Shown here one piece after another: positions 1 to 64,000 of a DNA stretch of 64,000 nt; the stretch's first letter is position 1, and every line of letters starts with the position of its first letter. The position numbers were made by a program, and so were the translations under genes. The stretch comes from Desulfuromonadales bacterium (lineage in GTDB: Bacteria > Desulfobacterota > Desulfuromonadia > Desulfuromonadales > UBA2197), in contig JACUTW010000002.1 of assembly GCA_014859605.1 (NCBI GenBank), positions 17,711 to 81,710 on the forward strand. The letters run 5' to 3'. The notes beneath the pieces are model-generated. The model saw nothing but the letters and a program-made list of their open reading frames with translations. It searched no databases and had not been told where the DNA came from.

Positions 1-896
1 GGTGGTGGGACGACATGATCGGGCCGGGGAAAGTCCTCGACACCGACCGCTATTTCGTCATCTGCTCCAATGTCATCGGCTCCTGCAAAGGCTCGACCGG
101 GCCGACCAGCATCAATCCCCGCACCGGCAAACCCTACAACCTCACCTTCCCGGTGCTGATGGTGCGCGATATGGTGCGGGCGCAAAAACTCCTCCTCGAC
201 CGCCTCAATATTCCGACGCTGCGCTGTGTTATCGGCGGCAGCATGGGGGCAATGCAGGCGATCGAATGGGGGATTCATTATCCGCAGATGGTGCAGTCGA
301 TCGTGCCGATTGCCGGGACGGGACGAACTTCGCCGATGGCGATTGCCCTCAATGCCCTGGCGCGGCAGGCGATCTTCAACGATCCGATGTGGAAGAAGGG
401 GAACTATAAGCCCGAGCATCCGCCGGCGGATGGATTGGCGCTGGCGCGGGCCGTCGGCCATATCTCCTTTCTCTCCGATGTTTCGATGCGGATGAAGTTC
501 AACCGCAAATTCTCGGCGCGCGACGGCCTCTTCGATTTCTTTGGCCAGTACGAAGTTGAGCGCTATCTCGAATATAACGGCAAGAATTTCGTCGACCGTT
601 TCGACACCAACTCCTTCCTCTATCTCGCCAAAGCCCTCGATCTTTACGATGTTGCCTGGAACTTCGACAGCCGTGAAGAAGCCTTTTCCCAACTGACCTG
701 TCCGTCGCTGTGGTTCGCTTTTACCTCTGACTGGCTTTATGTCCCCGCCGACACTGAAGAGTGCGTCACCATTCTGCAAAGACTCGGCAAGAACGTCGAG
801 TATCACCTTGTCGATTCCGACTACGGCCATGACTCCTTCCTCGTTGAACCGGAGAAGTTCACCCACCATATCGTTGCTTTTCTCGATCGGCTGTAA
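1..896 (+). CDS. metX: homoserine O-acetyltransferase (5' end cut by window edge)
   Basis: Table ORF 15..896 stays open in frame back to base 3. [12 protein letters not shown] (GxSxG nucleophile elbow) and C-terminal [10 protein letters not shown] are typical of MetX-type alpha/beta-hydrolase acetyltransferases. Confidence 0.85.
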
Positions 897-942
897 TCCT
901 GAAACCTATCAATATAGAATTAGATGTGCTGGAAAAGGTTGA

Positions 943-1134
943 TCAGGACGGCTCGTTTTCTTCACTGAAGAGTTCAAGCTGTTCATCGCGGCGGATCTGG
1001 ATCTTGAAGGGGAAGGGGCGGAAGCGGGGGCATTCAAGGAGGAGGACGGTGACCGGCTGACGACAGCGGCGCACACATTTGCTGCAGAGGGGGTTGGCAT
1101 CCTGACGGGAAAGGAGGGGCTCTGATCTGGCCAT
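943..1134 (-). CDS. hypothetical small Cys-containing protein (63 aa)
   Basis: ATG lies 33 nt downstream of the tatC stop on the same strand. GGAG sits about 10 nt upstream. Four Cys (CSKC..C..C). No family recognised. Confidence 0.25.
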   Translation of the reverse strand: MARSEPLLSRQDANPLCSKCVRRCRQPVTVLLLECPRFRPFPFKIQIRRDEQLELFSEENEPS

Positions 1135-1166
1135 GCCGGTACCGTCTCCGCTAGCAGTGAGGAAGG

Positions 1167-1946
1167 TTAAAGCGTTTCATCGTCATCGTCGTCGTCGTCG
1201 ACCGGGACTCTCTCGGTCATCTTCTTGCCGAAGCAGCGGGCGAGAATAATCCCGACTTCGTAAAGGAGGATAAAGGGGATGGCCAGGGCGGTCTGCGAGA
1301 AGACATCCGGCCCGGGGGTGGCGATCCCGGCGAAGATAAAAGCGATAATGATAAAGTATTTGCGCTTTCCCGATAGCCACTTGGCATCGACGACGCCCAT
1401 GCGGGCAAAGATGAGGATGACGATGGGGGTTTCAAAGATGGCGCCAAAAGCCAGCAACAGCTTCCAGGCAATGGAGAAGTATTCTCCCATCGAGATCATC
1501 GCCGTCACTTCGCCGCCGGCAAGTCCCATCGACAAAAGGACACTGAAGACCAGTGGAAAGATCCAGGTGAAGCCGAGGTAGGCGCCGCCCAGGAAAGAGC
1601 AGTAGGCCGAAGCCACAAAGGGGAGGGCAAAGCGTTTCTCTTTTTTATAGAGCCCCGGGGCGATGAAGCCCCAGATCTGCCACAGGATCACCGGTAAAGC
1701 AACGAGAACCGCGGCCACCGCGGCGATCTTCATGTAGGTAAATAACGGTTCCGTCGGGCTGAGAAAGACCATCTTGCTGCCGGCCGGCAGGACGGTGCGG
1801 AGCGGCTGGGAGATAAAGAGGTAAAGTGGTTCGGAAAAATAGTAGCAGACGACAAAGGCGACCAGCCAACTGCTGGCGGCAATGGTCAGGCGGCGGCGCA
1901 GCTCGAAGAGGTGGGCCATAAAGGGGATCTGCTGCTCAACGCTCAT
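1167..1946 (-). CDS. tatC: twin-arginine translocase subunit TatC
   Basis: 259 aa polytopic membrane protein. N-terminal MAHLFELRRRL motif and overall pattern are typical of TatC. 4-nt overlap with the upstream Tat gene. Confidence 0.9.
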   Translation of the reverse strand: MSVEQQIPFMAHLFELRRRLTIAASSWLVAFVVCYYFSEPLYLFISQPLRTVLPAGSKMVFLSPTEPLFTYMKIAAVAAVLVALPVILWQIWGFIAPGLYKKEKRFALPFVASAYCSFLGGAYLGFTWIFPLVFSVLLSMGLAGGEVTAMISMGEYFSIAWKLLLAFGAIFETPIVILIFARMGVVDAKWLSGKRKYFIIIAFIFAGIATPGPDVFSQTALAIPFILLYEVGIILARCFGKKMTERVPVDDDDDDDETL

Positions 1947-2311
1947 TTTTGCTGCTCCGCAGAATCCGGATTCTTAGGGTCGCTACTTTCGGTCTCCGGC
2001 CCGGTCGTTGCGGCGGTACCCTCGGTCTCCTCGACCTTGGCAGCGTTGGGAGGGGTGAGTTTTCCCGGCTCCTGTGTCCAGGGGGTTTTGTAGATCTCTT
2101 CGAGATTGCGCTTCCCCTCCCGCAAGTGCTCTTCCACGTTGAGGGCGCGCATATCTTTTTCGATACTATTCTTCACTTCATCAAAGGAACGGCGAAATTC
2201 GGCATAACCCTTGGCCAGGGAGCGGGCGAGATCGGGCAGTCGCTCCGGGCCGATAAAGATCAGGGCCAGCGCGAGGATTAAGAGGATTTCTCCAACACCG
2301 AGACCAAACAT
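1943..2311 (-). CDS. tatB: Sec-independent translocase TatA/TatB-family protein (TatB-like by length)
   Basis: Table ORF is 1943..2353. The internal ATG at 2311 gives MFGLGVGEILLILALALIFIGPERLP, the TatA/B N-terminal TM plus amphipathic helix. 122 aa. Overlaps the tatC start. Confidence 0.7.
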   Translation of the reverse strand: MFGLGVGEILLILALALIFIGPERLPDLARSLAKGYAEFRRSFDEVKNSIEKDMRALNVEEHLREGKRNLEEIYKTPWTQEPGKLTPPNAAKVEETEGTAATTGPETESSDPKNPDSAEQQK

Positions 2312-2459
2312 GTGTCTATGCGTCCTTTGTTGAGAAGAGGGAGTGCGGCGCAAGAATAGTCGGAAATCCCTGTAACTGTCAATGGCGGAGTGGCACCTTT
2401 ACGGCGACGAACTTCGGTGGAAGATGCTGCGAATTGGTCGGGTGAACGCGCGGCAAGAA

Positions 2460-2488
2460 TTGACTTGCCGGTGTTTTTGCCCTAACAT
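2460..2488 (+). promoter_or_regulatory. candidate sigma70 promoter for nadA
   Basis: TTGACT (2460-2465), 17-nt spacer, TAACAT (2483-2488), about 30 nt upstream of the nadA ATG. Confidence 0.35.
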
Positions 2489-2519
2489 GACGCACTTTTT
2501 CTTCGATGGGAATGGAACG

Positions 2520-3434
2520 ATGCGAGAGAGCGAACTGAAAGAAAAAATCCGCGCCCTGGCGGCCGAGCGCAATGCCCTGATCCTGGCGCACAACTATCAG
2601 CGCGATGAAATTCAGGAGATCGCCGATATCACCGGTGACTCCCTTGGTCTGTCACAGGAAGCGGCCCGGACCGAACGTCAGGTCATTGTCTTCTGCGGCG
2701 TCCACTTCATGGCCGAAAGCGCCGCCATCCTCGCCCCGCAAAAGCAGGTGATCATCCCGCGCGCCGATGCCGGCTGCCCGATGGCCGACATGGTCGATGC
2801 CGAAGGGATCAAGCAGATGCGCCGGCAACATCCCGGCGCCGTTGTTGTCACCTATGTCAATTCGAGCGCAGCGGTGAAGGCGGAGAGCGATATCTGCTGC
2901 ACCAGCGCCAACGCCGTACGGGTGGTCAACTCCCTGAGTGAGCCCGAGGTCATCCTTATCCCCGACCGCAACCTTGGTCGCTATATTGCCGAGCGGACCA
3001 GCAAGATCTGTCACGTCTGGGATGGCTACTGTCCGACCCACGAGCGCCTCGATGTCATCGAAGTTCTCAGCGCCAAGGCGGCGCATCCGGACGCGCTCTT
3101 TCTCGCCCACCCCGAATGCCCGCCGGCGATCCTCGCCCTCGCCGACCATATCTGTTCAACCAGCGGCATGTATGAATACGTGCAGGGCCGGAGCGAGAGG
3201 ACCTTCATCATCGGCACTGAGGCCGGTATCCTTTACCGTCTGCGCCGGGAGAATCCCGGGAAGACCTTCATCCTCGCCGGGCATCGCCTGATCTGTCCGA
3301 ATATGAAGCTGACTTCCCTCGAAGATCTTTATCAGTCGCTGTTGACCATGAGCCCGACCATCACAGTGGATGCCGATATTGCTGCCCGCGCCCGTATTGC
3401 CCTTGACCGCATGCTGGCTGTCCCTCGCGATTAG
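2520..3434 (+). CDS. nadA: quinolinate synthase NadA
   Basis: Table ORF is 2382..3434. ATG 2520 gives 304 aa starting [46 protein letters not shown] and AHPECP blocks are typical of NadA. Confidence 0.9.
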
Positions 3435-3573
3435 CCGTTGGCGGGAGGTCGTGTTGAGGAACGAAACGCGACAGTTCTCCCCGCGCCAAGGTCGCTTATG
3501 TTGCGTTTCGCGATAAGGCAGCTCAACAGCAACCTACAAATTTATAATTCCCGCTCCGGCAGATCTGTACCCC

Positions 3574-6500
3574 ATGACTGACAAAAGCACCGCCCCGCAC
3601 GAAATCGCTCACGCTACCGTCACGACGGTCAGCAACCAACTCTGCGCTGGTCTCAAATACGGGGAGGTCCTCGGCCTCACCGGCTCGGCTGGCGCCCATC
3701 TTGTCGCCGGTCTTCTCCATCGCGAATCCGCACCCCTGCTGATCATCGCTGCCGAAACCGCTGTTGCCGAACGCTTTGCCGCCGATCTCCTCTTCTACTG
3801 TGGTGACGAACGGCGTATTGCCCTCTTCCCTCCCTGGGATATCCGGCCCTACGACCCCCTCATTCCCCATCCCGAGACCGAAGCGACCCGCCTGGCCACC
3901 CTCGCCGGTCTCCTCGAAAATCGTGTCGATGCCGTAGTGACGACAGTGCGGGCCCTGGCGCAGCGGCTGATCCCTAAAGAGGTGCTGGCTTCCCTTTGTA
4001 CCCGGCTGATCGTCGAAGATGAATACGAGCGGGGGCCGCTCCTCGAAAAGCTCCTCGGTCTCGGCTATCAGCCGACGCCGCTGGTCGAAGATCGCGGCAC
4101 CTTCTCGGTGCGCGGCGATCTCCTCGATATCTTTCTGCCGACCCGCGAAGCGCCGGTGCGCATCGAATTTTTCGGTGATTATATCGAGCGGATGCGCCCC
4201 TTCGACCCGGCGACGCAGCGCTCCGGCGACGAGGAACTGCAGGAACTGGAACTGCTGCCGACCCGGGAGATGATCCTCGCCGGCCCCCATCTGGAGAGCT
4301 TTGCCCGCCGCATCAAGGAGCGTTGCGACCAGCTCGATCTGCCGCGCAGCATCCGTGAAGCCCTCCTCGAAGAGGTGCGGGAAGGGATCCTTGCTCCCGG
4401 CCACGCCTTCCTCCTCCCCTTCAACTATGACCGCCTCGACACTCTCTTCGATTATCTGCCCGCGGGGCGGACAATCGTTCTCGATCCGCCGTCGGTCGAG
4501 AGCGACCTCGATGCCTTCTGTGCCGAAGCCCGCGAAGGGGAGGCGCGCCTTGCCGCCAAGGGGGGAGAACCCTTTGCCCTCGCGTCGCAGCTCTTCCTGT
4601 CAGCCGCCGAGGTCGATGCTGCCCTGGTAAAACGTCCCCGCCTCGATCTCGCTTCACTCCAGGTTTACCGCATCGAGGAAAAGCGCCAGGTCTTTCGTAT
4701 CGAAGGGCAGGGGAACGGCGATCTCCGCGACGAGATGCGTGCCGAAGGGGCCGGGATGGCGGCCCTCGCCGTCCGCCTCAAGGAATGGCAGCGTGAGAAA
4801 TGGCGCGTCCTGCTCGTTTGCCACCAGCGCGGCCAGGCCGAGCGTCTCTGCGATCTCCTTGCCCCTTACGGCCGGCCGCCGGAGATCTTTCCGGAAGTCC
4901 GGCTCAAAGATCTCAAGGCCGGCGAGCTCTTTCTTTGCCTTGGTGACCTCTCCGCCGGTTTCCGCCTTGCCGATGAAAAGATTGCCGTCGTCACCGAAGA
5001 AGAGATCTTCGGCCAGCGCGCTCATCGCCGCGGTCTCGCTTCCGCCAAGGCCCGCGCCCTCCTCGATTCCCTGGCTGAGCTCAAAAGCGGCGATTATGTC
5101 GTCCATACTGATCACGGCATCGCTGTCTACCGTGGCCTCCTTCATCTTCAGGCCGGTGCGATCGAAGGGGATTTTCTCCATCTCGAATATTCCGGCGACG
5201 ACAAGCTCTATGTCCCGGTCGAGCGCATCGAGAAGGTACAGAAGTACGTCGGCGGCGAAGGGCATATCCCCCGTCTCGACAAGATGGGAGGGGGCGCCTG
5301 GGAGAAGGCGAAAGTCAAGGCGCGCGCGGCGGTCGAGGAGCTCGCCCGTGAACTCCTCAAGATCTATGCCCGCCGTGAGATGCACGGCGGTTTCACTTAT
5401 ACGCCGCCGGACCGGACTTTCCGTGAATTCGAAGCGACCTTCCCGCACGAAGAGACCGCCGATCAGCTCGCTGCCATCAATGATGTCCTTGCCGACATGC
5501 AATCGGGCAAGCCGATGGATCGCCTCATCTGCGGTGATGTCGGCTTCGGCAAGACCGAAGTAGCGATCCGTGCCGCTTTCAAGGCGGCGATGGACGGCCG
5601 CCAGGTGGCGGTGCTCGTCCCGACGACGATCCTCGCCAGCCAGCACTATGAAAGTTTTAAGGCGCGCTTCAAGGATTACCCGATCAATGTCGAGATGGTG
5701 TCGCGCTTTCGCTCCGCTGCCGAGCAGAAAGCAATCCTTGCCGCCACCGCCAGCGGCAAGATTGATGTCCTCATCGGCACCCACCGTCTGCTGCAGCGCG
5801 ACGTCCACTTCAAGGATCTCGGCATGGTCATCGTCGATGAAGAGCAGCGCTTCGGTGTCGTCCACAAAGAACGGCTGAAGAAGATGCGCGCCGAGGTCGA
5901 CCTCCTCACCCTCACCGCGACGCCGATCCCCCGCACCCTGCATATGAGCATGATGGGGCTGCGCGATCTTTCGGTCATCGATACCGCCCCGGTCGATCGC
6001 CTGACCATCCGTACTTATGTCACCAAATTCGACGAAGCAGTGATTCGTGAAGCGATCCTGCGCGAGCTGCGGCGTGGCGGCCAGGTCTTCTTTGTTCACA
6101 ATCGCGTGCAGAATATCGAGGCGATGGCGGAATTCCTGCGGGGTCTCGTCCCCGAAGCCAAGGTGGCGGTCGGTCACGGCCAGATGGCGGAGAAGGCGCT
6201 GGAAGGAGTCATGCTCGACTTCATGGCCGGGAGTAGCAATGTGCTGGTCTGCTCGACGATCATCGAGAACGGCCTCGACATCCCCCGCGCCAACACCATC
6301 ATTGTTAATCGCGCCGACTGTTTCGGCCTCGCCCAGCTTTACCAGCTGCGCGGCCGGGTCGGGCGCTCTGACCGCCGCGCCTACGCTTACCTCCTCATCC
6401 CCGGCGAAGGGGTCCTCACCCGCGAAGCGCGCGAACGCCTCCGCGTCCTGCAGGAGCTGACCGAACTCGGTGCCGGCTTCCGCATCGCCAGCCACGACCT

Positions 6501-7077
6501 CGAACTGCGCGGCGCCGGCGACCTGTTGGGTGCCAATCAGTCCGGACAGATCGCCGCCATCGGTTTCGAGATGTACGGTGAACTCCTCGAAGAGACCATC
6601 CTCGAACTCAAAGGCCAGGCGCACGCCGAGAAGATCGACCCCGAGATTCGTCTCGGCCTCTCCGCCTTCCTCCCCGAGAAGTACATTCCCGATCCGAATC
6701 AACGCCTCGTCCTTTACAAGCGGCTGGCGAGCGCCCCTGACACCGAGACCATCTACGCCATTGCCGACGAGCTGCGCGATCGCTACGGCGATCTCCCCGA
6801 AGCCGGCGAGCGCCTCCTGGCGATCATGAAGTTGCGGGTCCTCCTCAAAGAGCTGTGGATTGAAAGTGCTGAATACGACGGCCGTCGTCTCCTCTTTGCC
6901 TTTCACTCGGCGACGCCAGTCGCCCCGGAATCGATTCTCAAGCTGATTCAGGATAAAAGCGGACTGTATCAGTTCTCCCCCGATTACCGGCTGACGATCA
7001 AAAGCGGTAAACTCGAAGGCGAAGAGCTGCTGCAGCGGATAAAAAAGGAATTGCACGGGCTTCGCTGCGCGTGTTAG
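3574..7077 (+). CDS. mfd: transcription-repair coupling factor Mfd
   Basis: 1167 aa. CarD/TRCF RNAP-interaction region (GDYVVHTDHGIAVY). SF2 helicase motifs GDVGFGKTEVA, DEEQRFG, TATPIPRT, QLRGRVGR. C-terminal TRCF domain. Confidence 0.95.
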   Translation: MTDKSTAPHEIAHATVTTVSNQLCAGLKYGEVLGLTGSAGAHLVAGLLHRESAPLLIIAAETAVAERFAADLLFYCGDERRIALFPPWDIRPYDPLIPHPETEATRLATLAGLLENRVDAVVTTVRALAQRLIPKEVLASLCTRLIVEDEYERGPLLEKLLGLGYQPTPLVEDRGTFSVRGDLLDIFLPTREAPVRIEFFGDYIERMRPFDPATQRSGDEELQELELLPTREMILAGPHLESFARRIKERCDQLDLPRSIREALLEEVREGILAPGHAFLLPFNYDRLDTLFDYLPAGRTIVLDPPSVESDLDAFCAEAREGEARLAAKGGEPFALASQLFLSAAEVDAALVKRPRLDLASLQVYRIEEKRQVFRIEGQGNGDLRDEMRAEGAGMAALAVRLKEWQREKWRVLLVCHQRGQAERLCDLLAPYGRPPEIFPEVRLKDLKAGELFLCLGDLSAGFRLADEKIAVVTEEEIFGQRAHRRGLASAKARALLDSLAELKSGDYVVHTDHGIAVYRGLLHLQAGAIEGDFLHLEYSGDDKLYVPVERIEKVQKYVGGEGHIPRLDKMGGGAWEKAKVKARAAVEELARELLKIYARREMHGGFTYTPPDRTFREFEATFPHEETADQLAAINDVLADMQSGKPMDRLICGDVGFGKTEVAIRAAFKAAMDGRQVAVLVPTTILASQHYESFKARFKDYPINVEMVSRFRSAAEQKAILAATASGKIDVLIGTHRLLQRDVHFKDLGMVIVDEEQRFGVVHKERLKKMRAEVDLLTLTATPIPRTLHMSMMGLRDLSVIDTAPVDRLTIRTYVTKFDEAVIREAILRELRRGGQVFFVHNRVQNIEAMAEFLRGLVPEAKVAVGHGQMAEKALEGVMLDFMAGSSNVLVCSTIIENGLDIPRANTIIVNRADCFGLAQLYQLRGRVGRSDRRAYAYLLIPGEGVLTREARERLRVLQELTELGAGFRIASHDLELRGAGDLLGANQSGQIAAIGFEMYGELLEETILELKGQAHAEKIDPEIRLGLSAFLPEKYIPDPNQRLVLYKRLASAPDTETIYAIADELRDRYGDLPEAGERLLAIMKLRVLLKELWIESAEYDGRRLLFAFHSATPVAPESILKLIQDKSGLYQFSPDYRLTIKSGKLEGEELLQRIKKELHGLRCAC

Positions 7078-7132
7078 TTATGCCAATTAAATCATTACTC
7101 TCTTTCTCCCTGGAAAGGACGCCTTCTTTCCC

Positions 7133-8071
7133 ATGACCTGCCGTAAAGTTCTCAGTCTTGCCTGTCTTCTCCTCCTTCTCGGCTCGGTCGCCGCCTGTAA
7201 GGAGAAAGCCGCTCCTCCGGCCGACATCCTGATTAAAGTCGACAATCGTACGGTCACCTTGCAGGATTTTCGCCGCGACTTCGAGCAGATCCTCCCCAAG
7301 GAGCAGCAAAGCAGCGCCGCCGAACGGCAGGAGTTGCAGCGCTCTTTCCTTGCCCAGGTTATCGACCGTGAACTTGCTATCGCGACCGCCGATAAACTCG
7401 GTGTTGTCGTCTCCCCCGCCGAAGTCGATGCCGCTCTGGCAGAACACCAGCGCGATTACCCTGCAGGGGAGTTTGAAGCGAATCTGCAGGAAGGACAATT
7501 AACCCTCGACGAATGGAAACGCGAGCTCTGGGAACGCTTACTGGTCGAGAAACTGGTCAAAAAAGCGGTCGGCGATAAGGAGAAGGTCAGCGACGCTGCC
7601 GTCGCGGCTTATTATCGCGCCAATCGTGATGAATTTGACCGCCCGGCGCAGGTGCGGGCGCGGCAAATCGTCGTTGCCAGCGAAGCTGAGGGTGAAAAAA
7701 TCCTCGCCCTTTTGAACGTGAAGACCCCTTTTGCCGAGGTGGCCAAAGAGTATTCGCTCTCCCCGGATGCAGAAGAGGGGGGTGATCTCGGTTTCTTTGC
7801 TCGCGGTGAGATGCCGGCGGAGTTTGATGCCGTCGTCTTTAATCTGCCGATCGGTCGGCTCAGTCCCTTGATCAAGAGCGAGTACGGCTACCATATCTTC
7901 CTTGTCGAAGAACGCCGCGACGCCGGAAAACTCTCCCTTGCCCAGGCGCATGAAGAGATCCGCGCCCGTCTGCAGTCCGAACTCGAAGAGCGTCTTTATA
8001 GCCAGTGGCTCGATGGATTGCGCGCCAAAGCGAAGATCGAGGTCAACTGGGCGCTCCTGGACAAACGATGA
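7133..8071 (+). CDS. PpiC/parvulin-type peptidyl-prolyl isomerase lipoprotein (PrsA/SurA-like)
   Basis: Lipoprotein signal ...LLLLGSVAAC. Parvulin block VRARQIVVASEAEGEKIL...GGDLGFF...SEYGYHIFLVEE. Confidence 0.8.
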   Translation: MTCRKVLSLACLLLLLGSVAACKEKAAPPADILIKVDNRTVTLQDFRRDFEQILPKEQQSSAAERQELQRSFLAQVIDRELAIATADKLGVVVSPAEVDAALAEHQRDYPAGEFEANLQEGQLTLDEWKRELWERLLVEKLVKKAVGDKEKVSDAAVAAYYRANRDEFDRPAQVRARQIVVASEAEGEKILALLNVKTPFAEVAKEYSLSPDAEEGGDLGFFARGEMPAEFDAVVFNLPIGRLSPLIKSEYGYHIFLVEERRDAGKLSLAQAHEEIRARLQSELEERLYSQWLDGLRAKAKIEVNWALLDKR

Positions 8072-9006
8072 CCCTCCCCCTGATAAGGCCTTTGACGATG
8101 CGTAAAGAATGGTTCTTGTTTCTCCTTTGTCTCCTCCTTCCCTTGAATGCTCCCGCCCTCGAATTAAATCGGGTCGTTGCGGTGATCAATAACGATGCCG
8201 TCACCAGCCTCCAGCTTGACAAAGCTCTGGCCGGGGCCGCGCCGGCGACGCCAGCGATCGATGAGCGCCGCCAGGTGCTGGAGCGTTTGATCGAAGAGAG
8301 TTTGATGCGGCAACGCGCCGAAGAGATCGGTCTGACCGTCAGTGATGAGGAAGTCGAAGCGGCGGTGCAGGATGTCCTCCGCCAAAACCGCCTCACAAAA
8401 GAACAGCTCGATGTCGCCCTGACCCAGCAAGGGATCTCTCCGGACGATTACCGGCAGGGTCTGCGCCGTCAGATTCTCCGCTTCAAGTTGGTCGGTCGCG
8501 AAGTGCAGAGCTTGATCGAGGTCTCGAATCGCGAGATCCAGGATTATTATGCCGCCAATAGTGCGGCTTATCACGAAGCGCCGCGCATCACCCTGCAGCA
8601 CATCAGCTTCCCCCTCACCGGACAGGACGCCAAAGTGCAGGAAGAACGGGCTAACGCTGCCCGCGCCGCCCTGCGCGCCGGGAGCGATTTTGCCAGCGTC
8701 CTTGCCGCGGCGATGCAGGACGGGGCGGATGGCGGTGATATGGGCGAACTTTATCTCGAAGATCTCACCCCGGCTTTTGCCAGCGCGGTCAGGGATCTGC
8801 CGGTCGGGGCGAGCAGTGAGCTGATTGCCACCGAACAGGCTCTGCATCTCCTGATCGTCACGCAGCGCACCCCTGGTCAGGTTCGCAGTCTCGACGCGGT
8901 GCGCGAAGCGATTCGCAACCAGCTTGCCGAACAGAAGCGCGCCACCGCCGCCAAAGATTGGCTGGAGGGCTTGAAAAAGCGCGCCCACATCGAGGTGCGA
9001 TTGTAA
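8068..9006 (+). CDS. SurA-like periplasmic chaperone / PPIase-family protein
   Basis: Start chosen at ATG 8068, which overlaps the upstream stop (ATGA). Signal peptide. SurA_N-like LNRVVAVINNDAVTSLQLD. Degenerate parvulin-like C-terminus. Confidence 0.65.
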   Translation: MTLPLIRPLTMRKEWFLFLLCLLLPLNAPALELNRVVAVINNDAVTSLQLDKALAGAAPATPAIDERRQVLERLIEESLMRQRAEEIGLTVSDEEVEAAVQDVLRQNRLTKEQLDVALTQQGISPDDYRQGLRRQILRFKLVGREVQSLIEVSNREIQDYYAANSAAYHEAPRITLQHISFPLTGQDAKVQEERANAARAALRAGSDFASVLAAAMQDGADGGDMGELYLEDLTPAFASAVRDLPVGASSELIATEQALHLLIVTQRTPGQVRSLDAVREAIRNQLAEQKRATAAKDWLEGLKKRAHIEVRL

Positions 9007-9040
9007 CCTTCATTTGCTATGCGCACTTTGCAAAAAGTTT

Positions 9041-9123
9041 GTCATCCCCGAATGCTTCTATCGGCGATCCAGTATTTTCGACTGAAGAACTGGATTCCCG
9101 ATTAAAATCGCTTCGGGAATGAC
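9041..9123. repeat. 83-bp imperfect palindrome made of two REP/MITE-like hairpins
   Basis: The termini GTCATCCCCGAA...(9041) and ...TTCGGGAATGAC (9123) are inverted repeats. Each half is itself a stem-loop (ATCCCCGA/TCGGCGAT and ATTCCCGA/TCGGGAAT). Confidence 0.6.
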
Positions 9124-9162
9124 AGTGTTAGACTAACAGTCCTTCCCCCTCCCGGAGTATTC

Positions 9163-10281
9163 ATGTCCTTCCCGATATTAACCAGCAGCGCCGAGATCGC
9201 CGCCTTTGCTGCCGACTTACAACGCGAACCGGTCATTGCCGTCGATCTCGAAGCCGATTCGATGCACTCTTACCAGGAGAAGGTCTGTCTCCTGCAATTT
9301 ACGACGCCGCACACAACCCTCCTCATCGACCCCCTGGCCGGCGGTAATCTGTCCCCCTTGGGGCCGGTCCTTGCCAACCCGGCGATCCGCAAGATCTTTC
9401 ATGCCGCTGACTACGATACCCGCTGCCTGCACCGCGATTACGGCTTTACCATCCGTGGCCTCTTCGACACCATGGTCTCCTGCCAGTTCCTCGGCGAAGA
9501 GAAGTTCGGGCTCGCTGATGTTCTCGGCAAATATTACGGTGTCACCCTCGACAAACAGTATCAGCGTGCCGACTGGTCGCAGCGTCCCTTGTCGCCGGAG
9601 ATGATCGCCTATGCTGCCGCCGATACCACCCATCTCCTTCCCCTTGCTGTCCAACTTGAAGAGCGCTTGCGCGAACTCGGCCGTCTCGATTGGGTAACGG
9701 AGGAGTTTGAACTCCTCGAACAGGGACAGTTTACCCAGCATGTCGGCCCCCTCTTCCTCCGCTTCAAAGGGGCGGCGGCCCTCGATCGCCGTCAGTTGGC
9801 GATTCTCGAAGCCTTGCTGCATTGGCGTAATCGCGAAGCAGAGCGCCGTGACAAACCCCCCTTTAAAGTTCTTGGCAATGACTTCCTTCTCCTCCTGGTG
9901 CGGAACGCCCCCATCGATCTTGCCGCGGTCAGTGCCATTGTCGGCCTGCCGGGTTGGGTGGCCGAACGTTTCGGCAAGAGCGTATTGCCGGTGATTGCCA
10001 CCGCTTTGGCGCTCCCCGAAGCCGAGTTGCCGCGCTTCCCCCGCACTGAGCGGCGCGAGCGCGATCCTGCGGTCGATCAACGCCTTGCTGTTCTCAAACT
10101 CTGGCGCACCACTATCGCCAAAGAACTGGCGCTGGAGCCGGGGATTCTGATCAATAACGGTCTCCTCGAAGAGATCGCCCGCAAGCCGCCGCGCAACCTC
10201 GCCGAACTGGAGCAGATCAACATGAAGCGCTGGCAGCGGCGTGTTCTTGGTGCCGGTATCGTCGCAGCCCTGAAGAGTTGA
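9163..10281 (+). CDS. rnd: ribonuclease D (DEDD 3'-5' exonuclease + HRDC)
   Basis: VIAVDLEADSMHSY and KIFHAADYD exonuclease motifs. HRDC-like LAILEALLHWRNREAERRDKPPFKVL. 372 aa. Confidence 0.85.
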   Translation: MSFPILTSSAEIAAFAADLQREPVIAVDLEADSMHSYQEKVCLLQFTTPHTTLLIDPLAGGNLSPLGPVLANPAIRKIFHAADYDTRCLHRDYGFTIRGLFDTMVSCQFLGEEKFGLADVLGKYYGVTLDKQYQRADWSQRPLSPEMIAYAAADTTHLLPLAVQLEERLRELGRLDWVTEEFELLEQGQFTQHVGPLFLRFKGAAALDRRQLAILEALLHWRNREAERRDKPPFKVLGNDFLLLLVRNAPIDLAAVSAIVGLPGWVAERFGKSVLPVIATALALPEAELPRFPRTERRERDPAVDQRLAVLKLWRTTIAKELALEPGILINNGLLEEIARKPPRNLAELEQINMKRWQRRVLGAGIVAALKS

Positions 10282-10297
10282 TTGGAGGAGAATCCCC

Positions 10298-10684
10298 ATG
10301 AAAAAGACCGCTATCCTGCTGATGGCGCACGGCAGCCGTATTGCCGAAGCCAACAAAGCTGCTTACGAAATTGCCGCAATGATCCGCGCCGCCAGTGAAT
10401 TCGAGATTGTCGAAGTCGCTTTTCGCGAAATGCACCCCCCGGATATCCAGAGTGCTATCGACCGCTGCGTTACTCAGGGGGCTGAGCGCATCCTGCTGAT
10501 GCCTTACTTCCTCTTTGTTGGTGCCCATGTGCGGGAAGACCTCCCCGCTGAGATGACCCTGGCGCAGCAGCGCTATCCTCATGTCGAATTTGCCATGGGG
10601 AATCATCTCGGTGCGCATCGCAAGCTTGCCGAGATCGTCATCGAGCGGATTGCCGAAGGGCTGACCGTTCACGGGTGGCAGTGA
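10298..10684 (+). CDS. cbiX: sirohydrochlorin cobaltochelatase, small CbiX type
   Basis: 128 aa. MKKTAILLMAHGSR and LLMPYFLFVGAHV are typical of CbiX(S). Followed directly by cbiC and cbiD. Confidence 0.75.
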   Translation: MKKTAILLMAHGSRIAEANKAAYEIAAMIRAASEFEIVEVAFREMHPPDIQSAIDRCVTQGAERILLMPYFLFVGAHVREDLPAEMTLAQQRYPHVEFAMGNHLGAHRKLAEIVIERIAEGLTVHGWQ

Positions 10685-11328
10685 TGTCGGTGCATCTGCG
10701 CCCGGAAGAGATCGAAGCCGAATCGTTCCGCATCATCGACAGCGAGGCCGGGGCGCATGGCTGGTCAGCAGCGGAATGGCCGATTGTCCGGCGCGCCGTT
10801 CACACCAGTGCTGATTTCGATTATGTGCGCGACCTGGTCATTGCCCCGACGGCGCTGGCCAAGGGGATCACTGCCCTGCGCCGCGGCCGGACGATCGTCA
10901 CCGATACACGCATGGCCAAGGCCGGAATCACCGCGGCGCGGCTCGACCCTTTCGGCATCGAGGTGCGCTGTCTGGTCGATGATCCGGTCGTCGCCAAGAG
11001 TGCCAAACGCCTCGGCGTCACCCGCTCGCTGCTGGCGATGCGGACCGCGGTACAAGTGGAAGATGCCGGCATCTTCGTCATCGGCAATGCTCCGACGGCG
11101 CTCTTTGAGCTGCTGCGGCTGATTCGCGAGGAGGGGGTGCGTCCCGACCTCATCGTCGGCCTGCCGGTCGGCTTTGTCGGTGCGGCCGAAAGTAAAGCCG
11201 AACTCCTGGCGATGGCGGCGGACTATCAGCTGCCGATGATTACCAATCGCGGGCGCAAGGGGGGGTCGAATGTCGCCGCCGCCGTCGTCAATGCCCTCCT
11301 CATCCTTGCTGCCGGAAGCGGGGATTGA
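10684..11328 (+). CDS. cbiC: cobalt-precorrin-8 methylmutase
   Basis: FRIIDSEAG, VHTSADFDY and VIGNAPTAL blocks. ATG 10684 overlaps the cbiX stop (TGATG). The table start 10675 is a GTG alternative. Confidence 0.85.
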   Translation: MSVHLRPEEIEAESFRIIDSEAGAHGWSAAEWPIVRRAVHTSADFDYVRDLVIAPTALAKGITALRRGRTIVTDTRMAKAGITAARLDPFGIEVRCLVDDPVVAKSAKRLGVTRSLLAMRTAVQVEDAGIFVIGNAPTALFELLRLIREEGVRPDLIVGLPVGFVGAAESKAELLAMAADYQLPMITNRGRKGGSNVAAAVVNALLILAAGSGD

Positions 11329-12428
11329 TGGCGGGCCAGGGGGCGCGGCATGGTTACACCACCGGCGCCTGTGCCGCCGCCGCGGCCAAGGGGGCAGCGC
11401 TGTTGCTGCAAGGGCAGGCAGCGGTTGCCGCGGTTGAGATTCTCCTCCCCGCGGGTGAGCGCGTCACCTTCCCTTTGCACGCTCAGAGCTTCGATCCGGA
11501 GCAGGCCCGCTGTTTTGTCATAAAAGATGCCGGCGACGACCCCGATGTCACCAACGGTTGCGAGGTCTGGGCAACGGTTCAGCGCCTTAGCGGTGCCGAG
11601 ATCCTCATCACGGGCGGTGTCGGCATCGGCCGGGTGACCAAGCCGGGACTCGCCGTGCCGATGGGACAATGGGCGATCAATCCGGTGCCGCAGGCGATGA
11701 TCACTGCCGCCCTGCGCGAGGTCTTCCCCGCTGGCGGCGTGCAGGTCGAGATCAGTATCCCCGATGGCGCCGAGCGGGCGCAGCGCACCCTCAATGCCCG
11801 GCTCGGGATCCTCGGCGGGCTCTCCATCCTCGGAACCACCGGCATCGTCAAGCCGATTTCGCATCAGGCCTGGACCGATACCCTGGAAGCGGCCCTTGAT
11901 GTTGCCTGCGCCTGCGGTCAGCGTACCGTCGTCCTTTCGACGGGGCGGACGAGCGAAATGGTGGTGCAGCGCGCCCTTGCCGCCGCCGGGATCCGCCTCG
12001 GCGAAGAAGCCTTCATCATGATGGGCGATCACGTCGGCTATGCCCTGCGCGCCTGTGCCCGCCGCAATATTACCAGGATCATCCTCGCCGGGCAGTTTGC
12101 CAAACTCCTCAAGATCGCCTGCTGCCATGAACAGACCCATGTCAGCGCCTCCCGCCTCGATCTGCAGGAAGTCACCTCCTGGCTGCGGGCAGAGAATTTT
12201 CCGCCAGCAACGATTGCCTTAGCGGCGCAAGCCAATACCGCCCGCCATCTTCTGGCGGATTCTGGTGCCGCCGCCCCGGCACTCTGCGCGTTGATCTCTA
12301 CCCGGGCGCAAAAATTTGCCCAATCCTTTGCTCCGGCGGTGGAGATACAGGTTTTCCTGGCAGGATATGACGGTGAAGTGCTATATTTTTCCCCTACGGA
12401 CCAACTCCAGTCGAGGATAACGGTATAA
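11325..12428 (+). CDS. cbiD: cobalt-precorrin-5B (C1)-methyltransferase
   Basis: N-terminal GYTTGACAAAAAKGAALLL, GGVGIGRVTKPGL, LGTTGIVKP. 367 aa. 4-nt overlap with cbiC. Confidence 0.85.
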   Translation: MMAGQGARHGYTTGACAAAAAKGAALLLQGQAAVAAVEILLPAGERVTFPLHAQSFDPEQARCFVIKDAGDDPDVTNGCEVWATVQRLSGAEILITGGVGIGRVTKPGLAVPMGQWAINPVPQAMITAALREVFPAGGVQVEISIPDGAERAQRTLNARLGILGGLSILGTTGIVKPISHQAWTDTLEAALDVACACGQRTVVLSTGRTSEMVVQRALAAAGIRLGEEAFIMMGDHVGYALRACARRNITRIILAGQFAKLLKIACCHEQTHVSASRLDLQEVTSWLRAENFPPATIALAAQANTARHLLADSGAAAPALCALISTRAQKFAQSFAPAVEIQVFLAGYDGEVLYFSPTDQLQSRITV

Positions 12429-12435
12429 CTCTACT

Positions 12436-13830
12436 ATGACGACACGCGCGATCGGCATCGATTTCGACGGCACTACCTTGCGGGCGGTCGTCCTGCAACT
12501 GGAGAAAGGGAACGAGCGGGTTCTGCAAACCGTCCGCATCCCCTGGGACGGGAGTGCGCCGCTGACGCCCCTTTTGGCGGGAGCGGGGGTGATTCCGGCT
12601 GTCGGTGATCGGGTGACCACAGCGCTGCCGCCGGCCATCGGCTTGACCCGCACTCTGACCTTCCCCTTCAGCGACCGTCGCAAAGTCGCCATTGCTCTCC
12701 CCCTCGAACTCGCCGCTCTTTTGCCGATCCCCCTTGATGATTGTGTGATCGCCCAACAGGAAACGATTGCTCTGGACAATGGCATCAGCGTCGTTGCCGC
12801 CGCAGTGCCGGCGACCGCGGTGGCGCAGCTGGTCGGCCCCTATGATGCCGCCGGCATCCCCCTGCAAACCGTCGATCTCCTCCCCTTTGCCCTGGCTGCC
12901 GGCCTGGCGGCGGAGCTCGGGGACGGGATCGCCCTCTGTCTCAGCCACGGCTGGGGGACGATCCTCCATCTTGTTGCCGGCCGCTTGCACGATTATCGCG
13001 TTATCCCTTTGCCCGCGGATCGCCCCCCGGAAGAACGCGCTGCCGGGTTGCAGCGGGAATTGACGCCGCTGTTGCACGCCAGTCGCAGCACCACCCTGCG
13101 CCTCTTTGGTGCCGAGGTCGATGCTGCCCTCCTTCTCGCCCTGCAGAGTGCTTATCCGCAATTGGCGGTCACAGAGTTGCTGGCAGGGCGGGGGGGCGGA
13201 ACTCTTGCCGGAGAATTCCTGCCGGCCCTGGCTCTCGCCCGCCGCGGGGCACGGAGTCCGGATAATGGCTTCAACTTCCGGCGTGGCGCCTTTTCCCGGC
13301 ATGGGGAGAGCGCGGCGCTGCGATCCCGTCTGCTCCTTCTCGGCGGGATTGTGGCCGCTGCGGTTCTGATCCTTTCGGCTTCGGCGGGAGTCCGCTGGTG
13401 GAGCAAGGCGCAAGGGGCGGAGGCGCTCAAGCAGGAGTTGGCCACTCTCTATCGCCAGGCGATTCCCGGCTCGGGGGCGATTGTCGATGTCACCCTGCAA
13501 CTCAAGGCCCACCTCAACGAACTGACGCGCAGCAGCCGTCCGGGCGGGCAACATCCCTTGCTGCGTCCGGCCGGGATCATGCGCGAAGTTGCCAATCTAT
13601 TGCCGCGGGAGATTCCGGTGACGCTGCGCGACTGGAATATCAGCGCGGAAGAGATCCGGATCGAAGCCCATGCCCCGTCCTTTGAAGCTGCTGACAAGAT
13701 TGCCGCCGCTCTGAGCGCATCCCCCCTCTTCAAGGCGGTGCAGGTGACAGATGCCAAGAGCAGCGCCGATAACAGTCGGGTCGACTTTCGTTTAACCCTG
13801 ACCAGCAAAGCGGCGGAGGAGTTGCCATGA
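12436..13830 (+). CDS. GspL-like type II secretion/type IV pilus platform protein (PilM-like actin-fold N-domain + TM + PilN-like C-domain)
   Basis: N-terminal AIGIDFDGTTLRAVVL (actin-like ATPase fold start). One TM (LLLLGGIVAAAVLILSA). C-terminal PilN/GspL periplasmic-type region. Followed by GspM/N-like genes with 4-nt overlaps. Confidence 0.55.
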   Translation: MTTRAIGIDFDGTTLRAVVLQLEKGNERVLQTVRIPWDGSAPLTPLLAGAGVIPAVGDRVTTALPPAIGLTRTLTFPFSDRRKVAIALPLELAALLPIPLDDCVIAQQETIALDNGISVVAAAVPATAVAQLVGPYDAAGIPLQTVDLLPFALAAGLAAELGDGIALCLSHGWGTILHLVAGRLHDYRVIPLPADRPPEERAAGLQRELTPLLHASRSTTLRLFGAEVDAALLLALQSAYPQLAVTELLAGRGGGTLAGEFLPALALARRGARSPDNGFNFRRGAFSRHGESAALRSRLLLLGGIVAAAVLILSASAGVRWWSKAQGAEALKQELATLYRQAIPGSGAIVDVTLQLKAHLNELTRSSRPGGQHPLLRPAGIMREVANLLPREIPVTLRDWNISAEEIRIEAHAPSFEAADKIAAALSASPLFKAVQVTDAKSSADNSRVDFRLTLTSKAAEELP

Positions 13831-14354
13831 TACAGCGTCTCACGCCCCGGGAAAAACTGGCTGTCGCCGTCGCCGGCGCTGTCGTCTCTCTGACCATCCT
13901 TGTCGCTGGGATTATTCTTCCTTATCGCACCGCCCTGGAGCGTCTTGACCAGCGCATTGCCAGTCGCCAGGGGCAACTCCTTGAGGCCCGCACTTTGCTG
14001 CAGCGCATCAAGGCGATGCAGGGGGAAGTTGCGGTGATGCAGCGCAAGTTGAGCGCGGCGCCCGCCGCCCCTCTGGTGGCAACTCTCGAAGGACTGGTTG
14101 CTGAAATTGCCGGCAAGGAGAAGCTCCTCGGCATCCGGCCGCAAGCGGTGACGGCTCCTTCCGGCTTCCGTCAGGAGAAGGTGGAGATGCAGCTCGAAAG
14201 AGTGCGTCTCGAACAGTTGGTGCAGCTTCTCCACGCGATCGACAGCGCCAAAAGCGTGATGCAGAGTGACAGTCTCAAGATGCGCCCCCGCTTTGAAGAT
14301 CCCGCCCTCCTCGACGTCACCCTCGTCGTCTCTTCCTTTGTCAGGGGATCGTGA
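13827..14354 (+). CDS. GspM/PilO-like bitopic membrane protein
   Basis: 175 aa. N-terminal TM, coiled region, then a ferredoxin-like C-domain pattern. Position directly after the GspL-like gene. Confidence 0.45.
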   Translation: MIQRLTPREKLAVAVAGAVVSLTILVAGIILPYRTALERLDQRIASRQGQLLEARTLLQRIKAMQGEVAVMQRKLSAAPAAPLVATLEGLVAEIAGKEKLLGIRPQAVTAPSGFRQEKVEMQLERVRLEQLVQLLHAIDSAKSVMQSDSLKMRPRFEDPALLDVTLVVSSFVRGS

Positions 14355-15205
14355 TGCAGAAATTGCGTAATTCTCCCTGGGCTCTGGCGGCAGCGGGTTT
14401 ACTTGTGACCCTCCTCGCTTTCCTTGTCGGCTTCACCTTCTTCTTTCCGGCCGAGAGCTTGCGGCCGCGTCTGGAAGCGGAAGCGGCAAAACAGGGGCTG
14501 CGCCTGACGATCAAATCGCTGCAAACCACGTTCCCTCCCGGTTTGATCGCTAAAGAGGTCATGATGAGTGGTATTGCCGCGGAGAGTGTCGGCGTCAAGC
14601 TGGAGCAGCTCTCCCTGGCGCCGGCCTGGTCGCGGCTGCTGATCGGGAAAGCTGCGATCGCTTACGACGCTGCTCTTCTCGGGGGGCGGATCAAGGGGGT
14701 GCTGCAGCGCCCCGGACCTGTGACCCTGCAAGGGACGGGGATTAACTGGCACAGCGCTCTCCCCGGTCTCAGTGGCGGTGCACTGGTCGTGCAGGGCTGT
14801 CGGGGTGATCTCAGGGCGTTCTGGCCGGCGCAGGCGGAAGACGCCACCCTTCTGTCCCTCGACTGCGAGCAGGCAAGGATCGAAGGTCTGTTCGGTGCGA
14901 AAGAGCCCTTGCTCCTCGGCAGTCTGACCGTCAAGGGGAGCGGCAAGGGGAAGGATCTGCGCCTGACCACTTTGGCGGCCAGTGGCGGTCAACTCGGTGT
15001 TGACGGCAGCGGCTCCATCCTTCTCAATGAGCCGCTCGGCCGCAGCCTCCTGAATCTTAATCTCACTCTGCGTAGCCTCCCCGGCCTCGATCCGAACCTG
15101 ACCGAGCTCTTGACCGCTTTCATTCCGCCGGCCGTGGACGGCACTTCGCGCATCCGTTTGACCGGCACCCTGGCGGCTCCGCAGCAGAGTAGCGCGAGTC
15201 GTTAG
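14351..15205 (+). CDS. GspN-like type II secretion protein
   Basis: 284 aa. N-terminal TM (ALAAAGLLVTLLAFLVGFTFFF), beta-rich body ending RIRLTGTLAAPQ. Synteny with the L/M-like genes. Confidence 0.4.
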   Translation: MMQKLRNSPWALAAAGLLVTLLAFLVGFTFFFPAESLRPRLEAEAAKQGLRLTIKSLQTTFPPGLIAKEVMMSGIAAESVGVKLEQLSLAPAWSRLLIGKAAIAYDAALLGGRIKGVLQRPGPVTLQGTGINWHSALPGLSGGALVVQGCRGDLRAFWPAQAEDATLLSLDCEQARIEGLFGAKEPLLLGSLTVKGSGKGKDLRLTTLAASGGQLGVDGSGSILLNEPLGRSLLNLNLTLRSLPGLDPNLTELLTAFIPPAVDGTSRIRLTGTLAAPQQSSASR

Positions 15206-15527
15206 ACGGATGTTGATCCACTGTTTGAAATTCTCCCGCCCCCGCAAACCCTCATAACCAAGGTTATAACTATAACATCGCGGATCAGTCGCCAAGTCCC
15301 CATCCCTGGCGCCCTTTGTCGGTGACTGCCTGGGAAGTTATAACTTGCGCCATACCCCTTCTTATTGGAAAGATAAACGTCTTTTTCGTCTTTCTTGCGA
15401 GAAATCAACGGATTAATCCCCGTCCAAACTTTCGGCACTGCTCTTGCTAACGTCGTTCTATATTCTTTGTCGTCAATTTGACGCTGTCAGGCAGCGCCCG
15501 ACAAATCTCTTCAGCAGAGGTAGAACA

Positions 15528-15731
15528 ATGGAATGGATCAGCATTCATGAGCAGCTCCCCAGTGAAGAAGAACGCGTTCTTCTTTATACCCCCGAGAATG
15601 TTTTTGGTGATGATCATGCCTGTGTCGGCACCCGCGCTGCGATCTTGAGCTGTCAACCCCTCTTTACCCACTGGTTGCCGCTTCCCGATGTCCCTTTTGC
15701 CGCGACAGAGCGATGCTGTTTCCGCGACTAA
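15528..15731 (+). CDS. DUF551-like small protein (phage-associated family)
   Basis: MEWISIHEQLP...VLLYTP...THWLPLPDVP matches the W..LP....vthW.PLP pattern of DUF551. AGAGG lies upstream. Lower-GC surroundings. Confidence 0.45.
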   Translation: MEWISIHEQLPSEEERVLLYTPENVFGDDHACVGTRAAILSCQPLFTHWLPLPDVPFAATERCCFRD

Positions 15732-15895
15732 TCGGAGAGAAACAAAAGCGATTCTATTTTTCACTGGACAGTTATTGGTAGATAGTGAATTCTGAAAATC
15801 ATTTGCTACACTGAATGAGGCAACATTCAAGAGCCGCTGACTGCGACTGATGGCAGCCAAGGTCAGCCACCCACCGCAAAGAGGAGGTACAACAC

Positions 15896-16885
15896 ATGAA
15901 AAAAATGATCAGTCTCTTTTCCCTGGCCGCTTTCGCTCTGGCCACCGTTCTGACATCCCCCCTTCCTGCTGATGCCAAAGAGCGACTTGCTTTCTCGGGG
16001 GGACCTGACGGCGGTACGTTCCAGTACTTCTCCAATGCCATTTCCACCCGCCTTTCGCGCAACCTCCCTGATGTCGAAGTCTCCAACATGGTCTCGGCCG
16101 GTTCCGTTGAAAATCTGCGCCGGGTGAATTCTGGCGAAGCCGATTTCGGTGTGGTTTATGCCGGCGACCTTTATCTCGGCTTGAACGGGAAATTGACGAA
16201 CGATCCCAAGGTGTACAAAAATGTCCATTCCCTGTCGTACCTTTACGGCGCTCCGGCTCATCTGGTTGTGCTCGACGGCAGCGGTATTAACAGCGTCAAG
16301 GATCTCGCCGGAAAGCGCGTCGCGGTCGGTCCTGCCGGATCCGGCGCTGCCGCCTCGGCTCAGCGCTTTTTTACTTCGGTCGGTCTCTGGGACAAGATCA
16401 AGGTGGAGTACATCGGTTATAGCCAGGGCGCCTCGGCGATGGGCGACAAGCTCATCGATGCGATGTGGGTCTTTGCCGGCTATCCCAACTCCTCGATCAT
16501 TCAGGCGGCCGCCAGCAACAAGGTCAAGCTCCTCAATCTCGTTGAGGCCGGTAAGGCTTCCGGCTTCTTTACCGAAAATCCGTTTTACGCTGAAGTGACG
16601 ATCCCCGCCGGCACCTACAGCGGTGTCGACAGCCCGACTTTGACCTTCCAGGACTCCACTATCTGGGTCGCTAATAGTAAGCTCAAGGGAAAACTCGTCA
16701 ACAACGCCCTGAAAGATATCTATTCTCCCGAAGGACTGGCCTTCATGGTCAGCGTCACCACCACCGCTAAAGCGATGTCCGTCAAGGACGGCCTGTACGG
16801 TATTGTTACCCCGGTCCACAAAGACGCGATCAAGTTCTGGACGGAAAAAGGGCTGAGCATCACTCCTGCCCAGCAAGGGAAATAA
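15896..16885 (+). CDS. TAXI-family TRAP transporter solute-binding protein
   Basis: Signal peptide. GGPDGGTFQYFSNAIS and SAGSVENLRRVNSGEADFGVVYAGD are typical of the TAXI (immunogenic protein) family. GAGGAGG RBS. Confidence 0.85.
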   Translation: MKKMISLFSLAAFALATVLTSPLPADAKERLAFSGGPDGGTFQYFSNAISTRLSRNLPDVEVSNMVSAGSVENLRRVNSGEADFGVVYAGDLYLGLNGKLTNDPKVYKNVHSLSYLYGAPAHLVVLDGSGINSVKDLAGKRVAVGPAGSGAAASAQRFFTSVGLWDKIKVEYIGYSQGASAMGDKLIDAMWVFAGYPNSSIIQAAASNKVKLLNLVEAGKASGFFTENPFYAEVTIPAGTYSGVDSPTLTFQDSTIWVANSKLKGKLVNNALKDIYSPEGLAFMVSVTTTAKAMSVKDGLYGIVTPVHKDAIKFWTEKGLSITPAQQGK

Positions 16886-16904
16886 CCGGTCAGAGTCATG
16901 ACCA

Positions 16905-16938
16905 CAAAGCGGGGCTTCGGCCCCGCTTTGTTTCTTTT
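16905..16938 (+). terminator. rho-independent terminator/attenuator after the TAXI gene
   Basis: CAAAGCGGGG-cttcgg-CCCCGCTTTG followed by TTTCTTTT. Confidence 0.7.
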
Positions 16939-16992
16939 CCCCTCTCTCGTAACTAAACATCCCTTTCTTTGCATGTGCCACGGAGTCCGGTA

Positions 16993-19473
16993 ATGTCTGA
17001 CGAATTGAAGGATCTGCAGGACCTCGGTCCGGAAGAGAAGAAAAAACTCAAAGAGTTGATGGAAAAAGAATCCAAGTCCTACCGGTCCCCTACAGGTTTC
17101 TGGTCCGGAGTTGCCGCCCTGCTCGGTGTGGCGCTGGTCCTGTTTTACTTTTACGCTGCCGGGGTGGCATCGGTCGGAACCCAGTACCACTTGGGAATCT
17201 ACGTTTTCATCACTTATGTTCTGGTCTTTCTTCTTTACCCGACCCGCAACGCAATCATGCAGGCGGTCCTCGGTTTTTTCATGGGACTGGTCATTTCGTC
17301 GGTCGCGGCGATGTACACTTTTATGTCCGGCACAACCGATTTCTACAACCGCCTGCAGGTCTTTCGCGACGCGTGGTCGGATTACGGTTTTTTTCAAGCC
17401 CTGCCGCAATTAGCCGGTTTTTGGCCGATCCTCCTCGGCGGCGTCATCATTGGCGCTCTGTTGTGGGTCGGGGACAATTTCGTGCAGAAACGCTGGAAGA
17501 ACAGCCCGACGATTTCCGACGCCCTTTTCGCCCTGGCCGCCGGCGGGACGGTCGCTTACTGGATCAGCCAGTTCGAAGCCCTTAACTATCGCGCCGGCGC
17601 CGAAACTGAACTGGACTTTCTGGTCAGTGTTCTTGGTCTGATTATTTCGATGGAGGTTTGCCGCCGGGTGCTGGGGTGGTCGATGACCTTGATCGGGGTG
17701 ATGATGCTCTCCTTTGCCTACTTCGGCCCTTATCTGCCTGAGCTCTTTGCGCATCGCGGCTTCAGTCTTGAGCGGATCAGCACCTCGCTCTTTATTACCA
17801 CCAACGGCGTCTTTGGTGTCATGGCCAACGTTCTCGCCACTTATGTTATTCTCTTCATCTTCTTCGGCGCCTTTCTCCATAAATCTGGGGCCGGCCGCTT
17901 CTTTATCGATCTGCCTCTGGCTCTGGCCGGACGCTCGACCGGCGGGCCGGCCAAAGTCGCGGTCATCGCCTCGGCCCTCTTCGGCTCGGTTTCCGGCAGT
18001 GCCATCGCCAATACCGTCTCGACCGGGGCCTTCACCATCCCTTTGATGAAGCGCGCCGGATTCAAGCCGCACGTCGCCGGCGCTATCGAACCGGCCGCCT
18101 CGATCGGCGGTATGTTCCTGCCGCCGATCATGGGGGCGGGCGGCTTCCTGATGGCCGAACTCACCGGTCTCCCCTACTCCTATATCATGTTGATTTCGGT
18201 GGGGCCGGCGCTCCTGTACTTCTTCTCGGTCTTCTGCATGATCCATTTTGAAGCCAAAAAACTCGACATTAAAGGGATTGATGCCGCCGAATTCCCGCAC
18301 TGGAAAACGGTGCTGAAGAACGATTGGTATTTTGCTCTGCCTTTGGTGCTGATCACCATCTTGATGGTCATGGGTCGCTCCCCCGGTTTCGCCGCTTTCT
18401 GGGCGACGATCTCCTGCATCGTCATCAGCTGGGTGCGCAAGGAAACCCGGATGGGCATCAAGGAGATCTGGGAAGCGATTCAGGCCGGCGCCCGCAATAC
18501 CCTGATTATTGGCGCCACTGTCGGAGTCATCGGCATCATCGTCGGTATCATCTCTCTGACCGGCATGGGTTTGAAGTTCTCCGATATTATTATCTCCATG
18601 GCTGGCGGCAGCCTCTTTATGGCGATCTTCCTCATCGCCCTGGCGTCCCTGGTGCTGGGGATGGGGGTGCCGGTCACCGCCGCCTACCTGATTGTGGCAG
18701 TCCTTGCGGTGCCGGCTCTCGGTGAATTCGGTGTGGCCGCCATCGTTGCCCATCAGATCGTATACTGGCTGAGTCAGGATTCCAACATCACGCCGCCGGT
18801 CTGTGTCGCCGCTTATGCCGGGGCCGCCATCGCCGGATCTGATCCCTGGAAGACCGGCTGGACCTCCTTCAAGTTTGCCAAGCTTCTTTATGTCATGCCC
18901 TTGCTCTTTGCTTTTACTCCTTCTATTCTCTTTCAGGGGAAGATCGTCGAAACGAAGATGCCTGAAATCGAAAGCGGCGCTCCCTTTGCGACCGTCCTGC
19001 GCTTGAATGTGACGCCCGGGCAGGAATTCGTCGACGGGGATATTCTTGCGCTGGTCCAGATCGGTGACCAGGTTCAGGAAATCAGAGCGGAGAAAGGTGC
19101 CACGGTCCTGCAGTTGCAGGCGACCCCCGGCGCCATGGTCAGTCCTGGCGACACGCTGGTGCGGGCAGAGATTGCCGCCACCCCCTTCCGGATCTTCTCT
19201 TCCTTCTTTTCGGCAATTCTCGGCACCATTGCTTTTTCAAGTCTGACCATGGGCTACTGGATCCGGCGCACGTCCATCGTTGAATGGGTGCTGCTCGTTC
19301 CGGCGACAATCCTCCTTTATTGGCCAACAATCTTCACCGATGTCATCGGCATGGCGATTGTGGCCCTGGTCTGGTTCATGCAGAAAAAGAAGAATAAACG
19401 GGATGCAGCGACCGGAATCACCTCTCCCTCGACGGAACCCCCTGTTGCAACTGCGAATGGAGAAAAAGAATGA
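16993..19473 (+). CDS. TRAP transporter fused (4TM/12TM) permease with a soluble barrel-like insert
   Basis: More than 800 aa polytopic protein immediately after the TAXI receptor, with DctQ/DctM-like fused topology. Start preferred at ATG 16993 (MSDELKD); the table start is 16969. Confidence 0.85.
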   Translation: MSDELKDLQDLGPEEKKKLKELMEKESKSYRSPTGFWSGVAALLGVALVLFYFYAAGVASVGTQYHLGIYVFITYVLVFLLYPTRNAIMQAVLGFFMGLVISSVAAMYTFMSGTTDFYNRLQVFRDAWSDYGFFQALPQLAGFWPILLGGVIIGALLWVGDNFVQKRWKNSPTISDALFALAAGGTVAYWISQFEALNYRAGAETELDFLVSVLGLIISMEVCRRVLGWSMTLIGVMMLSFAYFGPYLPELFAHRGFSLERISTSLFITTNGVFGVMANVLATYVILFIFFGAFLHKSGAGRFFIDLPLALAGRSTGGPAKVAVIASALFGSVSGSAIANTVSTGAFTIPLMKRAGFKPHVAGAIEPAASIGGMFLPPIMGAGGFLMAELTGLPYSYIMLISVGPALLYFFSVFCMIHFEAKKLDIKGIDAAEFPHWKTVLKNDWYFALPLVLITILMVMGRSPGFAAFWATISCIVISWVRKETRMGIKEIWEAIQAGARNTLIIGATVGVIGIIVGIISLTGMGLKFSDIIISMAGGSLFMAIFLIALASLVLGMGVPVTAAYLIVAVLAVPALGEFGVAAIVAHQIVYWLSQDSNITPPVCVAAYAGAAIAGSDPWKTGWTSFKFAKLLYVMPLLFAFTPSILFQGKIVETKMPEIESGAPFATVLRLNVTPGQEFVDGDILALVQIGDQVQEIRAEKGATVLQLQATPGAMVSPGDTLVRAEIAATPFRIFSSFFSAILGTIAFSSLTMGYWIRRTSIVEWVLLVPATILLYWPTIFTDVIGMAIVALVWFMQKKKNKRDAATGITSPSTEPPVATANGEKE

Positions 19474-19922
19474 AGCAGATCAAGAAGATCCTTTACGCCA
19501 CAGACTTGACGGAGAGATCCGAACCGGCCTTTGAGCAGGCGGAGATGCTGGCCAAACTTGCCGGTGCCGAGCTGCATATTCTGCATGTTGTCGCGGAAAT
19601 GGCCGACGCGCGGCGGGGAATGCTGCAGCCGGAGACCTTTGAGATCATGGAGAAAGAGGTGGAAACTCTGGCTCTCAAGGAGATGGATAACTTCTGTAAA
19701 AAAAGACTCAAAGGGAACAATTGCACGACCGAAGTGGTGATCGGGCTCCCTTATGAGCAGATCATCAAGCGGGCCCGGGAGATCAAGGCCGACCTCATCG
19801 TTGTCGGCACCCACGGACAAACAGCCTTAGAGCACATGCTGGTCGGCAGCACGGCGGAACGCGTTGTGCGCCGTTCGGAAATTCCCGTTCTGACCGTACG
19901 TGATTGTCGACCGACACGATGA
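19470..19922 (+). CDS. universal stress protein (UspA family)
   Basis: 150 aa. KKILYATDLTE and DLIVVGTHGQTALEHMLVGSTAERVVRRSEIPVLTV are canonical Usp ATP-binding motifs. Confidence 0.85.
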   Translation: MKQIKKILYATDLTERSEPAFEQAEMLAKLAGAELHILHVVAEMADARRGMLQPETFEIMEKEVETLALKEMDNFCKKRLKGNNCTTEVVIGLPYEQIIKRAREIKADLIVVGTHGQTALEHMLVGSTAERVVRRSEIPVLTVRDCRPTR

Positions 19923-20014
19923 CGGTGCCCCCTTTGTAACAGTAGCCGGATTCCCCACCCCTCCTGCCGCCCTTTACCCCGGCAGAGGGGTGGGGGATAA
20001 ACCCGTGAGTCCTG

Positions 20015-20962
20015 ATGCCTCTCCCTTTCTTCGAAATCCTCCTGATCGTCCTGCCGGTCTTTGTTGTCATTGGCCTTGGCTGGGTACTGTTGCGCATTGG
20101 TCTCATCGATAGTGAGTTCCTCCGGCAAACCAATCGCCTCGTCTATTACGTCTGTCTCCCCCTCCTCCTCTTTTACAAGATTGCCACCGCCGATTTTAGC
20201 AGCAACTTTAACGCGGCTTTGGTCGGGGCCTCGGCTTTGGCGATTGTTGCGGGATTTCTTATCTCTTATGTCTTTGCCTGGCTGCGTCACTATCCGCCCG
20301 CAGTCACCGGCGCTTTTTCTCAAGGATCATTTCGCGGCAATATTGCTTATGTCGGCCTCGCCATCGTCCTCAATGCCTATGGTGAAGCCGGGTTGACCAA
20401 GGCGAGCATGGTCATGGGTTTTATTGTCCCGGTCCTCAACTGGTTCGCCATCCTCGCCCTGCTGTTGCCGCATCGCGGCACGCCGGGAACCCACCCCAGC
20501 GGCGACTGGCGGCGAGCGCTCCTTTTGAACCCCCTTATTCTTGCCTCCCTTGCCGGCCTGGTCTGGAGTTTTCTGCAGCTGCCGATGCCGCGCCTCTTTG
20601 CCAGCAGCCTCCACCTTGCCAGCAGTATGACCCTCCCTCTTGCCCTCCTGGCCATCGGCGGCAGCTTTACCCCGCAACGATTGCGCGGCGATCTCTGGCG
20701 GGCCGGACTCGCCACCGCGATCAAACTGGTCATCGTCCCCCTCTGCGCTGCCGGCCTCCTTTGGCTCTTCGGCCTGCGCGGCATGGACCTCGGTATCGGC
20801 GTCCTCCTCGCGGCCACGCCGACCGCCACCGCCACTTACATTATGGCTGACCAGATGGGCGGAGATGCCGAACTCGCTGGTTCGATCATCATGCTTTCGA
20901 CCCTTGCCGCCGCCGTGACCTATACTCTGGCCCTCTTTCTGCTTCGTGCCGTCGGCGCGTAA
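20015..20962 (+). CDS. AEC (auxin efflux carrier) family transporter
   Basis: 315 aa, about 10 TM. N-terminal FFEILLIVLPVFVVIGLGW and the overall pattern are typical of the AEC/membrane transport family. Confidence 0.75.
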   Translation: MPLPFFEILLIVLPVFVVIGLGWVLLRIGLIDSEFLRQTNRLVYYVCLPLLLFYKIATADFSSNFNAALVGASALAIVAGFLISYVFAWLRHYPPAVTGAFSQGSFRGNIAYVGLAIVLNAYGEAGLTKASMVMGFIVPVLNWFAILALLLPHRGTPGTHPSGDWRRALLLNPLILASLAGLVWSFLQLPMPRLFASSLHLASSMTLPLALLAIGGSFTPQRLRGDLWRAGLATAIKLVIVPLCAAGLLWLFGLRGMDLGIGVLLAATPTATATYIMADQMGGDAELAGSIIMLSTLAAAVTYTLALFLLRAVGA

Positions 20963-21051
20963 AATCTTATTTATCGAAGAAAATTATCCCCTTGCATGCC
21001 GGTAGCGTTCATAATATCCTCGGCGGGATTTGACTGGAATCGGGAGGATTT

Positions 21052-22743
21052 ATGGCAGCAGGGAACGAAAGTGTTTCGTCCTTTTCACGACGACTGTTAA
21101 TCTTCACGACCATTGTCGGGTTTATCGCCGGCGTCGCCTTCCCCCCGATCGCCGCCTACATGGTCGGCCCCGACGCTTATAACTGGCCCTTTGTGGTGAC
21201 TTGTCTGGTGGCCGGGCAGACCTTCGGCGCCATTCTCTTTTTAACCATCCGCTCTTCCCTGACCCGCCAGCTCTGTCAATACCTCCATCTTTTACAATTA
21301 ATCTCTGAAGAGACGATCGTTGCCGACGGCAGTGTCGAAGCGCTTGAAACCTCACTGCAGAAAAGTGTCGACCATATCCGCCAGAACCTTGGCAACCTTT
21401 TGACCTGTATCGATACCTTCCTCCCGCATTATCAGGAACTAGCCCAGGCCAGCGGCTTCCTTTCCAACCGCACTGACCAGGGGCTCAGCGCTGCCCAGGC
21501 GGCCCGCGGCAACATTGAAACCCTCGCCGAAAAACAACGCCAGATTGCCGCCGAGATGGAGCTGCTGCTGCGCCGCAGCCGCGGTGAGACGGTGATCTCG
21601 CAACAACTCTCCAACGCCCTGCAAGAGATGGCGCAAGCGATGGAGCGTTCCAACGATCGTTTTCTCGAAACGACGGCAACGGTTGACGAAATGGCCGGGA
21701 GTGTGCGGCAGGTCGCCAGTGAATCCGAGCAGATTGCCCGGGCTGTCGAAGTGAGTGCGCATGATCTTGGCGGCATCGACGAATCGATGGCGCGGATTCG
21801 TGCCGAGGCGCAAAAAGGGGCCAATGCTGCCGAGTCACTGCGGGGTGATGCCGAAGAGGGGCTGGTTGTTGTCGATGCCGCCATCAGTGAAATGGAGCGG
21901 ATCGATCACGAAGGGGAGAAGACGCGCCTCGCCATGCAGCGTCTGGCGGTGCAGGCGGCGGCGGTGAACAAGATTATCAAGGTGATGAAAGAATTGGTCT
22001 CGGATACCGAGCTGTTAGCCTTTAATGCTGCAATCATTGCCGCCCAGGCCGGTGAAGAGGGGAAAGGGTTTGCCGTTGTCGCCGAAGAGATCGGCGATCT
22101 TGCCGGCCGTACTCGCGAAAACGCCCAGGAGATCGCCGGAATCGTCCAGGCGATTGCCACGGAGAGTGCCGACGTGACTGCCGCGGTCGCTGCCACCGGC
22201 GAGCGAATCGGCGCCGGCAAGGCGCAGTCCCGCAGCGCCGGCAATGCCCTGCGCAAGATTGTTGCCAGTTCCGCTGAAGCGGCGGCAACGACCGCCGCGA
22301 TTGTTGAAGTCACGGAAGAGCAGCAGGAACGCACCCGCACCCTCATTGCCGGGATGGCGCAAGGGACGAGTTCGGTGCGGGCGATTGCCCGGGCGATTCA
22401 TGAACAGCAGATTGCTATCGAGCGGATTCAGCACGGGGTGATCGACATGAAGGGAGCGTCCGACCGGATGGCGGAGGGGATGGAAGAGCAAATCTCGGCG
22501 AAACAGGCTTTTGACGCCGGCCTCTCTGAACGCGGCGAGCAGTTTAAGGCGATCAATGACGCCGTGCGCATGCAGCTGGCGATCAGTGAAAAGGTTCTGG
22601 AACATTTTTCCACCTCCGAGGAGCGCCTCAAGGGGAATGCCGCCCGTACCGCCACCATCGATCGCGAGATCCTGGCTCTCGAAGAGATCGGCAAGTCGCT
22701 GCAACAGGTGGCCGACCGTTACGGGGCGATGCAACGGCGGTAA
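21052..22743 (+). CDS. methyl-accepting chemotaxis protein
   Basis: Two N-terminal TM segments. C-terminal MCP signalling hairpin TELLAFNAAIIAAQAGEEGKGFAVVAEEIGDLAGRT. Confidence 0.85.
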   Translation: MAAGNESVSSFSRRLLIFTTIVGFIAGVAFPPIAAYMVGPDAYNWPFVVTCLVAGQTFGAILFLTIRSSLTRQLCQYLHLLQLISEETIVADGSVEALETSLQKSVDHIRQNLGNLLTCIDTFLPHYQELAQASGFLSNRTDQGLSAAQAARGNIETLAEKQRQIAAEMELLLRRSRGETVISQQLSNALQEMAQAMERSNDRFLETTATVDEMAGSVRQVASESEQIARAVEVSAHDLGGIDESMARIRAEAQKGANAAESLRGDAEEGLVVVDAAISEMERIDHEGEKTRLAMQRLAVQAAAVNKIIKVMKELVSDTELLAFNAAIIAAQAGEEGKGFAVVAEEIGDLAGRTRENAQEIAGIVQAIATESADVTAAVAATGERIGAGKAQSRSAGNALRKIVASSAEAAATTAAIVEVTEEQQERTRTLIAGMAQGTSSVRAIARAIHEQQIAIERIQHGVIDMKGASDRMAEGMEEQISAKQAFDAGLSERGEQFKAINDAVRMQLAISEKVLEHFSTSEERLKGNAARTATIDREILALEEIGKSLQQVADRYGAMQRR

Positions 22744-22748
22744 AATCT

Positions 22749-22836
22749 ACCACCCCTAGCCCCTCCTTGACTAAGGAGGGGAACTGTACGCTTTAACCTC
22801 CCCTCCTTTTTTAAGGAGGGGTCGGGGGTGGTCGCC
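22749..22836. repeat. two inverted copies of a REP-like hairpin element (CCCCTCCTT-loop-AAGGAGGGG plus GGGGGTGGT tail)
   Basis: Copy A stem is 22760-22768/22773-22781 with the tail complement ACCACCCC at its left. Copy B stem is 22800-22808/22813-22821 with tail TCGGGGGTGGTC. A third copy lies at 26986-27025. Confidence 0.75.
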
Positions 22837-24239
22837 TTAATGCGCTTCCCGCTACTTCTTTCCTTGCCGGGGCGAAAATTTTTTTGGCCCTATCGACACC
22901 GTCCTCCCCAAAACGTTTCTCCCGATGCCATATAAAGTCAAGGCTAGCCGTTAATATTTCCTTCAGTATTTACGGTTATGAATTTATGTGTTAATAAGAT
23001 TGAAATACTATTAACGGATAATGCCGATGAGAAGACAAGACCTCAGCCCGGAACGGCAGCAATTACTCGTTCCCCTCACTTCGCATCCAGGGGCGTATGG
23101 TTTGGTTCCACCGCCAACCCCTCTTCATCTCAGTCTGTCGGGCTTGAGAGGTGAGATAACCAGAGCGCATGAGGCCCTGGGGCGACTCCAAGCGGCCACG
23201 GCCTCTCTGCCGAACCGCAATCTTGTGACACGAACCTTCGATCGGCGGGAAGCCGTCCGAAGCAGCCAGATCGAAGGGACCGGATCGGACGTCAACGACC
23301 TCTACACCTACGAAGCCACCGGCAGCGATGCCGGACTGTCGCAGGACGTCGTGGTGACATTGAACTATGTCAAGACCCTTGATTTCGGACTGCAGGAGGT
23401 TACACGGCAAGGTGCCGCTGTGTTGACCACCTCCTTTATTCAGGAGCTGCATGTGCGCCTTATGGATGACGTGCAGGGATACACCGATGTCCCAGGCAGG
23501 CTCAGAAACAGGCAGAACTGGATAGCAGGTCTCAGGATCTACGATGCCAAGTTCGTTCCGCCGCCACCGGATCGCGTGCCGGGATGCCTGGAGGATCTGG
23601 TCTATGCACTCCAGAACCCCACTCAAGAGGAATCGTTTTTCGAGACCCCGCTGGTGATGAGGATGGCGATCGCACACGCGCAGTTTGAAACCATCCACCC
23701 CTTCATGGACGGCAACGGCCGCGTCGGCAGGATACTCCTCACCCTGATGCTTGCCGCAGAAGGGTACCCGCCGGTCTATCTTGCCGGATTCCTGAAGGCA
23801 AACCAGGAGGACTACTACGAGACCCTCGGTCAGGTGCAATTACGGGGAGAATGGACCGAATGGGTGAGATTCCTCGCCACTGGCGTTGAGGTGGCGTGTC
23901 GCGAATCGATAGAAACCGCGACTGAGCTCACCGCGATTTTGGAGAAGTGGAAGACAGCGGTCACTGGCTTGAACCTGCGCGCGGATGCGGCGGCCTATCG
24001 GCTGCCTGAGCTCCTCATTGGAACCCCGGTGGTGACAGTGAACCAGGTAGCAAAGGGGCTGGGGGTGGCATTCCCGGCAGCGAACCGCGCGTTGATCCAA
24101 CTGCAGGATCTCGGTATCCTCGATTCAGTGAAAGAGCAAAAGCGAAATCGGCTCTTTGTTGCCCGCAAGGTGATAGATGTGTTGGATCGTCCGACTATTC
24201 CGGAGATGTTTTGACGAGGTATTCTCCATTTTTTTGAAG
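22837..24239. mobile_element. putative integrated islet (Fic cassette) bounded by a duplicated polA 3' terminus; no integrase present
   Basis: TTAATGCGCTTCCCGC at 22837-22852 is identical to the real polA stop region at 24240-24255 (24/27 identity over 27 nt). The islet carries only the Fic gene and an AT-rich promoter region. Confidence 0.4.
23021..24214 (+). CDS. Fic family protein (AMPylase-type, with N-terminal inhibitory motif and C-terminal wHTH-like region)
   Basis: Fic active-site motif HPFMDGNGRVGR. SSQIEG matches the [ST]xxxE[GN] auto-inhibition motif. 397 aa. Confidence 0.9.
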   Translation: MPMRRQDLSPERQQLLVPLTSHPGAYGLVPPPTPLHLSLSGLRGEITRAHEALGRLQAATASLPNRNLVTRTFDRREAVRSSQIEGTGSDVNDLYTYEATGSDAGLSQDVVVTLNYVKTLDFGLQEVTRQGAAVLTTSFIQELHVRLMDDVQGYTDVPGRLRNRQNWIAGLRIYDAKFVPPPPDRVPGCLEDLVYALQNPTQEESFFETPLVMRMAIAHAQFETIHPFMDGNGRVGRILLTLMLAAEGYPPVYLAGFLKANQEDYYETLGQVQLRGEWTEWVRFLATGVEVACRESIETATELTAILEKWKTAVTGLNLRADAAAYRLPELLIGTPVVTVNQVAKGLGVAFPAANRALIQLQDLGILDSVKEQKRNRLFVARKVIDVLDRPTIPEMF

Positions 24240-26912
24240 TTAATGCGCTTCCCGCCAGTTCTTCCCGACTCCGACCGCGACCGTCAGCGGCACTGAAAGC
24301 GCCATTGCCCCTTCCATCTCCTCCTTGACCAATTTCTGTATAATCTCTACCTCCGCCAGCGGCACATCGAAGACGAGTTCATCGTGTACCTGCAGCAACA
24401 GCTTGCTTCTCAGCCCTTCCTTCTTCATCCGCCCGAAAACATTGAGCATCGCCACCTTGATGATATCCGCCGCTGAGCCTTGCACCGGGTAGTTGACGGC
24501 ATTGCGCTCAGCATAGGCGCGGATGCCGCCGTTGCTGCTGTGGATGTCGGGGACGGCACAGCGCCGACCGAGGATGGTGGTGACATAGAGCAGCTCGCGG
24601 GCCTCGGCCTGTTTGGCGGCGATAAAGTCCTTGACCCGGCTGTAGCGGGCAAAGTAGCTGTCAATGAAGTGCTGCGCGGTTTTGCGATCGACGTTAAGAT
24701 CCTTGGCGAGACTGAAGGCGCCCATGCCGTAAAGGACGGCGAAGTTGATGGTCTTGGCCTGGCGGCGCTGTTCGCTCGTCACCAACTCCGGGAAGATACC
24801 GAAGATCTCGCTGGCGGTGCGGCGGTGGATATCTTCGTCGTGCAGAAAGCTCTCCTTGAGGGCAGGCTCGTCAGCGAGATGGGCGAGGACGCGCAGTTCG
24901 ATCTGCGAATAATCGGCGCAGAGGAGGAGATTCCCTTGCGCCGGGATAAAGGCTTCGCGGATACGTGCCCCTTCTTCGCTGCGGATCGGGATATTCTGCA
25001 GATTCGGATCGCTCGATGACAAGCGGCCGGTGACGGTGATCGCTTGGTTGAAGGAGGTGTGAATCCGCCCGGTCTCGGGATGAATCAGCTTCGGCAGGGC
25101 GTCGGTGTAAGTCCCCTTGAGTTTGGCCAGGGAACGGTAATCGAGGAGGCGGCTGGCGATGATATGCTCGGCGGCAAGATCATTGAGGACATCGACGTCT
25201 GTCGACCAGCCGCTCTTGGTCTTCTTCCCCTTCGGGAGCTGGAGTTTTTCAAAGAGGATCTCGCCAAGCTGCTTCGGTGAAGCAATATTGAAGGGGGTGC
25301 CGGCGAGTTCATGGATTTCCGTTTCGAGGCGGGCGAGTTTGATTTCGATCTCGCGGGAGAGGCCGGCAAGGAGTTCGGCATCGACGCGAATGCCGTTCCA
25401 CTCCATCTCCGCCAGAATCACTGAGAGCGGCATCTCCACCTGATGAAAGAGGTACTCCTGGCCACTCTCCACCAGTAAGGGGGCAAGAAATTCGTAAAGG
25501 CGCCAGGTAACATCGGCATCCTCAGCGGCATAAACGATCGCCTTCTCGATCTCGACTTCGCTGAAGCAGACGCGCTTCTTGCCGGTCCCGGTCATCTCAT
25601 CGTAGGTGATGGTCTTGTAGTCGAGGAGTTCGGCGGCGAGGGCATCCATGCCGTGCGATTTGCTGGTGGGATTGGTCAGGTAGGAAGCGAGCATGGTGTC
25701 GAAATCGAGCCCGGCGACGGTAATCCCGGCGCGGCGGAGAACCAGAGTATCGAACTTGCCATTCTGGGCGACCTTGAGGCGTTGTGGATCGGTCAAGAGC
25801 GGCCGCAAACGTTCCAGAACGACGGCAACATCGAGTTGCACCGGCATACCGAGGTAATGGTGGCGCAGCGGGATGTACCAGCCGCTTTTGGCTTGAGTGG
25901 CAAAGGAGAGACCGACGAGATCGGCACGCAAGGGATCGAGTCCGGTCGTCTCGGTATCGAAGGCAAAGGCCGGGGCGGCGTTCAGCTCTTGCACGAGTTC
26001 GTCCAGATCGGCCAGGGTCAGCACCCCCCGGTAGTTGGAACTGTCGCTCGATTCGGCGCTGGAGAAGGTGTTGAGGAGTTTATGGAACTCCAGCTCTTTG
26101 AAGAGGGCGGTAAGGGCGGGGCGGTTCGGCTCACGCGGCGCCAGGGATTCCAAGTCGTAGGCAATCGGCAGGTCGTCGATGAGGGTAACAAGCTGCCGGC
26201 TGAGGCGCGCCTGCTGCGCAAAGGTTTCGAGATTTTCGCGTTGCTTCCCCTTGAGCTTGTCGGTGTTGGCGAGGAGATTCTCCACCGTCTTGAACTCCTG
26301 AATCAGCTTGACTGCCGTCTTCTCGCCGATGCCGGGGACACCGGGGACATTATCGGAAGAGTCGCCGGCCAGGGCCTGCACCTCAATGACGATCGATGGC
26401 GGCCCGCCGAAGCGCTCGGCGACTTCGGCCATGCCGGTGAACTTCTCCTTCATGGTGTCGAGGAGGCGCACCTGCGGGGTGACGGTCTGCATCAGATCCT
26501 TGTCGCCGGTGACGATCGTCACTTTCAACTCGTCACTGGCAAAGCGTTTCGCTAAAGTGGCAATCAGATCATCGGCTTCAAAACCGGCTTCTTCGAGGAC
26601 CGGCAGGTTGAGGGCGGCGACGACCTCCTTGATCTTGGGGATCTGCGGGATGAGATCGTCCGGCATCGAAATCCGGTTCGCTTTGTAGGCAGGATAAAGC
26701 TCCTTGCGGAAGGTCGGCCCGCGCGGATCGAAGACAACCGCCAGGTAATCGGGCTGCTCGTCGCGGACGATCTTGAGGAGCATAGTGGTAAAGCCGTAGA
26801 TGGCGTTGGTCGGAAAGCCCTTGCCGTTGGAGAGGTGGCGGATGGCGTAATAAGCGCGATAGATGTAGCTGGAGCCGTCGATGAGATACAGCCGTTTGCA
26901 TTGGTCAGACAT
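24240..26912 (-). CDS. polA: DNA polymerase I
   Basis: 5'-nuclease (LYLIDGSSYIYRAYYA), 3'-5' exo, and pol domain motifs (DYSQIELRVLAH, RRQAKTINFAVLYG, LQVHDELVF). Start preferred at ATG 26912 (MSDQCKRLY); the table start is 26951. Confidence 0.95.
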   Translation of the reverse strand: MSDQCKRLYLIDGSSYIYRAYYAIRHLSNGKGFPTNAIYGFTTMLLKIVRDEQPDYLAVVFDPRGPTFRKELYPAYKANRISMPDDLIPQIPKIKEVVAALNLPVLEEAGFEADDLIATLAKRFASDELKVTIVTGDKDLMQTVTPQVRLLDTMKEKFTGMAEVAERFGGPPSIVIEVQALAGDSSDNVPGVPGIGEKTAVKLIQEFKTVENLLANTDKLKGKQRENLETFAQQARLSRQLVTLIDDLPIAYDLESLAPREPNRPALTALFKELEFHKLLNTFSSAESSDSSNYRGVLTLADLDELVQELNAAPAFAFDTETTGLDPLRADLVGLSFATQAKSGWYIPLRHHYLGMPVQLDVAVVLERLRPLLTDPQRLKVAQNGKFDTLVLRRAGITVAGLDFDTMLASYLTNPTSKSHGMDALAAELLDYKTITYDEMTGTGKKRVCFSEVEIEKAIVYAAEDADVTWRLYEFLAPLLVESGQEYLFHQVEMPLSVILAEMEWNGIRVDAELLAGLSREIEIKLARLETEIHELAGTPFNIASPKQLGEILFEKLQLPKGKKTKSGWSTDVDVLNDLAAEHIIASRLLDYRSLAKLKGTYTDALPKLIHPETGRIHTSFNQAITVTGRLSSSDPNLQNIPIRSEEGARIREAFIPAQGNLLLCADYSQIELRVLAHLADEPALKESFLHDEDIHRRTASEIFGIFPELVTSEQRRQAKTINFAVLYGMGAFSLAKDLNVDRKTAQHFIDSYFARYSRVKDFIAAKQAEARELLYVTTILGRRCAVPDIHSSNGGIRAYAERNAVNYPVQGSAADIIKVAMLNVFGRMKKEGLRSKLLLQVHDELVFDVPLAEVEIIQKLVKEEMEGAMALSVPLTVAVGVGKNWREAH

Positions 26913-26985
26913 GGGGAGCCTCGCGGGAATAGAATGGCCGGAGTATTTCACAGGCGGGGGAAAAGGTAAAAAGGTTTTGTCAGGT

Positions 26986-27025
26986 TAACTCCCCTCCTGC
27001 CTGAGGAGGGGCTGGGGGTGGTCAG
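26986..27025. repeat. third copy of the REP-like hairpin element
   Basis: ACTCCCCTCCT-gcctg-AGGAGGGGCTGGGGGTGGTCAG, same orientation as copy B at 22796-22836. Lies 74 nt upstream of the polA start. Confidence 0.75.
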
Positions 27026-27162
27026 TTCAGATTTTCTTAGCGAGAGAGGGGGGACGCTGCTTGTTATTTTTCTATTGAGTGAAAATTCGGGGACATTCTC
27101 TTTGACGTTTCCTGTAAAGGCTGTTATCGTTTTCGAAAGAGTGTAATCACTGGAGGTGTATT

Positions 27163-27408
27163 ATGGTCAGAACTCAAATCCAATTACCAGAAGAACAGGT
27201 CTCGACCCTTAAAAATCTTGCCACGCAGCAACATACTTCGATGGCAGAACTGATCCGCAGGGCGATCGATATGTTTACCGCGTCAACGGATACGGTGAGC
27301 CTGCAAGATCATCGCCAACGGGCATTGGCGGCAGCTGGGAAGTTCCGTTCCGGGCATGGCGACCTCTCTGCCAAGCATGACCACTATCTCGCCGAGGTTT
27401 ACAAATGA
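27163..27408 (+). CDS. vapB: ribbon-helix-helix (CopG-like) antitoxin
   Basis: 81 aa. MVRTQIQLPEEQVSTLKNLA...MAELIRRAID RHH pattern. 4-nt overlap with the downstream PIN gene. Confidence 0.75.
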   Translation: MVRTQIQLPEEQVSTLKNLATQQHTSMAELIRRAIDMFTASTDTVSLQDHRQRALAAAGKFRSGHGDLSAKHDHYLAEVYK

Positions 27409-27809
27409 AGAGGATCTTCATCGATACCTCTGCCTTTCTCGCCGTCCTTGACGCCGACGATGACTATCACTCCTCGGCAAAGAGCGCATGGGGTGAGATA
27501 CTGACATCCGGATCTCTGTTGGTGGCCAGTAATTACATTCTGATTGAAACCTTTGCTCTGGTACAGAATCGGCTGGGACTTCAGGCGATCAGAGCCTTTC
27601 AGGAAGACATCGTCCCGCTCCTCTCGATCCGGTGGGTCGATGCATCCATTCATGCCGCTGCGACTAGTGCCTTGCTGGCGGCCAACAGAAAGAAGCTCAG
27701 TTTGGTCGATTGTGTTTCGTTCGAAGTCATGCGCCATGCGGCCATCAAGTCGGTCTTTACCTTTGACCGCCATTTTCAGGAGCAGGGTTTTGTCTGTGTG
27801 CCGAAATAA
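27405..27809 (+). CDS. vapC: PIN-domain ribonuclease toxin
   Basis: 134 aa. MKRIFIDTSAFLAVLDADD (first acidic PIN residue), later D/E positions (LVDCVSFEVM, FTFDRHF). Confidence 0.85.
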   Translation: MKRIFIDTSAFLAVLDADDDYHSSAKSAWGEILTSGSLLVASNYILIETFALVQNRLGLQAIRAFQEDIVPLLSIRWVDASIHAAATSALLAANRKKLSLVDCVSFEVMRHAAIKSVFTFDRHFQEQGFVCVPK

Positions 27810-27890
27810 TCACCGAAACACCGATGATTTACTCTCCACAGAGGAAAAGCACTTATCGCTAGGTCGCATTCTCAGGAGAACAGAGAAAAC

Positions 27891-28916
27891 ATGACGAAAC
27901 CTCAAAAACTCCAGATCCGAAACAGCACGGCGGAATTTCTGATTTTTTCCCGACAAGCTGGTGAAAATACCATCGAAGTGCGCGTTGAAGATGAGACCGT
28001 CTGGCTGACGCAAAAGCTGATGGCAGTGCTGTTTGAAGTCGATGTGCGGACGGTCAATGAGCATTTGAGCAATATCTATCAATCGGGTGAAGTGCTTCGG
28101 GATGCAACTATCCGGAAATTCCGGATAGTTCAAAAAGAAGGAGAGCGGGAGGTGTCGCGAACTGTCGATTTTTACAGCCTCGACGCCATTATCTCCGTCG
28201 GCTTTCGCGTCAACTCGGCGCGAGCCACCCAGTTTCGCCAGTGGGCCACCGGTATTTTGCGCGATTTCGCCATCCGGGGTTATGTCCTGGACAAGGAGCG
28301 CCTCAAGAACGGGCAGTTCTTCAGCCAGGAGTATTTTGATGCCCTGATCGCTGAAATTCGCGAGATTCGCGCCAGCGAGCGAAAGTTCTACCAAAAGATC
28401 ACAGACATTTATGCCACGGCCATGGATTACCGCGCCGATAGCGAAACGACCCGTACCTTTTTTGCCACGGTTCAGAACAAGCTTCATTTTGCCATACACG
28501 GACAGACGGCTGCCGAGCTGATCGTCAAACGTGCCGACCACAAGAAAGAACGGATGGGGCTGACTTCCTGGAAGAACGCTCCGGACGGCAAGATTATCAA
28601 AACCGATGTGGTCGTTGCCAAGAACTATCTGAACGAAAAAGAGCTGAAATCTCTCGATCGTTTTGTCACCATGTATCTCGACTACGCCGAAGATCAGGCC
28701 GAGCGCAACATCCCCATGACCATGGCGGATTGGGCGAGCAAGCTAAATGCCTTTCTCCAGTTCAATGAACGGGAGATCCTCGACAATCCTGGAAAAGTCA
28801 CCCAGGAAATTGCTAAAGCCTTTGCTGAAAGTGAATTTGAAAAGTTTCGGGTCGTTCAGGATCGGCTTTTTGAGTCAGATTTTGACAAACAAATCAGGCT
28901 GTTGCTGAAAAAATAA
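27891..28916 (+). CDS. rhuM: RhuM-family (virulence/Fic-DOC-associated) protein
   Basis: 341 aa. N-terminal IEVRVEDETVWLTQKLMAVLFEVDVRTVNEHLSNIY and FRQWAT..LRDFAIRGYVLD blocks are characteristic of the RhuM family. Confidence 0.8.
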   Translation: MTKPQKLQIRNSTAEFLIFSRQAGENTIEVRVEDETVWLTQKLMAVLFEVDVRTVNEHLSNIYQSGEVLRDATIRKFRIVQKEGEREVSRTVDFYSLDAIISVGFRVNSARATQFRQWATGILRDFAIRGYVLDKERLKNGQFFSQEYFDALIAEIREIRASERKFYQKITDIYATAMDYRADSETTRTFFATVQNKLHFAIHGQTAAELIVKRADHKKERMGLTSWKNAPDGKIIKTDVVVAKNYLNEKELKSLDRFVTMYLDYAEDQAERNIPMTMADWASKLNAFLQFNEREILDNPGKVTQEIAKAFAESEFEKFRVVQDRLFESDFDKQIRLLLKK

Positions 28917-28977
28917 TTTTGAATGAAATTCATTCTTTCCATCGTCGCCCTGCTGCTTACAGTCGGGCGATCTGTCT

Positions 28978-30246
28978 TTACTGTTCCCGCAACACCGTCC
29001 TATTCGGCCAGGCGAGGAGCGCGATGCCGAGCAAGCGCCCGCAGACCAGCGCCAAGGCGGCATCGACGGCGCCGGAGTAGGGGGAATAGCGGACCAGGAG
29101 AAAGAGAAGGATAAAGATCGCGGCGGTTTCGAGGAGCGTTGCCAGCGAGATCGGTGTGGTCGTCCGGGCATGGAGGAGGACGCCGCGCTGCAGTGACTGG
29201 GTGAGGGTCAGGGCAGGGAGGATTGCCTGGATGCACAAGGGGGCGAGGGCAAAGGCGGCGAGTTCAGGGGGGAGTCCGGAAAAATCCTCCAGCCAAAGGG
29301 TGGAGAGGGGGGTGAAGGCGATGATGATTAAAGGGAGGGTGGCGCCGATCGCCAGATAAAAGCCGAAGTTGCGGATGCGGCGATAGTTGACGAACTTCAC
29401 CCCCATCAGGGCAATGGCAACTTCCTGATAGGACAGGCCGATGGCGCGGAAAAGGAAGGTCAGGCCGTTGACGACCGGAACGACCGCCAGCGACTGGACC
29501 GGAAAGAGGGCGCGGCCGAGGAAGAAGGTGATCATCGGCTGGACGCTGAGGGCGACGACCGGGGTTAGGGCGAGGGGGAAGTAGAAGGCGCAGAGGTGGC
29601 GCAAAGAGAGTTCGCCGTCGGGATGCGGGGTGGTGCAGGCCTTGATCTTGCGGATAATCCCGGCCGACAGGAAGCGAATGGTCAACACCTCGGCGACCAC
29701 GCCGCAACTGAGGGCGGCACCGCCGATGCGGGTGCCGTCGAGAGATGAGTAAGCGGCGAGGAGGAGGGCGCAACTGCTCATGCCGAGCAGTCGCACCGCG
29801 GTGCCGACAGTGATCCGCTGCGTCTGGCCATGGCGGATCAGCAATCCCTGATAGAAGCGGCGCATGCCGATCGCCGCCGGCCAGGGGAGGAGCAGGAGGA
29901 GGGCGCCGTGCGCATGTTCAGCGACGAGCGGCTGGAGTCCGACAAGATCGATGGCGATGCGGCTGAAGAGCGCCGGGATGCAGAGGATGGCGAGGCAGGC
30001 GGTGACGCCCAGGCAGAGGGACAGAGAAAAATATTTGAGCTGCCGGTAACTGCGCTCTTCCTGCACCAGAGCCGTGGAGGCGCTCATCAACATGATGATC
30101 GGCGCTTCACTGACCAAAGCAAAGGCGTAGGCGACTCCGTAAGCAGCGAGATTGATGGCGGGATCGCCGAGACGGGCGATAATCGCCGCGATCAACGGCC
30201 CCTCCGCCGCCATCATCAGCCACGCCCCCGCCAAGGGGTACCACAT
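28978..30246 (-). CDS. MATE/MOP-superfamily-like polytopic membrane protein
   Basis: 422 aa, about 12 TM. N-terminal PLAGAWLMMAAEGPLIAAIIARLGDPAINLAAYGVA resembles MATE-like exporters. Family assignment is tentative. Confidence 0.5.
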   Translation of the reverse strand: MWYPLAGAWLMMAAEGPLIAAIIARLGDPAINLAAYGVAYAFALVSEAPIIMLMSASTALVQEERSYRQLKYFSLSLCLGVTACLAILCIPALFSRIAIDLVGLQPLVAEHAHGALLLLLPWPAAIGMRRFYQGLLIRHGQTQRITVGTAVRLLGMSSCALLLAAYSSLDGTRIGGAALSCGVVAEVLTIRFLSAGIIRKIKACTTPHPDGELSLRHLCAFYFPLALTPVVALSVQPMITFFLGRALFPVQSLAVVPVVNGLTFLFRAIGLSYQEVAIALMGVKFVNYRRIRNFGFYLAIGATLPLIIIAFTPLSTLWLEDFSGLPPELAAFALAPLCIQAILPALTLTQSLQRGVLLHARTTTPISLATLLETAAIFILLFLLVRYSPYSGAVDAALALVCGRLLGIALLAWPNRTVLREQ

Positions 30247-30301
30247 CCGGCAGATGGTGCGATAACTTAAGGGCGCAGGATGCTCCGCTGTTGGCGATGC
30301 G

Positions 30302-31120
30302 TCAATGACTCTTTCTCCCGAGTTCGCGGGAGCGGTTGGCCGCCGCTGCTACCGCGGCCATCAGGGCTGCCCGCAAACCCTGTTCTTCGAGAGTTTTGAT
30401 GGCGGCGATCGTCGTCCCGCCGGGGGAGCAGACCTTGTCGCGGAGCAGGGCCGGATGTTCGTTACTCTCTTTGACAAGTTGGGCGGCACCAAGGACGGTC
30501 TGGGTAGCCAGGGACAGGGCGATGTCGCGGGGGAGGCCTTGCTGGACGCCGCCATCGGCGAGGGCTTCGATAACCGTGAAGATGTAGGCGGGGCCGGAGC
30601 CGGAGAGACCGGTGACAGCATCGAGCTGCTCTTCGCTGACCAGGCAGGCGATGCCGAAGGTGGTGAAGAGTTGTTGCGCCAGCAAAAGATCGGCCTCACG
30701 GGCATAACGGCCGCGACACAGGCCGGTGGCACCAAAGCCGACCAGCGCCGGGGTGTTCGGCATCGCCCGCACTACGCGGGACGATGGGCCGAGCAGATCT
30801 TCGAGGGTGGCGGTCGCCACCCCGGCAAGGATCGAGATCAGCAGTTTTTCGGCGGTGAAAGCCGGAGCGAGGGCGGCGACAACCGGTGTTGCGATCTGCG
30901 GTTTGATCGCCAGGACGATAATGTCACTGTTACTGACGACCACCAGATTGTCGTCAGTCGTCGCTACGTTGTAGGTGTTGGCCAGAAAGGTGCGGCGGGG
31001 GGCGGCCGGTTCGGCGACCAGGAGATTCGTGGCTGCGTAGCCGCCCTTGAGCAGCCCCTTGATAAAGGCCTCGGCCATGTTGCCGCCGCCGATAAAGCCG
31101 ATCCGTCCTGCATTCTCCAT
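30302..31120 (-). CDS. proC: pyrroline-5-carboxylate reductase
   Basis: Start preferred at ATG 31120 (MENAGRIGFIGGGNMAEA Rossmann motif). C-terminal VCSPGGTTIAAIKTLEE is the ProC signature. Confidence 0.9.
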   Translation of the reverse strand: MENAGRIGFIGGGNMAEAFIKGLLKGGYAATNLLVAEPAAPRRTFLANTYNVATTDDNLVVVSNSDIIVLAIKPQIATPVVAALAPAFTAEKLLISILAGVATATLEDLLGPSSRVVRAMPNTPALVGFGATGLCRGRYAREADLLLAQQLFTTFGIACLVSEEQLDAVTGLSGSGPAYIFTVIEALADGGVQQGLPRDIALSLATQTVLGAAQLVKESNEHPALLRDKVCSPGGTTIAAIKTLEEQGLRAALMAAVAAAANRSRELGRKSH

Positions 31121-31274
31121 GATTTTGACCCTTTCGCTGCCGTCTGAAGTGCCGCTATCTAAAGCGGAAAGAACCTTTGCTGTCAAGCCTTTCCGTGCAT
31201 TGCCTTTTCAGAATCTGCATGCTAAAAAGTTGCATGGGTTTTCGGTTTTTACTGGTAAAGAGAAGGAGTGAACG

Positions 31275-31595
31275 ATGACGCAAGAAGAGTTGGCAGCTTT
31301 CGACGGCCAGTCCGGGCGCAAGGCGTATGTCGCGGTGAACGGCAAGGTTTTTGATGTGACAGCGAGTCCCTACTGGCAGAATGGCAACCACCAGAATGCG
31401 CATCAGGCCGGCACGGATCTAAGTGCCGACCTGCTCAAGGCGCCGCATGTCCGCTCGGTGATCGAGCGTTTTCCGGTCGTCGCTGTACTTGAAGAGGTCC
31501 CGTTACCCAAGGTGAAAGGGGCGGGGGGGAAGACGGGGATGATAATTGCGGCGCTGCTCGGGGCCGCAGCACTGTTCTGGTTGATGCTGCGCTGA
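31275..31595 (+). CDS. cytochrome b5-like haem/steroid-binding domain protein with C-terminal TM anchor
   Basis: LAAFDGQSGRKAYVAVNGKVFDVTAS matches the MAPR/b5-like pattern. Hydrophobic C-terminus. Confidence 0.65.
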   Translation: MTQEELAAFDGQSGRKAYVAVNGKVFDVTASPYWQNGNHQNAHQAGTDLSADLLKAPHVRSVIERFPVVAVLEEVPLPKVKGAGGKTGMIIAALLGAAALFWLMLR

Positions 31596-31597
31596 GC

Positions 31598-32017
31598 TTA
31601 AAACTCTCCGGCGTCTTCCCGGCGAATCAGTTCAGCAAAAGTGTAGTTGCGAAGGATGGTGGAGAACTCTTCCCGGATCTCCCGCCAGACGCCGTGGACC
31701 GGGCAGGAGGTATGGCGGGCGCAGCCCCCTTCTTCAATCAGGCACTGGTTGATGTACAGGGGACCTTCCTGTGAAGCGATGATATCGAAGAGGGTGATCT
31801 CAGTCGGATCTTTGACGAGGAAGAAGCCGCCGCCGACGCCGCGCTGCGAAGCAACGATGCCGCATTTGATCAGGGGCTGGAGGATTTTGGTCAAAAAGGC
31901 CGGGGTTATATCCTGGGCGGCACAGATGTCTTTTTTGTAAACGACTTCCCCTTTCGGCTGTTTTGCCATGTGGAGGATGGCTCGTACGGCATATTCTGTT
32001 GCGCGGGTGATAATCAC
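31598..32017 (-). CDS. Rrf2-family transcriptional regulator (Fe-S type)
   Basis: MIITRATEYAVRAILHMA wHTH. Three clustered Cys (C..x..C.....C) as in IscR/NsrR-type members. Confidence 0.85.
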   Translation of the reverse strand: MIITRATEYAVRAILHMAKQPKGEVVYKKDICAAQDITPAFLTKILQPLIKCGIVASQRGVGGGFFLVKDPTEITLFDIIASQEGPLYINQCLIEEGGCARHTSCPVHGVWREIREEFSTILRNYTFAELIRREDAGEF

Positions 32018-32173
32018 AATAACCTCCGAATGATAACTTTGCCGGTATTATTACTCGGGTTGTCAGCTAGTTGTCAATGTAAAGTTCAGAAAGAGCGCTG
32101 GCTGCTACGTTCCTTGTTTATTCTCCCCCCCTTTTTCTGCTATGGTTAGCCGCCTATAACCAAAGGGGGTTTC

Positions 32174-34669
32174 ATGTCAAAGTTCAACAAGCCACTTCTT
32201 TATCTGCTCTTTGCCCTGTCCGGATTCAGTGCGCTCGTTTATGAAATCCTTTGGACCCGCTACCTTTCCCTGACCTTCGGCACGACGATTGTTGCCGCGA
32301 GTGTGGTTGCTGCCACCTTTATGGCCGGGTTGGCCATCGGCAGTTACCTCCTCGGTCGTTATGCCGATCAGCAAAGCAATCTGCTGCGCGTCTATGCGTT
32401 TCTCGAAATCGGCATCGCCCTCTCCGCTTTCCTCTTCCCCCCGACCCTGCAAATCGTCGAAACCATTTACATCGGCATTCTCCAGGCCTTTCCGCACTAT
32501 CCGGGGATAACTCATCTCCTCCACTTTGCTTTTGCGGCCCTCCTCCTCCTCCCGCCGACGATCTGCATGGGCGGCACCTTTCCGCTCATGTGCCGTTTCT
32601 TTGCGCGGAAAAAATCTGGCGGACAGATCGGCCGTCTTTATGCCCTCAACACCTTCGGCGCTACGGCCGGTGCCTTTCTCGGGGGCTATCTGCTTATTCC
32701 TTCGCTCGGGATCTCGGCCACCGGTTATCTGGCAATCGCCATCAACCTCGGGATTGCCGCGGTCAGCTTCGCCCTTTCCCGGCAAATCGGCCATGCCGAT
32801 CCTCTCGACGTTTCCAGGGCGCGTCGCCCCGAACAGCCCCTGCTCTGGACAAAACACCGGAGCGTCCTTGTCGCCATCGGCTGCATCGGCCTCTTTTCCC
32901 TGGCTTACGAAATTCTTTGGACGCGGCTCTTTCTCCTCTTTTTAGGGAATACCACCTATGCCTTTTCATTGATTCTCAGTGCTTTTCTCATTGGTCTTGC
33001 CGCCGGTGGCGCCCAGTACGCGCGGATCGTCAAGCCGGAACTCAAGGAAAAAGAACTTTTTATTATCCTGACGACCCTGATGGCGCTGGTCGTGCTTTTC
33101 ACCGTCCCCTTTTATGATCAGTTGGCCCAACTTTTTCTCACCGCCCATCAGATTGCTGATGAGAGTTGGTGGCTCCTCTCTTTTCTTTCTTATCTGATAG
33201 TTTTGGTTGTCATCGCCGCCCCGGCGGTCCTTTCCGGTGCCCTCCTCCCGGCCGCAGTGGCGATCATCGATCCAGGAAAAGTGCGCACCGGCGAAGGGGT
33301 GGGGCTCGTCGTGCTGGCGAATACGGTCGGCGCTGTCCTTGGTGCGCTCCTTGCCGGTTTCCTCCTGATTCCTCTTTTGGGCGTGCAGAACAGTTTTCGC
33401 CTGCTCGCCGTCGGCAATCTCATTTTGGGTTTTTATCTTTTCCTGCGCTTTCGCCCGGCTGGAATCCTTCGCTTCCTGTGTCCGGCGTTCCTCGCCTGCG
33501 GACTTTTGGTCGCTATCTTCCCCATGACCTGGCGGCCGGAATTGATGAACAGCGGCGTTTATATCTATGCCCAGAAATATTTGCAGATGGGGGGGCTCGA
33601 CAAAATTCTTGCACAGGAAAGAATTCTCAAGGTTATTGAGGGGCGCGAAACGACCGTTGCCATTCATGAATCCCTCGATGGACAGAGCCGCTTTTTTACC
33701 GTCAACGGCAAGACCGACGGCGGCACCGGTATGGATATGGCGACGCAGATCCTCGTCGGTCAGCTCCCTCTCCTCCTCCATCCCGCCCCGGCGGAGGTGC
33801 TGGTCATCGGTCTTGGCACCGGCATCTCTCTGCATGGTCTGGCCGATCATCCGGTGAAGAAGATCGATTGTGTCGAGATCTCCCCGGAAGTTGTCAAAGC
33901 CTATGATTACTTCAAAGACGTCACCGACGATCCGCTGCAGGATCCTAAAGTTGAACTTCTTATCGATGACGGTCGTAATCACCTTCTGACCACGGCCAAG
34001 CAATATGACGTTATCGTCTCCGAGCCCTCGAATCCCTGGCAAAGCGGCAATGCCAATCTCTTTACCGACGATTTTTATAAAATAGCTGCCGCCCACCTCA
34101 AGCCGGATGGCCTCTTCTGTCAATGGATCGGACTTTACGACATTACCCCGGAAAATTTGCGCACCCTGGCCCGCACCTTTCTGCGCACCTTTCCGCGGGC
34201 GATGGTCTTCTCCGCCGGCAGTGATCTGGTGATTGTCGGCGCCCAGCAGGAACTGATCTTCGATTATGAAGCGCTGAACCGCCGCATGCAGGTGCCCGGC
34301 ATCAAGAATGCTCTGGCCGACATCGGCATTCACTCCCCCGGAGAGCTGATCGCTACTCACTATCTTTATTCTGAAGAGCCCTTTGCCCGGTTGGCGGGAA
34401 ATGCCCGAATCAACAGCGACGACCAGCCGATCCTGGAGTATTCAGCCCGCTATAATCTCGGCGCCAAGACTTTAGGGGAATTTCAAAAAGCGAATACGCA
34501 GTTGGTCCACCAATATCACGACAAAGTCTTTCTGCCGCTGCTCAACCTTGGCGCCACCCCGCTGCAGGTTGCTCAAACCTTGCGCGATCTCGGTCATGGC
34601 TATGCGAAGATCGGCAAGCCGGACGCGGCGCGAAATTTTTTGCGTAAAGCCGAGTCCCTGGAAAATTGA
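32174..34669 (+). CDS. fused polytopic membrane domain + spermidine-synthase-like methyltransferase-fold protein
   Basis: About 450 aa of TM segments, then VLVIGLGTGISL (SAM-type fold) and DVIVSEPSNPW, typical of spermidine-synthase-family fusions. TPR-like tail. Confidence 0.7.
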   Translation: MSKFNKPLLYLLFALSGFSALVYEILWTRYLSLTFGTTIVAASVVAATFMAGLAIGSYLLGRYADQQSNLLRVYAFLEIGIALSAFLFPPTLQIVETIYIGILQAFPHYPGITHLLHFAFAALLLLPPTICMGGTFPLMCRFFARKKSGGQIGRLYALNTFGATAGAFLGGYLLIPSLGISATGYLAIAINLGIAAVSFALSRQIGHADPLDVSRARRPEQPLLWTKHRSVLVAIGCIGLFSLAYEILWTRLFLLFLGNTTYAFSLILSAFLIGLAAGGAQYARIVKPELKEKELFIILTTLMALVVLFTVPFYDQLAQLFLTAHQIADESWWLLSFLSYLIVLVVIAAPAVLSGALLPAAVAIIDPGKVRTGEGVGLVVLANTVGAVLGALLAGFLLIPLLGVQNSFRLLAVGNLILGFYLFLRFRPAGILRFLCPAFLACGLLVAIFPMTWRPELMNSGVYIYAQKYLQMGGLDKILAQERILKVIEGRETTVAIHESLDGQSRFFTVNGKTDGGTGMDMATQILVGQLPLLLHPAPAEVLVIGLGTGISLHGLADHPVKKIDCVEISPEVVKAYDYFKDVTDDPLQDPKVELLIDDGRNHLLTTAKQYDVIVSEPSNPWQSGNANLFTDDFYKIAAAHLKPDGLFCQWIGLYDITPENLRTLARTFLRTFPRAMVFSAGSDLVIVGAQQELIFDYEALNRRMQVPGIKNALADIGIHSPGELIATHYLYSEEPFARLAGNARINSDDQPILEYSARYNLGAKTLGEFQKANTQLVHQYHDKVFLPLLNLGATPLQVAQTLRDLGHGYAKIGKPDAARNFLRKAESLEN

Positions 34670-34755
34670 CCTCCCCCTCGTGCGGTAATTATGCTAATCT
34701 GACTAATCTGCTCAGCATACATGGAGCACGACTCAACTTTACGGAGACTGTCCGC

Positions 34756-36135
34756 ATGCTCGAACCCCGCATCCTCAAAACCCTGATCAGCATTGTCGGA
34801 AAGGAGCAGGTTGCCACCGAACCGGCCGATCTGCTTTGCTACAGTTACGACGCCACCCAGCAATCGTTCCTCCCCGAAGTGGTTGTGCACCCCGCCACTG
34901 CCGCCGAGATCGCCGCGATCATCAAGCTCGCCAATGCCGAATTGATCCCGGTCTTTCCGCGCGGCGCCGGCAGCGGCTTCTCCGGCGGTTCGCTGCCGAC
35001 CAAAGGGGGGATCGTCCTCACCACTGAACGGATGGATCGCATCCTGCAGATCGACGAAGAGAATCTCATTGCTGTCGTCGAGCCCGGAGTGGTGACCGAA
35101 CAGTTTCAACTCGCGGTAGAGAAGGTCGGCCTTTTCTATCCGCCTGATCCCGCTTCCCTGAAGTTTTCGACCCTCGGTGGCAATGTTGCCGAATGCGCCG
35201 GCGGGCCGCGTTGCGTCAAGTACGGCGTCACCAAGGATTACATCCTCGGCCTCGAAGTCATCACTCCGACCGGCGATATCATCACCACCGGCGGCCCGAC
35301 GATGAAGGGGGTGGTCGGCTACGATCTCACCAAACTCCTTTGCGGTTCGGAAGGGACGCTGGGGATTATCAGCAAGATCGTCATCAAACTTCTGCCCCTG
35401 CCGGAAGCGAAGAAGACGATGCTGGTGATGTTCGACTCCATCGACGGCGCCGCCCAGGCGGTCTCGGCGATCATCCGTCACAAGATTATCCCCACCACCC
35501 TCGAATTCATGGATGGCCGCACCATCGACTGCGTCCGGCAGGCGACCGGTCTCGATGTGCCGCTGGCCGCGCGCGCCCTCCTCATCATCGAGGTTGATGG
35601 CGATCGCGATCTCCTTGACAAACAGGCCGCGAAGATCGCCGAGATCATCCGCCCCTTGGGCGTTGTCGAGACCCGCATCGCCACTACCCCGGCGGAGAGC
35701 GAAGCGTTGTGGCAGATTCGCCGCTCGGTCTCGGCGAGTTTGCGCAAGGTCAATCCCGACAAGTTCAACGAGGATATCTGCGTGCCGCGCAGCAAACTGC
35801 CGGAGATGATTCGCAAGATCGACGTCATCGCCGAGAAGTTCAGCATCCCTATCGTCAACTTCGGCCACGCCGGCGACGGCAATATCCATGTCAATATCAT
35901 GATCGACAAGAAGGTGCCGGGGGAGCTGGAGAAAGCGCATCACGCCATTGAAGAGGTCTTCAAGGGGGCGCTGGACCTCGGCGGAACGATGAGCGGCGAG
36001 CACGGCGTCGGTATCGCCAAGGCGCCCTATATCCCCCTGGAGATCACCCCGCAAGCGGCCCTGTACATGAAGACGCTGAAGAAGTCGCTGGACCCCAACA
36101 ATATCCTCAATCCCGGCAAGATTTTTTTAGATTAA
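34756..36135 (+). CDS. FAD-linked oxidase (GlcD / D-lactate dehydrogenase-like)
   Basis: Start preferred at ATG 34756 (MLEPRILKTL). FAD_binding_4 pattern PRGAGSGFSGGSLP. C-terminal GGTMSGEHGVGIAK. Confidence 0.85.
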   Translation: MLEPRILKTLISIVGKEQVATEPADLLCYSYDATQQSFLPEVVVHPATAAEIAAIIKLANAELIPVFPRGAGSGFSGGSLPTKGGIVLTTERMDRILQIDEENLIAVVEPGVVTEQFQLAVEKVGLFYPPDPASLKFSTLGGNVAECAGGPRCVKYGVTKDYILGLEVITPTGDIITTGGPTMKGVVGYDLTKLLCGSEGTLGIISKIVIKLLPLPEAKKTMLVMFDSIDGAAQAVSAIIRHKIIPTTLEFMDGRTIDCVRQATGLDVPLAARALLIIEVDGDRDLLDKQAAKIAEIIRPLGVVETRIATTPAESEALWQIRRSVSASLRKVNPDKFNEDICVPRSKLPEMIRKIDVIAEKFSIPIVNFGHAGDGNIHVNIMIDKKVPGELEKAHHAIEEVFKGALDLGGTMSGEHGVGIAKAPYIPLEITPQAALYMKTLKKSLDPNNILNPGKIFLD

Positions 36136-36192
36136 TTATCAGACGGATCGGTCGGATCGGACTGATCCGTCTGATCTCAAAAGGCAACAGAA

Positions 36193-37455
36193 ATGGCCAA
36201 ACTCAAAGATCTGGAAGATTATCAGGAAGAGATCAACCAGTGCGTCAAATGCGGTGCCTGTCGGGCGCATTGCCCGGTTTTTGCTGCCGAAAAGCGCGAA
36301 GGACGGGTGGCGCGGGGGAAGGTGGCGCTGTGTCAGGCTCTGCTGACCGGCGAGGTCAAGGCGGAAGGGAAGGTGTTGGAAGATCTTTCCCAGTGTCTCC
36401 TTTGCGGCAGCTGCGAAGCGCAGTGTCCGAACAAGGTGCCGACCGACGAGATCGTTGCGGCGGCGCGGCGCCGCATCGTTGAAGAGCGCGGTCTGACCAC
36501 GGTCGGCGCCGCCGTGGCGGCCCTCCTCAGTCGGCCGCGGCTGATGAATCTGGCGGCGAAGACCAGCGGCGCCCTGTCGAACCTCCTCTTCAAGAAGATC
36601 CCGGCCCAGAGCGGTCTGCATCTGCGCTTTCCTGCCCCTTATCTCGAAGGAGGGCGCACCTTGCCCCCCCTCACCGCCAAACCCTTCCGCGAGCGGGTAC
36701 CGGAAGTGATCCCCGGCGACCCCGACCGGCCGACCGTCGCCTTCTTTACCGGCTGCGGCATCAACTACATGTATCCGGAGATCGGCGAGGCCCTGCTTAA
36801 GGTTCTCAAATTCATCGGTGTCACGGTGATTATCCCCAAAGATCAGGTCTGCTGCGGCCTGCCGGCAGTCAGTGCCGGCGCCGGTGCCACGGTTGAAGCC
36901 CTTGCCGCCGAAAATCTTCGCGCCCTGTCCCGCACTCCTGTCGATCAGATCGTCACCGCCTGCGCCTCGTGCAGTGCCGGTCTCGGTAAGATCCATCCGC
37001 AGATGGGGGAAGAGTACGCGGCGCAGGGGAAGAAATGCATCGATATCTTCGTCTTTCTCGTACAGCAGGGACTGGCCGAGAAGCTTGCCGCCCTCCCCAA
37101 GGCCGCACAGCGGACGAAAGTCACCTGGCACGATCCCTGTCATCTCCGCACCCGCGGCATCACCAAAGAGCCCCGCCAGATCCTCGCCAGTCTGCCGCAG
37201 GTCGATTTCGTCGAGATGGCCGGCGCCGCCAGCTGTTGCGGTCTCGGCGGTACTTACTCGGTTTATCATTACCAGCACAGCAAGAAGATCGGCGCCAGAA
37301 AAGCCGTCAACATCAAGGAGAGTGGCGCTGAACTGGTGGCGACCGACTGTCCCGGCTGCATTATGCAGCTGCAGGACAGTATCAACCACCTCGGTGAGCA
37401 GGCCCGCGCCGTGCATCTGCTCGAACTGGTGGTGGCAGCGTTACCGGCAGAGTAA
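36193..37455 (+). CDS. (Fe-S)-binding CCG-domain oxidoreductase subunit (GlcF-like)
   Basis: Two ferredoxin motifs (CVKCGACRAHCP, CLLCGSCEAQCP) and two CCG motifs (QVCCGLP, ASCCGLGG). Confidence 0.8.
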   Translation: MAKLKDLEDYQEEINQCVKCGACRAHCPVFAAEKREGRVARGKVALCQALLTGEVKAEGKVLEDLSQCLLCGSCEAQCPNKVPTDEIVAAARRRIVEERGLTTVGAAVAALLSRPRLMNLAAKTSGALSNLLFKKIPAQSGLHLRFPAPYLEGGRTLPPLTAKPFRERVPEVIPGDPDRPTVAFFTGCGINYMYPEIGEALLKVLKFIGVTVIIPKDQVCCGLPAVSAGAGATVEALAAENLRALSRTPVDQIVTACASCSAGLGKIHPQMGEEYAAQGKKCIDIFVFLVQQGLAEKLAALPKAAQRTKVTWHDPCHLRTRGITKEPRQILASLPQVDFVEMAGAASCCGLGGTYSVYHYQHSKKIGARKAVNIKESGAELVATDCPGCIMQLQDSINHLGEQARAVHLLELVVAALPAE

Positions 37456-37471
37456 GCTTTCGTATATCAGC

Positions 37472-37510
37472 AAAAAAGCGCGATCATCCTCAGGGAAGAT
37501 CGCGCTTTTT
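37472..37510. terminator. bidirectional rho-independent terminator between convergent glcF-like and moaA
   Basis: AAAAAAGCGCGATC-12 nt loop-GATCGCGCTTTTT. Confidence 0.65.
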
Positions 37511-37531
37511 CGTGTGGATTGTGGGGGAAGA

Positions 37532-38572
37532 TCAGCCGCCGATGCCGTGCATCCGGCGACTGGCGGGGGCAAAGTCGTCACTGCCGATACGGTGGCCAAG
37601 AGGTTTATTCCCGGTCGCCTGGAGGAGAAGGTCACGAAGTTCCTGGTCGCTGCCGCCGGCGCGTAGCGGGCTGCGCAGATCGATCTCTTCGGTGGAGAAG
37701 AGACAGGGGCGGAGGCGGCCATCGGCGGTGAGGCGCAAACGGTTACATGCGCCGCAGAAGTGCTGCGAAACAGCCGGGATGATGCCGATTTTTCCGGCAT
37801 AGCCGGAGAGTTGGTAGCAGTTGGCCGGGCCGGCGGTGGCGCTGGTCGGGACGGCTTCGAGGTGTCCGAGTCGCTGCAATCGGGCGATGATTTCCGCGGC
37901 ACCGACACGCTGGCGGCTGTCATACTCCAGACCGGTGCTGACCGGCATGAATTCGATAAAACGGATTTCCCAGGGGTTTTCGCGGGACAGGGCGGCAAAG
38001 GCTTCGATCTCGTCGTCATTGACGCCGCGAATCGCCACCATGTTGATCTTGAGCGGGGAAAAACCGACCGCCGCGGCGCGGTGCAGGCCGGCAAGCACTG
38101 CGTCGAGACCGTCGCGGCGGGAGATTTCGCGAAAACGTTCGGGGTTCAGGGAATCGAGGCTGACATTGATCCGATTCAGTCCCGCCGCTTTCAATGCTTC
38201 CGCCATGCCCGCCAAAAGAATACCGTTGGTGGTCAGGGTGAGTTCCAGGTCCGGATCGAGAGTCCGTAACTGCTGGATAAAGCTGGTCAGGCCCCGCCGG
38301 ACCAGCGGTTCGCCGCCGGTGATACGGACTTTGCGGACACCGAGAGCAACGGCAATCCCGGTGATTCGCAACAACTCTTCATAGCTGAGGACGGCATGGT
38401 GCGGCAGCGATTCAACGCCGTCCTCCGGCATGCAGTAGCGGCAGCGCAGGTTGCAGCGATCGGTGATGGAGAGGCGCAGATAATCGATGGTGCGGCCAAA
38501 ATTATCTTGCAACAAAGGGGGCGTCCTTGAAAAATGCCGGTTTGAGGAGATCGTTCGGGAGTTGAGAAGCAA
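37532..38572 (-). CDS. moaA: GTP 3',8-cyclase MoaA (radical SAM)
   Basis: FGRTIDYLRLSITDRCNLRCRYCMP (CxxxCxxC) and C-terminal CxxC..C cluster (FCGACNRLRLTADG). The true start may be a TTG near 38508. Confidence 0.9.
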   Translation of the reverse strand: MLLNSRTISSNRHFSRTPPLLQDNFGRTIDYLRLSITDRCNLRCRYCMPEDGVESLPHHAVLSYEELLRITGIAVALGVRKVRITGGEPLVRRGLTSFIQQLRTLDPDLELTLTTNGILLAGMAEALKAAGLNRINVSLDSLNPERFREISRRDGLDAVLAGLHRAAAVGFSPLKINMVAIRGVNDDEIEAFAALSRENPWEIRFIEFMPVSTGLEYDSRQRVGAAEIIARLQRLGHLEAVPTSATAGPANCYQLSGYAGKIGIIPAVSQHFCGACNRLRLTADGRLRPCLFSTEEIDLRSPLRAGGSDQELRDLLLQATGNKPLGHRIGSDDFAPASRRMHGIGG

Positions 38573-38582
38573 AAACTGTGCT

Positions 38583-38612
38583 ATTCTTGCAAAGGGCTTG
38601 CGAGCCTGTCAA
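38583..38612 (-). promoter_or_regulatory. candidate sigma70 promoter for moaA
   Basis: On the minus strand: TTGACA (38612-38607), 18-nt spacer, AAGAAT (38588-38583). Confidence 0.3.
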
Positions 38613-38666
38613 GTTCAGGATCTTTTCAGGAGATGACTTATTCAGCCATGTGACGTTCCTGCGCCA

Positions 38667-39386
38667 TTGTCGAAGATTACGCTCATCGGGACGGTGCACC
38701 ATGACCCGCGCAGTGCGGCGCCGTTAGCAGCTCTTCTGACGCAGCTGCAGCCGGACCGACTCACGGTGGAGATCGCGCCGGAGGTCGTCCTTTACCGCCA
38801 AACGCACGGCATCCTATTGCTGCGCAAGTTAGGGATGATCGTTGAGCGATTGGCTGGTTCGGCCGCATTGGCCCCGCTGCTCGCCGAGCATCCCGGCATC
38901 AAAACGATTCGCACCCTCCTCGGCTTGCCTTATGAGTTTAGCGTCGCCTGCAGTTATGCCCGGCAAAGGGGGATAAGGGTGGAGGCCATCGATCAGGCCG
39001 ATAGCTCTCTTGACAAGTTGCGACCGGTCGAAGAACACCTGATCTCGCTGCGCTATTTAAAGAAGATCATCTCTTCCCCCAAGGCAGCGCCTGCAGACAA
39101 TGCCCGCCGCTATGAGCTGGCCCGGCAACTTTTTGCCGCCCCGGATCCCCGGTTGCGGAGCGCCTTCCTGCAAGGCTGTCGCGGCGAGGAAGGGATCGGG
39201 CTGCGCGATCGTCATCTGGCGGAAAAGATCCGCTCGCTGGCGCAGAGTCAGCCCGGTCATCTGGTGCATATCGGTGGCTGGGTGCATCTGCTCGACGATC
39301 CTGCCGGCGAAACCCTTTATTCCCTCCTGGCTGACCTGCAGCCGCGCCGTCTCCTCCTGGATCCCGATCAACCGCTTACTCTGTAA
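38667..39386 (+). CDS. TraB/GumN-like family protein (tentative)
   Basis: TTG start. ITLIGTVHHD (LIGTxH), RDRHLAEKI and HIGGWVHL resemble the three conserved TraB/GumN blocks. Confidence 0.4.
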   Translation: MSKITLIGTVHHDPRSAAPLAALLTQLQPDRLTVEIAPEVVLYRQTHGILLLRKLGMIVERLAGSAALAPLLAEHPGIKTIRTLLGLPYEFSVACSYARQRGIRVEAIDQADSSLDKLRPVEEHLISLRYLKKIISSPKAAPADNARRYELARQLFAAPDPRLRSAFLQGCRGEEGIGLRDRHLAEKIRSLAQSQPGHLVHIGGWVHLLDDPAGETLYSLLADLQPRRLLLDPDQPLTL

Positions 39387-39700
39387 CTGCGCAAAATTTC
39401 CGCGGCATAAGTGCTGACCGCCAGGGTCGGGGAACGCTGCATCAGACGCAACAGGTCGGCGGCGTCATCGACATCTTCCCATTCCCCGATTTCGCTATAA
39501 GGGAGTTGCTGCGCCACGCAGATGGCACGGGTTCGTTCCAGCACCGCGGCGGAGCTCCACGGTACCCCTTGGAAGAGGGACGGGTGATGGCCGCGCTCGC
39601 CGATGAGGACATAACCGCCATCGCGCGCCGGAATCGTTACGACTGCAGCCTGTTCGCCACGGTTGCGGCTCCTTGGCAAAGATCCCGACCGTTCCGGGTT
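39368..39700 (-). pseudogene. relic of a DUF2064 (TIGR04282-type) glycosyltransferase-like gene: internal deletion plus frameshift
   Basis: The N-terminal motif VGIFAKEPQP (frame of ORF 39495..39770) is followed within about 10 codons, in another frame, by the C-terminal blocks PARDGGYVLIG...LFQGVPWSSAAVLERT (ORF 39368..39679). About 100 codons of a normal family member are missing. Confidence 0.55.
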
Positions 39701-39773
39701 GTCCTGTCCACAATGAGATCGAATCGGCTGAAAAGCAGGGGTTTTCCACGTTTTTCACAGGCTTATCCACAGT

Positions 39774-40556
39774 TCAGGGTTTTTCTCCGATTTCGACCAG
39801 GGCGTAAGCGGAATGGTTGTGGATCGACTCAAAATTTTCACACTCGACCTGAAACCAGAAGATCTCCTTCACCGTCGCCAGCTTCTCGGTCAACGCCCGG
39901 ACAATATCCTCGACGAACATCGGATGATCATAAGCCTGCTCGGTCACGGCCTTTTCGTCTTCGCGTTTGAGAACCGAATAGACCGGCGAGCTGGCGCACT
40001 CTTCCAGCCAGGTGACGAGATCTTCGATCCAGACGTGGCCGTGATAGCGGATATTGACGGTAAGGAGGCTACGCTGGTTGTGGGCGCCGCGGGCGCTGAT
40101 CTCTTTCGAGCAGGGACAGAGGGAGGTCACCGGCACGCTGACGCCGAGGACGAAATCTTGCGTCTCGCCGAGGGTGCCGACCATCCGGCACTGGTACTCC
40201 ATGAGGCCGCGGGCCCCGGAGACCGGCGCCGCCTTTTCGATGAAATAGGGAAATTCGAGTTCGAGATGGGCGCGGCTCGCTTCGAGGCGATCCTTCATCT
40301 CCTGGAGGATGGCGTCGATGCGGTCGACGCTGATCTCACCGTGATAAAGGTTGAGAATCTCGACAAAGCGGCTCATGTGCGTCCCCTTGAAGTGGTGGGG
40401 GAGATCGACGTACATGTTGACGCGGGCCACGGTATGTTGATAGCTGCTGTTCCGTTCGAGAACGACGATCGGGTAGCGGATATCCTTGACCCCGACCTTG
40501 TCGATGGGGATGTTGCGCGGGTCGAAACTCTTCTGCAGATCGGGCATATTCGTCAT
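39774..40556 (-). CDS. folE2: GTP cyclohydrolase I type 2 (FolE2/MptA)
   Basis: 260 aa. KVGVKDIRYPIVV, HMSRF and CPCSKEIS motifs are typical of FolE2. Confidence 0.9.
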   Translation of the reverse strand: MTNMPDLQKSFDPRNIPIDKVGVKDIRYPIVVLERNSSYQHTVARVNMYVDLPHHFKGTHMSRFVEILNLYHGEISVDRIDAILQEMKDRLEASRAHLELEFPYFIEKAAPVSGARGLMEYQCRMVGTLGETQDFVLGVSVPVTSLCPCSKEISARGAHNQRSLLTVNIRYHGHVWIEDLVTWLEECASSPVYSVLKREDEKAVTEQAYDHPMFVEDIVRALTEKLATVKEIFWFQVECENFESIHNHSAYALVEIGEKP

Positions 40557-41983
40557 GAGTTAGCCTTTGTCATGTATCGCTGTTTGGAGCTATTAGGTTT
40601 GTCCGGGATCGTCATGATTAGCAGGCTTTTTTCAAGGAGGGGTTGAAGCACTTCGGATCGGAAATGTTCCCGATGTTTCATTCCTAAAAAAAGCTGAATT
40701 TCGCTTCGACTTCTCGCAATGCGGCAAAACTCAAGAACCAGTTCTTCTCGTTTGACTTGCTCGGTGACTTGCTCGGTGACTTGCTCGGTGACTTGCGGGG
40801 TAGCCACAAAGCTGGGAATAAAAACTGACACTCGGAATATCTGTTCTTCTTGCAGTAATGGGTCGTGACCGGCAAAGGCCTTGGCATACCGGAAAAGATT
40901 TCGCACCCCGGAGCCAAGCTCCTCGGCACGCTCCATCTCCTTGAACATTCGGGCAATGACCGGATTTTTTGGCGAGGGCGAAAAGTTCAGCGGATCGATC
41001 AATCCGCTGCCGTGAGGGTTGTTACTGTTTTCTGTGCTCACCCGGTCATGGTAAATGATCAATTTAGCCGGAAAGGGATTGAGATATTCACGGTGAATCA
41101 GCATGTTAGCAACAACTTCACGAAAAATACGGTCCCGCAGGCTGATGCGCAAATCGCCCTCCAGGTAGAAGGGATCGGCGACGTGCTTGGCCACAAACGC
41201 CATCAGGCGATCATAACTTTCGATCAAATTGGTGCGAATATCGTCGCGGTCATCGTAGCGATCGAGGTTATGTACACGCAAAATAGCATCGGTGCGGTGG
41301 TGGGGGACAACACTGAGAATCACCTCGTCCTGCCCGAAGAGCAGCACCGCTGCCATAGAGAAACCTTCCTGGCCGGTGAGGTAATCCTTCTGAAATAAAC
41401 GGGCGCTCTTGAGTAGGGACATATCATCAAGCTGCCCCCAGGGATGGTCAAAGCGTTGCAGGCGCACCAGCTTACGGACCCGTTCAATCAGGTCAGCGCG
41501 CAGATCGCCAAGTGTGACGAAAGGATAAATGCGGTTTTCGCTATAGGTGGTCTGTTTGCGCAAAAAGAGTTCTGAAACCTGTTGTGAATGGCTGGTGATA
41601 TCGAAATCACCCTCTTCGTTGCGGTCAAAGATGCGATTGTTGCAGGTGTGAACTTGAGAGCTTTCCGGCACGGAGAGGACCAGGACGATCCGCCCATCCA
41701 ACTCCACTTCTTCCGGAGCCAGATACATGGGGGGATTAATCTTTTGGCTATTATGAAGCGCCGTTACCAGGTCCGCCTTGATTCGCGCCACGGCATTCGG
41801 TTCGACACCGCAGACTGTGCCGTCATCGGCAACTCCCAGCAGTAACACTCCCCCTTGTCGGTTTAAAAAGGCGCAGATGGTTTCATAGACGTCCCGGTTC
41901 AGCTTCTCGTGGGACTGCTTGAATTCAAGCGTCAGTCCTTCTCCCTGACGAAGCAACTGTTCGAGGTGCAGGGGTGTCATCAA
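40553..41983 (-). CDS. AlbA_2 (Schlafen-like) DNA-binding domain + HATPase_c_4 ATP-binding protein with C-terminal wHTH
   Basis: [10 protein letters not shown]...[20 protein letters not shown] (AlbA_2). ANMLIHREY...[14 protein letters not shown] (HATPase_c_4-like). 4-nt overlaps with both queC and folE2. Visibly lower GC. Confidence 0.7.
40754..40796. repeat. 12-nt tandem repeat x3.6 (GACTTGCTCGGT) inside the AlbA_2 gene, encoding (QVTE)n
   Basis: Direct reading of 40754-40796. The protein shows [15 protein letters not shown]. Confidence 0.9.
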
Positions 41984-42666
41984 TTCCGCTCAACATAGTC
42001 GATAGGATCGCGCATCCCGACTTCGGCAAAGCCCTTCAGGCGCAGGCGACAGGAATCGCAGAGGCCGCAGGCCAGACCCTCCGGGGTCGGATCATAACAA
42101 GAATGGGTGAGGCGATAATCGACGCCGAGGGCCAGGCCGCGTTTGACGATATCGGCTTTGCTTAGCAGGATGAGGGGGGCGTGAATGCGGAATTGCGCAC
42201 TCCCTTCGACCCCGGCGCGGGTGGCGAGATTTGCCATCGTTTCAAAGGCGGCGATAAATTCGGGGCGGCAGTCGGGATAGCCGGAATAATCGAGGGCGTT
42301 GACGCCGATGAAGATGTCCGCGGCGCCGAGGACTTCGGCCCAGCCGAGGGCAAAGGACAAAAAGACCGAGTTGCGGGCCGGGACATAAGTGCTCGGAATG
42401 CTGTCAGCGACTACGCCATCCTTGGGGACTGCCTGCTCGGTGGTCAGCGAGCTGCCGCCGATCAGGCGATAATCAAAATCGATGACAAGATGTTCGCGGG
42501 CGCCGACCCGGGTCGCATTCTCCCGCGCCTTGTCGAGTTCGATCGCATGGCGCTGCCCATAAGAAAAACTCAGGGCGTAGGGGATAAAGCCTGCTTCCCG
42601 GGCGATGGCCATACAGGTGGTCGAATCGAGCCCTCCGCTGTAGAGGACGACGGCTTTACGTTCCAT
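41980..42666 (-). CDS. queC: 7-cyano-7-deazaguanine synthase
   Basis: [16 protein letters not shown]-loop. C-terminal Zn Cys cluster (C..C..C..C: SCYDP...ACGLCDSC). Confidence 0.9.
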
Positions 42667-42686
42667 GGGGGATAAACTTTCTCTGG

Positions 42687-43013
42687 CTAACGATGGTGAT
42701 AGTTGCCGCGCCGCTCGCGATGGCTGCTGTCCGGTTCGTTGTGACAGCGGAAGCAGCGCTCATCCGAGAGGAGCTGCTGTTCGACCGGCGATGTTTCGGC
42801 AGGGAGGACCGATTCGTGCTGTTGCCAGGGCGGCTTGCCATCTTGCCCCGTCAACTGCACCGGAACGATGGTGGCGCGCCAATTGGCGCTGATTGCAACA
42901 GTATGACAGCGATCACAGCCGCCGGGCGGCGGGATCGCTGTCCAGGAACGGAACATGGCGCAGCCACTCAAGACAGCAACCAGCAAAATTACAGTAAATA
43001 GAAATACTTTCAT
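42687..43013 (-). CDS. small dihaem c-type cytochrome lipoprotein
   Basis: Start preferred at ATG 43013 ([18 protein letters not shown] lipobox). Two CXXCH motifs (CDRCH, CFRCH). 108 aa. Confidence 0.7.
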
Positions 43014-43148
43014 GCTTTTCTCCTTTTCCAGACAACCACTTGGTCTTGTATAGCACAGCGGGCGGCATGAGGAAAACCGTAAAACCATTGCTGAAAAACT
43101 TCACTTGTTGCTAGAATGCGCTCTTTCTTTTACTTTTCTGGAGTTTTC

Positions 43149-45548
43149 ATGACACGTCCGTTCAAAATTGCCAAGCTGGTCAAGATTATCCTCATTGTTT
43201 TTGCCCTGCTGATAAGTCTCGTGGCGCTTTCTGTGGTCGGAGCTTATTTCTATATCGACAGCACCCTTCCCAGGGTCGAGACGCTGGCCGACTACCGCCC
43301 GCCGATAGTGACCCGGGTCTTTGCCGATGACGGGACGCAGATTGCCGAATTTTCAAAGGAAAGACGAATCCTTGTCCCGGTCTCCCGGCTGCCGAAGCAG
43401 CTGATTCAGGCCTTTGTCGCTGCGGAAGATGCAAATTTTTACCAGCATTCCGGGATCGATTTTATTTCGATTCTGCGCGCGTCGATCAAGAATATCATGG
43501 CCGGCGGCATTGTGCAGGGGGGGAGTACGATCACTCAGCAGGTGACCAAGGGGCTGCTCCTGACCCCGGAGAAGAAGTTTTCCCGCAAATTCAAGGAAGC
43601 CATCCTTTCCTGGCGGATCGAAAATGCCCTGACCAAAGAGGACATTCTTTATCTTTATCTCAACCAGATCTTCCTCGGGCACGGGTCTTACGGGGTCCAG
43701 GCGGCGGCAGAGAACTACTTTGACAAGAACGTTGAAGATTTGACCCTCGCTGAATGTGCTCTCCTTGCCGGTTTGCCGCAGGCGCCGAGTCGTTATTCTC
43801 CTTACCATAACCTCGCCAAGGCGCAGGAACGGCAGAAATACGTGCTCAGCCGGATGGTCGAGGAAAAGTATATCACCCGCGCCGTCGCCGACAAGGCGCA
43901 GGCGGAGAAGTTGACGATTCATCCCCGCGTCAACAGCCATGCCATCGGTGCCTCTTATTTTGTCGAACAGATTCGCCGTTATCTCGAAGAGACTTACGGG
44001 GCCGAAGCCCTGTACGCCGAAGGGCTGCAGGTTTACACGACGATGAATCTGGAGATGCAGCAGGCGGCGCAGGTCGCGGTCCAGGAGAACCTGCTGGCCC
44101 ATGACCGGCGCCGGGGTTATCGCGGTCCGCTTCAGGTCCTGACGGTGGAAGAGGAAGAAGCTTTTTACGCGGAGCAGGAGAAGTCGCTGGCGGCGACGAC
44201 CGTCAAGGTTGGCGATCAGCTCCAGGCGGTCGTCAGCGAGGTGACAGGACGATCGATCAAGGCCAGGATCGGCAAGCATGACGTGGAAATCGCCTTGAAA
44301 GATGCCGCCTGGGCTTCGCCGATCCTCGGGGTACGGCGTTCGGCCGCGGCCGCCGGCAATGCCACCGGCCGTGCAACGCTGCTGCCGCCGGGTGCGGTCA
44401 TCCTTGTCCGGGTTGTGGAGATCGATAAAGAGCGTTGGAAGTTGGCCCTGCACCAGGAACCGTTAGCGGAAGGAGCTTTGGTGGCGATCGATCCCGAGCG
44501 CGGCTGGGTCAAGGCGCTGGTCGGCGGTTATGACTTTAAGCGCAGTCAGTTCAATCGGGCCGTACAGGCGCGCCGCCTCCCCGGTTCGGCGATCAAGCCG
44601 ATCATCTATGCCGCGGCCATCGACAAGGGCTATATGCCGACTTCCATCTTTCTCGATGCCCCTCTGGTCTTTAACAGCCATAATCCTGCCGGAGAGTTCG
44701 TTTCGTGGAAGCCGCAAAATTATTCCCATAAATACGCAGGACCGACTTCGATGCGGCGGGCGCTCAGTGCTTCCAACAATATCGTGACGATCCGTATTCT
44801 TGAAGCGATCGGCATCGACTATGCGACCGCTTACGCTCGTGCCCTCGGCATAGAGTCGCCGATCGCCCGCGATCTCACCTTTGCGCTTGGCTCCTCGGCG
44901 ATTACGCCGTTGGAGCTGACTTCGGCCTACAGTGTCTTTGCCAGTGGCGGGATCCGGCAAAAGCCGGTTTATATCAGCAAGGTTGTCGATCGCGACGGGC
45001 GCATTCTCGAATCGATCGATCCGGCCGACGCCCTGACCTCAACGGCGACGATTCATCCCCAGACCGCGGAGCGGGTGATGACGCCGGAGAGCGCTTATCT
45101 GATTACCAACATGATGGAGAGCGTGGTGCGGGAAGGGACGGGGGGACGCGCCCTCGGTCTTGCCCGGCCGGTGGCCGGCAAGACCGGAACGACGAACGAG
45201 CTCAAGGATGCCTGGTTTGCTGGCTTTGTGCCGCAGCTCGTCGCGGTTGCCTGGATCGGCTATGATCAGGAAAAGACCCTGGGCGCAGGTGAGACCGGTG
45301 CGCAAGCGGCTCTCCCCGGCTGGGTCACTTTTATGGCGCAGGCGACACGCAATATGGAACCGCTCCCCTTTACGATTCCCGATACTATCGAGTTTCATAA
45401 TATCGACCCGACTACCGGCCTTTTGGCCCCGGATAGTGGCGACCTCAATATCGAAGCTTTCGCCCCCGGCACCGCGCCGACCGAGACTTCAGAGGAAGCG
45501 CAACGCCCCAAGGCCCGGGATTTCAATCGCATGGATCTCGATGAGTAA
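43149..45548 (+). CDS. mrcA: penicillin-binding protein 1A (bifunctional transglycosylase/transpeptidase)
   Basis: GT51 motifs (AAEDANFYQHSGID, GGSTITQQ, RKFKE). Transpeptidase SAIKP, SASN, KTGTT. GGAG lies 5 nt before ATG 43149. Confidence 0.9.
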   Translation: MTRPFKIAKLVKIILIVFALLISLVALSVVGAYFYIDSTLPRVETLADYRPPIVTRVFADDGTQIAEFSKERRILVPVSRLPKQLIQAFVAAEDANFYQHSGIDFISILRASIKNIMAGGIVQGGSTITQQVTKGLLLTPEKKFSRKFKEAILSWRIENALTKEDILYLYLNQIFLGHGSYGVQAAAENYFDKNVEDLTLAECALLAGLPQAPSRYSPYHNLAKAQERQKYVLSRMVEEKYITRAVADKAQAEKLTIHPRVNSHAIGASYFVEQIRRYLEETYGAEALYAEGLQVYTTMNLEMQQAAQVAVQENLLAHDRRRGYRGPLQVLTVEEEEAFYAEQEKSLAATTVKVGDQLQAVVSEVTGRSIKARIGKHDVEIALKDAAWASPILGVRRSAAAAGNATGRATLLPPGAVILVRVVEIDKERWKLALHQEPLAEGALVAIDPERGWVKALVGGYDFKRSQFNRAVQARRLPGSAIKPIIYAAAIDKGYMPTSIFLDAPLVFNSHNPAGEFVSWKPQNYSHKYAGPTSMRRALSASNNIVTIRILEAIGIDYATAYARALGIESPIARDLTFALGSSAITPLELTSAYSVFASGGIRQKPVYISKVVDRDGRILESIDPADALTSTATIHPQTAERVMTPESAYLITNMMESVVREGTGGRALGLARPVAGKTGTTNELKDAWFAGFVPQLVAVAWIGYDQEKTLGAGETGAQAALPGWVTFMAQATRNMEPLPFTIPDTIEFHNIDPTTGLLAPDSGDLNIEAFAPGTAPTETSEEAQRPKARDFNRMDLDE

Positions 45549-45576
45549 CTGATCCCCACCGCCATTATGAGCAAAT

Positions 45577-45613
45577 GAGCCCGCTGCCGGCAATGGTAGT
45601 GGGCTCTTTGCTT
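45577..45613 (+). terminator. probable terminator after mrcA
   Basis: GAGCCCGCT...AGTGGGCTC stem (one mismatch) followed by TTTGCTTTT. Confidence 0.45.
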
Positions 45614-46264
45614 TTAGCGACTTTTTGTGACCCCTTGACGGGGACATAAAGCGAAGATCGGGCAGGTCGAGCAATCCGGGGTCGGGGCTTTACAGAAGGC
45701 CCGACCATGAGCGATGAGAAGGTGGCTGGTGGTGATCCAGTAGCGGCGCGGCAGCAACTCCGCAAGCTCGGTCTCGATGCGGTCAGGATCTCTGGCGGTC
45801 GTCCAGCCGAAGCGCTGCGCCAGGCGGCTGACGTGGGTATCGACGACCATCGCCGGAATTTGGAAGGCGGTGCCGAGGATGACGTTGGCGGTCTTGCGTC
45901 CGACGCCGGGGAGGGAGATCAACTCGCGAAGGGTGGCTGGGACCTTGCCGTGGTGGTGCTGCATCAGCCCTTGCGCACAGCCGATGAGGTGGCGGGCCTT
46001 GGCATGGTAAAAGCCGGTGGAACGGATCAATTCTTCGACCTCGCTGAGCTCCGCCTGACTGAGGTTGGCGGTATCGGGGTAGCGGGTAAAGAGGCTGGGG
46101 GTGACGAGATTGACGCGCCGATCGGTACACTGGGCGGAAAGGATGGTGGCAATGAGGAGCTCAAAGGGGGAGCGATGCGCCAGAGAACACTCGGCGGCCG
46201 GATAAACTTCTGCCAGGCGGTCAAGGAGGGTGGTCGGAGCCCGGGTTAAAGCGGGGGATTTCAC
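45614..46264 (-). CDS. nth: endonuclease III
   Basis: HhH-GPD (LPGVGRKTANVIL) and 4Fe-4S loop CKAPTPDCSTCPIFALC (C-x6-C-x2-C-x5-C). GTG at 46264 lies 1 nt after the hypE stop. The longer table ORF (to 46633) overlaps hypE and is rejected. Confidence 0.85.
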   Translation of the reverse strand: MKSPALTRAPTTLLDRLAEVYPAAECSLAHRSPFELLIATILSAQCTDRRVNLVTPSLFTRYPDTANLSQAELSEVEELIRSTGFYHAKARHLIGCAQGLMQHHHGKVPATLRELISLPGVGRKTANVILGTAFQIPAMVVDTHVSRLAQRFGWTTARDPDRIETELAELLPRRYWITTSHLLIAHGRAFCKAPTPDCSTCPIFALCPRQGVTKSR

Positions 46265-46265
46265 C

Positions 46266-47282
46266 TTAGCAGATCCGCGGCAGCTGTTCGCCGGCGAGCA
46301 TTTCGACGCCGCGGCGTCCGCCGATGGCGGTACGCATGAAGACTTTTCCCGGCGCCGTGGCAGCGACCACACCGATCGCCGCCGCCTGGATTCCTTCGGG
46401 ATGCCGGCGCATGATCGCCAGGGCAGCTTCGGCGCATTCCGGGGCAACGATGGCGAGGAGTTTCCCTTCGTTGGCGACAAAGAGGGGGTCGAGGCCGAGA
46501 ATGGCGCAGGCGCCGGCGACAGCAGCATCGACGGGGAGAACGGCTTCGTCAAGGGTGATGTCAATCTGCGATTGCAGGGCGATCTCTTTGAGGGTGGTGG
46601 CGATGCCGCCGCGGGTCGGATCGCGCAAAACATGAAGTCCGCTCCCGATGGTCTGGATCAATTCGGCAACAATATGGTTGAGGGCGGCACTGTCACTGCG
46701 GATTTCGGAGGCGAGGTCGAGCCCTTCGCGACTGGCCAAAACCGCCATGCCGTGATCGCCGATGCTGCCGTTGATCAGGACAACATCACCGGGTTGGGCG
46801 TTGTTGCCGCGAATGTCGTAGTCATGGTCGATGACGCCGATCCCGGCGGTATTGATAAAGAGTTTGTCCCCTTTGCCGCGCGGCACGACCTTGGTGTCGC
46901 CGGTGACGATCTTGACTCCGGCCTGATCGGCGGCGCGGCGCATCTCAACGAGAATCCGCCGCAGATCGTTGACGGGCAGCCCTTCTTCGATGATCAGGCC
47001 GACGCTCAGCCACTGCGGCCGGGCGCCGACCATGGCGAGGTCGTTGACCGTGCCGTTCACCGCCAGATCGCCGATGCAGCCGCCGGGAAAGAAGAGGGGG
47101 TCAACAACGTAGCTGTCGGTGGTGAAGGCGAGGCGTCCCTTCACCGGCGGCAGGATGGCAGCGTCGTTCTGGTCCTGACCCGCCACCCCGGAGAGGGTCG
47201 GGATGATGACTTCGTCGAGGAGCTGGTGGCTGAGTTTGCCGCCACTGCCGTGGCCGAGGAGGATGACATCTGTTTTTAGCAA
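46266..47282 (-). CDS. hypE: hydrogenase maturation carbamoyl dehydratase HypE
   Basis: ILLGHGSGG N-terminus, AIR-synthase-like fold, C-terminal PRIC motif. TTG at 47282 is preceded by GGAG (7-nt spacer); the table start is 47312. Confidence 0.9.
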   Translation of the reverse strand: MLKTDVILLGHGSGGKLSHQLLDEVIIPTLSGVAGQDQNDAAILPPVKGRLAFTTDSYVVDPLFFPGGCIGDLAVNGTVNDLAMVGARPQWLSVGLIIEEGLPVNDLRRILVEMRRAADQAGVKIVTGDTKVVPRGKGDKLFINTAGIGVIDHDYDIRGNNAQPGDVVLINGSIGDHGMAVLASREGLDLASEIRSDSAALNHIVAELIQTIGSGLHVLRDPTRGGIATTLKEIALQSQIDITLDEAVLPVDAAVAGACAILGLDPLFVANEGKLLAIVAPECAEAALAIMRRHPEGIQAAAIGVVAATAPGKVFMRTAIGGRRGVEMLAGEQLPRIC

Positions 47283-47446
47283 GAGGGAACTCCATAGTCG
47301 AGAGAGAATCAAACTGCAAAAGGGCGTTCCACACGGATTTGACGGATGAAACGGATAAAAGCAGATAAATCCAGACAGCAGCTTTTGGAGCTGTTTGAAA
47401 ATTCGTCAAATCAGATTTCATCCCTGTGCGGCCATGCTTTTACACG

Positions 47447-48544
47447 TCAATCGTGATCGCCGTATTTGTAGGCGGCGGCGCAGGTCCCTTCGCTGGAGAC
47501 CATGCAGGCGCCGACCGGATCCTGCGGCGTGCAGCGCCGGGCAAAGAGGGGGCACTCCGGCGGCGTGATCTTCCCTTTGAGGATGTCGCCGCAGCGGCAA
47601 CCGGCCGGTTCGATCGACTCCTCCACCGTCACTGGTAATTGCACTGCCGCATCGAAGGCCGCGAACTCGGGGCGGAAATCGAGGCCGGAGTCCGGGATGA
47701 TGCCGATCCCCCGCCAGCGCGCGTCGCCCGTGGTAAAGACCCGCTCAAGGAGTTGCTGCGCCTTGCGATTCCCTTTCTGGCGCACCAGGCGGCGGTATTC
47801 AATCTCGACCTCGGCTCTGCAGGCAAGGATCTGGCGGCCAAGCATTTTGATGCCGAGCAGGACATCGAGGGGTTCAAAACCGGTGACGACACAAGGGATG
47901 CGGCAGTTCGCGACCAGCGGCTGGTAGGCATCGGCGCCGATCACCGCGCTGACGTGGGCCGGGGCAAGAAAGCCGCTGACCTGTAGTTCGGGATCGGCCG
48001 CCAGAACCTGCATCGGTGTCGGCATGGTCTTGTGGGCGCCGAGGACAAAAAAGTTGTTCAAGCCGCGGCGCTGCGCTTCCAGGATCGATCCGGCAATGGT
48101 TGGAGCGGTGGTTTCAAAGCCGATGCCGAGAAAGACGATAGCGACCTGGGGATTCTTTTCGGCGAGAGCCACGGCATCGAGGGGGGAGTAGACGATGCGC
48201 ACATCGCCGCCCTGCGCCTTTTCCCGCAACAGGTTGCTGGATGAGCCGGGGACGCGCATCATGTCGCCAAAGGTGGCGATGATCGTTTGCGGGCGCCGGG
48301 CGAGGGCGATGGCATGATCGACATAATCGATCGGCGTAACACAGACCGGACAGCCGGGCCCGGAGATGAGGCGGATCTGCGGCGGCATCAGCGTGCGGAT
48401 GCCGTGCTGATGAATCGCCATGGTATGGGTGCCGCAAACCTCCATCAGTGTCATGATTCCCGCATAGTCGGCAACCAGTTCAGTAATTTCGGCAACGAGT
48501 TTGCCGGCAATGACCGGATCGCGATATTCGCTGCTGTGTTTCAT
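47447..48544 (-). CDS. hypD: hydrogenase maturation protein HypD
   Basis: 365 aa. EYRDP, CGTHTMAI, GPGCPVCVTP and C-terminal Cys cluster are typical of HypD. Confidence 0.9.
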   Translation of the reverse strand: MKHSSEYRDPVIAGKLVAEITELVADYAGIMTLMEVCGTHTMAIHQHGIRTLMPPQIRLISGPGCPVCVTPIDYVDHAIALARRPQTIIATFGDMMRVPGSSSNLLREKAQGGDVRIVYSPLDAVALAEKNPQVAIVFLGIGFETTAPTIAGSILEAQRRGLNNFFVLGAHKTMPTPMQVLAADPELQVSGFLAPAHVSAVIGADAYQPLVANCRIPCVVTGFEPLDVLLGIKMLGRQILACRAEVEIEYRRLVRQKGNRKAQQLLERVFTTGDARWRGIGIIPDSGLDFRPEFAAFDAAVQLPVTVEESIEPAGCRCGDILKGKITPPECPLFARRCTPQDPVGACMVSSEGTCAAAYKYGDHD

Positions 48545-48771
48545 TCCGGCAGGAGTCCCTGATCGAGAACTTCGCGCATCATCCGCAGCGTCTCTTCGGC
48601 TTCGTCCTCATCGATCTTCTCGATGGCAAAACCGGCATGAATGAGGACATAATCGTTGACTTCGATGCCATCGACCATCATCAGACTCGCCTCGCGGCGC
48701 ACCCCGTCAATTTCACAGATGGCGACCTCTCCCTCGATGGTCATAACCCGCATCGGTACAGCCAGACACAT
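48541..48771 (-). CDS. hypC: hydrogenase assembly chaperone HypC
   Basis: 76 aa starting MCLAVPMRV, the invariant N-terminal Cys of HypC/HupF. 4-nt overlap with hypD. Confidence 0.85.
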   Translation of the reverse strand: MCLAVPMRVMTIEGEVAICEIDGVRREASLMMVDGIEVNDYVLIHAGFAIEKIDEDEAEETLRMMREVLDQGLLPE

Positions 48772-48911
48772 AACTTATCTCCATCTCTTATTGGCACTGC
48801 CCGCGTGAAAACTTTGCGCGGACAGGCTGGATTGCGGTATAAAAAGAACTTTTGAAACACAAGAGAAGCGCATTATCGGCAGGTAGCAGCAGCAAGTCAA
48901 CAGGCGGATCG

Positions 48912-50780
48912 ATGATGAGCCCAAAACAGCAATTTTCGCCGCAAGACTATCCGACCCGCCCCGGTGTCTATCTGATGAAGGGGGCTGACGGCGTCGTCCT
49001 TTACGTCGGCAAGGCGCGGAATCTGCGCGCCCGCCTGCGCAGCTATCTGCGCCCGGAGCAGGACAGCCGCCCGCAGATCCGCTTCCTGATGGAACGGACC
49101 AAGAGCATCGAGACGATCGTCACCGATACCGAGAAGGAAGCACTGATCCTCGAAAATACCCTGATCAAGGCGCACCGCCCCCGCTACAATATCGATCTGC
49201 GTGATGACAAAACCTATGTTTCGTTACGGATTGATCTGCGCGAGCCTTATCCCGGTCTGCGCGTCGTTCGTCAGGTCACGGCTGACGGCGCCCTTTACTT
49301 TGGCCCCTTCTCCTCCTCGACGGCGGTCAAGGAGACCCTTAAGCAGCTTTATCGCATCTTCCCGCTGCGGCGCCTCTCGGCCGACTATTGTGCGCGACGG
49401 CAGCGTCCCTGCCTCTACTTTCAGATCGGTCAATGCAGCGCTCCCTGTCACGGCAAGATCAGCCCTGAGGATTACGCCGAGCTGGTGCGCGGCGCCATCG
49501 CCCTCCTTTCCGGTCGCGAAGACGACGTGCTCAAACTGTTGCAGGGGCAGATGCAGACCGCTGCCAAAGAGATGCGTTTTGAAGAGGCGGCGCTGCTGCG
49601 CGACCGGATCGAGGCGATCAAGGCGACGGTCGAGCGGCAGAAGGTTGTCGCCCATGGCGGCGGCGATTGTGATGTCTTCGGGCTCTGGGGGGACGGACGT
49701 GAATCGGCCATCGTCGTCCTGCTTATCCGCCGTGGCCGCCTCATCGACCGGCGCAGCTACCGCCTGCACAGCGCCATGGAGGAACCGGAGCTGCTGGGTC
49801 TTGCTCTGCAGCAATTTTATGATCACGGCAATACGCCGCCGCCCCGGATTCTTCTCCCGGTGCCTTGTGCCAGTAGTGAGGTCCTGAGTGAATGGCTGGG
49901 AGAAAGAAGCGGCGTCCGGGTCCGGTTGATCGTTCCGCAGCGCGGCGACAAACACGATCTGCTCGAACTGGCGCGGCAAAATGCCCGGGAACACTTTGGC
50001 GAAAAAGGACCAGAGGAGATCGCCGGCGCAATTTTGCAGGAGATCGCGACCCGGCTGGGGTTGCACAAGCTGCCGGCGCGCATGGAGTGTTTTGATATTT
50101 CGAATATGCAGGGGGGGAATATTGTCGGTTCGATGGTTGTCTTTATCGACGGCCTGCCGGCGAAAGAGGCCTACCGGCGCTATGAGCTCAAGACTCTGGC
50201 CGGGCACGCCGATGATTATGCCGCCCTCAACGAAGTCCTGGGCCGGCGCCTTGACCGGGCGCAGCAGGAAGGGGTCTTCCCCGATCTTATCCTCGTCGAC
50301 GGCGGCCGTGGGCAGTTGGGAATTTTAAGTGAGTTGATCGCCAGGAAGGGGTTGATGCCGCCGATTGAGATTGCTTCCATTGCCAAGGCGCGGCGGGAAA
50401 AGGTCGCCGGGAAGGCCACCCTGCGCAGCCAGGAACGCTTCTTCCGCCCCGGCAGCCCAGCTCCAATCCTCTTTCCTCCCGGCTCGGCGGCTTTGCGTAT
50501 GCTTCAGCGATTACGCGACGAGGCACATCGCTTTGCCATTACGTATCACCGGCAAAAGCGCAAGGCGAGGTTGCTGGGCTCGCAGCTGGAGCAGATTGCC
50601 GGTATCGGACCGAAGACCCGTCTTGAGCTGCTGCGCTATTTTGGCAGCTTGCGCCAGTTGCGCGCCGCGACCATAGAAGAACTTGCGGCTGCGCCGGGAA
50701 TCGGCAGTAAAACAGCCCAACGTATTTATGAGGGACTACGTCAGCCCGGGTGCAACGACTTGGGCGACACCAATCCGTGA
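48912..50780 (+). CDS. uvrC: excinuclease ABC subunit C
   Basis: GIY-YIG (PGVYLMKGADGVVLYVGKARNLRARL), UVR domain, endonuclease V-like and C-terminal (HhH)2. Start preferred at ATG 48912. Confidence 0.9.
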   Translation: MMSPKQQFSPQDYPTRPGVYLMKGADGVVLYVGKARNLRARLRSYLRPEQDSRPQIRFLMERTKSIETIVTDTEKEALILENTLIKAHRPRYNIDLRDDKTYVSLRIDLREPYPGLRVVRQVTADGALYFGPFSSSTAVKETLKQLYRIFPLRRLSADYCARRQRPCLYFQIGQCSAPCHGKISPEDYAELVRGAIALLSGREDDVLKLLQGQMQTAAKEMRFEEAALLRDRIEAIKATVERQKVVAHGGGDCDVFGLWGDGRESAIVVLLIRRGRLIDRRSYRLHSAMEEPELLGLALQQFYDHGNTPPPRILLPVPCASSEVLSEWLGERSGVRVRLIVPQRGDKHDLLELARQNAREHFGEKGPEEIAGAILQEIATRLGLHKLPARMECFDISNMQGGNIVGSMVVFIDGLPAKEAYRRYELKTLAGHADDYAALNEVLGRRLDRAQQEGVFPDLILVDGGRGQLGILSELIARKGLMPPIEIASIAKARREKVAGKATLRSQERFFRPGSPAPILFPPGSAALRMLQRLRDEAHRFAITYHRQKRKARLLGSQLEQIAGIGPKTRLELLRYFGSLRQLRAATIEELAAAPGIGSKTAQRIYEGLRQPGCNDLGDTNP

Positions 50781-51008
50781 TATTCCACGATTTCAGTCTT
50801 TGGTTGTTGTTGCTGACGATCTTTATGGTAATTTTTTCATGGCCCTTAGTGGCGCATGGAGTCTCTGGAGGTTTGTAATAAATCTTTCCTGGTCAATTAA
50901 TGGAGGAGGACGGGGAATGGGCACCCTTTTTGCTTTTATCGGAATCGCATCAATAAAATATCATCGATTAGGAAATATAAGATTTAAAGCCACTTAGGAG
51001 GCGCCGAT

Positions 51009-54000
51009 ATGAAACGGCTCGGACAAAAAATTTGTGTAGCAGTAGCGTTATCGCTGGCGTTTGTAGCCATATGGCACGATTCGGCGCAGGCCGCAATGCC
51101 GGTTATCAGCTCCCTTGGGCAAATCAAGAATAGTTCGGTTGTTACTCCGACCCGCATCGATGTTGATGCGGCCGGAACGATCTATCTTTGTGACGGTACT
51201 TTGAACGGGGTGGCGCGCTTTGATAAATATGGCAAAGCGCTTCAGGTTCTCAGGGGTGGATACAAGGTCAGGTCGAATGGTGTCGCTGTTACACCGGACG
51301 GAAGCCGTGTTTTTGTTTCTGTTTCCGAGCCGAACAGCGCTGTTGCCACTGCAGTTGCAGTCATTAACGGGTCTACTGGCGAGTTAATCGGCTATCTCGG
51401 TGGTGGTTTTGGCGAGTTTAAAGGGATTAGAGAGATTGACCTGGATGCGGCCGGAAATATCTATGTCGGTAATTACGATAAGGGCAAGACTGTCGCTACG
51501 GTCGCAGCCAATTTTGACACGACCGCTCAGATTGATGTTTATGATGGTGTCACCTACGCAAAGACACACTCCTTTGGTGCTCCCGCTTCGAATCTTGTCA
51601 ACGGCTATTATTTGCCTCTGGCCGGAGAGTTCGGTGAAATTGGCGGTTTGACGGTCGATGTTGTTAATCAGGAAGTCATCATCGCTGAGGGTTGGAATAA
51701 CAACGGGATTACCCGCGCGCAGGTTTTTTCTCTTGATGGAACATTGAAACGTCTCTTGACCGAGGCGGAAGTCTCCGGAACCCAGATTAACTGTAAGCCG
51801 GTGGGATTGACGGTCGATCCCACCGGTCGAGTTTACATGCTCAGTATTTTAACCAGTACCATTCATGCCTTTACCATTAATCCGGTGGTTCAGTATCTGG
51901 GGAAATTCACCAGTGGGACTCCTGACCCGGCTTATGATCCTATCACCGGGAAGGTTTATCCCTGGACGGTCGGGATGATTCCCTCCCCGGCTTTTGATGT
52001 GGTCTATGATTCTTTGACCAATCGTATCTTTGTCGTGACAGACGGTAACGGTATCCAGATCTTCTCGGTAGATGGTTCGACTAATCCGGTAAAGACCAAT
52101 AATGCTCCTGAAGCACCGGCTCTGATCAGCCCTGTTCAGGACGTTGTCGTCGCCACACTAACCCCGACTCTGCAGTGGTCGGCGGCCGTAGATGCAGATA
52201 ATGATGTTCTTTCCTACAATGTTCAGATCATGGCGTTAGATGGCACGATCGTCAGCAGTAACTCTAATATTGCAGCGACCAGTCATCCGGTTGCCGCCGG
52301 TAAATTGGTTGAAAATAGCTGGTACACCTGGCAGGTTCAGGCCGCTGATGCCGAGTTGACTTCGCCCTACAGTGCTGTCGGGAGTTTTTGGGTCAATGCG
52401 GTTGAGGAAGCGCCGACCGCAGCGCTCCTCCTTTCACCCGACAACGCTACCAGGGCCGACAAGGATACAATTTTCAGTTGGCAGGCGGCAACGGATGCCG
52501 ACCCCTTGAGCTCAATCAGTTACCGTTTGGAAATTGCCCGAAATGCGGATTTCACCGCACCAATCATCAGGATTGAACAGAGCGGGCTTAGCAGTGCCCC
52601 TCTGTCGACTTTGCCCGGTTATGACGACCTGCAATCCGGGACCACCTACGACTGGCGAGTTGTTGCAGTTGACAATAGTGCTAGCCGCTTGATCTCAACC
52701 AGTGCTGTCCGCTCCTTCTTTAGTAACAGCGCCCCCGAAATTCCGGTGATGCTCAGTCCGCTTCAGGGTGACGAAGTTGCAACCTTGACGCCGGATTTGC
52801 AGTGGGCGGCCCCTGTCGATGCCGATGGCGACACCCTGCGTTACAATGTCAGGATCGTTGATGCTGCCGGCGTGGTCGTGAGTACCAACAACTCTGTTGC
52901 GACGACAAACTTTATGGTTACGGGCGGAGTTCTCCTTGAAAACAATCAATATGGCTGGCAGGTCCAGGCCGATGATGGCAAGCTCACCTCTGACTTTAGC
53001 GAAATTAAATACTTCTGGGTCAATGCCGTTGAGGAGGCGCCGACCGCGCCAGCCCTTGACGCTCCGGCAGCTGTAATCAATGCTGACAAGGACACGACTT
53101 TTCATTGGCAGGCAGCAAGCGATCCTGATCCCCTTGCCTTCATCAGTTACCGTCTGGAAATTGCCCGGGATAGCGATTTCGCGACGCCAGTGATTGTTGT
53201 TGAGCAAGCGGAACTCTTCAGTGCCGTCCTCTCAGAAATGGCCGGTTATGACGACTTACAGGCGAATACAACGTACCAATGGCGTGTTCTTGCTATTGAT
53301 AATACCGGCTTGAGTACAGCGAGCGAAGTTCGCGCATTGACTTATGTCAGTACGATTCTGACGATTGACGCCACCTTCCCCGGCGCCAAAGTCTATCTCG
53401 GCGGCAATAGCGCTTATAGTGGTCGCTATGTTGGCGAAGTGCCGGTGGCGCTACGCGACATCGATCCCGGAACGATCGAAGTTGTTGTCGAACTTGCCGG
53501 TTTTGAACCGTGGATCAAAAGTGTTGTTGTGAACCAGTGGCAGGGTGTTGTTGTGACTGCCGACCTCGTCGTCGCCATTCTCCCCGGCGAGTTCAAGAAG
53601 GCCTCCCTGTTCGCCGGTGGTGTAAAGATTCAGGGCGGGCCTGAGGCTGCCCCGGTGCTTGTCGATTTCGATAGTGACGGAATCGATGATCTTCTCGTTG
53701 CCGATGGCAGCGGAAAACTCCTTCTCTACAAAGGGCTGGCCGGAGATGTCTGGTCGCTGGCGGCCGCTGTTCAGCTCCCGGGGGTGACTCTCCCTGTCGG
53801 TGCTGTTCCTTTTGTTGCTGATTGGAATAATGACAATCGGAAAGACCTCCTGGTCGGAGCCGCGGATGGTTCGGTCTCTCTTGCTCTCAATGTCGGGACA
53901 CAGGAATCGCCGGTCTTTGCCGCACTCATCTCGTTGCAGGCTGACAATGCTCCCTTGAGTGTCGGCAGCAATGCCGCCCCGCTCCTTTTTGATCTTGACG

Positions 54001-54710
54001 CTGACGGTGCTAAAGATCTTCTGGTCGGGAGTGGCGATGGTACACTCTACAGCTTCCGCAATATCGGTAGTGATGCGACCCCGGTCTTTGCGGCCCGCGA
54101 AGTGCTGATTGCCGCCGCTGCCGGCGCCTCGAATGCTTCAGCGCTTGTGTCGGATTGGGATGCGGATGGCAGTAAAGAGATCCTCCTCGCGGCAAATCAG
54201 GAAATTGCTTTGTATGAGCGTCAAGATGACGCTTATGTTAAAGGGGATCCTCTCCTCGTTCATCAGTCTCTCTATAATACTCGCTTGCGTTCATACGAAA
54301 TGCAGAGCAGCAGCTTCGGCGAAAAAATCCGTATGATTGCAGCTAATCCGGATGGCAAGTTTGGCAAAGACTTGCTGATAGGCAATGCCGCCGGAGAAAT
54401 TTTGTTGGCAAATTCGACGATGAATAAATCGCGGGCGATCTCTCCTCATTTTGATCTGGCATTAATGGCAACGGTCGCTGAAATCGAAGCACTGATTCAG
54501 GAGAATAGCTTGAACACGCCACTGCTCACCTTGACCTTGAGTCAGTTAAAGACGAATATTCAGTCACAGGCTGTCAATAAGTTGAAGAGCTACGATAAAG
54601 CCAAACAAAATGTGCTCTCTATGCAGTCCGCACTGCAAGAAAACACGGAAATTTCCGCAGTCATCAGTAAACTGCAGACCCAACTGAACAGCAAGATTCC
54701 TTTGAAATAA
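51009..54710 (+). CDS. secreted 1233-aa multidomain protein: NHL-like beta-propeller + 2x(approx. 209 aa) FN3/Ig-like tandem + PEGA + five FG-GAP/VCBS repeats + helical tail
   Basis: TAGGAGG RBS. Signal peptide ...WHDSAQA. NHL-like blades (IDVDAAGTIYLCD, IDLDAAGNIYVGN, LTVDPTGRVYMLS). PEGA-like ILTIDATFPGAKVYLGG...VVVELAGFEPW. FG-GAP repeats (VDFDSDGIDDLLVADGSGKLLLY, FDLDADGAKDLLVGSGDGTLYSF, etc.). Confidence 0.8.
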   Translation: MKRLGQKICVAVALSLAFVAIWHDSAQAAMPVISSLGQIKNSSVVTPTRIDVDAAGTIYLCDGTLNGVARFDKYGKALQVLRGGYKVRSNGVAVTPDGSRVFVSVSEPNSAVATAVAVINGSTGELIGYLGGGFGEFKGIREIDLDAAGNIYVGNYDKGKTVATVAANFDTTAQIDVYDGVTYAKTHSFGAPASNLVNGYYLPLAGEFGEIGGLTVDVVNQEVIIAEGWNNNGITRAQVFSLDGTLKRLLTEAEVSGTQINCKPVGLTVDPTGRVYMLSILTSTIHAFTINPVVQYLGKFTSGTPDPAYDPITGKVYPWTVGMIPSPAFDVVYDSLTNRIFVVTDGNGIQIFSVDGSTNPVKTNNAPEAPALISPVQDVVVATLTPTLQWSAAVDADNDVLSYNVQIMALDGTIVSSNSNIAATSHPVAAGKLVENSWYTWQVQAADAELTSPYSAVGSFWVNAVEEAPTAALLLSPDNATRADKDTIFSWQAATDADPLSSISYRLEIARNADFTAPIIRIEQSGLSSAPLSTLPGYDDLQSGTTYDWRVVAVDNSASRLISTSAVRSFFSNSAPEIPVMLSPLQGDEVATLTPDLQWAAPVDADGDTLRYNVRIVDAAGVVVSTNNSVATTNFMVTGGVLLENNQYGWQVQADDGKLTSDFSEIKYFWVNAVEEAPTAPALDAPAAVINADKDTTFHWQAASDPDPLAFISYRLEIARDSDFATPVIVVEQAELFSAVLSEMAGYDDLQANTTYQWRVLAIDNTGLSTASEVRALTYVSTILTIDATFPGAKVYLGGNSAYSGRYVGEVPVALRDIDPGTIEVVVELAGFEPWIKSVVVNQWQGVVVTADLVVAILPGEFKKASLFAGGVKIQGGPEAAPVLVDFDSDGIDDLLVADGSGKLLLYKGLAGDVWSLAAAVQLPGVTLPVGAVPFVADWNNDNRKDLLVGAADGSVSLALNVGTQESPVFAALISLQADNAPLSVGSNAAPLLFDLDADGAKDLLVGSGDGTLYSFRNIGSDATPVFAAREVLIAAAAGASNASALVSDWDADGSKEILLAANQEIALYERQDDAYVKGDPLLVHQSLYNTRLRSYEMQSSSFGEKIRMIAANPDGKFGKDLLIGNAAGEILLANSTMNKSRAISPHFDLALMATVAEIEALIQENSLNTPLLTLTLSQLKTNIQSQAVNKLKSYDKAKQNVLSMQSALQENTEISAVISKLQTQLNSKIPLK
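52098..53352 (+). repeat. in-frame tandem duplication (period about 627 nt) within the 1233-aa protein gene
   Basis: NNAPEAPALISPVQDVVVATLTPTLQWSAAVDADNDVLSYNVQI... is repeated as SNSAPEIPVMLSPLQGDEVATLTPDLQWAAPVDADGDTLRYNVRI... Both units end with a second module (FWVNAVEEAPTA...ISYRLEIAR..DF). Confidence 0.85.
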
Positions 54711-54745
54711 TACAGGGACTATCGATGCAAAACTGGAGAAAAAAG

Positions 54746-55522
54746 ATGCTTAGAAAATCCGTACTGGTTGTTGCTCTGCTTCTGGTCGCAACAAATCTAT
54801 GGGCGGCGAAAACCATGGATGTCTCAGGGACACGACATAATCTGTCGTCAACCTCGGTCAATATCCCCGGCGGCAACTATTATATGGCGACGAATGAAGA
54901 TGAAGTCTGCATCTTTTGCCATACGCCGCATGGTGGCACCATGAACACCCCCTTGTGGAACCGTGCCGTCCCGACCGGAACCGGTTTTACTCACTACACC
55001 AGTGCCACCCTTTCCGGCTATATGACGGGAGCAGGGATGTCGACCCGACCCGTCAATGCTGAGTCGCTCCTTTGTATGTCGTGTCACGATGGCTCTACGG
55101 CGATGAACAGTATCATCAATAACAGTAATCGCACTGCCGCTGCCCCGGATAATACGAGTAATATCCAACCCATGTTCTTTGCCATCGGCGGTGCGATCGG
55201 TGATGCTCCAGATCCAAGTGGGTGGGGCTTTTTAGGGGACACCAAAAACCTTTCCGACGATCATCCGATCTCCTTCAGTTATTCTTCATCTTATAACCAC
55301 ACGGATAACACCGGTGAGTTTCGTGCGCCGGCCGATGCCAAGACCTCGGGGATTCGCTTTTTTGGTGCGGATATTGCCACCGGTAATTTTGTCGAATGTT
55401 CGTCGTGCCATGATCCGCATGTGAATTACGAAGCCGCAAATGGTGGCGATACTGCTTATACTCCCTTTCTAGTAACACCGAACACCGGCAGTGCTCTTTG
55501 TCTCGCTTGTCACATTAAATAG
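54746..55522 (+). CDS. tetrahaem c-type cytochrome (two paired-CXXCH-like halves)
   Basis: GGAG lies 7 nt before ATG 54746. Signal MLRKSVLVVALLLVATNLWA. Haem motifs CIFCHTPH, CMSCHDG, CSSCHDPH, CLACH (last five residues before IK-stop). Confidence 0.85.
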   Translation: MLRKSVLVVALLLVATNLWAAKTMDVSGTRHNLSSTSVNIPGGNYYMATNEDEVCIFCHTPHGGTMNTPLWNRAVPTGTGFTHYTSATLSGYMTGAGMSTRPVNAESLLCMSCHDGSTAMNSIINNSNRTAAAPDNTSNIQPMFFAIGGAIGDAPDPSGWGFLGDTKNLSDDHPISFSYSSSYNHTDNTGEFRAPADAKTSGIRFFGADIATGNFVECSSCHDPHVNYEAANGGDTAYTPFLVTPNTGSALCLACHIK

Positions 55523-55533
55523 AAAGCTTGCAA

Positions 55534-55572
55534 GTGTTTAAAAAGCCCCAAAAGTCGGGGCTTTTTAAACAC
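55534..55572. terminator. strong bidirectional-type terminator hairpin
   Basis: Perfect 16-bp stem GTGTTTAAAAAGCCCC / GGGGCTTTTTAAACAC with a 7-nt loop (55550-55556). Confidence 0.75.
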
Positions 55573-55642
55573 ACATATCATTAGAAAAATTGAATTGAAA
55601 TATTTTCCTAAAAAGTTTTTGCTCTGACAGGAGTACGCAATT

Positions 55643-58600
55643 ATGCGCTTTCATGAAAATTTACTTGGTATAGTCCTGGCCATAAGTTTGTGTTTACCCC
55701 TGTCTGCCTTTGCAGCCAAAGTACATGATCAGGGATGTAATAACTGTCATCGGAGTGGCGCTAATCCCCGCACCTTAGCGAATCTGTGTACTCCCTGTCA
55801 TCTCTCCTTTGGATTAACAAAAGCGAGTGCCGCCTTGGGGAGTCATCCCTCTCCTCCAGAACCAATCTCCGGCGCAGAGACGGTCCATTTCTGGGGAGGA
55901 TCAACGACAACACAGCTAGAGGCGGGAGCAACCAATCCGCCGACGGCTTTTTATACCAGTCGCTATTCCATATCAAAAAACCGCGTGACCTGTACAATAT
56001 GCCACGATCCGCATGCTGATAAGGTCGTCAAGCCCACACTGCTTCGTGCCACAGCGGACGGAGACCTGATTTGCCAGCAATGTCACAGCAGCAGATTCGT
56101 TTCGAATGTCCCGGATACCAATGCCACCCTGACCCATCCCCTTGTCAGTGATTATGAAGCCTTTGCAGCCGCTAATCCGACTAAATACAAAACGCTGAGC
56201 AATTCAGCCAGCGGCGCTGTTCGTCTGGTTGCGGGTGATGTATCCTGTACCTCCTGTCATTCTCCGCACTTTGCAGACTCCTCCTCTGCGACAGAAGACG
56301 GTTTGTTAAATATTGCTGGACTGACTTCCGGAGACGGCTATCTCCTCCGTTCTGACGGTCCGCTCCGTACCGGCGCTAACCGCGACGGTGCTACCGGCAC
56401 GGGTCAGCTTCGCTCCAACCTCTGTCAGGCCTGTCATACTTACAAGATGCACGGAAAAGGTGGCAACCAGCAGATGATCGGTTGTCTCGACTGTCACGGT
56501 GGACATTCCTACAATAACGGAGCGATCAGCGCCTACGTTCTTGCCGGTAAGTCGCCGGATGCCGTACCGGTACGCGCCCTTCGTGCTCCGGCCGGGACAG
56601 CTCAGGTCACTTATGCGGCCTTTCCTGACGGCGGCAGTGTTAGAACCAAGTGGTCTGACAATACCAAGGGAACGGCTAACGGGTTCTGCGAAAAGTGTCA
56701 TGGTGATGTTCAGAATGATGGCCCTGGCGGACTTGGCAATATTGAACTTGAGCATTTGGAGGGCGGTTTAGCCGAATGTACCACTTGCCACAAACATGGT
56801 GAAACCACCTTCAGTTTTGCCAATGACGCAAACGCCGCCACCTGCGGCCAGTGTCATGGTTTCCCCCCTTATAAAAATATCAGCGGCTTCCGTAGCGAAA
56901 TCGGTGATGCGAATGACGGCGGCTGGGCGGATAACAATGTTGATTTGCCCCGCTATGGTTATACCGATAGCAGTCATTTCCTGGATGAATCAAAAGCCGG
57001 GCATAAAACCCATGCCGGCGCCAAACTGGCGGTGAATCCGGGTGAATGGTACTTTGTCGGCACCTCCGGCATCGACAACTGCAAACCTTGTCACGGTAAT
57101 CAGTCTGGCTCCCTCGCCGGCGGCCATCGTGTTCCGCTGTCAACCGATGCCAATACTTTCCGTGATGTTCATTTTGCTTCCACAGCAACTGTTGGTGGTT
57201 TGGTTCCCTCCTATAATACTGTTGCTCACAAGTGTGACAACACCTACTGTCACTCCAATGGTGGAAAACGCACTGGAGATGGACCGGTCCGCAGTTATGC
57301 TGCCCACACCACTCCGGCTTGGGTCGGCACCGGTGCTAACTACACCGCTGGCGGTTATGGTTCAATCTTCCTGCAACCGGTTGCAACCCGTTGCGCCGAC
57401 TGCCACGGGTACAGCGCAGCGACGATGACAGCACAGGGGAATTCGCCGGTACATAACGCCCATCTCGGCGCCGGTGCCACAGGGATCACTTACGAATGCG
57501 ACGTTTGTCATGTCGCAACGGCCGATAGCACAAGAGCATCAAAGCTGAAACTGGATGCGACCGATGGTCAAAAAGGTGGTAAACACGTCAACGGACAAAT
57601 CGAAGTCGGTTACAAAACCAGTGGTAACGCTTTGTTCGCGTCACTGGCAACTAATGCTGTCGGACCGAATTATGATCCTGTCACCGGTACCTGTTCTGTC
57701 TATTGTCACGATCCGGCTGATATCGGATTGACAGCAGATTGGGATGATACCACCGACATGCAGTGCGATACCTGTCACGGTGGTATCGCGACGGATACCT
57801 CTGCCAATGGCGGAATCGGGATCATCACCTCCGGATCTCATACCAGACACATCACCACCGCTAACGGTGGCCCCGGGCTTTCCTGTGAAGTCTGTCATGG
57901 CGCCAATACCACTGCCGGCACCCATAGCGGCCATCTCGACGGCATGAATAACATGGTGCCGCCGGTGGATGGTGTCAATTTCGCGGATGTCTGTGATGAA
58001 TGTCACGGCTATGACGCACAAGCCGGCGAAGTCAAACCAATCTGGGGAAATCCGGCGACAACCGACTGCGCCACCTGCCATTCCGGAACGCATAAGTCCT
58101 CGGGATGGGTCGGGGCACCGAATGCTCCACTCTTTGCGCTCGATCGCACGACTGGACATGGTCGTCCCGCCGCCAGCGGCAACTATCCGGTCACCGGCAA
58201 TGCGCCGGGTAACTCGGCCTGTCTCGATTGCCATGTCGCCACCGCCAGCGGTCACTTCAGCGGCGGGCTGGGTGATGCGCTGATGCTGCGCACCGACCTC
58301 GGCTTCCCGGCAACCTACAGCGGCAATGAAAATGCTTTCTGTGCCAACTGCCACGGCACCGCGCCGGCGCATCCGACCAAAACAGCCAGTGCCGCAACCC
58401 GCAATATCGGCACCCATGCGGCAAAGCGTTGCATCGGCTGTCATGACCTGCACGGCACAGCGAACATTCATATGGTCACGGAACTAAGGGCCACCCAGAA
58501 TGTCAAGGATAACTCCGCCACCGGTAAATATAGCGGCAACGTCTCCTTCCTGCAGATAACCGGTCTTAATTCCTACGACGAGGATGACGGGGAGGTTGGC

Positions 58601-61600
58601 GGCGCTGGTGAAGTCAACGCTGATGATATCTGCGCCACTTGTCATACCGTGGCTGGCGGCGTCCTGCACAACAACAGCAATAATTCGGCCGTTGATCACT
58701 TCCAGGGGAAAGATTGTATCACCTGTCACGGCAATCATCAGATCAGCGGCAATGCTTTCAAGGTCAGGCAGTGCGACGATTGTCACGGTGGTATCAGTAC
58801 TGATACTTCTGCAGACGGCGGAGTCGGGGTCATCACCACCGGTTCCCATACTCGTCACATTACCACCGCCAACGGCGGTCCGGGCCTGTCCTGCGACATC
58901 TGTCACGGCGCAAATGCAACAATCGGCACCCACCCCGGCCACATCGACGGCACAAATAACATGGTACCGACCAACTATCCGGCCAGCTTTGCCGATATCT
59001 GCGATGAGTGCCATGGCTATGACAACGAACCCGGCGAGGTCAAACCGATCTGGGGCTCCCCGGCAACCACCGATTGTGCCACCTGTCACGCCGGATCTCT
59101 GATCAGTGATGGCTGGCCCGGTGCAGCCAATCCCCCGACCTTTACCTTTGCCCGCACCAGCGGCCACGGACGTCTCCCGGCCAGCGGCACCTACCCGGTC
59201 TCCGGCAATGCCGCCGGTAACTCCAACTGTCTTGACTGCCATGTAGCGACGGGCAGTGGCCACTTTAGCGGCGGACTTGGCGATGCATTGATGCTGCGCA
59301 CCGACGTCGGCTTCCCGGCAACCTACACCGGCAACGAAAATATCTTCTGCGCCGCTTGCCATAGTGCGGCCCCGACCCATCCGACTAAATCGGCAACTGC
59401 CGCGACCCGCGGTATCACCACCCATGCGGGAAAAACCTGCATTGCCTGTCACGACCTGCATGGCACCGGCAATATCCAGATGGTGATTGCCTCGCAGACA
59501 GAGCAAAATACCAAAGACAATTCATCAAACGGTCAATATACCGGCAGTGTTTCGTTCCTGGCGATTACCGGCGCCAACTCCTATGACGAAGACGATGGTG
59601 CAGCCGGCGGTGCCGGAGAAATCAACGGCGACGATATCTGCGCCACCTGCCATCTCCTGGCAGAAGGGGTTACCCACAATAACAGCAATAATTCAACTGG
59701 TAACCATTACCAGGGTGAGGATTGCTTTACCTGTCATTCCGGCCACAAAAATGCGACCAACTCCTTCATCGCAGGTGCCGGTACGGCTTGTAACGATTGT
59801 CATGGCAACCCGCCGAATACTGGTGCGCACGGTACCGGCAGTAACAAACACACCCGGGTTTCGTCGAATGACCGAACCCTCGAAGATCTGACCGATTGTG
59901 CTTACTGTCACACCGGCGCGAACGATTACACCTACGATCTTGGCGCTGACCAAGGCGCCGTTGGTGCCCGCGCCAACCACGGCAGCGGCAATCGCGTCGC
60001 GGTCCTTGCCACGTCCATCGGTTACAGCCAGAGCGGTAACCTTTGGGGCTGCGCCAACGTTTGTCACACCTCGTCGGCAGCCGATAGTTTCTGGTTCGAT
60101 AAGAGTAGCGGCAGTGACCCGGCGACCTGGATCAAAGATACCAACGGCATTTCCTGTAATGCCTGCCACTTCTATGCGCCGACCGTTTCTGCGGCCAGTG
60201 TTCCGAACAATCTTTCGGATGTTCACGACGAGCACTTTGCCGCCGGCAAAGGGTGCGCCGAATGCCACCCGATGACCGGTGACTACAACAGCGGCGTCGG
60301 GCATGCAGGACCGTTGACCCATATCGACAGTTTCGATTTCGGTAGCGGTAAAGATGACAATGACGGCCTGGCCCTCGTCGATATGGCGCAGGCAACTCAG
60401 GATGAAGCCGGCTACGACAAAGGCGGCGGCGTTCGCGATGTCGTCCGTGCCGGGATGACCTATACCGATGCCAATACCTGCTCGGGCGGTATCGGTCTCG
60501 GTTGCCATGCCACCGGAGTTCCGGATTGGGATATTCCTATCCCCAACAACAATGCCGGTTGCCTGGAATGTCACACCGACACCAACAACGGCGCGGTTGG
60601 CAACCCTGTCTCCGGTATTCATGACAACAGTCCCAACGGCCCGACAGTCACCGGCGTCGCTCACGACGGCAGCTTCGATAACGGCAGCGGCGGAATTGCC
60701 GATTGCGTGACCTGCCACTCCCTTACCCCGACAGTTGTCGCTGCCAATCACATGAATGGCACCATCAACACCGGCACGGCGATCACCGTTCTCCCCATCG
60801 CCGGCTATAACCAGGCAACCAGCAGCTGTACAACTGCCTGCCACAGCGCTGGTACGGCCTGGGCTTACAAGTGGTCGTTGAGCGCATACGCTACCAACGG
60901 GACCGAGTGTGCCAACTGTCACGGTGACTATGCTACCGGTTGGGTCAGTGGCGTGGCGCCACATACCGAGAACCCGACCCGCGGCAGCAAGCACAACGCG
61001 ACCGGCAATTTGACCTATCCCTGCGCCGAATGTCATGGCATTGGATCTCCCGGCTACAAATGGACGACCATGTGGGATCCGACCGGCGCCACCAGCCATC
61101 ATGGCGACGACAAGATCACCATGAGCAATTCGGCAGTACATACTTTTGCCATCGACACCGCCCCGAACCCGGATCGTGCCGGCTGTACAACTACGAGTTG
61201 CCACGGCAACGACAGCTTGCACAACTTCCGCGTTACGACGACATCCCTGCCGACGGCAACAGTTACCGGCATCGAGGCGGCGATTCTCTGTTCAAGCTGT
61301 CACGGCGGTTATGTCGGCACCAATGCCAACGGCTACTGGCCGGACGGTGCCAACGCTGTCGATAATGGTAGCGAAGACAACAGTGGTGCCCACTTAAAGC
61401 ATATGGTCTATCTCGCGAAGTCGATCTACGATGAGGATCTTGCCGGGCTGCTGACCGATAATGGCAAGGGAGACGCTGATGCAAAACAGAAGGAACTCTG
61501 TTCCTACTGTCATAATGCGCCTGGTTCCGACGGTGACCATGGCCCGGTTGCCAGCCTGCCGGCCGAAGTCAATAGCATGTACAAAGGTTGGCTGCCGAAG

Positions 61601-64000
61601 ACCGCTGACAACGGCGTCTGGAGCGCCGCCAGCAAGACCTGTGCGACGGTCGATTGTCACTTTAACAAAACGACTCCGACAACCAACGACTGGTACGCCC
61701 CGCTTAACAACGGCAACTGCGCTATGTGCCATGTCGATGTGACGGTTGAAACCGCCCACACCAAACATACCTCGGCGGCGACCGCGACCACCTTCGGGCG
61801 CGCCTCCCTCTGCTCCGATTGCCATGAAGCCGCGACCAACTGGGGGACCAACACCGGTCCGGCCACAGGTCACATTGACGGTGTTTATACGGTCGCCGGC
61901 AGCAAAATGACCTCCTATGTCGGCTTTACTTATCCGGCGGTGAAGGGCACCTGCGGCACCAACGCTTGTCACAACAACGGCATTGGCGGCGCACCGATTA
62001 TCGATCCGGTCTGGGGAACGACGCAGGCAAACTGTACAATCTGTCACGCAGGCACCCCGGCGACCGGCACGCACGTCAAGCACATGAGCAACACGGCATG
62101 GGTGTCGGGTGGCTGCAGCGACTGTCACACCGACTCGACAGCTTCTGTAATATCGGCATCTACTCACATGGATGGCGTCCGTAACGCCGGCGGTAGCAAG
62201 AATGTTGTCAATAACGCCAACGGTTCCTGCACCAATACCTGCCATCTCTCTGCCGAGGCCGGGAACTGGACCGGCAACAGCAGCAATATTACTTGTACGG
62301 ACTGCCACAGCGGCAGCGGCGCGTCGGCTTATATCGGCGGCAACAAGACCAGCGTTGGCGGTCCCAACTACATGCCGCAGTACAACATGCACCTGACGGT
62401 TCCGACGGTCTCTGGCAAGGTCCATACGGCTGCCGGTCTTGCCACCGCCTGTACCACCTGCCACAGCAATCTCGCTGACAAGACCACCCACATGAACGGG
62501 GTCTGGACAGCAGATGATGCCGACAACACCAATGACCAGCACCGTGGTCTCTTTGCCGGCTTCACTGACGGGACGGTTCCGACCTGTAACACCGCCTGTC
62601 ACAGTGCCGGTGCCGCCTGGGCCTACAAGTGGTCCGCTACTGCCGGGGCGACGAACGGCACTCAATGCGATAACTGCCACGGTCGCTTCTCAACCGGCTT
62701 TAACGCCGGAGTTATGCACCAGCTCATGGACAGCCGTGGCAATAACGCGCATACCAACAGTGGCAACCTTGCTTATCCCTGTACCGACTGCCACGCGATC
62801 GGTGCCAGCAGCGGTAATTATCCCTTCGCCAATATCAGCAACGACTGGAAAGCGACCGACGCCGGTGCAACCACTCCACACGGCGATGGTTTCATCACCC
62901 TGAACAGCAACGGAACCACCTGGGCCCGCCTTGGCGGTCGCTCCGGTTGCTCTGCCTGCCACGCTGGCGCGACCGGTACGGCGAATAATTATGATTATCC
63001 GACAACTGCCTGGACGTCTCAAACGGTTCTCGGCGATCCGCCTGACGTGAGCGGCAGTTGCACCGCCTGCCATGGCGGCGCGGAATACTGGCCAGACGGC
63101 ACAGTCGCTCCGGATCGTACCGGAAAACATTCCGCCCATGTCCACGCCATTGCGGTTCAACTCGGCGGCGACACGGCGGGGAATCGTAACGCAACCTGTT
63201 CCTATTGCCACCCCAATCCAGGTGAATCCGGGCACAATGACGGCGGCTCGGCCGAAGTCGGACTGTTCAAGAATATCCTCACCGGCGCCTTTACCGATCC
63301 TGACGGGGTCCTCAATACTGCCGACTCAACCTGCAGTCTGGTCGATTGCCACTTTAATAATGCCGTCACTCCGCATTGGTATACCGACATCTATCCGCCG
63401 GCACAGGTGACCTTGACCGCCACCACCGGTGTTGCTGCCAAGCCGCGTTCGATCAATGTCAGTTGGACCTCGCCGGGTGATGACGCTAACGTCGCCAACA
63501 CCACGGTGCACCGTTACGATATGCGTTACGGTACCAGCAGCGCGATTGCCAGCGATTTTGGTCGTACGGACAATTATGCTGGCGGGTTACCTTTGGCTTA
63601 TGCCCAGGGGACGCTCCAGGATGTCACTATTGATAACCTGACGCCGGGAACGACCTACTACTTCAGCCTGCGCAGTCAGGATGTTGCCGGTAACTGGTCA
63701 ACGCCATCCGCTGTCGTCAGCGCCGTGGCGAGCGGTGATACGGTTGTACCGTACTTCGGTGGCGTCAACCGTGCGGCCAAGGCCGATGAATCACAAACCA
63801 TCAATGTCGAATGGTCGCCGGCTGAAGACCACACCATGCCGATCACCTACAAGATCTGGGTCAAGCCGGTTTCGTCCGGTGCCCTTGATATGGATATTGA
63901 TGCACCGCTGTTGACCGGCGTCAAAGGCTACAAGTACCAATTGACCTCTGCCAACGGCGTCGTCAATGACATGATTTATCAGGTTGGTGTGCGTGCTTGT
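55643..64000 (+). CDS. giant multihaem c-type cytochrome, 3' end beyond the window (at least 2,786 codons); NOT in the supplied ORF table
   Basis: Frame +2 is open from ATG 55643 to 64000, with an in-frame TGA at 55625-27 and AGGAG at 55629-33. Frame checked at 56762, 57764, 60002 and 63002. Signal MRFHENLLGIVLAISLCLPLSAFA. Hand count is 52 CXXCH + 11 CX3/4/7CH. FN3-like modules from about 63395. No other +2-frame ORF appears in the table for this span. Confidence 0.9.
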   Translation, partial: MRFHENLLGIVLAISLCLPLSAFAAKVHDQGCNNCHRSGANPRTLANLCTPCHLSFGLTKASAALGSHPSPPEPISGAETVHFWGGSTTTQLEAGATNPPTAFYTSRYSISKNRVTCTICHDPHADKVVKPTLLRATADGDLICQQCHSSRFVSNVPDTNATLTHPLVSDYEAFAAANPTKYKTLSNSASGAVRLVAGDVSCTSCHSPHFADSSSATEDGLLNIAGLTSGDGYLLRSDGPLRTGANRDGATGTGQLRSNLCQACHTYKMHGKGGNQQMIGCLDCHGGHSYNNGAISAYVLAGKSPDAVPVRALRAPAGTAQVTYAAFPDGGSVRTKWSDNTKGTANGFCEKCHGDVQNDGPGGLGNIELEHLEGGLAECTTCHKHGETTFSFANDANAATCGQCHGFPPYKNISGFRSEIGDANDGGWADNNVDLPRYGYTDSSHFLDESKAGHKTHAGAKLAVNPGEWYFVGTSGIDNCKPCHGNQSGSLAGGHRVPLSTDANTFRDVHFASTATVGGLVPSYNTVAHKCDNTYCHSNGGKRTGDGPVRSYAAHTTPAWVGTGANYTAGGYGSIFLQPVATRCADCHGYSAATMTAQGNSPVHNAHLGAGATGITYECDVCHVATADSTRASKLKLDATDGQKGGKHVNGQIEVGYKTSGNALFASLATNAVGPNYDPVTGTCSVYCHDPADIGLTADWDDTTDMQCDTCHGGIATDTSANGGIGIITSGSHTRHITTANGGPGLSCEVCHGANTTAGTHSGHLDGMNNMVPPVDGVNFADVCDECHGYDAQAGEVKPIWGNPATTDCATCHSGTHKSSGWVGAPNAPLFALDRTTGHGRPAASGNYPVTGNAPGNSACLDCHVATASGHFSGGLGDALMLRTDLGFPATYSGNENAFCANCHGTAPAHPTKTASAATRNIGTHAAKRCIGCHDLHGTANIHMVTELRATQNVKDNSATGKYSGNVSFLQITGLNSYDEDDGEVGGAGEVNADDICATCHTVAGGVLHNNSNNSAVDHFQGKDCITCHGNHQISGNAFKVRQCDDCHGGISTDTSADGGVGVITTGSHTRHITTANGGPGLSCDICHGANATIGTHPGHIDGTNNMVPTNYPASFADICDECHGYDNEPGEVKPIWGSPATTDCATCHAGSLISDGWPGAANPPTFTFARTSGHGRLPASGTYPVSGNAAGNSNCLDCHVATGSGHFSGGLGDALMLRTDVGFPATYTGNENIFCAACHSAAPTHPTKSATAATRGITTHAGKTCIACHDLHGTGNIQMVIASQTEQNTKDNSSNGQYTGSVSFLAITGANSYDEDDGAAGGAGEINGDDICATCHLLAEGVTHNNSNNSTGNHYQGEDCFTCHSGHKNATNSFIAGAGTACNDCHGNPPNTGAHGTGSNKHTRVSSNDRTLEDLTDCAYCHTGANDYTYDLGADQGAVGARANHGSGNRVAVLATSIGYSQSGNLWGCANVCHTSSAADSFWFDKSSGSDPATWIKDTNGISCNACHFYAPTVSAASVPNNLSDVHDEHFAAGKGCAECHPMTGDYNSGVGHAGPLTHIDSFDFGSGKDDNDGLALVDMAQATQDEAGYDKGGGVRDVVRAGMTYTDANTCSGGIGLGCHATGVPDWDIPIPNNNAGCLECHTDTNNGAVGNPVSGIHDNSPNGPTVTGVAHDGSFDNGSGGIADCVTCHSLTPTVVAANHMNGTINTGTAITVLPIAGYNQATSSCTTACHSAGTAWAYKWSLSAYATNGTECANCHGDYATGWVSGVAPHTENPTRGSKHNATGNLTYPCAECHGIGSPGYKWTTMWDPTGATSHHGDDKITMSNSAVHTFAIDTAPNPDRAGCTTTSCHGNDSLHNFRVTTTSLPTATVTGIEAAILCSSCHGGYVGTNANGYWPDGANAVDNGSEDNSGAHLKHMVYLAKSIYDEDLAGLLTDNGKGDADAKQKELCSYCHNAPGSDGDHGPVASLPAEVNSMYKGWLPKTADNGVWSAASKTCATVDCHFNKTTPTTNDWYAPLNNGNCAMCHVDVTVETAHTKHTSAATATTFGRASLCSDCHEAATNWGTNTGPATGHIDGVYTVAGSKMTSYVGFTYPAVKGTCGTNACHNNGIGGAPIIDPVWGTTQANCTICHAGTPATGTHVKHMSNTAWVSGGCSDCHTDSTASVISASTHMDGVRNAGGSKNVVNNANGSCTNTCHLSAEAGNWTGNSSNITCTDCHSGSGASAYIGGNKTSVGGPNYMPQYNMHLTVPTVSGKVHTAAGLATACTTCHSNLADKTTHMNGVWTADDADNTNDQHRGLFAGFTDGTVPTCNTACHSAGAAWAYKWSATAGATNGTQCDNCHGRFSTGFNAGVMHQLMDSRGNNAHTNSGNLAYPCTDCHAIGASSGNYPFANISNDWKATDAGATTPHGDGFITLNSNGTTWARLGGRSGCSACHAGATGTANNYDYPTTAWTSQTVLGDPPDVSGSCTACHGGAEYWPDGTVAPDRTGKHSAHVHAIAVQLGGDTAGNRNATCSYCHPNPGESGHNDGGSAEVGLFKNILTGAFTDPDGVLNTADSTCSLVDCHFNNAVTPHWYTDIYPPAQVTLTATTGVAAKPRSINVSWTSPGDDANVANTTVHRYDMRYGTSSAIASDFGRTDNYAGGLPLAYAQGTLQDVTIDNLTPGTTYYFSLRSQDVAGNWSTPSAVVSAVASGDTVVPYFGGVNRAAKADESQTINVEWSPAEDHTMPITYKIWVKPVSSGALDMDIDAPLLTGVKGYKYQLTSANGVVNDMIYQVGVRAC
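57764..59788 (+). repeat. in-frame tandem duplication of a 336/339-codon, nine-CXXCH unit inside the giant cytochrome
   Basis: Unit 1 is 57764-58771 (QCDTCHGGIATDTSANGG...). Unit 2 is 58772-59788 (QCDDCHGGISTDTSADGG...). About three-quarters of residues are identical by eye. The same similarity shows in the antisense shadow ORFs 57641..58471 and 58484..59506. Confidence 0.85.

Follow-up and report, generated by a model that had tools for sequence, protein, structure and literature searches.

Very large multihaem cytochromes have been described from several genomes of Desulfuromonadia. The protein DSOUD_0664 of 'Desulfuromonas soudanensis' WTL carries 69 haem-binding motifs (PMC4914508), and a 2024 survey of Desulfuromonadia cytochromes extends this range to 87 motifs (PMC11492766). 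An extracellular location is predicted for such giants, none of which has been characterised (PMC4914508; PMC11492766). The survey also presents a 27-haem Geobacter relative modelled as a wire of 350 Angstroms, quotes a periplasm width of ~170 Angstroms, and considers whether electron storage or long wires in the periplasm might explain the high-haem tail. A second relevant system is the OmcE nanowire. In the omcE clusters defined in a recent preprint (10.1101/2025.10.22.684050), OmcE and a large beta-barrel protein are accompanied by two beta-propeller lipoproteins and two multihaem cytochromes. Beta-propeller proteins are presented there as a hallmark of these clusters. The canonical ones are said always to include the beta-barrel protein and the propeller lipoproteins, and the preprint states that neither a base nor a tip protein is known for the nanowire.

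Here we analyse a stretch of 64,000 nucleotides (hereafter, the window) from the metagenome-assembled genome of a Desulfuromonadales bacterium (contig JACUTW010000002.1). An initial annotation had described a giant multihaem cytochrome, secreted and with a frame still open at the end of the window, which carries FN3-like modules after its haem-rich part. This description holds on translation, on Pfam searches and on comparison with homologues. The Desulfuromonas protein of roughly 69 motifs that it mentioned is DSOUD_0664 (PMC4914508), and the survey (PMC11492766) is in line with its view that proteins of such size are uncharacterised.

The gene and its full-length product

Translation of frame +2 from the ATG at 55643 to the last base of the window yielded 2,786 codons and no stop. 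As initially annotated, an in-frame TGA lies 18 nt upstream (55625-55627) and is followed by a ribosome-binding site (Table 1). The motif count made by hand (52 + 11) was identical to the computed one: 52 CXXCH, five CX3CH, five CX4CH and one CX7CH. The gene had been missing from the table of open reading frames because that table leaves out, by design, frames that run off the source. The four large minus-strand frames of 276-509 aa shown in its place are indeed antisense shadows, since the plus-strand gene that wholly encloses them encodes a product matched by homologues at E = 0.

The N-terminus reads MRFHENLLGIVLAISLCLPLSAFA followed, after the predicted cleavage site, by AKVH. This Sec signal peptide was assigned by eye, and a search by eye revealed no convincing lipobox in the giant cytochrome. 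Aligned signal peptides open the homologues P0003, P0004, P0014, P0019 and P0044 with which it was compared, so the export signal of a c-type cytochrome is both present and conserved. In the syntenic relative L058, the ATG and the signal peptide coding are kept upstream of the start called there. We take the ATG at 55643 to be the true start because the signal peptide is encoded from there.

From residue 116 to 2786 the sequence matches P0001 at 100% identity. P0001 is a 3,945-aa protein of a Desulfuromonadales metagenome-assembled genome, listed in NCBI nr under the automatic name "CxxxxCH/CxxCH domain-containing protein". Its start was placed by NCBI at a GTG at codon 115, which loses the signal peptide and two CXXCH motifs. 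With the corrected start, the full protein counts 4,059 aa and ~75 haem motifs (62 CXXCH, five CX3CH, five CX4CH and three longer ones), its C-terminal part being known from P0001 alone. Based on P0001 and the syntenic L058, the stop codon is expected beyond the end of the window, at about window-equivalent coordinate 67822. Multiple CXXCH and CXnCH motifs thus characterise both the window part and the full protein as a c-type multihaem cytochrome, with a predicted mass of ~419 kDa for the apoprotein and ~465 kDa for the holoprotein if ~75 haems are bound.

Table 1. Features of the giant cytochrome locus (window coordinates)
Feature	Position	Strand	Remarks
Sigma54-type promoter-like element GGCAC-N5-TTGC	50920..50933	+	76 nt upstream of first cluster gene
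Secreted 1,233-aa protein, first cluster gene	51009..54710	+	NHL-like beta-propeller, FN3/Ig-like repeats, PEGA, FG-GAP beta-propeller
OmcE-family tetrahaem c-type cytochrome	54725..55522	+	265 aa, 4 CXXCH, signal peptide; immediately upstream of giant
Strong hairpin	55534..55572	+	GC core GCCCC/GGGGC, A-/T-run flanks; between OmcE-like gene and giant
Ribosome-binding site AGGAG	55629..55633	+	9 nt before ATG 55643, seen in sequence
Giant multihaem cytochrome gene	55643..64000	+	First 2,786 of 4,059 codons, 63 haem motifs, no stop
Sec signal peptide of giant	55643..55714	+	24 aa, cleavage between AFA and AK, from translation
N-terminal 'head', family-defining region	55643..57757	+	Residues 1-705, 15 haem motifs
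Di-haem unit	56114..56440	+	Residues 158-266, homologous to C-terminal half of OmcE-like neighbour
336-aa, 9-haem module, copy 1	57758..58765	+	Residues 706-1041
336-aa, 9-haem module, copy 2	58766..59773	+	Residues 1042-1377; orthologue of relatives' single copy
Older internal repeat, copy 1	60704..61666	+	Residues 1688-2008, 8 motifs incl. CX3CH, CX4CH
Older internal repeat, copy 2	62450..63358	+	Residues 2270-2572, 8 motifs
First FN3 domain	63437..63706	+	Residues 2599-2688; starts ~600-aa non-haem FN3/Ig-like region extending past window
Shadow ORF	57641-58471	-	276 aa; not a gene
Shadow ORF	58484-59506	-	340 aa; not a gene
Shadow ORF	59693-61222	-	509 aa; not a gene
Shadow ORF	61394-62680	-	428 aa; not a gene

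Domain plan and module duplication

The protein is organised as a signal peptide, a cytochrome region of 63 motifs, a ~600-aa FN3/Ig-like region and a C-terminal cytochrome domain of 12 motifs. The FN3-like modules reported initially after the haem part are therefore present, but they are not the end of the protein: another 1,273 residues follow the window part, made of Ig/FN3-like modules and the 12-motif domain. Pfam fn3 matched residues 2599-2690 in the window part (8.6e-8) and two stretches over the whole region (1.4e-18), and chunked self-BLAST paired residues 2599-2688 with 3089-3179 as an FN3 internal repeat. The C-terminal cytochrome domain spans 870 conserved residues, ends on the family signature QNCHR...GGWNKVTPW and has about half the haem density of the N-terminal region.

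The haem-module run covers ~2,550 residues with its 63 motifs, or about one haem per 40 residues, and was evidently built by repeated module duplication, judging from its internal repeats. The Pfam families recognised in the protein were Cytochrome_C7 (2.4e-51, six stretches), MtrC/MtrF II-IV (8e-45, six stretches) and Cytochrom_c3_2 (1.6e-29). NCBIfam TIGR01904 was found in four stretches at 60.0 bits against a cut-off of 27, and Pfam PF09698 stayed below threshold (18.8 bits against 21.7). FN3 aside, the matches in Pfam and NCBIfam were to cytochrome modules, with none to a catalytic family, and the protein has no CXXCK motif or obvious signature of an open-coordination haem.

Two generations of repeats were identified. 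In the older one, chunked self-BLAST aligned residues 1688-1828 with 2270-2421 (43% identity, E = 5e-28) and residues 1851-2008 with 2437-2572 (32%). The younger one consists of the two copies of the 336-aa module, which are direct repeats spaced by 1,008 nt with 71-76% nucleotide and 72-74% amino acid identity. Twenty-eight percent of their nucleotides differ, with dS ~1.4 and dN/dS of 0.13. The closest homologues of the giant have one copy of this module, and the module of P0002 is 81% identical to copy 2 and 71% to copy 1. On this divergence, the duplication is old.

We also modelled parts of the protein with AlphaFold2. Copy 2 of the 336-aa module (344-residue construct, 43-sequence alignment) gave a model of moderate confidence (pLDDT 70.6, pTM 0.73). 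The model of residues 1688-2572 (885 residues, nine-sequence alignment) was unusable (pLDDT 28.6). Foldseek returned nothing significant in the PDB for the module model, its weak best match being MtrA (6r2q_A, E = 3.5), and the whole giant matched no PDB sequence at E <= 0.01.

Conservation across homologues

Of the 103 homologues that we retrieved, 55 are at least 3,000 aa long and come from independent assemblies; the ten that were compared pairwise are collinear. Fifty-five of the 103 carry at least 60 haem motifs, and some carry up to 94. The giant is thus less exceptional than the initial annotation supposed: the count of more than 60 haem sites stands, but the protein was already in NCBI nr, it shares this motif range with the 55 homologues, and the literature goes up to 87. 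The giant is one of a rare, already catalogued group in metal-respiring Desulfuromonadales. When the 705-aa head was searched with HMMER against 1.84 billion representatives, only 185 sequences matched at E <= 0.001 (76 at E <= 1e-30), nearly all of them aligned from their own N-termini and belonging to proteins of ~1,000-4,450 aa. The best match to the giant among GTDB species representatives is 57% identical, and a scan of JGI metagenomes returned a single locus (L057, 56%).

The cysteines and histidines of the motifs occupy invariant columns in a 19-sequence alignment of homologues with 47-76% identity. This indicates that the haem motifs are not due to chance, and by the same alignment the haem sites are under purifying selection. 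Alignment A1 contains 60 conserved motif histidines and 75 conserved non-motif histidines, so that enough distal axial ligands are available for bis-His ligation. No part of the giant is shared more widely than its C-terminal ~470 residues, and many loci match residues 3374-3846 only. This C-terminal part has non-haem residues that do not vary, together with an invariant Cys...Cys-His pair, and the signature QNCHR...GWNKVTPW is present or near-present in most giants. Both family-defining elements, the head and the C-terminal domain with this signature, occur in the protein described here.

These homologues bear directly on the integrity of the gene. Smaller cytochrome genes joined by concatenation, an expanded repeat or a pseudogene could in principle mimic a giant frame, and both the internal repeats and the origin of the sequence from a metagenome-assembled genome would fit such an artefact. 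However, 8,358 nt are read without a stop, collinear homologues of 3,400-4,750 aa exist in dozens of independent assemblies, including one cultured isolate, and the synteny with L058 spans the whole cluster. The repeat copies cannot be collapsed or expanded reads because they share 72% nucleotide identity with a dN/dS of 0.13. The collinear homologues, the invariant haem cysteines and histidines and the old duplication all argue that the giant is not a misassembly, and we regard an artefact as extremely improbable. The misassembled concatenation that the initial annotation had allowed for is excluded by the collinear homologues and the diverged repeat copies.

A conserved gene cluster upstream of the giant

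The giant is preceded by genes whose order is conserved: a sigma54-type promoter, the gene of a beta-propeller/FN3 protein, an OmcE-family tetrahaem cytochrome gene, a hairpin and the giant (Table 1). Exact matches to GGCAC-N5-TTGC number two in the whole window against 0.78 expected by chance. The motif recurs at the equivalent place in L058 (5097), L013 (4823) and L036 (5264), and directly upstream of the giants in L001 (9860) and L059 (9876); L007 has TGGTAT-N5-TTGCA at the equivalent place. Genes for a histidine kinase and a sigma54-dependent response regulator lie just upstream in L007, L013 and L036. The cluster is apparently under sigma54 control, as far as these sequence elements indicate.

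The 1,233-aa product of the first gene has a signal peptide visible in its translation, matches in Pfam to fn3 (8.8e-17), Ig_Rha78A_N (5.4e-16), FG-GAP_3 (4e-12) and PEGA (1.6e-7), and a weak NHL-type match in NCBIfam. No sequence relative was found in the PDB, and no convincing lipobox was seen by eye. Orthologues occupy the equivalent position in L058, L007, L013, L031 and L036.

The second gene encodes a full-length homologue of OmcE with four CXXCH and four distal histidines. Using phmmer against the PDB, the best-supported relatives were the OmcE-type filament cytochrome 7tfs_A (E = 5.6e-28, residues 15-265 against 10-232) and the OmcE-type filament chain 9yuq_N (E = 3.7e-20). The four CXXCH together with H38, H69, H180 and H232 (eight histidines in total) are invariant in six orthologues. 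The OmcE-like gene adjoins the giant in L058, L007, L013, L031, L036 and L011. Its profile (A2) aligned by hhalign to the giant profile (A1) over 83 columns with a probability of 97.4% (E = 1.5e-11).

The hairpin between the two cytochrome genes folds as RNA at -25.7 kcal/mol (z = -6.5 against shuffles). Its stem is kept in L058, which is 74% identical, and its loop has changed there. It is a candidate terminator or attenuator by its predicted fold, and is absent from the output of a simple terminator scan. No second sigma54 promoter was found between the OmcE-like gene and the giant, where the window has no -24 GG and L058 has the wrong spacing. In relatives, a TPR lipoprotein gene lies just downstream of the giant on the opposite strand, and it adjoins giants in at least 18 loci. 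The cultured isolate IMCC39146 (L007/L008) carries the same cluster. A universal pairing of giants with an OmcE-like gene was considered and rejected: the giants of L059, L055 and L054 have neither an OmcE-like nor a beta-propeller gene beside them, and the partnership is therefore not obligatory.

No gene with a recognisable porin or beta-barrel domain was found by Pfam at 51009-64000, nor in the flanks of L058 and L007, where several genes have no Pfam match. Genes resembling GspL and GspM of type II secretion also occur in the window.

Comparison with described cytochrome systems

DSOUD_0664-type giants resemble the protein described here in class, order of size and motif count, going by their published description. 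D. soudanensis is absent from the 50 loci found with two patterns of the C-terminal domain, which hints that DSOUD_0664 belongs to a different family. The phrases 'giant multiheme' and 'giant cytochrome' had no match in our literature search, and keyword searches within the survey (PMC11492766) and the preprint (10.1101/2025.10.22.684050) brought up no account of two cytochrome parts separated by an FN3 spacer, of the signature at the C-terminus or of a cluster linked to OmcE. The NCBI name follows the Geobacter-type 'CxxxxCH/CxxCH domain c-type cytochrome' (TIGR01904/PF09698), which is a domain label rather than a function and covers a small part of the giant, even with its four TIGR01904 domains.

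The neighbour is a full-length homologue of OmcE (PDB 7tfs), but the giant, taken as a whole, is not homologous to OmcE. As in omcE clusters, a beta-propeller gene stands beside the OmcE-like gene. The composition differs from that given in the preprint, with one non-lipoprotein propeller, the OmcE-like protein and the giant, and no beta-barrel protein seen (10.1101/2025.10.22.684050). The GSU1996-type 'c7 polymer' and the 27-haem Geobacter wire follow the same principle of small haem modules concatenated into a continuous chain, which in the giant would be formed likewise. By motif count, the giant has six times the haems of the former and three times those of the latter, and neither has a counterpart of its FN3 region or C-terminal domain. 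MtrC, OmcA and MtrF share with it the Pfam MtrC/MtrF domain II/IV (six stretches), but the giant has no match to TIGR03507 and reaches only 63.6 bits with the DmsE-family model (cut-off 192). Unlike Pcc/Mtr porin-cytochrome conduits, it has no MtrB-type porin gene beside it in the DNA covered.

Proposed function and alternatives

We consider it probable that this real gene encodes a 4,059-residue Sec-exported c-type cytochrome which acts as an extracellular single-polypeptide electron conduit, possibly with an OmcE-type filament. The conduit reading is based on the Cytochrome_C7, MtrC/MtrF II-IV, c3_2 and TIGR01904 modules, all above their cut-offs. Export to the surface is suggested by the signal peptide, the FN3 modules, the PEGA and FG-GAP domains of the neighbour and the GspL/GspM-like genes. 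The link to an OmcE system is drawn from the OmcE-family neighbour with all eight ligand histidines, the conserved cluster, the shared di-haem unit and the beta-propeller. About 75 haems, mostly bis-His, would be covalently bound along one giant chain. This 'haem wire' would measure tens of nanometres and lie within or upon the cell envelope of a metal-respiring Desulfuromonadales bacterium. In proportion to the 27-haem model of 350 Angstroms (PMC11492766), 63-75 haems would have an extended span of roughly 80-100 nm. Respiratory electrons taken up in the periplasm or at the outer surface would travel along the wire to partner cells or insoluble acceptors. The OmcE-family tetrahaem cytochrome would be the candidate filament subunit, and the giant the last gene of the apparently sigma54-controlled cluster. 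We counted against the conduit reading the moderate module model (pLDDT 70.6), the poor 885-residue model (pLDDT 28.6), the absence of a structural match to solved cytochromes, the lack of a porin or beta-barrel gene beside the giant in the window, L058 and L007, and the three loci whose giants have no OmcE-like neighbour.

Hairpins follow many major-subunit genes, and here one follows the putative subunit gene. Together with the OmcE homologue directly upstream in the window and in six loci, and the homology of the giant's di-haem unit to the OmcE-like C-terminal half, this raises the possibility, which we hold to be rather unlikely, that the giant anchors or nucleates an OmcE-type nanowire, or adapts its tip, instead of being a wire in its own right. 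As the cell-proximal base or the distal, mineral-contacting tip, it would be the piece onto which the OmcE-like protein polymerises. The giant's di-haem unit would dock on the end of the filament, and its C-terminal peptide would be held at the outer membrane by the TPR lipoprotein. The recurrence of that lipoprotein gene beside giants, the conservation of GWNKVTPW across the family and the lack of any known OmcE base or tip protein (10.1101/2025.10.22.684050) would all fit. Yet three giants have no OmcE-like neighbour, the homology is limited to a widespread 'paired CXXCH' di-haem unit and does not extend to the whole OmcE fold, and the canonical large beta-barrel and lipoprotein propellers are not seen here (same source). 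A bolder and unlikely version would see an unrecognised type of OmcE-based nanowire: a sigma54 operon would make a surface propeller protein, an OmcE-type filament subunit in abundance and, where transcription passes the hairpin, a little of a 75-haem, ~80-100-nm 'root' or 'tip' that plugs the filament into the envelope or minerals, with the TPR lipoprotein holding GWNKVTPW.

Features such as FN3/Ig-like modules, PEGA, FG-GAP and OmcE-like proteins are typical of surface or extracellular proteins, and their presence in the giant and its neighbours speaks against a periplasmic electron store ('capacitor') or a bridge from inner-membrane quinol oxidases to outer-membrane conduits. An extended chain of 63-75 haems would also be several times the width of the periplasm (~170 Angstroms; PMC11492766). 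The signal peptide, however, indicates Sec export only, no porin or dedicated secretion gene is adjacent, and the survey raises electron storage and long periplasmic wires (PMC11492766). Because no beta-barrel or porin gene lies beside the giant, the predicted 465-kDa haemoprotein may be periplasmic, a role that we judge distinctly unlikely. It would be very unlikely, in our view, for the giant to be a redox enzyme with a long electron-input arm, in which the N-terminal haem chain feeds a catalytic or substrate-binding C-terminal domain (e.g., for a metal, sulfur or humic substrate). The wide sharing of the C-terminal ~470 residues, their halved haem density and their invariant non-haem residues and Cys...Cys-His pair would suit an enzyme, but the searches of Pfam and NCBIfam returned no catalytic family, and neither CXXCK nor an obvious open-coordination haem signature is present.

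Implications

Single-chain cytochromes with 60-90 haems are, to our knowledge, the longest predicted single-polypeptide conduits in biology, and we know of no purification or image of any of them. The locus contributes a full-length gene model, corrected to include the signal peptide, and a domain plan of haem wire, FN3 spacer and conserved C-terminal domain. It also adds a conserved context (OmcE-type subunit, beta-propeller protein, TPR lipoprotein and sigma54 control) that turns the giant into a testable system. Since IMCC39146 carries the cluster, expression, localisation and a physical link between giant and nanowire are directly testable. If the giant were the root or tip of a nanowire system, it would answer a question posed in the preprint (10.1101/2025.10.22.684050), namely which component occupies the ends of a cytochrome nanowire. 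If the link between giant and nanowire is true, it would offer a self-contained protein wire of ~0.1 micrometre for bioelectronics, and it would bear on the rooting of nanowires in the cell and on their contact with minerals.

Open reading frame, start codon and domain plan of the giant cytochrome

Computed translation of frame +2 from ATG 55643 through to the window's end yielded 2,786 codons without a stop, as the initial annotation had described, and its hand count of haem motifs proved identical to the computed one (52 CXXCH, 5 CX3CH, 5 CX4CH and 1 CX7CH). The upstream signals that it listed were recovered as well (AGGAG at 55629-55633, 9 nt before the ATG, and an in-frame TGA 18 nt upstream), together with a Sec-type N-terminus cleaved between AFA and AK and lacking a lipobox. 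Four minus-strand ORFs of 276-509 aa lie inside the gene; because the plus-strand product has homologues at E = 0, these are antisense shadows, as had been assumed. The ORF listing leaves out ORFs running off their source.

A protein search retrieved P0001, the NCBI entry for this same protein (3,945 aa, "CxxxxCH/CxxCH domain-containing protein", from a Desulfuromonadales MAG), which is 100% identical to window residues 116-2786. Its annotated start is a GTG at codon 115 of the window frame, so that the entry lacks the signal peptide and two N-terminal CXXCH motifs. The JGI gene call of the closest relative, P0002, is likewise too late and misses the same elements (the region equivalent to window 55643-55987, codons 1-115). 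Aligned signal peptides open the homologues P0003, P0004, P0014, P0019 and P0044, and the 74%-identical relative L058 retains both the ATG and the signal-peptide codons 5' of its annotated start. Together with the well-spaced ribosome-binding site, these observations argue that ATG 55643 is the true start and that the product is therefore 4,059 aa long.

The giant lies in the window only up to residue 2786, with its stop predicted close to window-equivalent coordinate 67822. At full length it carries 62 CXXCH, 5 CX3CH, 5 CX4CH and 3 longer CXnCH motifs, approximately 75 in total, for a computed mature apoprotein of ~419 kDa (~465 kDa with 75 haems) and a computed pI of 5.6. Its first 2,572 residues hold 63 motifs, one per ~40 residues, and comprise a head followed by repeated units (see table); at the sequence level, the giant was built by module duplication. 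The FN3-like modules announced after the haem-rich part are present as ~600 residues of FN3/Ig-like sequence (fn3 E = 1.4e-18), but the protein then continues into an 870-residue C-terminal domain with 12 further motifs.

Most giants, P0001 included, finish with a conserved QNCHR...GGWNKVTPW signature, often as the very C-terminus. In this region an invariant Cys (NCLD) stands 45 residues ahead of an invariant Cys-His (QNCH); the pair could represent a disulfide or else a CXnCH haem site with an unusually long spacer. Just ahead of the terminal GGWNKVTPW, P0001 has an additional Thr/Gly-rich insertion of ~85 aa with a weak KOW-like match (residues ~3845-3935), common to P0001, P0002, P0006, P0011 and P0014 and lacking in most relatives.

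Features of the giant cytochrome and of its genomic surroundings
Feature	Position	Strand	Remarks
Head of giant	residues 1-705		15 motifs
Module copies 1 and 2	residues 706-1041 and 1042-1377		336 aa, 9 motifs each
Further modules	residues 1378-2572		include an older duplication (1688-2008 and 2270-2572)
GspL-like and GspM-like type II secretion genes	12436-14354	+	~41 kb 5' of giant, beside cobalamin genes cbiX/C/D
MFS transporter fused to spermine/spermidine-synthase domain	32174-34669	+	831 aa
Similar MFS/synthase gene in L001	21408-23954	-	848 aa, right after giant
Sigma54-type -24/-12 element GGCAC-N5-TTGC	50920-50933	+	76 nt before first cluster gene
Secreted propeller protein	51009-54710	+	1,233 aa; NHL-like and FG-GAP propellers, FN3/Ig repeats, PEGA domain
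OmcE-like tetrahaem cytochrome	54725-55522	+	265 aa, just 5' of giant
Hairpin	55534-55572	+	-25.7 kcal/mol, z = -6.5; between OmcE-like gene and giant
TPR lipoprotein in L058	21271-22620	-	
TPR lipoprotein in L007	21919-23340	-	at least 16 further loci

Conservation across independent assemblies

The possibility that the gene is a misassembled concatenation of smaller cytochrome genes was not borne out. Homologues occur in many independent assemblies (NCBI, JGI, ENA and Logan), and all ten that we compared pairwise are collinear with the giant. The homologues retrieved number 103, of which 55 reach 3,000 aa or more and 15 reach 4,000 aa or more; 55 carry at least 60 CX2-4CH motifs (maximum 94). 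Every haem-motif Cys and His is invariant in an alignment of 19 sequences at 47-76% identity. Outside the motifs, 75 His show conservation of 85% or higher, versus 60 conserved motif His, which is sufficient for bis-His ligation throughout the protein.

The two module copies (1,008 nt each) share 72% DNA identity, with dS ~1.4 and dN/dS 0.13, which indicates an old duplication with purifying selection on both copies and further speaks against misassembly. These values also exclude an artefact of read collapse or expansion. Close relatives possess one copy, of which copy 2 is the orthologue (81% identity); copy 1 is equidistant (71%). The giant at L036 (9614-22230), in a MAG assembled from long reads, is fragmented into numerous ORFs of 260-813 aa, apparently through frameshift errors and not through a genuine split, and motif counts drawn from such assemblies should be treated with caution.

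Family assignment and distribution

Searching 1.84 billion cluster representatives with the head (HMMER) returned 185 proteins at E <= 0.001, 76 of them at E <= 1e-30. Nearly all aligned from their own N-termini, with lengths of ~1,000-4,450 aa; the family is thus small, and what mainly distinguishes its members is the number of modules after the head. When a single genome for each GTDB species was scanned, 50 loci emerged, nearly all from uncultured Desulfuromonadales or Geobacteraceae; one cultured isolate, IMCC39146, is among them and has two copies.

The giant matches the Pfam families Cytochrome_C7 (2.4e-51, six stretches) and MtrC/MtrF domain II/IV (8e-45, six stretches), as well as Cytochrom_c3_2 and fn3, and it exceeds the cut-off of NCBIfam TIGR01904 (CxxxxCH/CxxCH domain). 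Its score against the DmsE-family NCBIfam model is far under the cut-off, and no chain among the PDB sequences matched it at E <= 0.01. An AlphaFold2 model of the module (43 sequences) reached pLDDT 70.6 and pTM 0.73, with nothing significant in a Foldseek search of the PDB (best hit MtrA, E = 3.5); for a larger segment with a shallow alignment, pLDDT was 28.6.

The gene cluster around the giant

Upstream of 51009 lie the housekeeping genes PBP1A, nth, hypD and uvrC, confirmed by synteny with the Pfam-annotated L058, which is fully syntenic with the window cluster, hypD and uvrC included. The order propeller protein, OmcE-like cytochrome, giant recurs in L058, L007 (isolate IMCC39146, whose cluster lies in L007/L008), L013, L031 and L036, and partly in L011. 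This order is not universal: L059 and L055 have neither of the two companion genes beside the giant, and in L054 the OmcE-like gene is missing and a 484-aa FG-GAP protein is the sole companion. In relatives, giants of 3,674-4,446 aa often occur as tandem pairs or triplets (e.g., L002/L054/L056 on one 111-kb contig, and L001/L055), making up over 35 kb of consecutive cytochrome genes.

The OmcE-like protein is a full-length homologue of PDB entries 7tfs (E = 5.6e-28), which we take to be the Geobacter sulfurreducens OmcE filament subunit, and 9yuq (E = 3.7e-20); the PDB table labels these chains only as cytochrome c. Six orthologues share its four CXXCH motifs and a further four His without exception, so that all eight haem-ligand His are kept. 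Profile comparison further revealed homology between residues 158-266 of the giant and the C-terminal half of this protein, with its two haems (probability 97%, E = 1.5e-11). The hairpin between the two genes is kept in L058 and was not listed by a simple terminator scan; it could attenuate read-through, giving much subunit and little giant.

The sigma54-type element stands at the equivalent place in L058 (5097), L013 (4823) and L036 (5264) and immediately 5' of the giants in L001 (9860) and L059 (9876), and L007 has a version with two mismatches and correct spacing. Genes for a histidine kinase and a sigma54-dependent response regulator lie just 5' in L007, L013 and L036. Together, these features suggest that the cluster is under sigma54-dependent control.

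The most widely conserved neighbour of the giants is a lipoprotein of ~450-470 aa with C-terminal TPR repeats and an N-domain without known family. In at least 18 loci its gene directly follows the giant or giants and reads in the other direction; for the giant studied here this position would fall outside the window. We speculate that the lipoprotein could be a binding partner of the giants' conserved C-terminal peptide. The type II secretion genes represent one possible export route. The MFS/synthase genes of the window and of L001 probably reflect merely a shared genome neighbourhood.

Discussion

As read from its sequence, the giant is a Sec-exported polypeptide with ~75 conserved sites for haem attachment and distal His to match, conserved within a defined gene cluster; the interpretation of a giant secreted multihaem cytochrome is thus upheld. 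Its haems probably form a continuous chain, and the giant would then serve a metal-respiring bacterium as a long electron conduit on or outside the cell surface. The FN3/Ig spacer, the presence nearby of an OmcE-type subunit and a PEGA/FG-GAP protein, and the predicted length point to the surface. In PMC11492766, the model of a 27-haem Geobacter wire is 350 Angstroms long and the periplasm measures ~170 Angstroms; by proportion, the extended giant would span roughly 80-100 nm. A weak point of the conduit model is that no recognisable porin gene adjoins the giant in the window or in the relatives L058 and L007.

Its companions also allow the giant to act as an adaptor at the base or tip of a filament of OmcE type, which we consider unlikely as an alternative and which is compatible with a conduit. 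A 2025 preprint on OmcE bundles states that their base, tip or stopper protein is not known (10.1101/2025.10.22.684050). The omcE clusters defined there comprise two cytochromes, two beta-propeller lipoproteins, OmcE and a large beta-barrel protein; the giant's cluster resembles them in its OmcE-type subunit and propeller protein but has no beta-barrel protein and a giant cytochrome in its place. A periplasmic capacitor or bridge is less probable still: although storage, like long-distance transfer, has been suggested for cytochromes with very many motifs (PMC11492766), the same features that place the giant at the surface argue for a site beyond the periplasm. That it is an enzyme with a catalytic C-terminal domain, the region following the FN3/Ig spacer, seems the most doubtful of these functions. 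An artefact is excluded.

The extreme standing initially given to the giant cannot be maintained, since cytochromes of this size class are on record, nr already contains the protein and some relatives are larger still. The Desulfuromonas protein with ~69 motifs mentioned in the initial annotation could be traced to DSOUD_0664 of 'Desulfuromonas soudanensis' WTL, a predicted extracellular cytochrome with 69 motifs (PMC4914508), and the 2024 survey of 4,716 Desulfuromonadia cytochromes reports a tail of up to 87 motifs (PMC11492766). Given these comparable cytochromes, the giant belongs to a known, uncharacterised kind; the claim that no protein of this size class has been characterised agrees with the survey, where characterised cytochromes are several-fold smaller. 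Its domain plan, C-terminal signature, corrected start and OmcE-linked cluster were not found described when PMC4914508, PMC11492766 and 10.1101/2025.10.22.684050 were searched by keyword, nor in one complete section of the survey. The conserved OmcE-type link and a cultured carrier of the cluster make concrete experiments possible on a so far unstudied class of cytochromes.

Follow-up and report, generated by a model that had tools for sequence, protein, structure and literature searches.

A tandemly repeated nine-haem module in a giant multihaem cytochrome of a Desulfuromonadales bacterium

Internal duplication of haem modules is already accepted as a mechanism by which multihaem cytochromes grow. 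GSU1996 and GSU0592 of Geobacter sulfurreducens are dodecahaem 'nanowire' cytochromes composed of four tandem c7-type trihaem domains (PMC10138318; PMC11492766). The giant cytochrome described here is encoded in a 64,000-nt stretch of DNA, hereafter the window, and resembles the periplasmic GSU1996 in that the haem chain of a single polypeptide appears to have grown by head-to-tail repetition of a haem-binding module, stretches of which match Pfam Cytochrome_C7. It is not a polymer of ~80-aa c7 trihaem domains: whereas each GSU1996 repeat has ~80 aa and three haems, the unit repeated here has 336 aa and nine haems, and its two copies are embedded in a protein exceeding 2785 aa, which has fibronectin type III (fn3) domains as well. 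The 'cytochromome' survey of giant multihaem cytochromes in Desulfuromonadia reported a long tail reaching 87 motifs and predicted extracellular clusters of wire-like shape, and discusses module repetition as a route to giant cytochromes (PMC11492766). As far as passages of that survey describe them, those giants share with the present protein the kind of organism, the extreme haem counts and the lack of characterised homologues; the same passages do not describe a nine-haem module or a contrast between one-copy and two-copy proteins (PMC11492766). Modular evolution of multihaem cytochromes has also been explained by 'grafting and pruning' of modules (PMC9250108). Gain of a whole module likewise alters chain length here, but the added module duplicates its own neighbour and does not come from another protein, nor was a module lost. 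Finally, matches to PF22113 link the protein to outer-surface decahaem cytochromes of the MtrC/OmcA type, from which it differs greatly in size and architecture and in having no canonical lipobox; by inspection, the sole Cys of the signal region lies in the non-canonical context I-S-L-C, and a lipoprotein signal of the MtrC/OmcA kind was not recognised.

Host gene and protein family

The giant gene and its upstream neighbours have the following features.

51009..54710, + strand: upstream gene for a 1233-aa protein with fn3, Ig-like, FG-GAP and PEGA domains; 14 nt separate it from the gene that follows
54725..55522, + strand: upstream gene for a 265-aa cytochrome with 4 CXXCH; 120 nt before the giant gene
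55643..64000, + strand: 5' part of the giant multihaem c-type cytochrome gene, from the open frame, motif counts and Pfam/TIGR matches
55643..55714, + strand: probable Sec signal peptide, MRFHENLLGIVLAISLCLPLSAFA/AK, read from the translation
63437..63712, + strand: fibronectin type III domain inside the giant cytochrome (residues 2599-2690; Pfam fn3 at 32.1 bits, cut-off 25)

The host is a mud-volcano Desulfuromonadales bacterium, and the giant cytochrome is predicted to be secreted. Its reading frame opens at 55628, has its Met at 55643 and continues past the end of the window; the sizes of at least 2785 codons and at least 52 CXXCH are therefore lower bounds, with the C-terminus outside the window. 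The 2785 aa present contain 52 CXXCH and 10 CX3-4CH by motif count, and full-length relatives have 3673-3864 aa. Haem attachment takes place outside the cytoplasm, so that an export signal is expected of a multihaem c-type cytochrome. By inspection, the N-terminus displays a charged start, a hydrophobic core and an A-x-A motif, and the relatives P0008 and P0014 have the same N-terminus. The 265-aa cytochrome encoded upstream is a probable operon partner. A search for encoding contigs returned no record of it, and the upstream genes of the window had no tblastn match beside the orthologues in L001, L004 and L006.

Motifs together with Pfam and NCBIfam models assign the predicted product to the multihaem c-type cytochromes. 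It matched Cytochrome_C7 (PF14522) with 171.9 bits (cut-off 24.8), MtrC/MtrF II-IV (PF22113) with 153.9 bits in six stretches (cut-off 30) and Cytochrom_c3_2 (PF14537) with 102.6 bits (cut-off 25). The CxxxxCH/CxxCH-domain model of the Geobacter type (TIGR01904) gave 60 bits in 4 stretches (cut-off 27), with the best at residues 648-722, overlapping the start of the first repeat unit described below; the two units alone scored 16.1 and 19.8 bits, under that cut-off. PF14522 was matched by the single units with 49.5 and 56.6 bits, and the top-scoring PF22113 stretch corresponds to residues 76-231 of unit 2. Scores against the DmsE/MtrA decahaem family (TIGR03508; 63 bits for the whole protein, 28.6 for each unit) stayed far below its cut-off of 192.2. 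The family comprises uncharacterised cytochromes of 1.3-4.5 kaa with 30-76 CXXCH and accounts for only 107 of 1.84 billion representative clusters. It appears to have no sequence relative of solved structure: a PDB sequence search with the profile gave one match, to NrfB at an unusable E = 0.12, and the search with the whole protein gave none. AlphaFold2 prediction of the unit from a 19-sequence alignment reached a mean pLDDT of 46 and a pTM of 0.37; this model was set aside, as fold matches to it would be meaningless.

Two adjacent nine-haem units

Within the giant cytochrome, two units of equal length follow each other directly.

57761..58768, + strand: unit 1, 336 aa, CXXCH motifs 14-22 (unit HMM positions 1-336, 655 bits)
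58760..58777, + strand: junction of units 1 and 2, ...FKVR/QCDD..., from DNA and translation
58769..59776, + strand: unit 2, 336 aa, CXXCH motifs 23-31 (unit HMM positions 1-335, 645 bits)
59777..59806, + strand: unique continuation after unit 2 (AGTACNDCHG), not a third unit; the same sequence comes after the one unit of L001 and of P0002

Local self-alignment gave a single ungapped block of 333 aa (ORF residues 712-1044 against 1048-1380), and the offset between the units is constant at 336 aa or 1008 nt. The units are identical at 714/1008 nt and 238/336 aa, 71% in each case. Their BLOSUM62 score of 1378 compares with 63 ± 12 for 300 shuffles (z ~111), and none of the other 336-aa stretches tested from the protein scored above 155. 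An offset of 1008 nt, which would appear in a dot-plot as an off-diagonal at about 1.0 kb, is present at both levels: the DNA repeat search found three blocks, each spaced 1008 nt with 71-76% identity, and chunked protein self-comparison found 24 matches at offset 336. Self-BLAST of the whole protein returned the identity match only. Tandem Repeats Finder made no report for a 1008-nt repeat, since its longest period, 500, is shorter than the unit, and this is not evidence against the repeat. The copies are thus adjacent, in frame and on the same strand, with similarity far above chance, which identifies an internal tandem duplication. The initial annotation had proposed just such a duplication of a nine-haem module with units aligning residue by residue, and the ungapped offset and 71% identity uphold it; all six of its quoted peptide examples occur in the alignment. 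Its boundaries needed revision. The unit has 336 residues and not ~337, and begins at 57761, one codon before the 57764 first given; the period of 1008 nt holds for both units, and the 1017 nt given for the second does not, as it ends at the CXXCH at 59789 (ACNDCH), part of the unique downstream sequence.

The count of nine CXXCH per unit was also correct, and their unit positions (2, 42, 78, 103, 154, 194, 224, 291 and 319) are identical in both copies. Between unit 1 and unit 2, 18/18 Cys, 21 His (9 in motifs and 12 others) and 3 Met are conserved; across 19 family members, M238 and six His outside the motifs do not vary, and a further two His hardly do. At the junction, 14 residues lie between the final CXXCH of unit 1 (motif position 1030) and the opening CXXCH of unit 2 (1049); the native link, which joins the module's final motif to the one downstream of it, has 17 residues in the giant cytochrome and 16 in L001. 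The four bases GCAG common to the present-day boundaries were rejected as a breakpoint signature, being too short for an event so old. A composition of the nine-haem unit from three trihaem repeats was likewise rejected: in hhalign comparisons, haems 1-3 against haems 4-6 scored 48 (shuffled controls 27 ± 5.5), a weak excess, and the other two pairs of thirds stayed at shuffle level.

Identity between the units by codon position is 79, 82 and 51%. With pS at 0.66 and pN at 0.18, dS is ~1.6 and saturated, so that dN/dS of ~0.13 is approximate only. These substitution patterns show the duplication to be old, with both copies retained and both units under purifying selection. Given this selection and the retention of every haem site and candidate distal ligand, both units are functional parts of the protein. 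The extra module would add nine covalently bound haems in series, as predicted from its motifs, and would take the full protein from ~53 to ~62 CXXCH haems, the latter number being extrapolated from P0002. It may thereby lengthen a single-polypeptide electron conduit or enlarge electron storage at the cell surface or in the periplasm. Instead of plainly extending a wire, the duplicate could have been kept for a diverged role, for instance by working in another redox window, by docking a partner or a mineral, or by serving as a branch point. The 98/336 residues that differ between the units lie mostly between the haem motifs, as such a role would have it, and long retention fits sub- or neo-functionalisation as well as haem dosage. 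However, the divergence is symmetric, all haem and ligand residues are kept and no new site is marked in the sequence, and we regard a diverged role as unlikely. Such a role would overlap with extension of the haem chain and does not exclude it.

Relatives and history of the duplication

The window protein was the only one that the unit HMM matched twice, side by side and at full length; L001, P0002, L004 and L006 gave one match each. Comparison of copy number gave a clear contrast: all four full-length relatives (one from a Desulfuromonadales MAG, P0002, and a pair of neighbouring paralogues encoded on one JGI contig) are single-copy, and the window protein has two copies. The orthologue L001 aligns with the giant cytochrome over 2318 residues at 57% identity; the alignment has gaps of 105 and 231 aa, in all 336 aa or one unit's worth, and the gap corresponds to the stretch of unit 2. 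Two protein collections were searched, one exhaustively over representatives and one by word index. In the word-indexed collection, unit 1 matched one fragment (P0001), a 140-aa query across the junction matched nothing, and no second two-copy relative was found; the window's own protein is absent from that collection. A scan of one genome per species gave a single relative only. Among all matches from the protein collections, species-representative genomes and a metagenome scan, neither unit has a closer relative than the other unit. In a neighbour-joining tree they are sisters in 100% of 300 bootstraps, and the single-copy relatives form the sister clade of the pair with 80%; the two units are equally distant from these relatives (49-61% and 47-62% identity). 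The duplication thus appears lineage-specific among the sampled relatives; since few close relatives exist, the term is based on four full-length proteins together with a single fragment.

Taken together, these data make it very probable that the repeat arose by an ancient in-frame, head-to-tail duplication of 1008 nt in a giant secreted cytochrome gene after the split from single-copy relatives. In the lineage of a Desulfuromonadales-like bacterium, following its separation from the known single-copy relatives, a 1008-nt segment would have been copied in frame and head-to-tail within the giant multihaem cytochrome gene. The segment encodes the 336-residue module and its nine CXXCH sites for haem attachment, and both copies have kept all haem sites and candidate distal ligands under purifying selection. 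The initial suggestion that module duplication lengthens the haem chain holds for length, the gain of which is shown by relatives that carry one copy; lengthening of the haem chain itself we infer. The case is real, though ordinary, in that a protein grew by internal duplication. It provides a clean, dated example of growth in very large multihaem cytochromes, in which a nine-haem block was copied and both copies were kept. Because the close relatives have one copy, the one-copy and two-copy proteins form a possible natural test of what extra haems do for reach, current or charge storage, a test of value because no member of the family has been characterised or solved. It is possible, though doubtful, that a large family of single-chain haem wires uses the 336-residue nine-haem module as a portable building block, with one- and two-copy orthologues as a natural length series; if so, the series would test a longer conductive path against added electron storage only.

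The opposite history, in which two copies were ancestral, one was lost in the relatives and gene conversion made the units sisters, is very unlikely. Distant family members carry internal module repeats at other spacings, which makes multi-copy ancestors conceivable, and few relatives have been sampled. Against it, all bootstraps (100%) place the units together with neither nearer to the relatives, and the saturated dS between the copies means that any conversion must have ceased long ago. Moreover, the four full-length relatives, two of them paralogues on one contig, are single-copy, and L001 and P0002 share the sequence after the unit, so that loss would need several identical precise deletions or one in a common ancestor.

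Assembly of the repeat and other internal repeats

The sequence derives from an Illumina 2x150 metagenome for which metaSPAdes was the assembler (PMC7565565), and the initial annotation had warned that such repeats are where short-read assemblies collapse or expand copy number. At 71% DNA identity this concern does not apply here: the longest exact run common to both units is 21 nt and they share no k-mer of 25 nt or more, therefore 150-nt reads and usual assembly k values separate the copies. The junction at 58769 has one assembly behind it; other contigs that were reached stop at 58071, so that the independent Logan contig covers the first 310 nt of unit 1. A second copy created by mis-assembly of short reads, or by joining two strains or species, would agree with the short-read source and with a junction that has no independent support, but is highly improbable given that the copies differ at 29% of bases and offer nothing to collapse or loop through, that the join is exactly in frame and register, that GC3 is 0.64 in both units, that a two-organism chimera is not expected to make the units mutual closest relatives, and that the final 30-mer of the Logan contig occurs once in the window.

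Separate from the tandem duplication, the giant cytochrome contains an older internal duplication.

60668..61705, + strand: first copy, 41% identity over 309 aligned residues to 62414-63391
62414..63391, + strand: second copy, offset by ~586 aa from the first

By reading of the sequences, L001 and P0002 also repeat motifs of this older duplication (for example ...CHS..T.W.YKWS...GTECANCHG).

A nine-haem module duplicated in tandem

The + strand is open in frame 2 from 55628 to the window end (2791 codons), past which the gene extends, and the open frame contains 52 CXXCH and 10 CX3-4CH motifs. The sequence MRFHENLLGIVLAISLCLPLSAFA|AK following Met 55643 reads as a typical export signal. The product scored well over all cut-offs for the Pfam cytochrome c7, MtrC/MtrF domains II/IV and cytochrome c3 models, contains one fn3 domain close to the window end, and reached the cut-off of NCBIfam TIGR01904 (CxxxxCH/CxxCH domain); its score for the NCBIfam DmsE/MtrA decahaem model was far under the cut-off. 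P0002, a full-length relative of 3673 aa, has 53 CXXCH, an fn3 domain and a long C-terminal extension, and extrapolation from it gives about 62 CXXCH for the full window protein. Sequence searches found no relative among solved structures, and an AlphaFold2 model from a 19-sequence alignment was too low in confidence for use (pLDDT 46).

Features of the giant cytochrome gene and its upstream neighbours
51009-55522, same strand as the giant gene: genes for a 1233-aa fn3/Ig/FG-GAP/PEGA protein and a 265-aa cytochrome with 4 CXXCH, directly upstream with short gaps
55643, + strand: start Met of the giant cytochrome
57761-58768, + strand: unit 1, first module copy (336 residues, 1008 nt)
58769-59776, + strand: unit 2, second module copy (336 residues, 1008 nt)

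In a local self-alignment of the protein, ORF residues 1048-1380 matched 712-1044 in a single block without gaps, shifted by 336 residues throughout; 24 hits of a chunked self-comparison had this same offset. A DNA repeat search returned three blocks of 71-76% identity, spaced by 1008 nt in every case. The units are identical at 714/1008 bases and 238/336 residues, and each carries nine CXXCH at matching positions. Their alignment score was 1378, against 63 ± 12 for shuffled copies, while no other 336-residue stretch tested in the cytochrome exceeded 155; the likeness is therefore not generic haem-rich similarity. These results confirm the tandem nine-haem duplication proposed in the initial annotation, except that its second period of 1017 nt overshot, having been measured to a CXXCH at 59789 outside the module. 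That motif belongs to unique sequence which also trails the module in P0002 and in L001, a relative's locus.

Age and origin of the two-copy state

Identity between the units at codon positions 1, 2 and 3 is 79, 82 and 51%. Synonymous differences are saturated (proportion 0.66, dS ~1.6), the non-synonymous proportion is 0.18 and dN/dS is ~0.13. The longest exact DNA match is 21 nt, with no common k-mers of at least 25 nt. Both units keep all 18 cysteines, three methionines and 21 histidines, of which nine lie in motifs and twelve outside them, and GC3 is 0.64 in each. These results indicate that the duplication is old and that both copies have been retained as working cytochrome sequence. In the 19-member family alignment, six histidines outside the motifs and one methionine never vary, and two further histidines almost never do, which would be about what nine six-coordinate haems need.

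A one-genome-per-species scan yielded a single locus, L001, on a Desulfuromonadales MAG. Its product is 57% identical to the window protein across 2318 aligned residues, and the only large internal gaps, of 105 and 231 residues, sum to 336 and together cover the equivalent of one unit. Across 1.84 billion representative proteins, an exhaustive profile search gave only 107 matches at E ≤ 0.001; the majority are giants (1.3-4.5 kaa) in which the module occupies roughly residues 630-1000. When all 107 were rescanned with the unit profile, an HMM of the 336-residue module, the window protein alone had two adjacent full-length strong matches; P0002 and L001 had one each. In addition, a metagenome scan found contig Ga0209725_1000049, with two adjacent paralogous giant cytochrome genes of one module each; here a relative has duplicated the entire gene in tandem.

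Paralogous giant cytochrome genes of contig Ga0209725_1000049 (3816 and 3864 aa, respectively)
L006, 7397-18844: 53 CXXCH
L004, 8003-19594: 53 CXXCH

In a neighbour-joining module tree, unit 1 and unit 2 were sisters in 100% of 300 bootstraps, with the single-copy relatives as sister clade to the pair (80%), and the two units were equally distant from these relatives. The simplest reading would be one duplication in the window's lineage, postdating its split from the single-copy relatives.

Two Logan contigs, from an independent assembly of metagenome run SRR11917416, were identical to window 40767-49205 and 49176-58071. The run sampled a mud volcano near Kerch by Illumina 2x150 metagenomic sequencing, and its metaSPAdes assembly gave two Desulfuromonadales MAGs (PMC7565565), one of which would be the window's most likely source. 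The second contig ends within unit 1, after 310 nt of it, and thus gives the unit junction no independent cover. We nevertheless consider an assembly artefact very improbable, given that the units are 29% divergent with no long k-mer in common, join precisely in frame, share the same composition and are sisters in the module tree. Nor does the repeat explain where the contig stops, because its terminal 30-mer (58042-58071) occurs nowhere else in the window; the stop may reflect low coverage, strain variation or a k-mer common to a paralogue elsewhere.

Repeat expansion across the family

In distant members the whole module recurs at 600-700 aa spacing, or parts of it recur several times. P0028 (2121 aa) has three 100% identical 632-aa repeats (residues 1-632, 633-1264 and 1265-1896), each containing a distant module copy; for repeats of this type, copy number in short-read assemblies is truly unreliable. 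The first third of the module (profile positions 1-113) occurs five times at ~200-225 aa spacing in P0044, P0057 and locus L007 (6338-11863), and profile positions 192-325 occur four times at ~153 aa spacing in P0062. Repeats have therefore expanded time and again in this family.

A second internal duplication was observed in the window between 60668-61705 and 62414-63391 (offset ~586 aa; 309 residues aligned at 41% identity). Its origin is probably earlier than that of the 336-aa duplication, because L001 and P0002, inspected by eye, repeat the same motifs. Within the module (57761-58768), haems 1-3 weakly resemble haems 4-6 (hhalign score 48; shuffled controls 27 ± 5.5), and the other pairs of thirds show no such resemblance; this is a bare hint that the module itself may have grown from a trihaem block.

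Growth of multihaem cytochromes by module repetition is established for GSU1996, with its four trihaem domains (PMC10138318). The same route has been discussed for the giant cytochromes of Desulfuromonadia (PMC11492766), as have module gain and loss in a general way (PMC9250108). The present case is set apart by its unit size (nine haems, 336 aa), its uncharacterised family and its clear one-copy relatives. The duplication is of modest interest alone, and of somewhat more as an entry point to this family.

The unit junction and neighbouring genes

The sequence shows in-frame copying of a nine-haem block and its retention. Placed in series with the first, the second block would give a continuous chain nine haems longer. 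Consistent with this, 14 residues lie between the last CXXCH of unit 1 and the first of unit 2, a spacing near the 16-17 residues by which the module's final motif is natively linked to the one downstream, and QCDDCHGG at the start of unit 2 is similar to ACNDCHG, which it displaced. A longer chain could extend an electron conduit or enlarge an electron store; both roles have been considered for long single-chain cytochromes (PMC10138318, PMC11492766).

A 10-nt exact run, ACGATTGTCA, is common to the first CXXCH of unit 2 (C-D-D-C-H; 58772-58792) and the first post-array motif (C-N-D-C-H; 59789-59809), and the third motif position is T or S in the relatives and in unit 1, unlike in these two. 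This identity may be coincidental, result from a small conversion tract or be a relic of the original crossover.

The two upstream genes probably share an operon with the giant cytochrome gene; neither had a tblastn match in the available flanking DNA of the orthologue loci L001, L004 and L006. Long antisense ORFs of 276 and 340 aa lie within the two units on the minus strand (57641-58471 and 58484-59506), and are most likely shadow ORFs of a GC-rich gene.

Follow-up and report, generated by a model that had tools for sequence, protein, structure and literature searches.

Tandem three-haem modules with lengthened first motifs in a giant, putatively wire-like cytochrome of a Desulfuromonadales bacterium

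Cytochromes of the TIGR01904 / PF09698 type, known from Geobacter sulfurreducens and its relatives, combine a lengthened first haem motif with a CXXCH about 20 residues further on. The protein described here shares this arrangement; it also has a significant match to the profile, a common taxonomic neighbourhood with these cytochromes and public relatives that bear the family's name. However, many of its copies have CX3CH (in one case CX7CH) rather than CX4CH and fall below the profile cut-off when taken alone, the real repeat unit is longer, with three haems, a further CXXCH and an H-x-x-H, and, at a minimum of 2786 aa, the protein exceeds them by far in size.

Long, wire-like extracellular cytochromes with up to 87 haem motifs have been described in Desulfuromonadia (PMC11492766). 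They resemble the present protein in their tens of motifs, their predicted extracellular location and wire-like character, the inclusion of CX3CH and CX4CH in the haem-site count, and their occurrence outside porin-cytochrome operons, whereas the period-3 module grammar and spacer plasticity found here are not described in that survey of 84 genomes. Small bis-His multihaem units are also typical of the Desulfovibrio tetrahaem cytochrome c3 and of triheme c7 (PpcA, GSU1996), and c7-type units build longer chains by tandem repetition, as in GSU1996, but the order and spacing of the motifs are different. In cytochrome c3, two of the four haems sit at CX4CH motifs. The decahaem cytochromes MtrC/OmcA/MtrF and DmsE/MtrA are similar through a Pfam Mtrc-MtrF_II-IV_dom match (4.2e-45), weak DmsE-family matches and the role in extracellular electron transfer that we infer here; nevertheless, these matches lie mainly in an upstream, all-CXXCH decahaem repeat (aa 706-1388) and outside the array. 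Elsewhere, lengthened motifs do carry haem: in MmcA, haem-peptide mass spectrometry demonstrated haem c at CX3CH and CX4CH (PMC11024163), and in the structure of hydrazine dehydrogenase (HDH) haem 3 is bound by CX4CH (PMC6469936).

In the window (the whole 64-kb stretch of DNA analysed), translation of the frame containing the Cys codons gave a single uninterrupted ORF on the + strand, from an ATG to the window end and spanning 59789-63390. The window end cuts the gene, and 2786 aa is thus a lower bound on the protein length. Almost all Cys residues (126 of 128) are located in the 63 CXnCH motifs, and these motifs together with a signal-like N-terminus identify the product as a c-type cytochrome, that is, an exported protein with Cys-Xn-Cys-His motifs. 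No CXXCK or other catalytic-type motif occurs in the protein sequence. Pfam matches on the ORF include Cytochrome_C7, MtrC/MtrF II-IV, c3_2 (Cytochrom_c3_2) and fn3. The N-terminal segment MRFHENLLGIVLAISLCLPLSAFAA is a predicted Sec signal peptide; the equivalent N-terminus of the ortholog P0020 ends ..VHA/AK. A lipoprotein anchored through Cys17 was considered from the sequence and dropped, the L-S-L-C context being no fit to a lipobox. Three antisense ORFs (509, 428 and 181 aa) crossing 59789-63390 gave no match in a family search and were dropped as shadows of the + strand gene.

The sequence-only reading had described an array at 59789-63390 in which CX3CH or CX4CH sites alternate with one to three CXXCH. 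Every variant motif that it listed was found at its Cys codon (Table 1), and both the array and the alternation stand. The number of intervening CXXCH does not, since exactly two follow a variant site, and variant sites of the same type also occur upstream of the array. The region (aa 1383-2583) contains 30 sites, namely 21 CXXCH, 4 CX3CH, 4 CX4CH and 1 CX7CH. In 2000 residue shuffles of the region, the number of CX3-4CH sites averaged 0.29 and reached at most 3, versus 8 observed. The grammar is [CX3-7CH, CXXCH, CXXCH] repeated nine times, plus a tenth unit with a plain CXXCH in the first slot.

Table 1. Coordinates of the giant cytochrome gene, its modules and its upstream neighbours (window positions; numbers in brackets after motifs are Cys codons; bit scores refer to TIGR01904)
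Feature	Coordinates	Strand	Remarks
Secreted haem-free protein, 1233 aa	51009-54710	+	fn3, Ig-like, PEGA, FG-GAP (Pfam and sequence)
Secreted tetrahaem cytochrome, 265 aa	54725-55522	+	doubled-CXXCH type; upstream neighbour
Giant multihaem c-type cytochrome gene	55643-64000	+	at least 2786 aa; 63 CXnCH sites; cut by window end
Predicted Sec signal peptide MRFHENLLGIVLAISLCLPLSAFAA	55643-55717	+	read from sequence; likely A-F-A cleavage site
Two TIGR01904 modules, CDNTYCH (57233) and CSVYCH (57692)	57113-57907	+	segments 29.5 and 44.9 bits, cut-off 27
Tandemly duplicated decahaem unit (336 aa)	57758-59806	+	all CXXCH; end abuts the 59789-63390 array
Triheme module CANVCH (60050), CNACH, CAECH	59930-60277	+	11.4 bits, below cut-off; hhalign 97.6% to m684, 95.1% to m2104
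Triheme module CSGGIGLGCH (60479), CLECH, CVTCH	60359-60727	+	CX7CH first slot; no match when scanned alone; hhalign 99.0% to m2196
Triheme module CTTACH (60827), CANCH, CAECH	60707-61045	+	opens second-order repeat copy A; 24.0 bits, below cut-off 27; hhalign 100% to m2315
Triheme module CTTTSCH (61184), CSSCH, CSYCH	61064-61522	+	hhalign 100% to m2436, 95.7% to m2104
Triheme module CATVDCH (61640), CAMCH, CSDCH	61520-61834	+	28.3 bits, passes
Triheme module CGTNACH (61952), CTICH, CSDCH	61832-62137	+	most canonical copy; 40.4 bits (profile positions 1-72 of 73), passes; holds the PF09698 stretch
Triheme module CTNTCH (62228), CTDCH, CTTCH	62108-62473	+	no match when scanned alone; hhalign 96.9% to m2104, 99.0% to m1613
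Triheme module CNTACH (62585), CDNCH, CTDCH	62465-62803	+	opens second-order repeat copy B; 15.3 bits, below cut-off
Triheme module CSACH (62948), CTACH, CSYCH	62828-63220	+	plain first slot; paralog of CTTTSCH module (offset-585 repeat; hhalign m1848-m2436 100%)
CSLVDCH (63332), last first-slot site	63212-63352	+	haem array ends; paralog of CATVDCH
Fibronectin type III domain	63404-63712	+	3' of haem array; Pfam fn3 1.4e-7, aa 2599-2690

Alignment of the modules revealed the shared pattern H-x-[ND]-G ... C-Xn-CH ... W ... CXXCH ... H-x-x-H ... CXXCH. Besides the motif His, each unit has three conserved His, which fits three bis-His haems per module. The region has 37 non-motif His for its 30 motifs. 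In both family alignments (A1 and A2), the invariant columns are the motif Cys and His, the three additional His per module and one Trp; the Cys/His columns of the CATVDCH module are invariant in both.

The TIGRFAMs family suggested in the sequence-only reading was recovered by profile search: NCBIfam TIGR01904.2 ('CxxxxCH/CxxCH domain c-type cytochrome'; cut-off 27 bits) matches the whole protein in four stretches, with a score of 60 bits (E 1.4e-16). When eight of the nine variant modules, from CANVCH (60050) to CNTACH (62585), were scanned alone, two passed, four scored below the cut-off (24.0, 15.3, 12.7 and 11.4 bits) and two were unmatched. Profile-profile comparison linked the low-scoring modules to the high-scoring modules with 92-99% probability over 56-95 columns, values that are inflated by the common haem motifs, since short alignments to some control segments already gave 64-79%. 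Pfam PF09698 (GSu_C4xC__C2xCH) matched aa 2103-2135 over its full length (model positions 1-36 of 36) with 18.8 bits, just under its gathering threshold of 21.7; several relatives have a precomputed match to it, and the JGI/NCBI name of the closest public relatives is 'CxxxxCH...CXXCH cytochrome family protein'. NCBIfam nanowire_3heme scored 12.8 bits on one module, versus a cut-off of 40. Sequence and profile searches of the PDB returned generic multihaem matches only (NrfA, OcwA, MtrF; E 1e-7 or worse). AlphaFold2 models reached a pLDDT of 40.5 (aa 1958-2275, 15 aligned sequences; unusable) and 58.8, both too poor to support a closely packed haem chain, and Foldseek gave no match in the PDB.

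Longer-range repetition was confirmed at two levels. The second-order repeat of 1758 nt noticed in the DNA is present at 60826-60876 and 62584-62634 (82% identity), and in the protein aa 1719-1900 and aa 2304-2484 are 40% identical (E 1.5e-31) at an offset of 585 aa. Likewise, the recurrence of CATVDCH as CSLVDCH extends over aa 1943-2018 and aa 2509-2580 with 41% identity. The copies of the upstream decahaem unit lie 336 aa (1008 nt) apart, with 70-75% of their amino acids and 71-76% of their nucleotides identical; this unit is single-copy in the orthologs P0020 and L001p. Beyond the array, a Pfam match to Pur_ac_phosph_N (aa 2588-2687) overlaps the fn3 stretch, and beta-rich sequence continues past fn3 to the window end. 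In the orthologs, the array is followed by fn3 domains and then by about 12 additional haem sites; the full protein would probably have about 75.

Colinear orthologs are 3597-3803 aa long. All 30 sites (aa 1383-2564) are positionally conserved in L001p and L003p, which are 56-60% identical overall, while the spacer length drifts at some sites, for example from CX3CH to CX8CH at aa 1729. The first-slot variants among paralogs and orthologs include a conserved CX7-8CH '..G[IL]GCH' loop, and the CX7/CX8 first slot is retained in L001p, L003p, P0001 and P0020. Across 163 relatives, 1275 stretches separate one variant site from the next, and 1045 of these (82%) contain exactly two CXXCH; the first-slot spacer ranged from 2 to 12. 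The relatives, from Geobacteraceae/Desulfuromonadales MAGs, have 2500-4446 aa and 48-111 sites, with the maximum of 111 in P0021.

In the window, the giant gene is accompanied by UvrC, by a haem-free protein with fn3 and FG-GAP domains and by the 265-aa tetrahaem cytochrome. The last of these may be co-transcribed with the giant gene, as the 120-nt gap between them suggests. The 1233-aa fn3/FG-GAP protein was rejected as a fixed partner because it is missing beside the L005 ortholog. No porin-like gene adjoins the giant gene within the window (upstream side), and the locus does not resemble a porin-cytochrome conduit of the Mtr/Pcc type; nor does any secretion gene adjoin it within the window. 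A Pfam search of about 30 ORFs in the window identified no ResB, CcsA or Ccm haem-lyase gene, and none was found beside the closest ortholog.

Based on the above results, we suggest that the array is likely the central section of a giant Sec-exported multihaem c-type cytochrome of a Geobacteraceae-like bacterium, acting as a haem wire for extracellular electron transfer. It would consist of about ten tandem diverged copies of a three-haem module of roughly 100-150 aa, each comprising a TIGR01904 domain and one additional CXXCH. The first haem of each module would be attached through the lengthened Cys-Xn-Cys-His spacer (n = 3, 4 or 7; 2 in one copy), and the second and third through ordinary CXXCH. 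The distal ligands are proposed to be the His of H-x-[ND]-G ahead of the first site and the two His of H-x-x-H between the second and third sites, which would make all three haems bis-His, low-spin and suited to electron transfer. Placed in series, the modules could bring about 30 haems into a continuous chain, and the whole protein may work in extracellular electron transfer as an extended wire within one molecule or as a store of electrons. Haem attachment is presumably carried out by the organism's System II (ResB/ResC-type) machinery.

The Cys, Cys and His of each site are invariant across the orthologs. Like the precedents in MmcA and HDH, this supports haem attachment at the variant sites indirectly, and the conservation argues strongly for occupancy. 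It is very improbable that the CX3-7CH sites are haem-free, serving as structural disulfides or metal sites with haem at CXXCH only. The CX7CH loop does exceed the well-documented short variants in length, but all aligned relatives keep, at each variant site, the His after the second Cys, and a disulfide needs no such His. Moreover, each module offers one extra conserved His per site, the variant site included, the paralogous module at aa 2436 has a plain CXXCH in the same slot, and CX3CH and CX4CH are proven haem sites elsewhere (MmcA and hydrazine dehydrogenase). A use other than conduction, either as a multi-electron store (capacitor) or with one or more catalytic, open-coordination haems, appears improbable to us. 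Storage is one of the two roles proposed for very-many-haem cytochromes (PMC11492766), and sequence alone does not separate it from conduction; on the other hand, there are enough His to make all haems six-coordinate, catalytic-type motifs such as CXXCK are absent, and no enzyme family matched, with NrfA and DmsE scores far below cut-off (DmsE 63 bits versus 192).

Haem at the variant sites may still require a dedicated lyase, for which System II ResB/ResC paralogs from another part of the genome are the candidates, although we regard this as rather unlikely. Wolinella provides precedents in CcsA1 for CX15CH and NrfI for CXXCK (reviewed in PMC12285233), and four ResB-like/ResC-like pairs, reported as being of undetermined purpose, occur both in Geobacter sulfurreducens and in G. 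metallireducens (PMC2700814). The extra pairs adjoin large cytochromes whose haem numbers are listed as a range (GSU0702, 26-35; OmcH, 19-24; OmcG, 14-18; PMC2700814 supplement), and we read these ranges as non-canonical motifs counted or not. Against this stand the lack of ResB, CcsA and Ccm genes in the window and beside the closest ortholog, and the Methanosarcina MmcA, in which CX3CH and CX4CH are matured with no dedicated lyase reported in the available part of the paper (PMC11024163). In addition, the length of the first-slot spacer is free to vary from 2 to 12 residues where positions are homologous, which a tolerant general lyase would accommodate more easily than a motif-specific one.

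The array is a well-formed, ordinary example of a known Geobacter domain family and reveals no new kind of system. Giant Geobacter-type cytochromes, a poorly studied class, gain a very large member, and their building block can be described more sharply, as a three-haem unit with a first-site spacer of 2-12 and one conserved, putatively distal His per haem. The module definition helps to count haems correctly in genome surveys, in which about a quarter of the sites is missed by counting CXXCH only. It also helps in choosing constructs for structure determination and in testing haem-lyase specificity in System II organisms. At one homologous site, the first slot, the Cys-to-Cys spacer varies from 2 to 12 among paralogs and orthologs; more tentatively, all these forms might be haem-loaded. 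If so, haem attachment in Geobacteraceae would be unusually spacer-tolerant, or this module would have its own specialised pair among the four ResB/ResC pairs, and the family would lend itself naturally to testing how motifs are read by haem lyases.

The gene of the giant multihaem cytochrome was read without a break from its ATG to the window end (at least 2786 codons), and its product starts with what looks like a signal peptide, MRFHENLLGIVLAISLCLPLSAFAA. The translation contains 63 CXnCH sites (52 CXXCH, five CX3CH, five CX4CH and one CX7CH), which account for 126 of the 128 cysteines; the other two lie in the signal peptide and in the final codon of the window. In the variant-rich region, eight CX3-4CH sites were observed, against a mean of 0.29 in residue shuffles of the region. 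Every variant motif listed in the sequence-only reading was recovered in the translated frame at its coordinate. Antisense ORFs of 509, 428 and 181 amino acids over the region lack any family match and were rejected as shadows.

Based on the NCBIfam search, the whole protein matches TIGR01904.2 ('CxxxxCH/CxxCH domain c-type cytochrome') with 60 bits (cut-off 27), so the TIGRFAMs family named in the sequence-only reading is this one. The short Pfam model PF09698 stayed just under its threshold (18.8 vs 21.7 bits). The single-module scan covered 10 of the 11 variant-site modules, leaving out the CSLVDCH site at amino acid 2564 (Table).

Table. Coordinates of the features in the window and in the giant cytochrome (amino acids counted from its ATG), with single-module TIGR01904 scores
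Feature	Window (nt)	Amino acid	Location	Content or result
Fic/DOC, PIN-like, RhuM-family, Schlafen-AlbA2/Fic-like genes	23021-28916; 40553-41983		among housekeeping genes	
Small ORF	42687-43088 (-)		between queC and class A penicillin-binding protein gene	at most 133 aa; two CXXCH
1233-aa secreted haem-free protein	51009-54710		directly 5' of cytochrome genes	repeated fn3/Ig-like units, PEGA domain, FG-GAP repeats
Giant cytochrome gene	from 55643 (+)			
Module, CDNTYCH	57233	531	5' of region	29.5 bits, passes; best or near-best in protein
Module, CSVYCH	57692	684	5' of region	44.9 bits, passes; best or near-best in protein
Decahaem unit, two copies	57758-58789; 58766-59806		5' of region	336 aa, all CXXCH
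Variant-rich region	59789-63390	1383-2583		
Module		1470	inside region	11.4 bits, below cut-off
Module, CX7CH		1613	inside region	no hit
Module		1729	inside region	24.0 bits, below cut-off
Module		1848	inside region	12.7 bits, below cut-off
Module		2000	inside region	28.3 bits, passes
Module		2104	inside region	40.4 bits, passes
Module, CTNTCH		2196	inside region	no hit
Module		2315	inside region	15.3 bits, below cut-off

When profiles built for each module from relatives were compared with those of the passing modules, hhalign gave probabilities of 92-99% across 56-95 columns, and the CX7CH module aligned with the CTNTCH module at 99%. Other haem-rich segments of the protein, used as controls, mostly gave 6-79% and short alignments, but two decahaem-unit segments reached 94-98%, so that either shared motifs account for part of the hhalign values or the decahaem unit holds this module in a version whose first site is plain. 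These links between modules are thus supportive rather than decisive. The protein is a new, very large representative of an already known kind.

The spacer lengths along the protein run in the order 222222222224223222222222222222222223227223224224224223223222224. From amino acid 1470 onward, a variant site followed by two CXXCH is strictly repeated nine times. A tenth unit, a paralog of the CTTTSCH unit, has a plain CSACH in the first slot; CSLVDCH is the last site after it, and a fibronectin type III domain starts beyond. In place of the one to three CXXCH per variant site described in the sequence-only reading, the grammar is more exactly that of a three-haem module with two CXXCH after each variant. 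In the aligned modules, H-x-[ND]-G, about 25 residues, [ST]-C-Xn-C-H, 10-20 residues and W are followed by about 6 residues, C-x-x-C-H, about 8 residues, [ST]-G-x-H-x-x-H, 10-20 residues and C-x-x-C-H. The motif Cys and His, the Trp and three more His per module are invariant in the family alignments, and the region has 37 His besides its 30 motifs. Three haems and three spare conserved His per module fit the requirement for bis-His ligation of every haem, which we infer from this count.

Among the species-representative genomes scanned, colinear orthologs (52-54% identity) occur in two uncultured Geobacteraceae/Geobacter MAGs, whose loci are identical, and in a Desulfuromonadales MAG; a Desulfuromonadaceae MAG holds a more distant relative. 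In a three-way alignment (56-60% identity), all 30 sites between amino acids 1383 and 2564, including the nine variant sites, were positionally conserved. Their spacer length is not always retained: opposite CTTACH, one ortholog has eight residues between the two Cys, and at the CX7CH site every aligned ortholog has CX7 or CX8. E <= 1e-3 was reached by 282 relatives in a HMMER search of 1.84 billion cluster representatives and E <= 1e-30 by 75, with the ortholog P0020 (65% identical, 3673 aa, 66 sites) as the top match. Of the relatives from the first search, 19 were checked, and CXnCH sites accounted for nearly all of their Cys. Across 163 relatives, spacers of 2 (4284 sites), 3 (367), 4 (881) and 5-12 residues (189) occur, and 1045 of 1275 variant-to-variant intervals contain exactly two CXXCH; the building block of the family is thus a three-haem unit in which the first spacer varies. 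Members reach 4446 aa and 111 sites, and all five that were looked up came from metagenomes. One metagenomic relative (P0021, ENA; 4091 aa) has 111 sites (83 CXXCH, 5 CX3CH, 20 CX4CH and 3 longer), whereas the maximum in a Desulfuromonadia survey is 87 (PMC11492766).

The C-terminus of the cytochrome lies beyond the end of the window. The orthologs run about 1100-1200 aa further, a stretch that holds fn3 domains and about 12 additional haem sites. Many giant relatives share a conserved C-terminal tail, GGWNK[VS][TS]PW (P0020, L001:11387-11411 and L003:10766-10792 in related genomes, and others), and another group ends in C..CHT.LPK. The conserved tail may serve in sorting or in the recognition of a partner.

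The proposed second-order repeat proved real. Amino acids 1719-1900 and 2304-2484 are 40% identical at an offset of 585 aa, 1943-2018 and 2509-2580 are 41% identical, and a 51-nt stretch recurs 1758 nt away with 82% DNA identity. This duplication is old, since P0020 shows the same site order. The tandem duplication of the decahaem unit (70-75% aa and 71-76% nt identity, spacing 1008 nt) is much younger. The unit is single in P0020 and in the L001 ortholog, so about 10 haems were gained recently in this genome's protein.

Upstream of the cytochrome gene lie genes for UvrC, the 1233-aa haem-free protein and a 265-aa tetrahaem cytochrome. The haem-free protein has no counterpart beside the ortholog in L005, another related locus. 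The remaining genes are housekeeping, including those for TatC, NadA, Mfd, SurA, cobalamin genes and PolA. Small insertions, either mobile or defence-related, may account for the Fic/DOC, PIN-like, RhuM-family and Schlafen-AlbA2/Fic-like genes. The small ORF has an internal Met followed by a lipoprotein-like signal (..LSGC) and is without a Pfam match. P0020 has different neighbours, a TPR protein and another giant cytochrome. A second giant cytochrome of the family adjoins the ortholog downstream in L001 (L001:11921-17269, at least 1783 aa) and upstream in L005 (L005:1-8065, 3288 aa); such genes tend to occur in tandem.

We suggest, as the best-supported reading, that the modules of the region would carry about 30 covalently attached haems, each bis-His ligated, as one section of a long chain for electron transfer within a cytochrome that is exported and probably extracellular. 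CX3CH and CX4CH are known to carry haem c: haem-peptide masses establish both in MmcA (PMC11024163), and haem 3 of hydrazine dehydrogenase is held by a CX4CH site in the solved structure (PMC6469936). The Desulfuromonadia survey counts both among known motifs and reports extracellular, wire-like cytochromes in which the number of motifs reaches 87 (PMC11492766). Two AlphaFold2 runs gave pLDDT of 40.5 and 58.8, a Foldseek search of the PDB returned nothing usable, and PDB sequence and profile searches yielded generic multihaem matches only.

A dedicated haem lyase for the variant sites, as the sequence-only reading had considered, seems rather unlikely to us. The idea is kept alive by Geobacter spp., in which System II proteins of the ResB/ResC type are at work; their genomes carry four such pairs, to which no purpose has been assigned, and the extra pairs adjoin large cytochromes for which a range of haem numbers is listed (PMC2700814). 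A Pfam search of about 30 ORFs found no ResB, CcsA or Ccm gene in the 64-kb window, and there is no haem lyase beside P0020 either. The spacer drifts freely at homologous sites, which argues more for a tolerant general lyase maturing the variant sites. The variable first slot of the three-haem module bears on haem-lyase tolerance: at this one homologous site, the lyase may accept anything from 2 to 12 residues between the two Cys.
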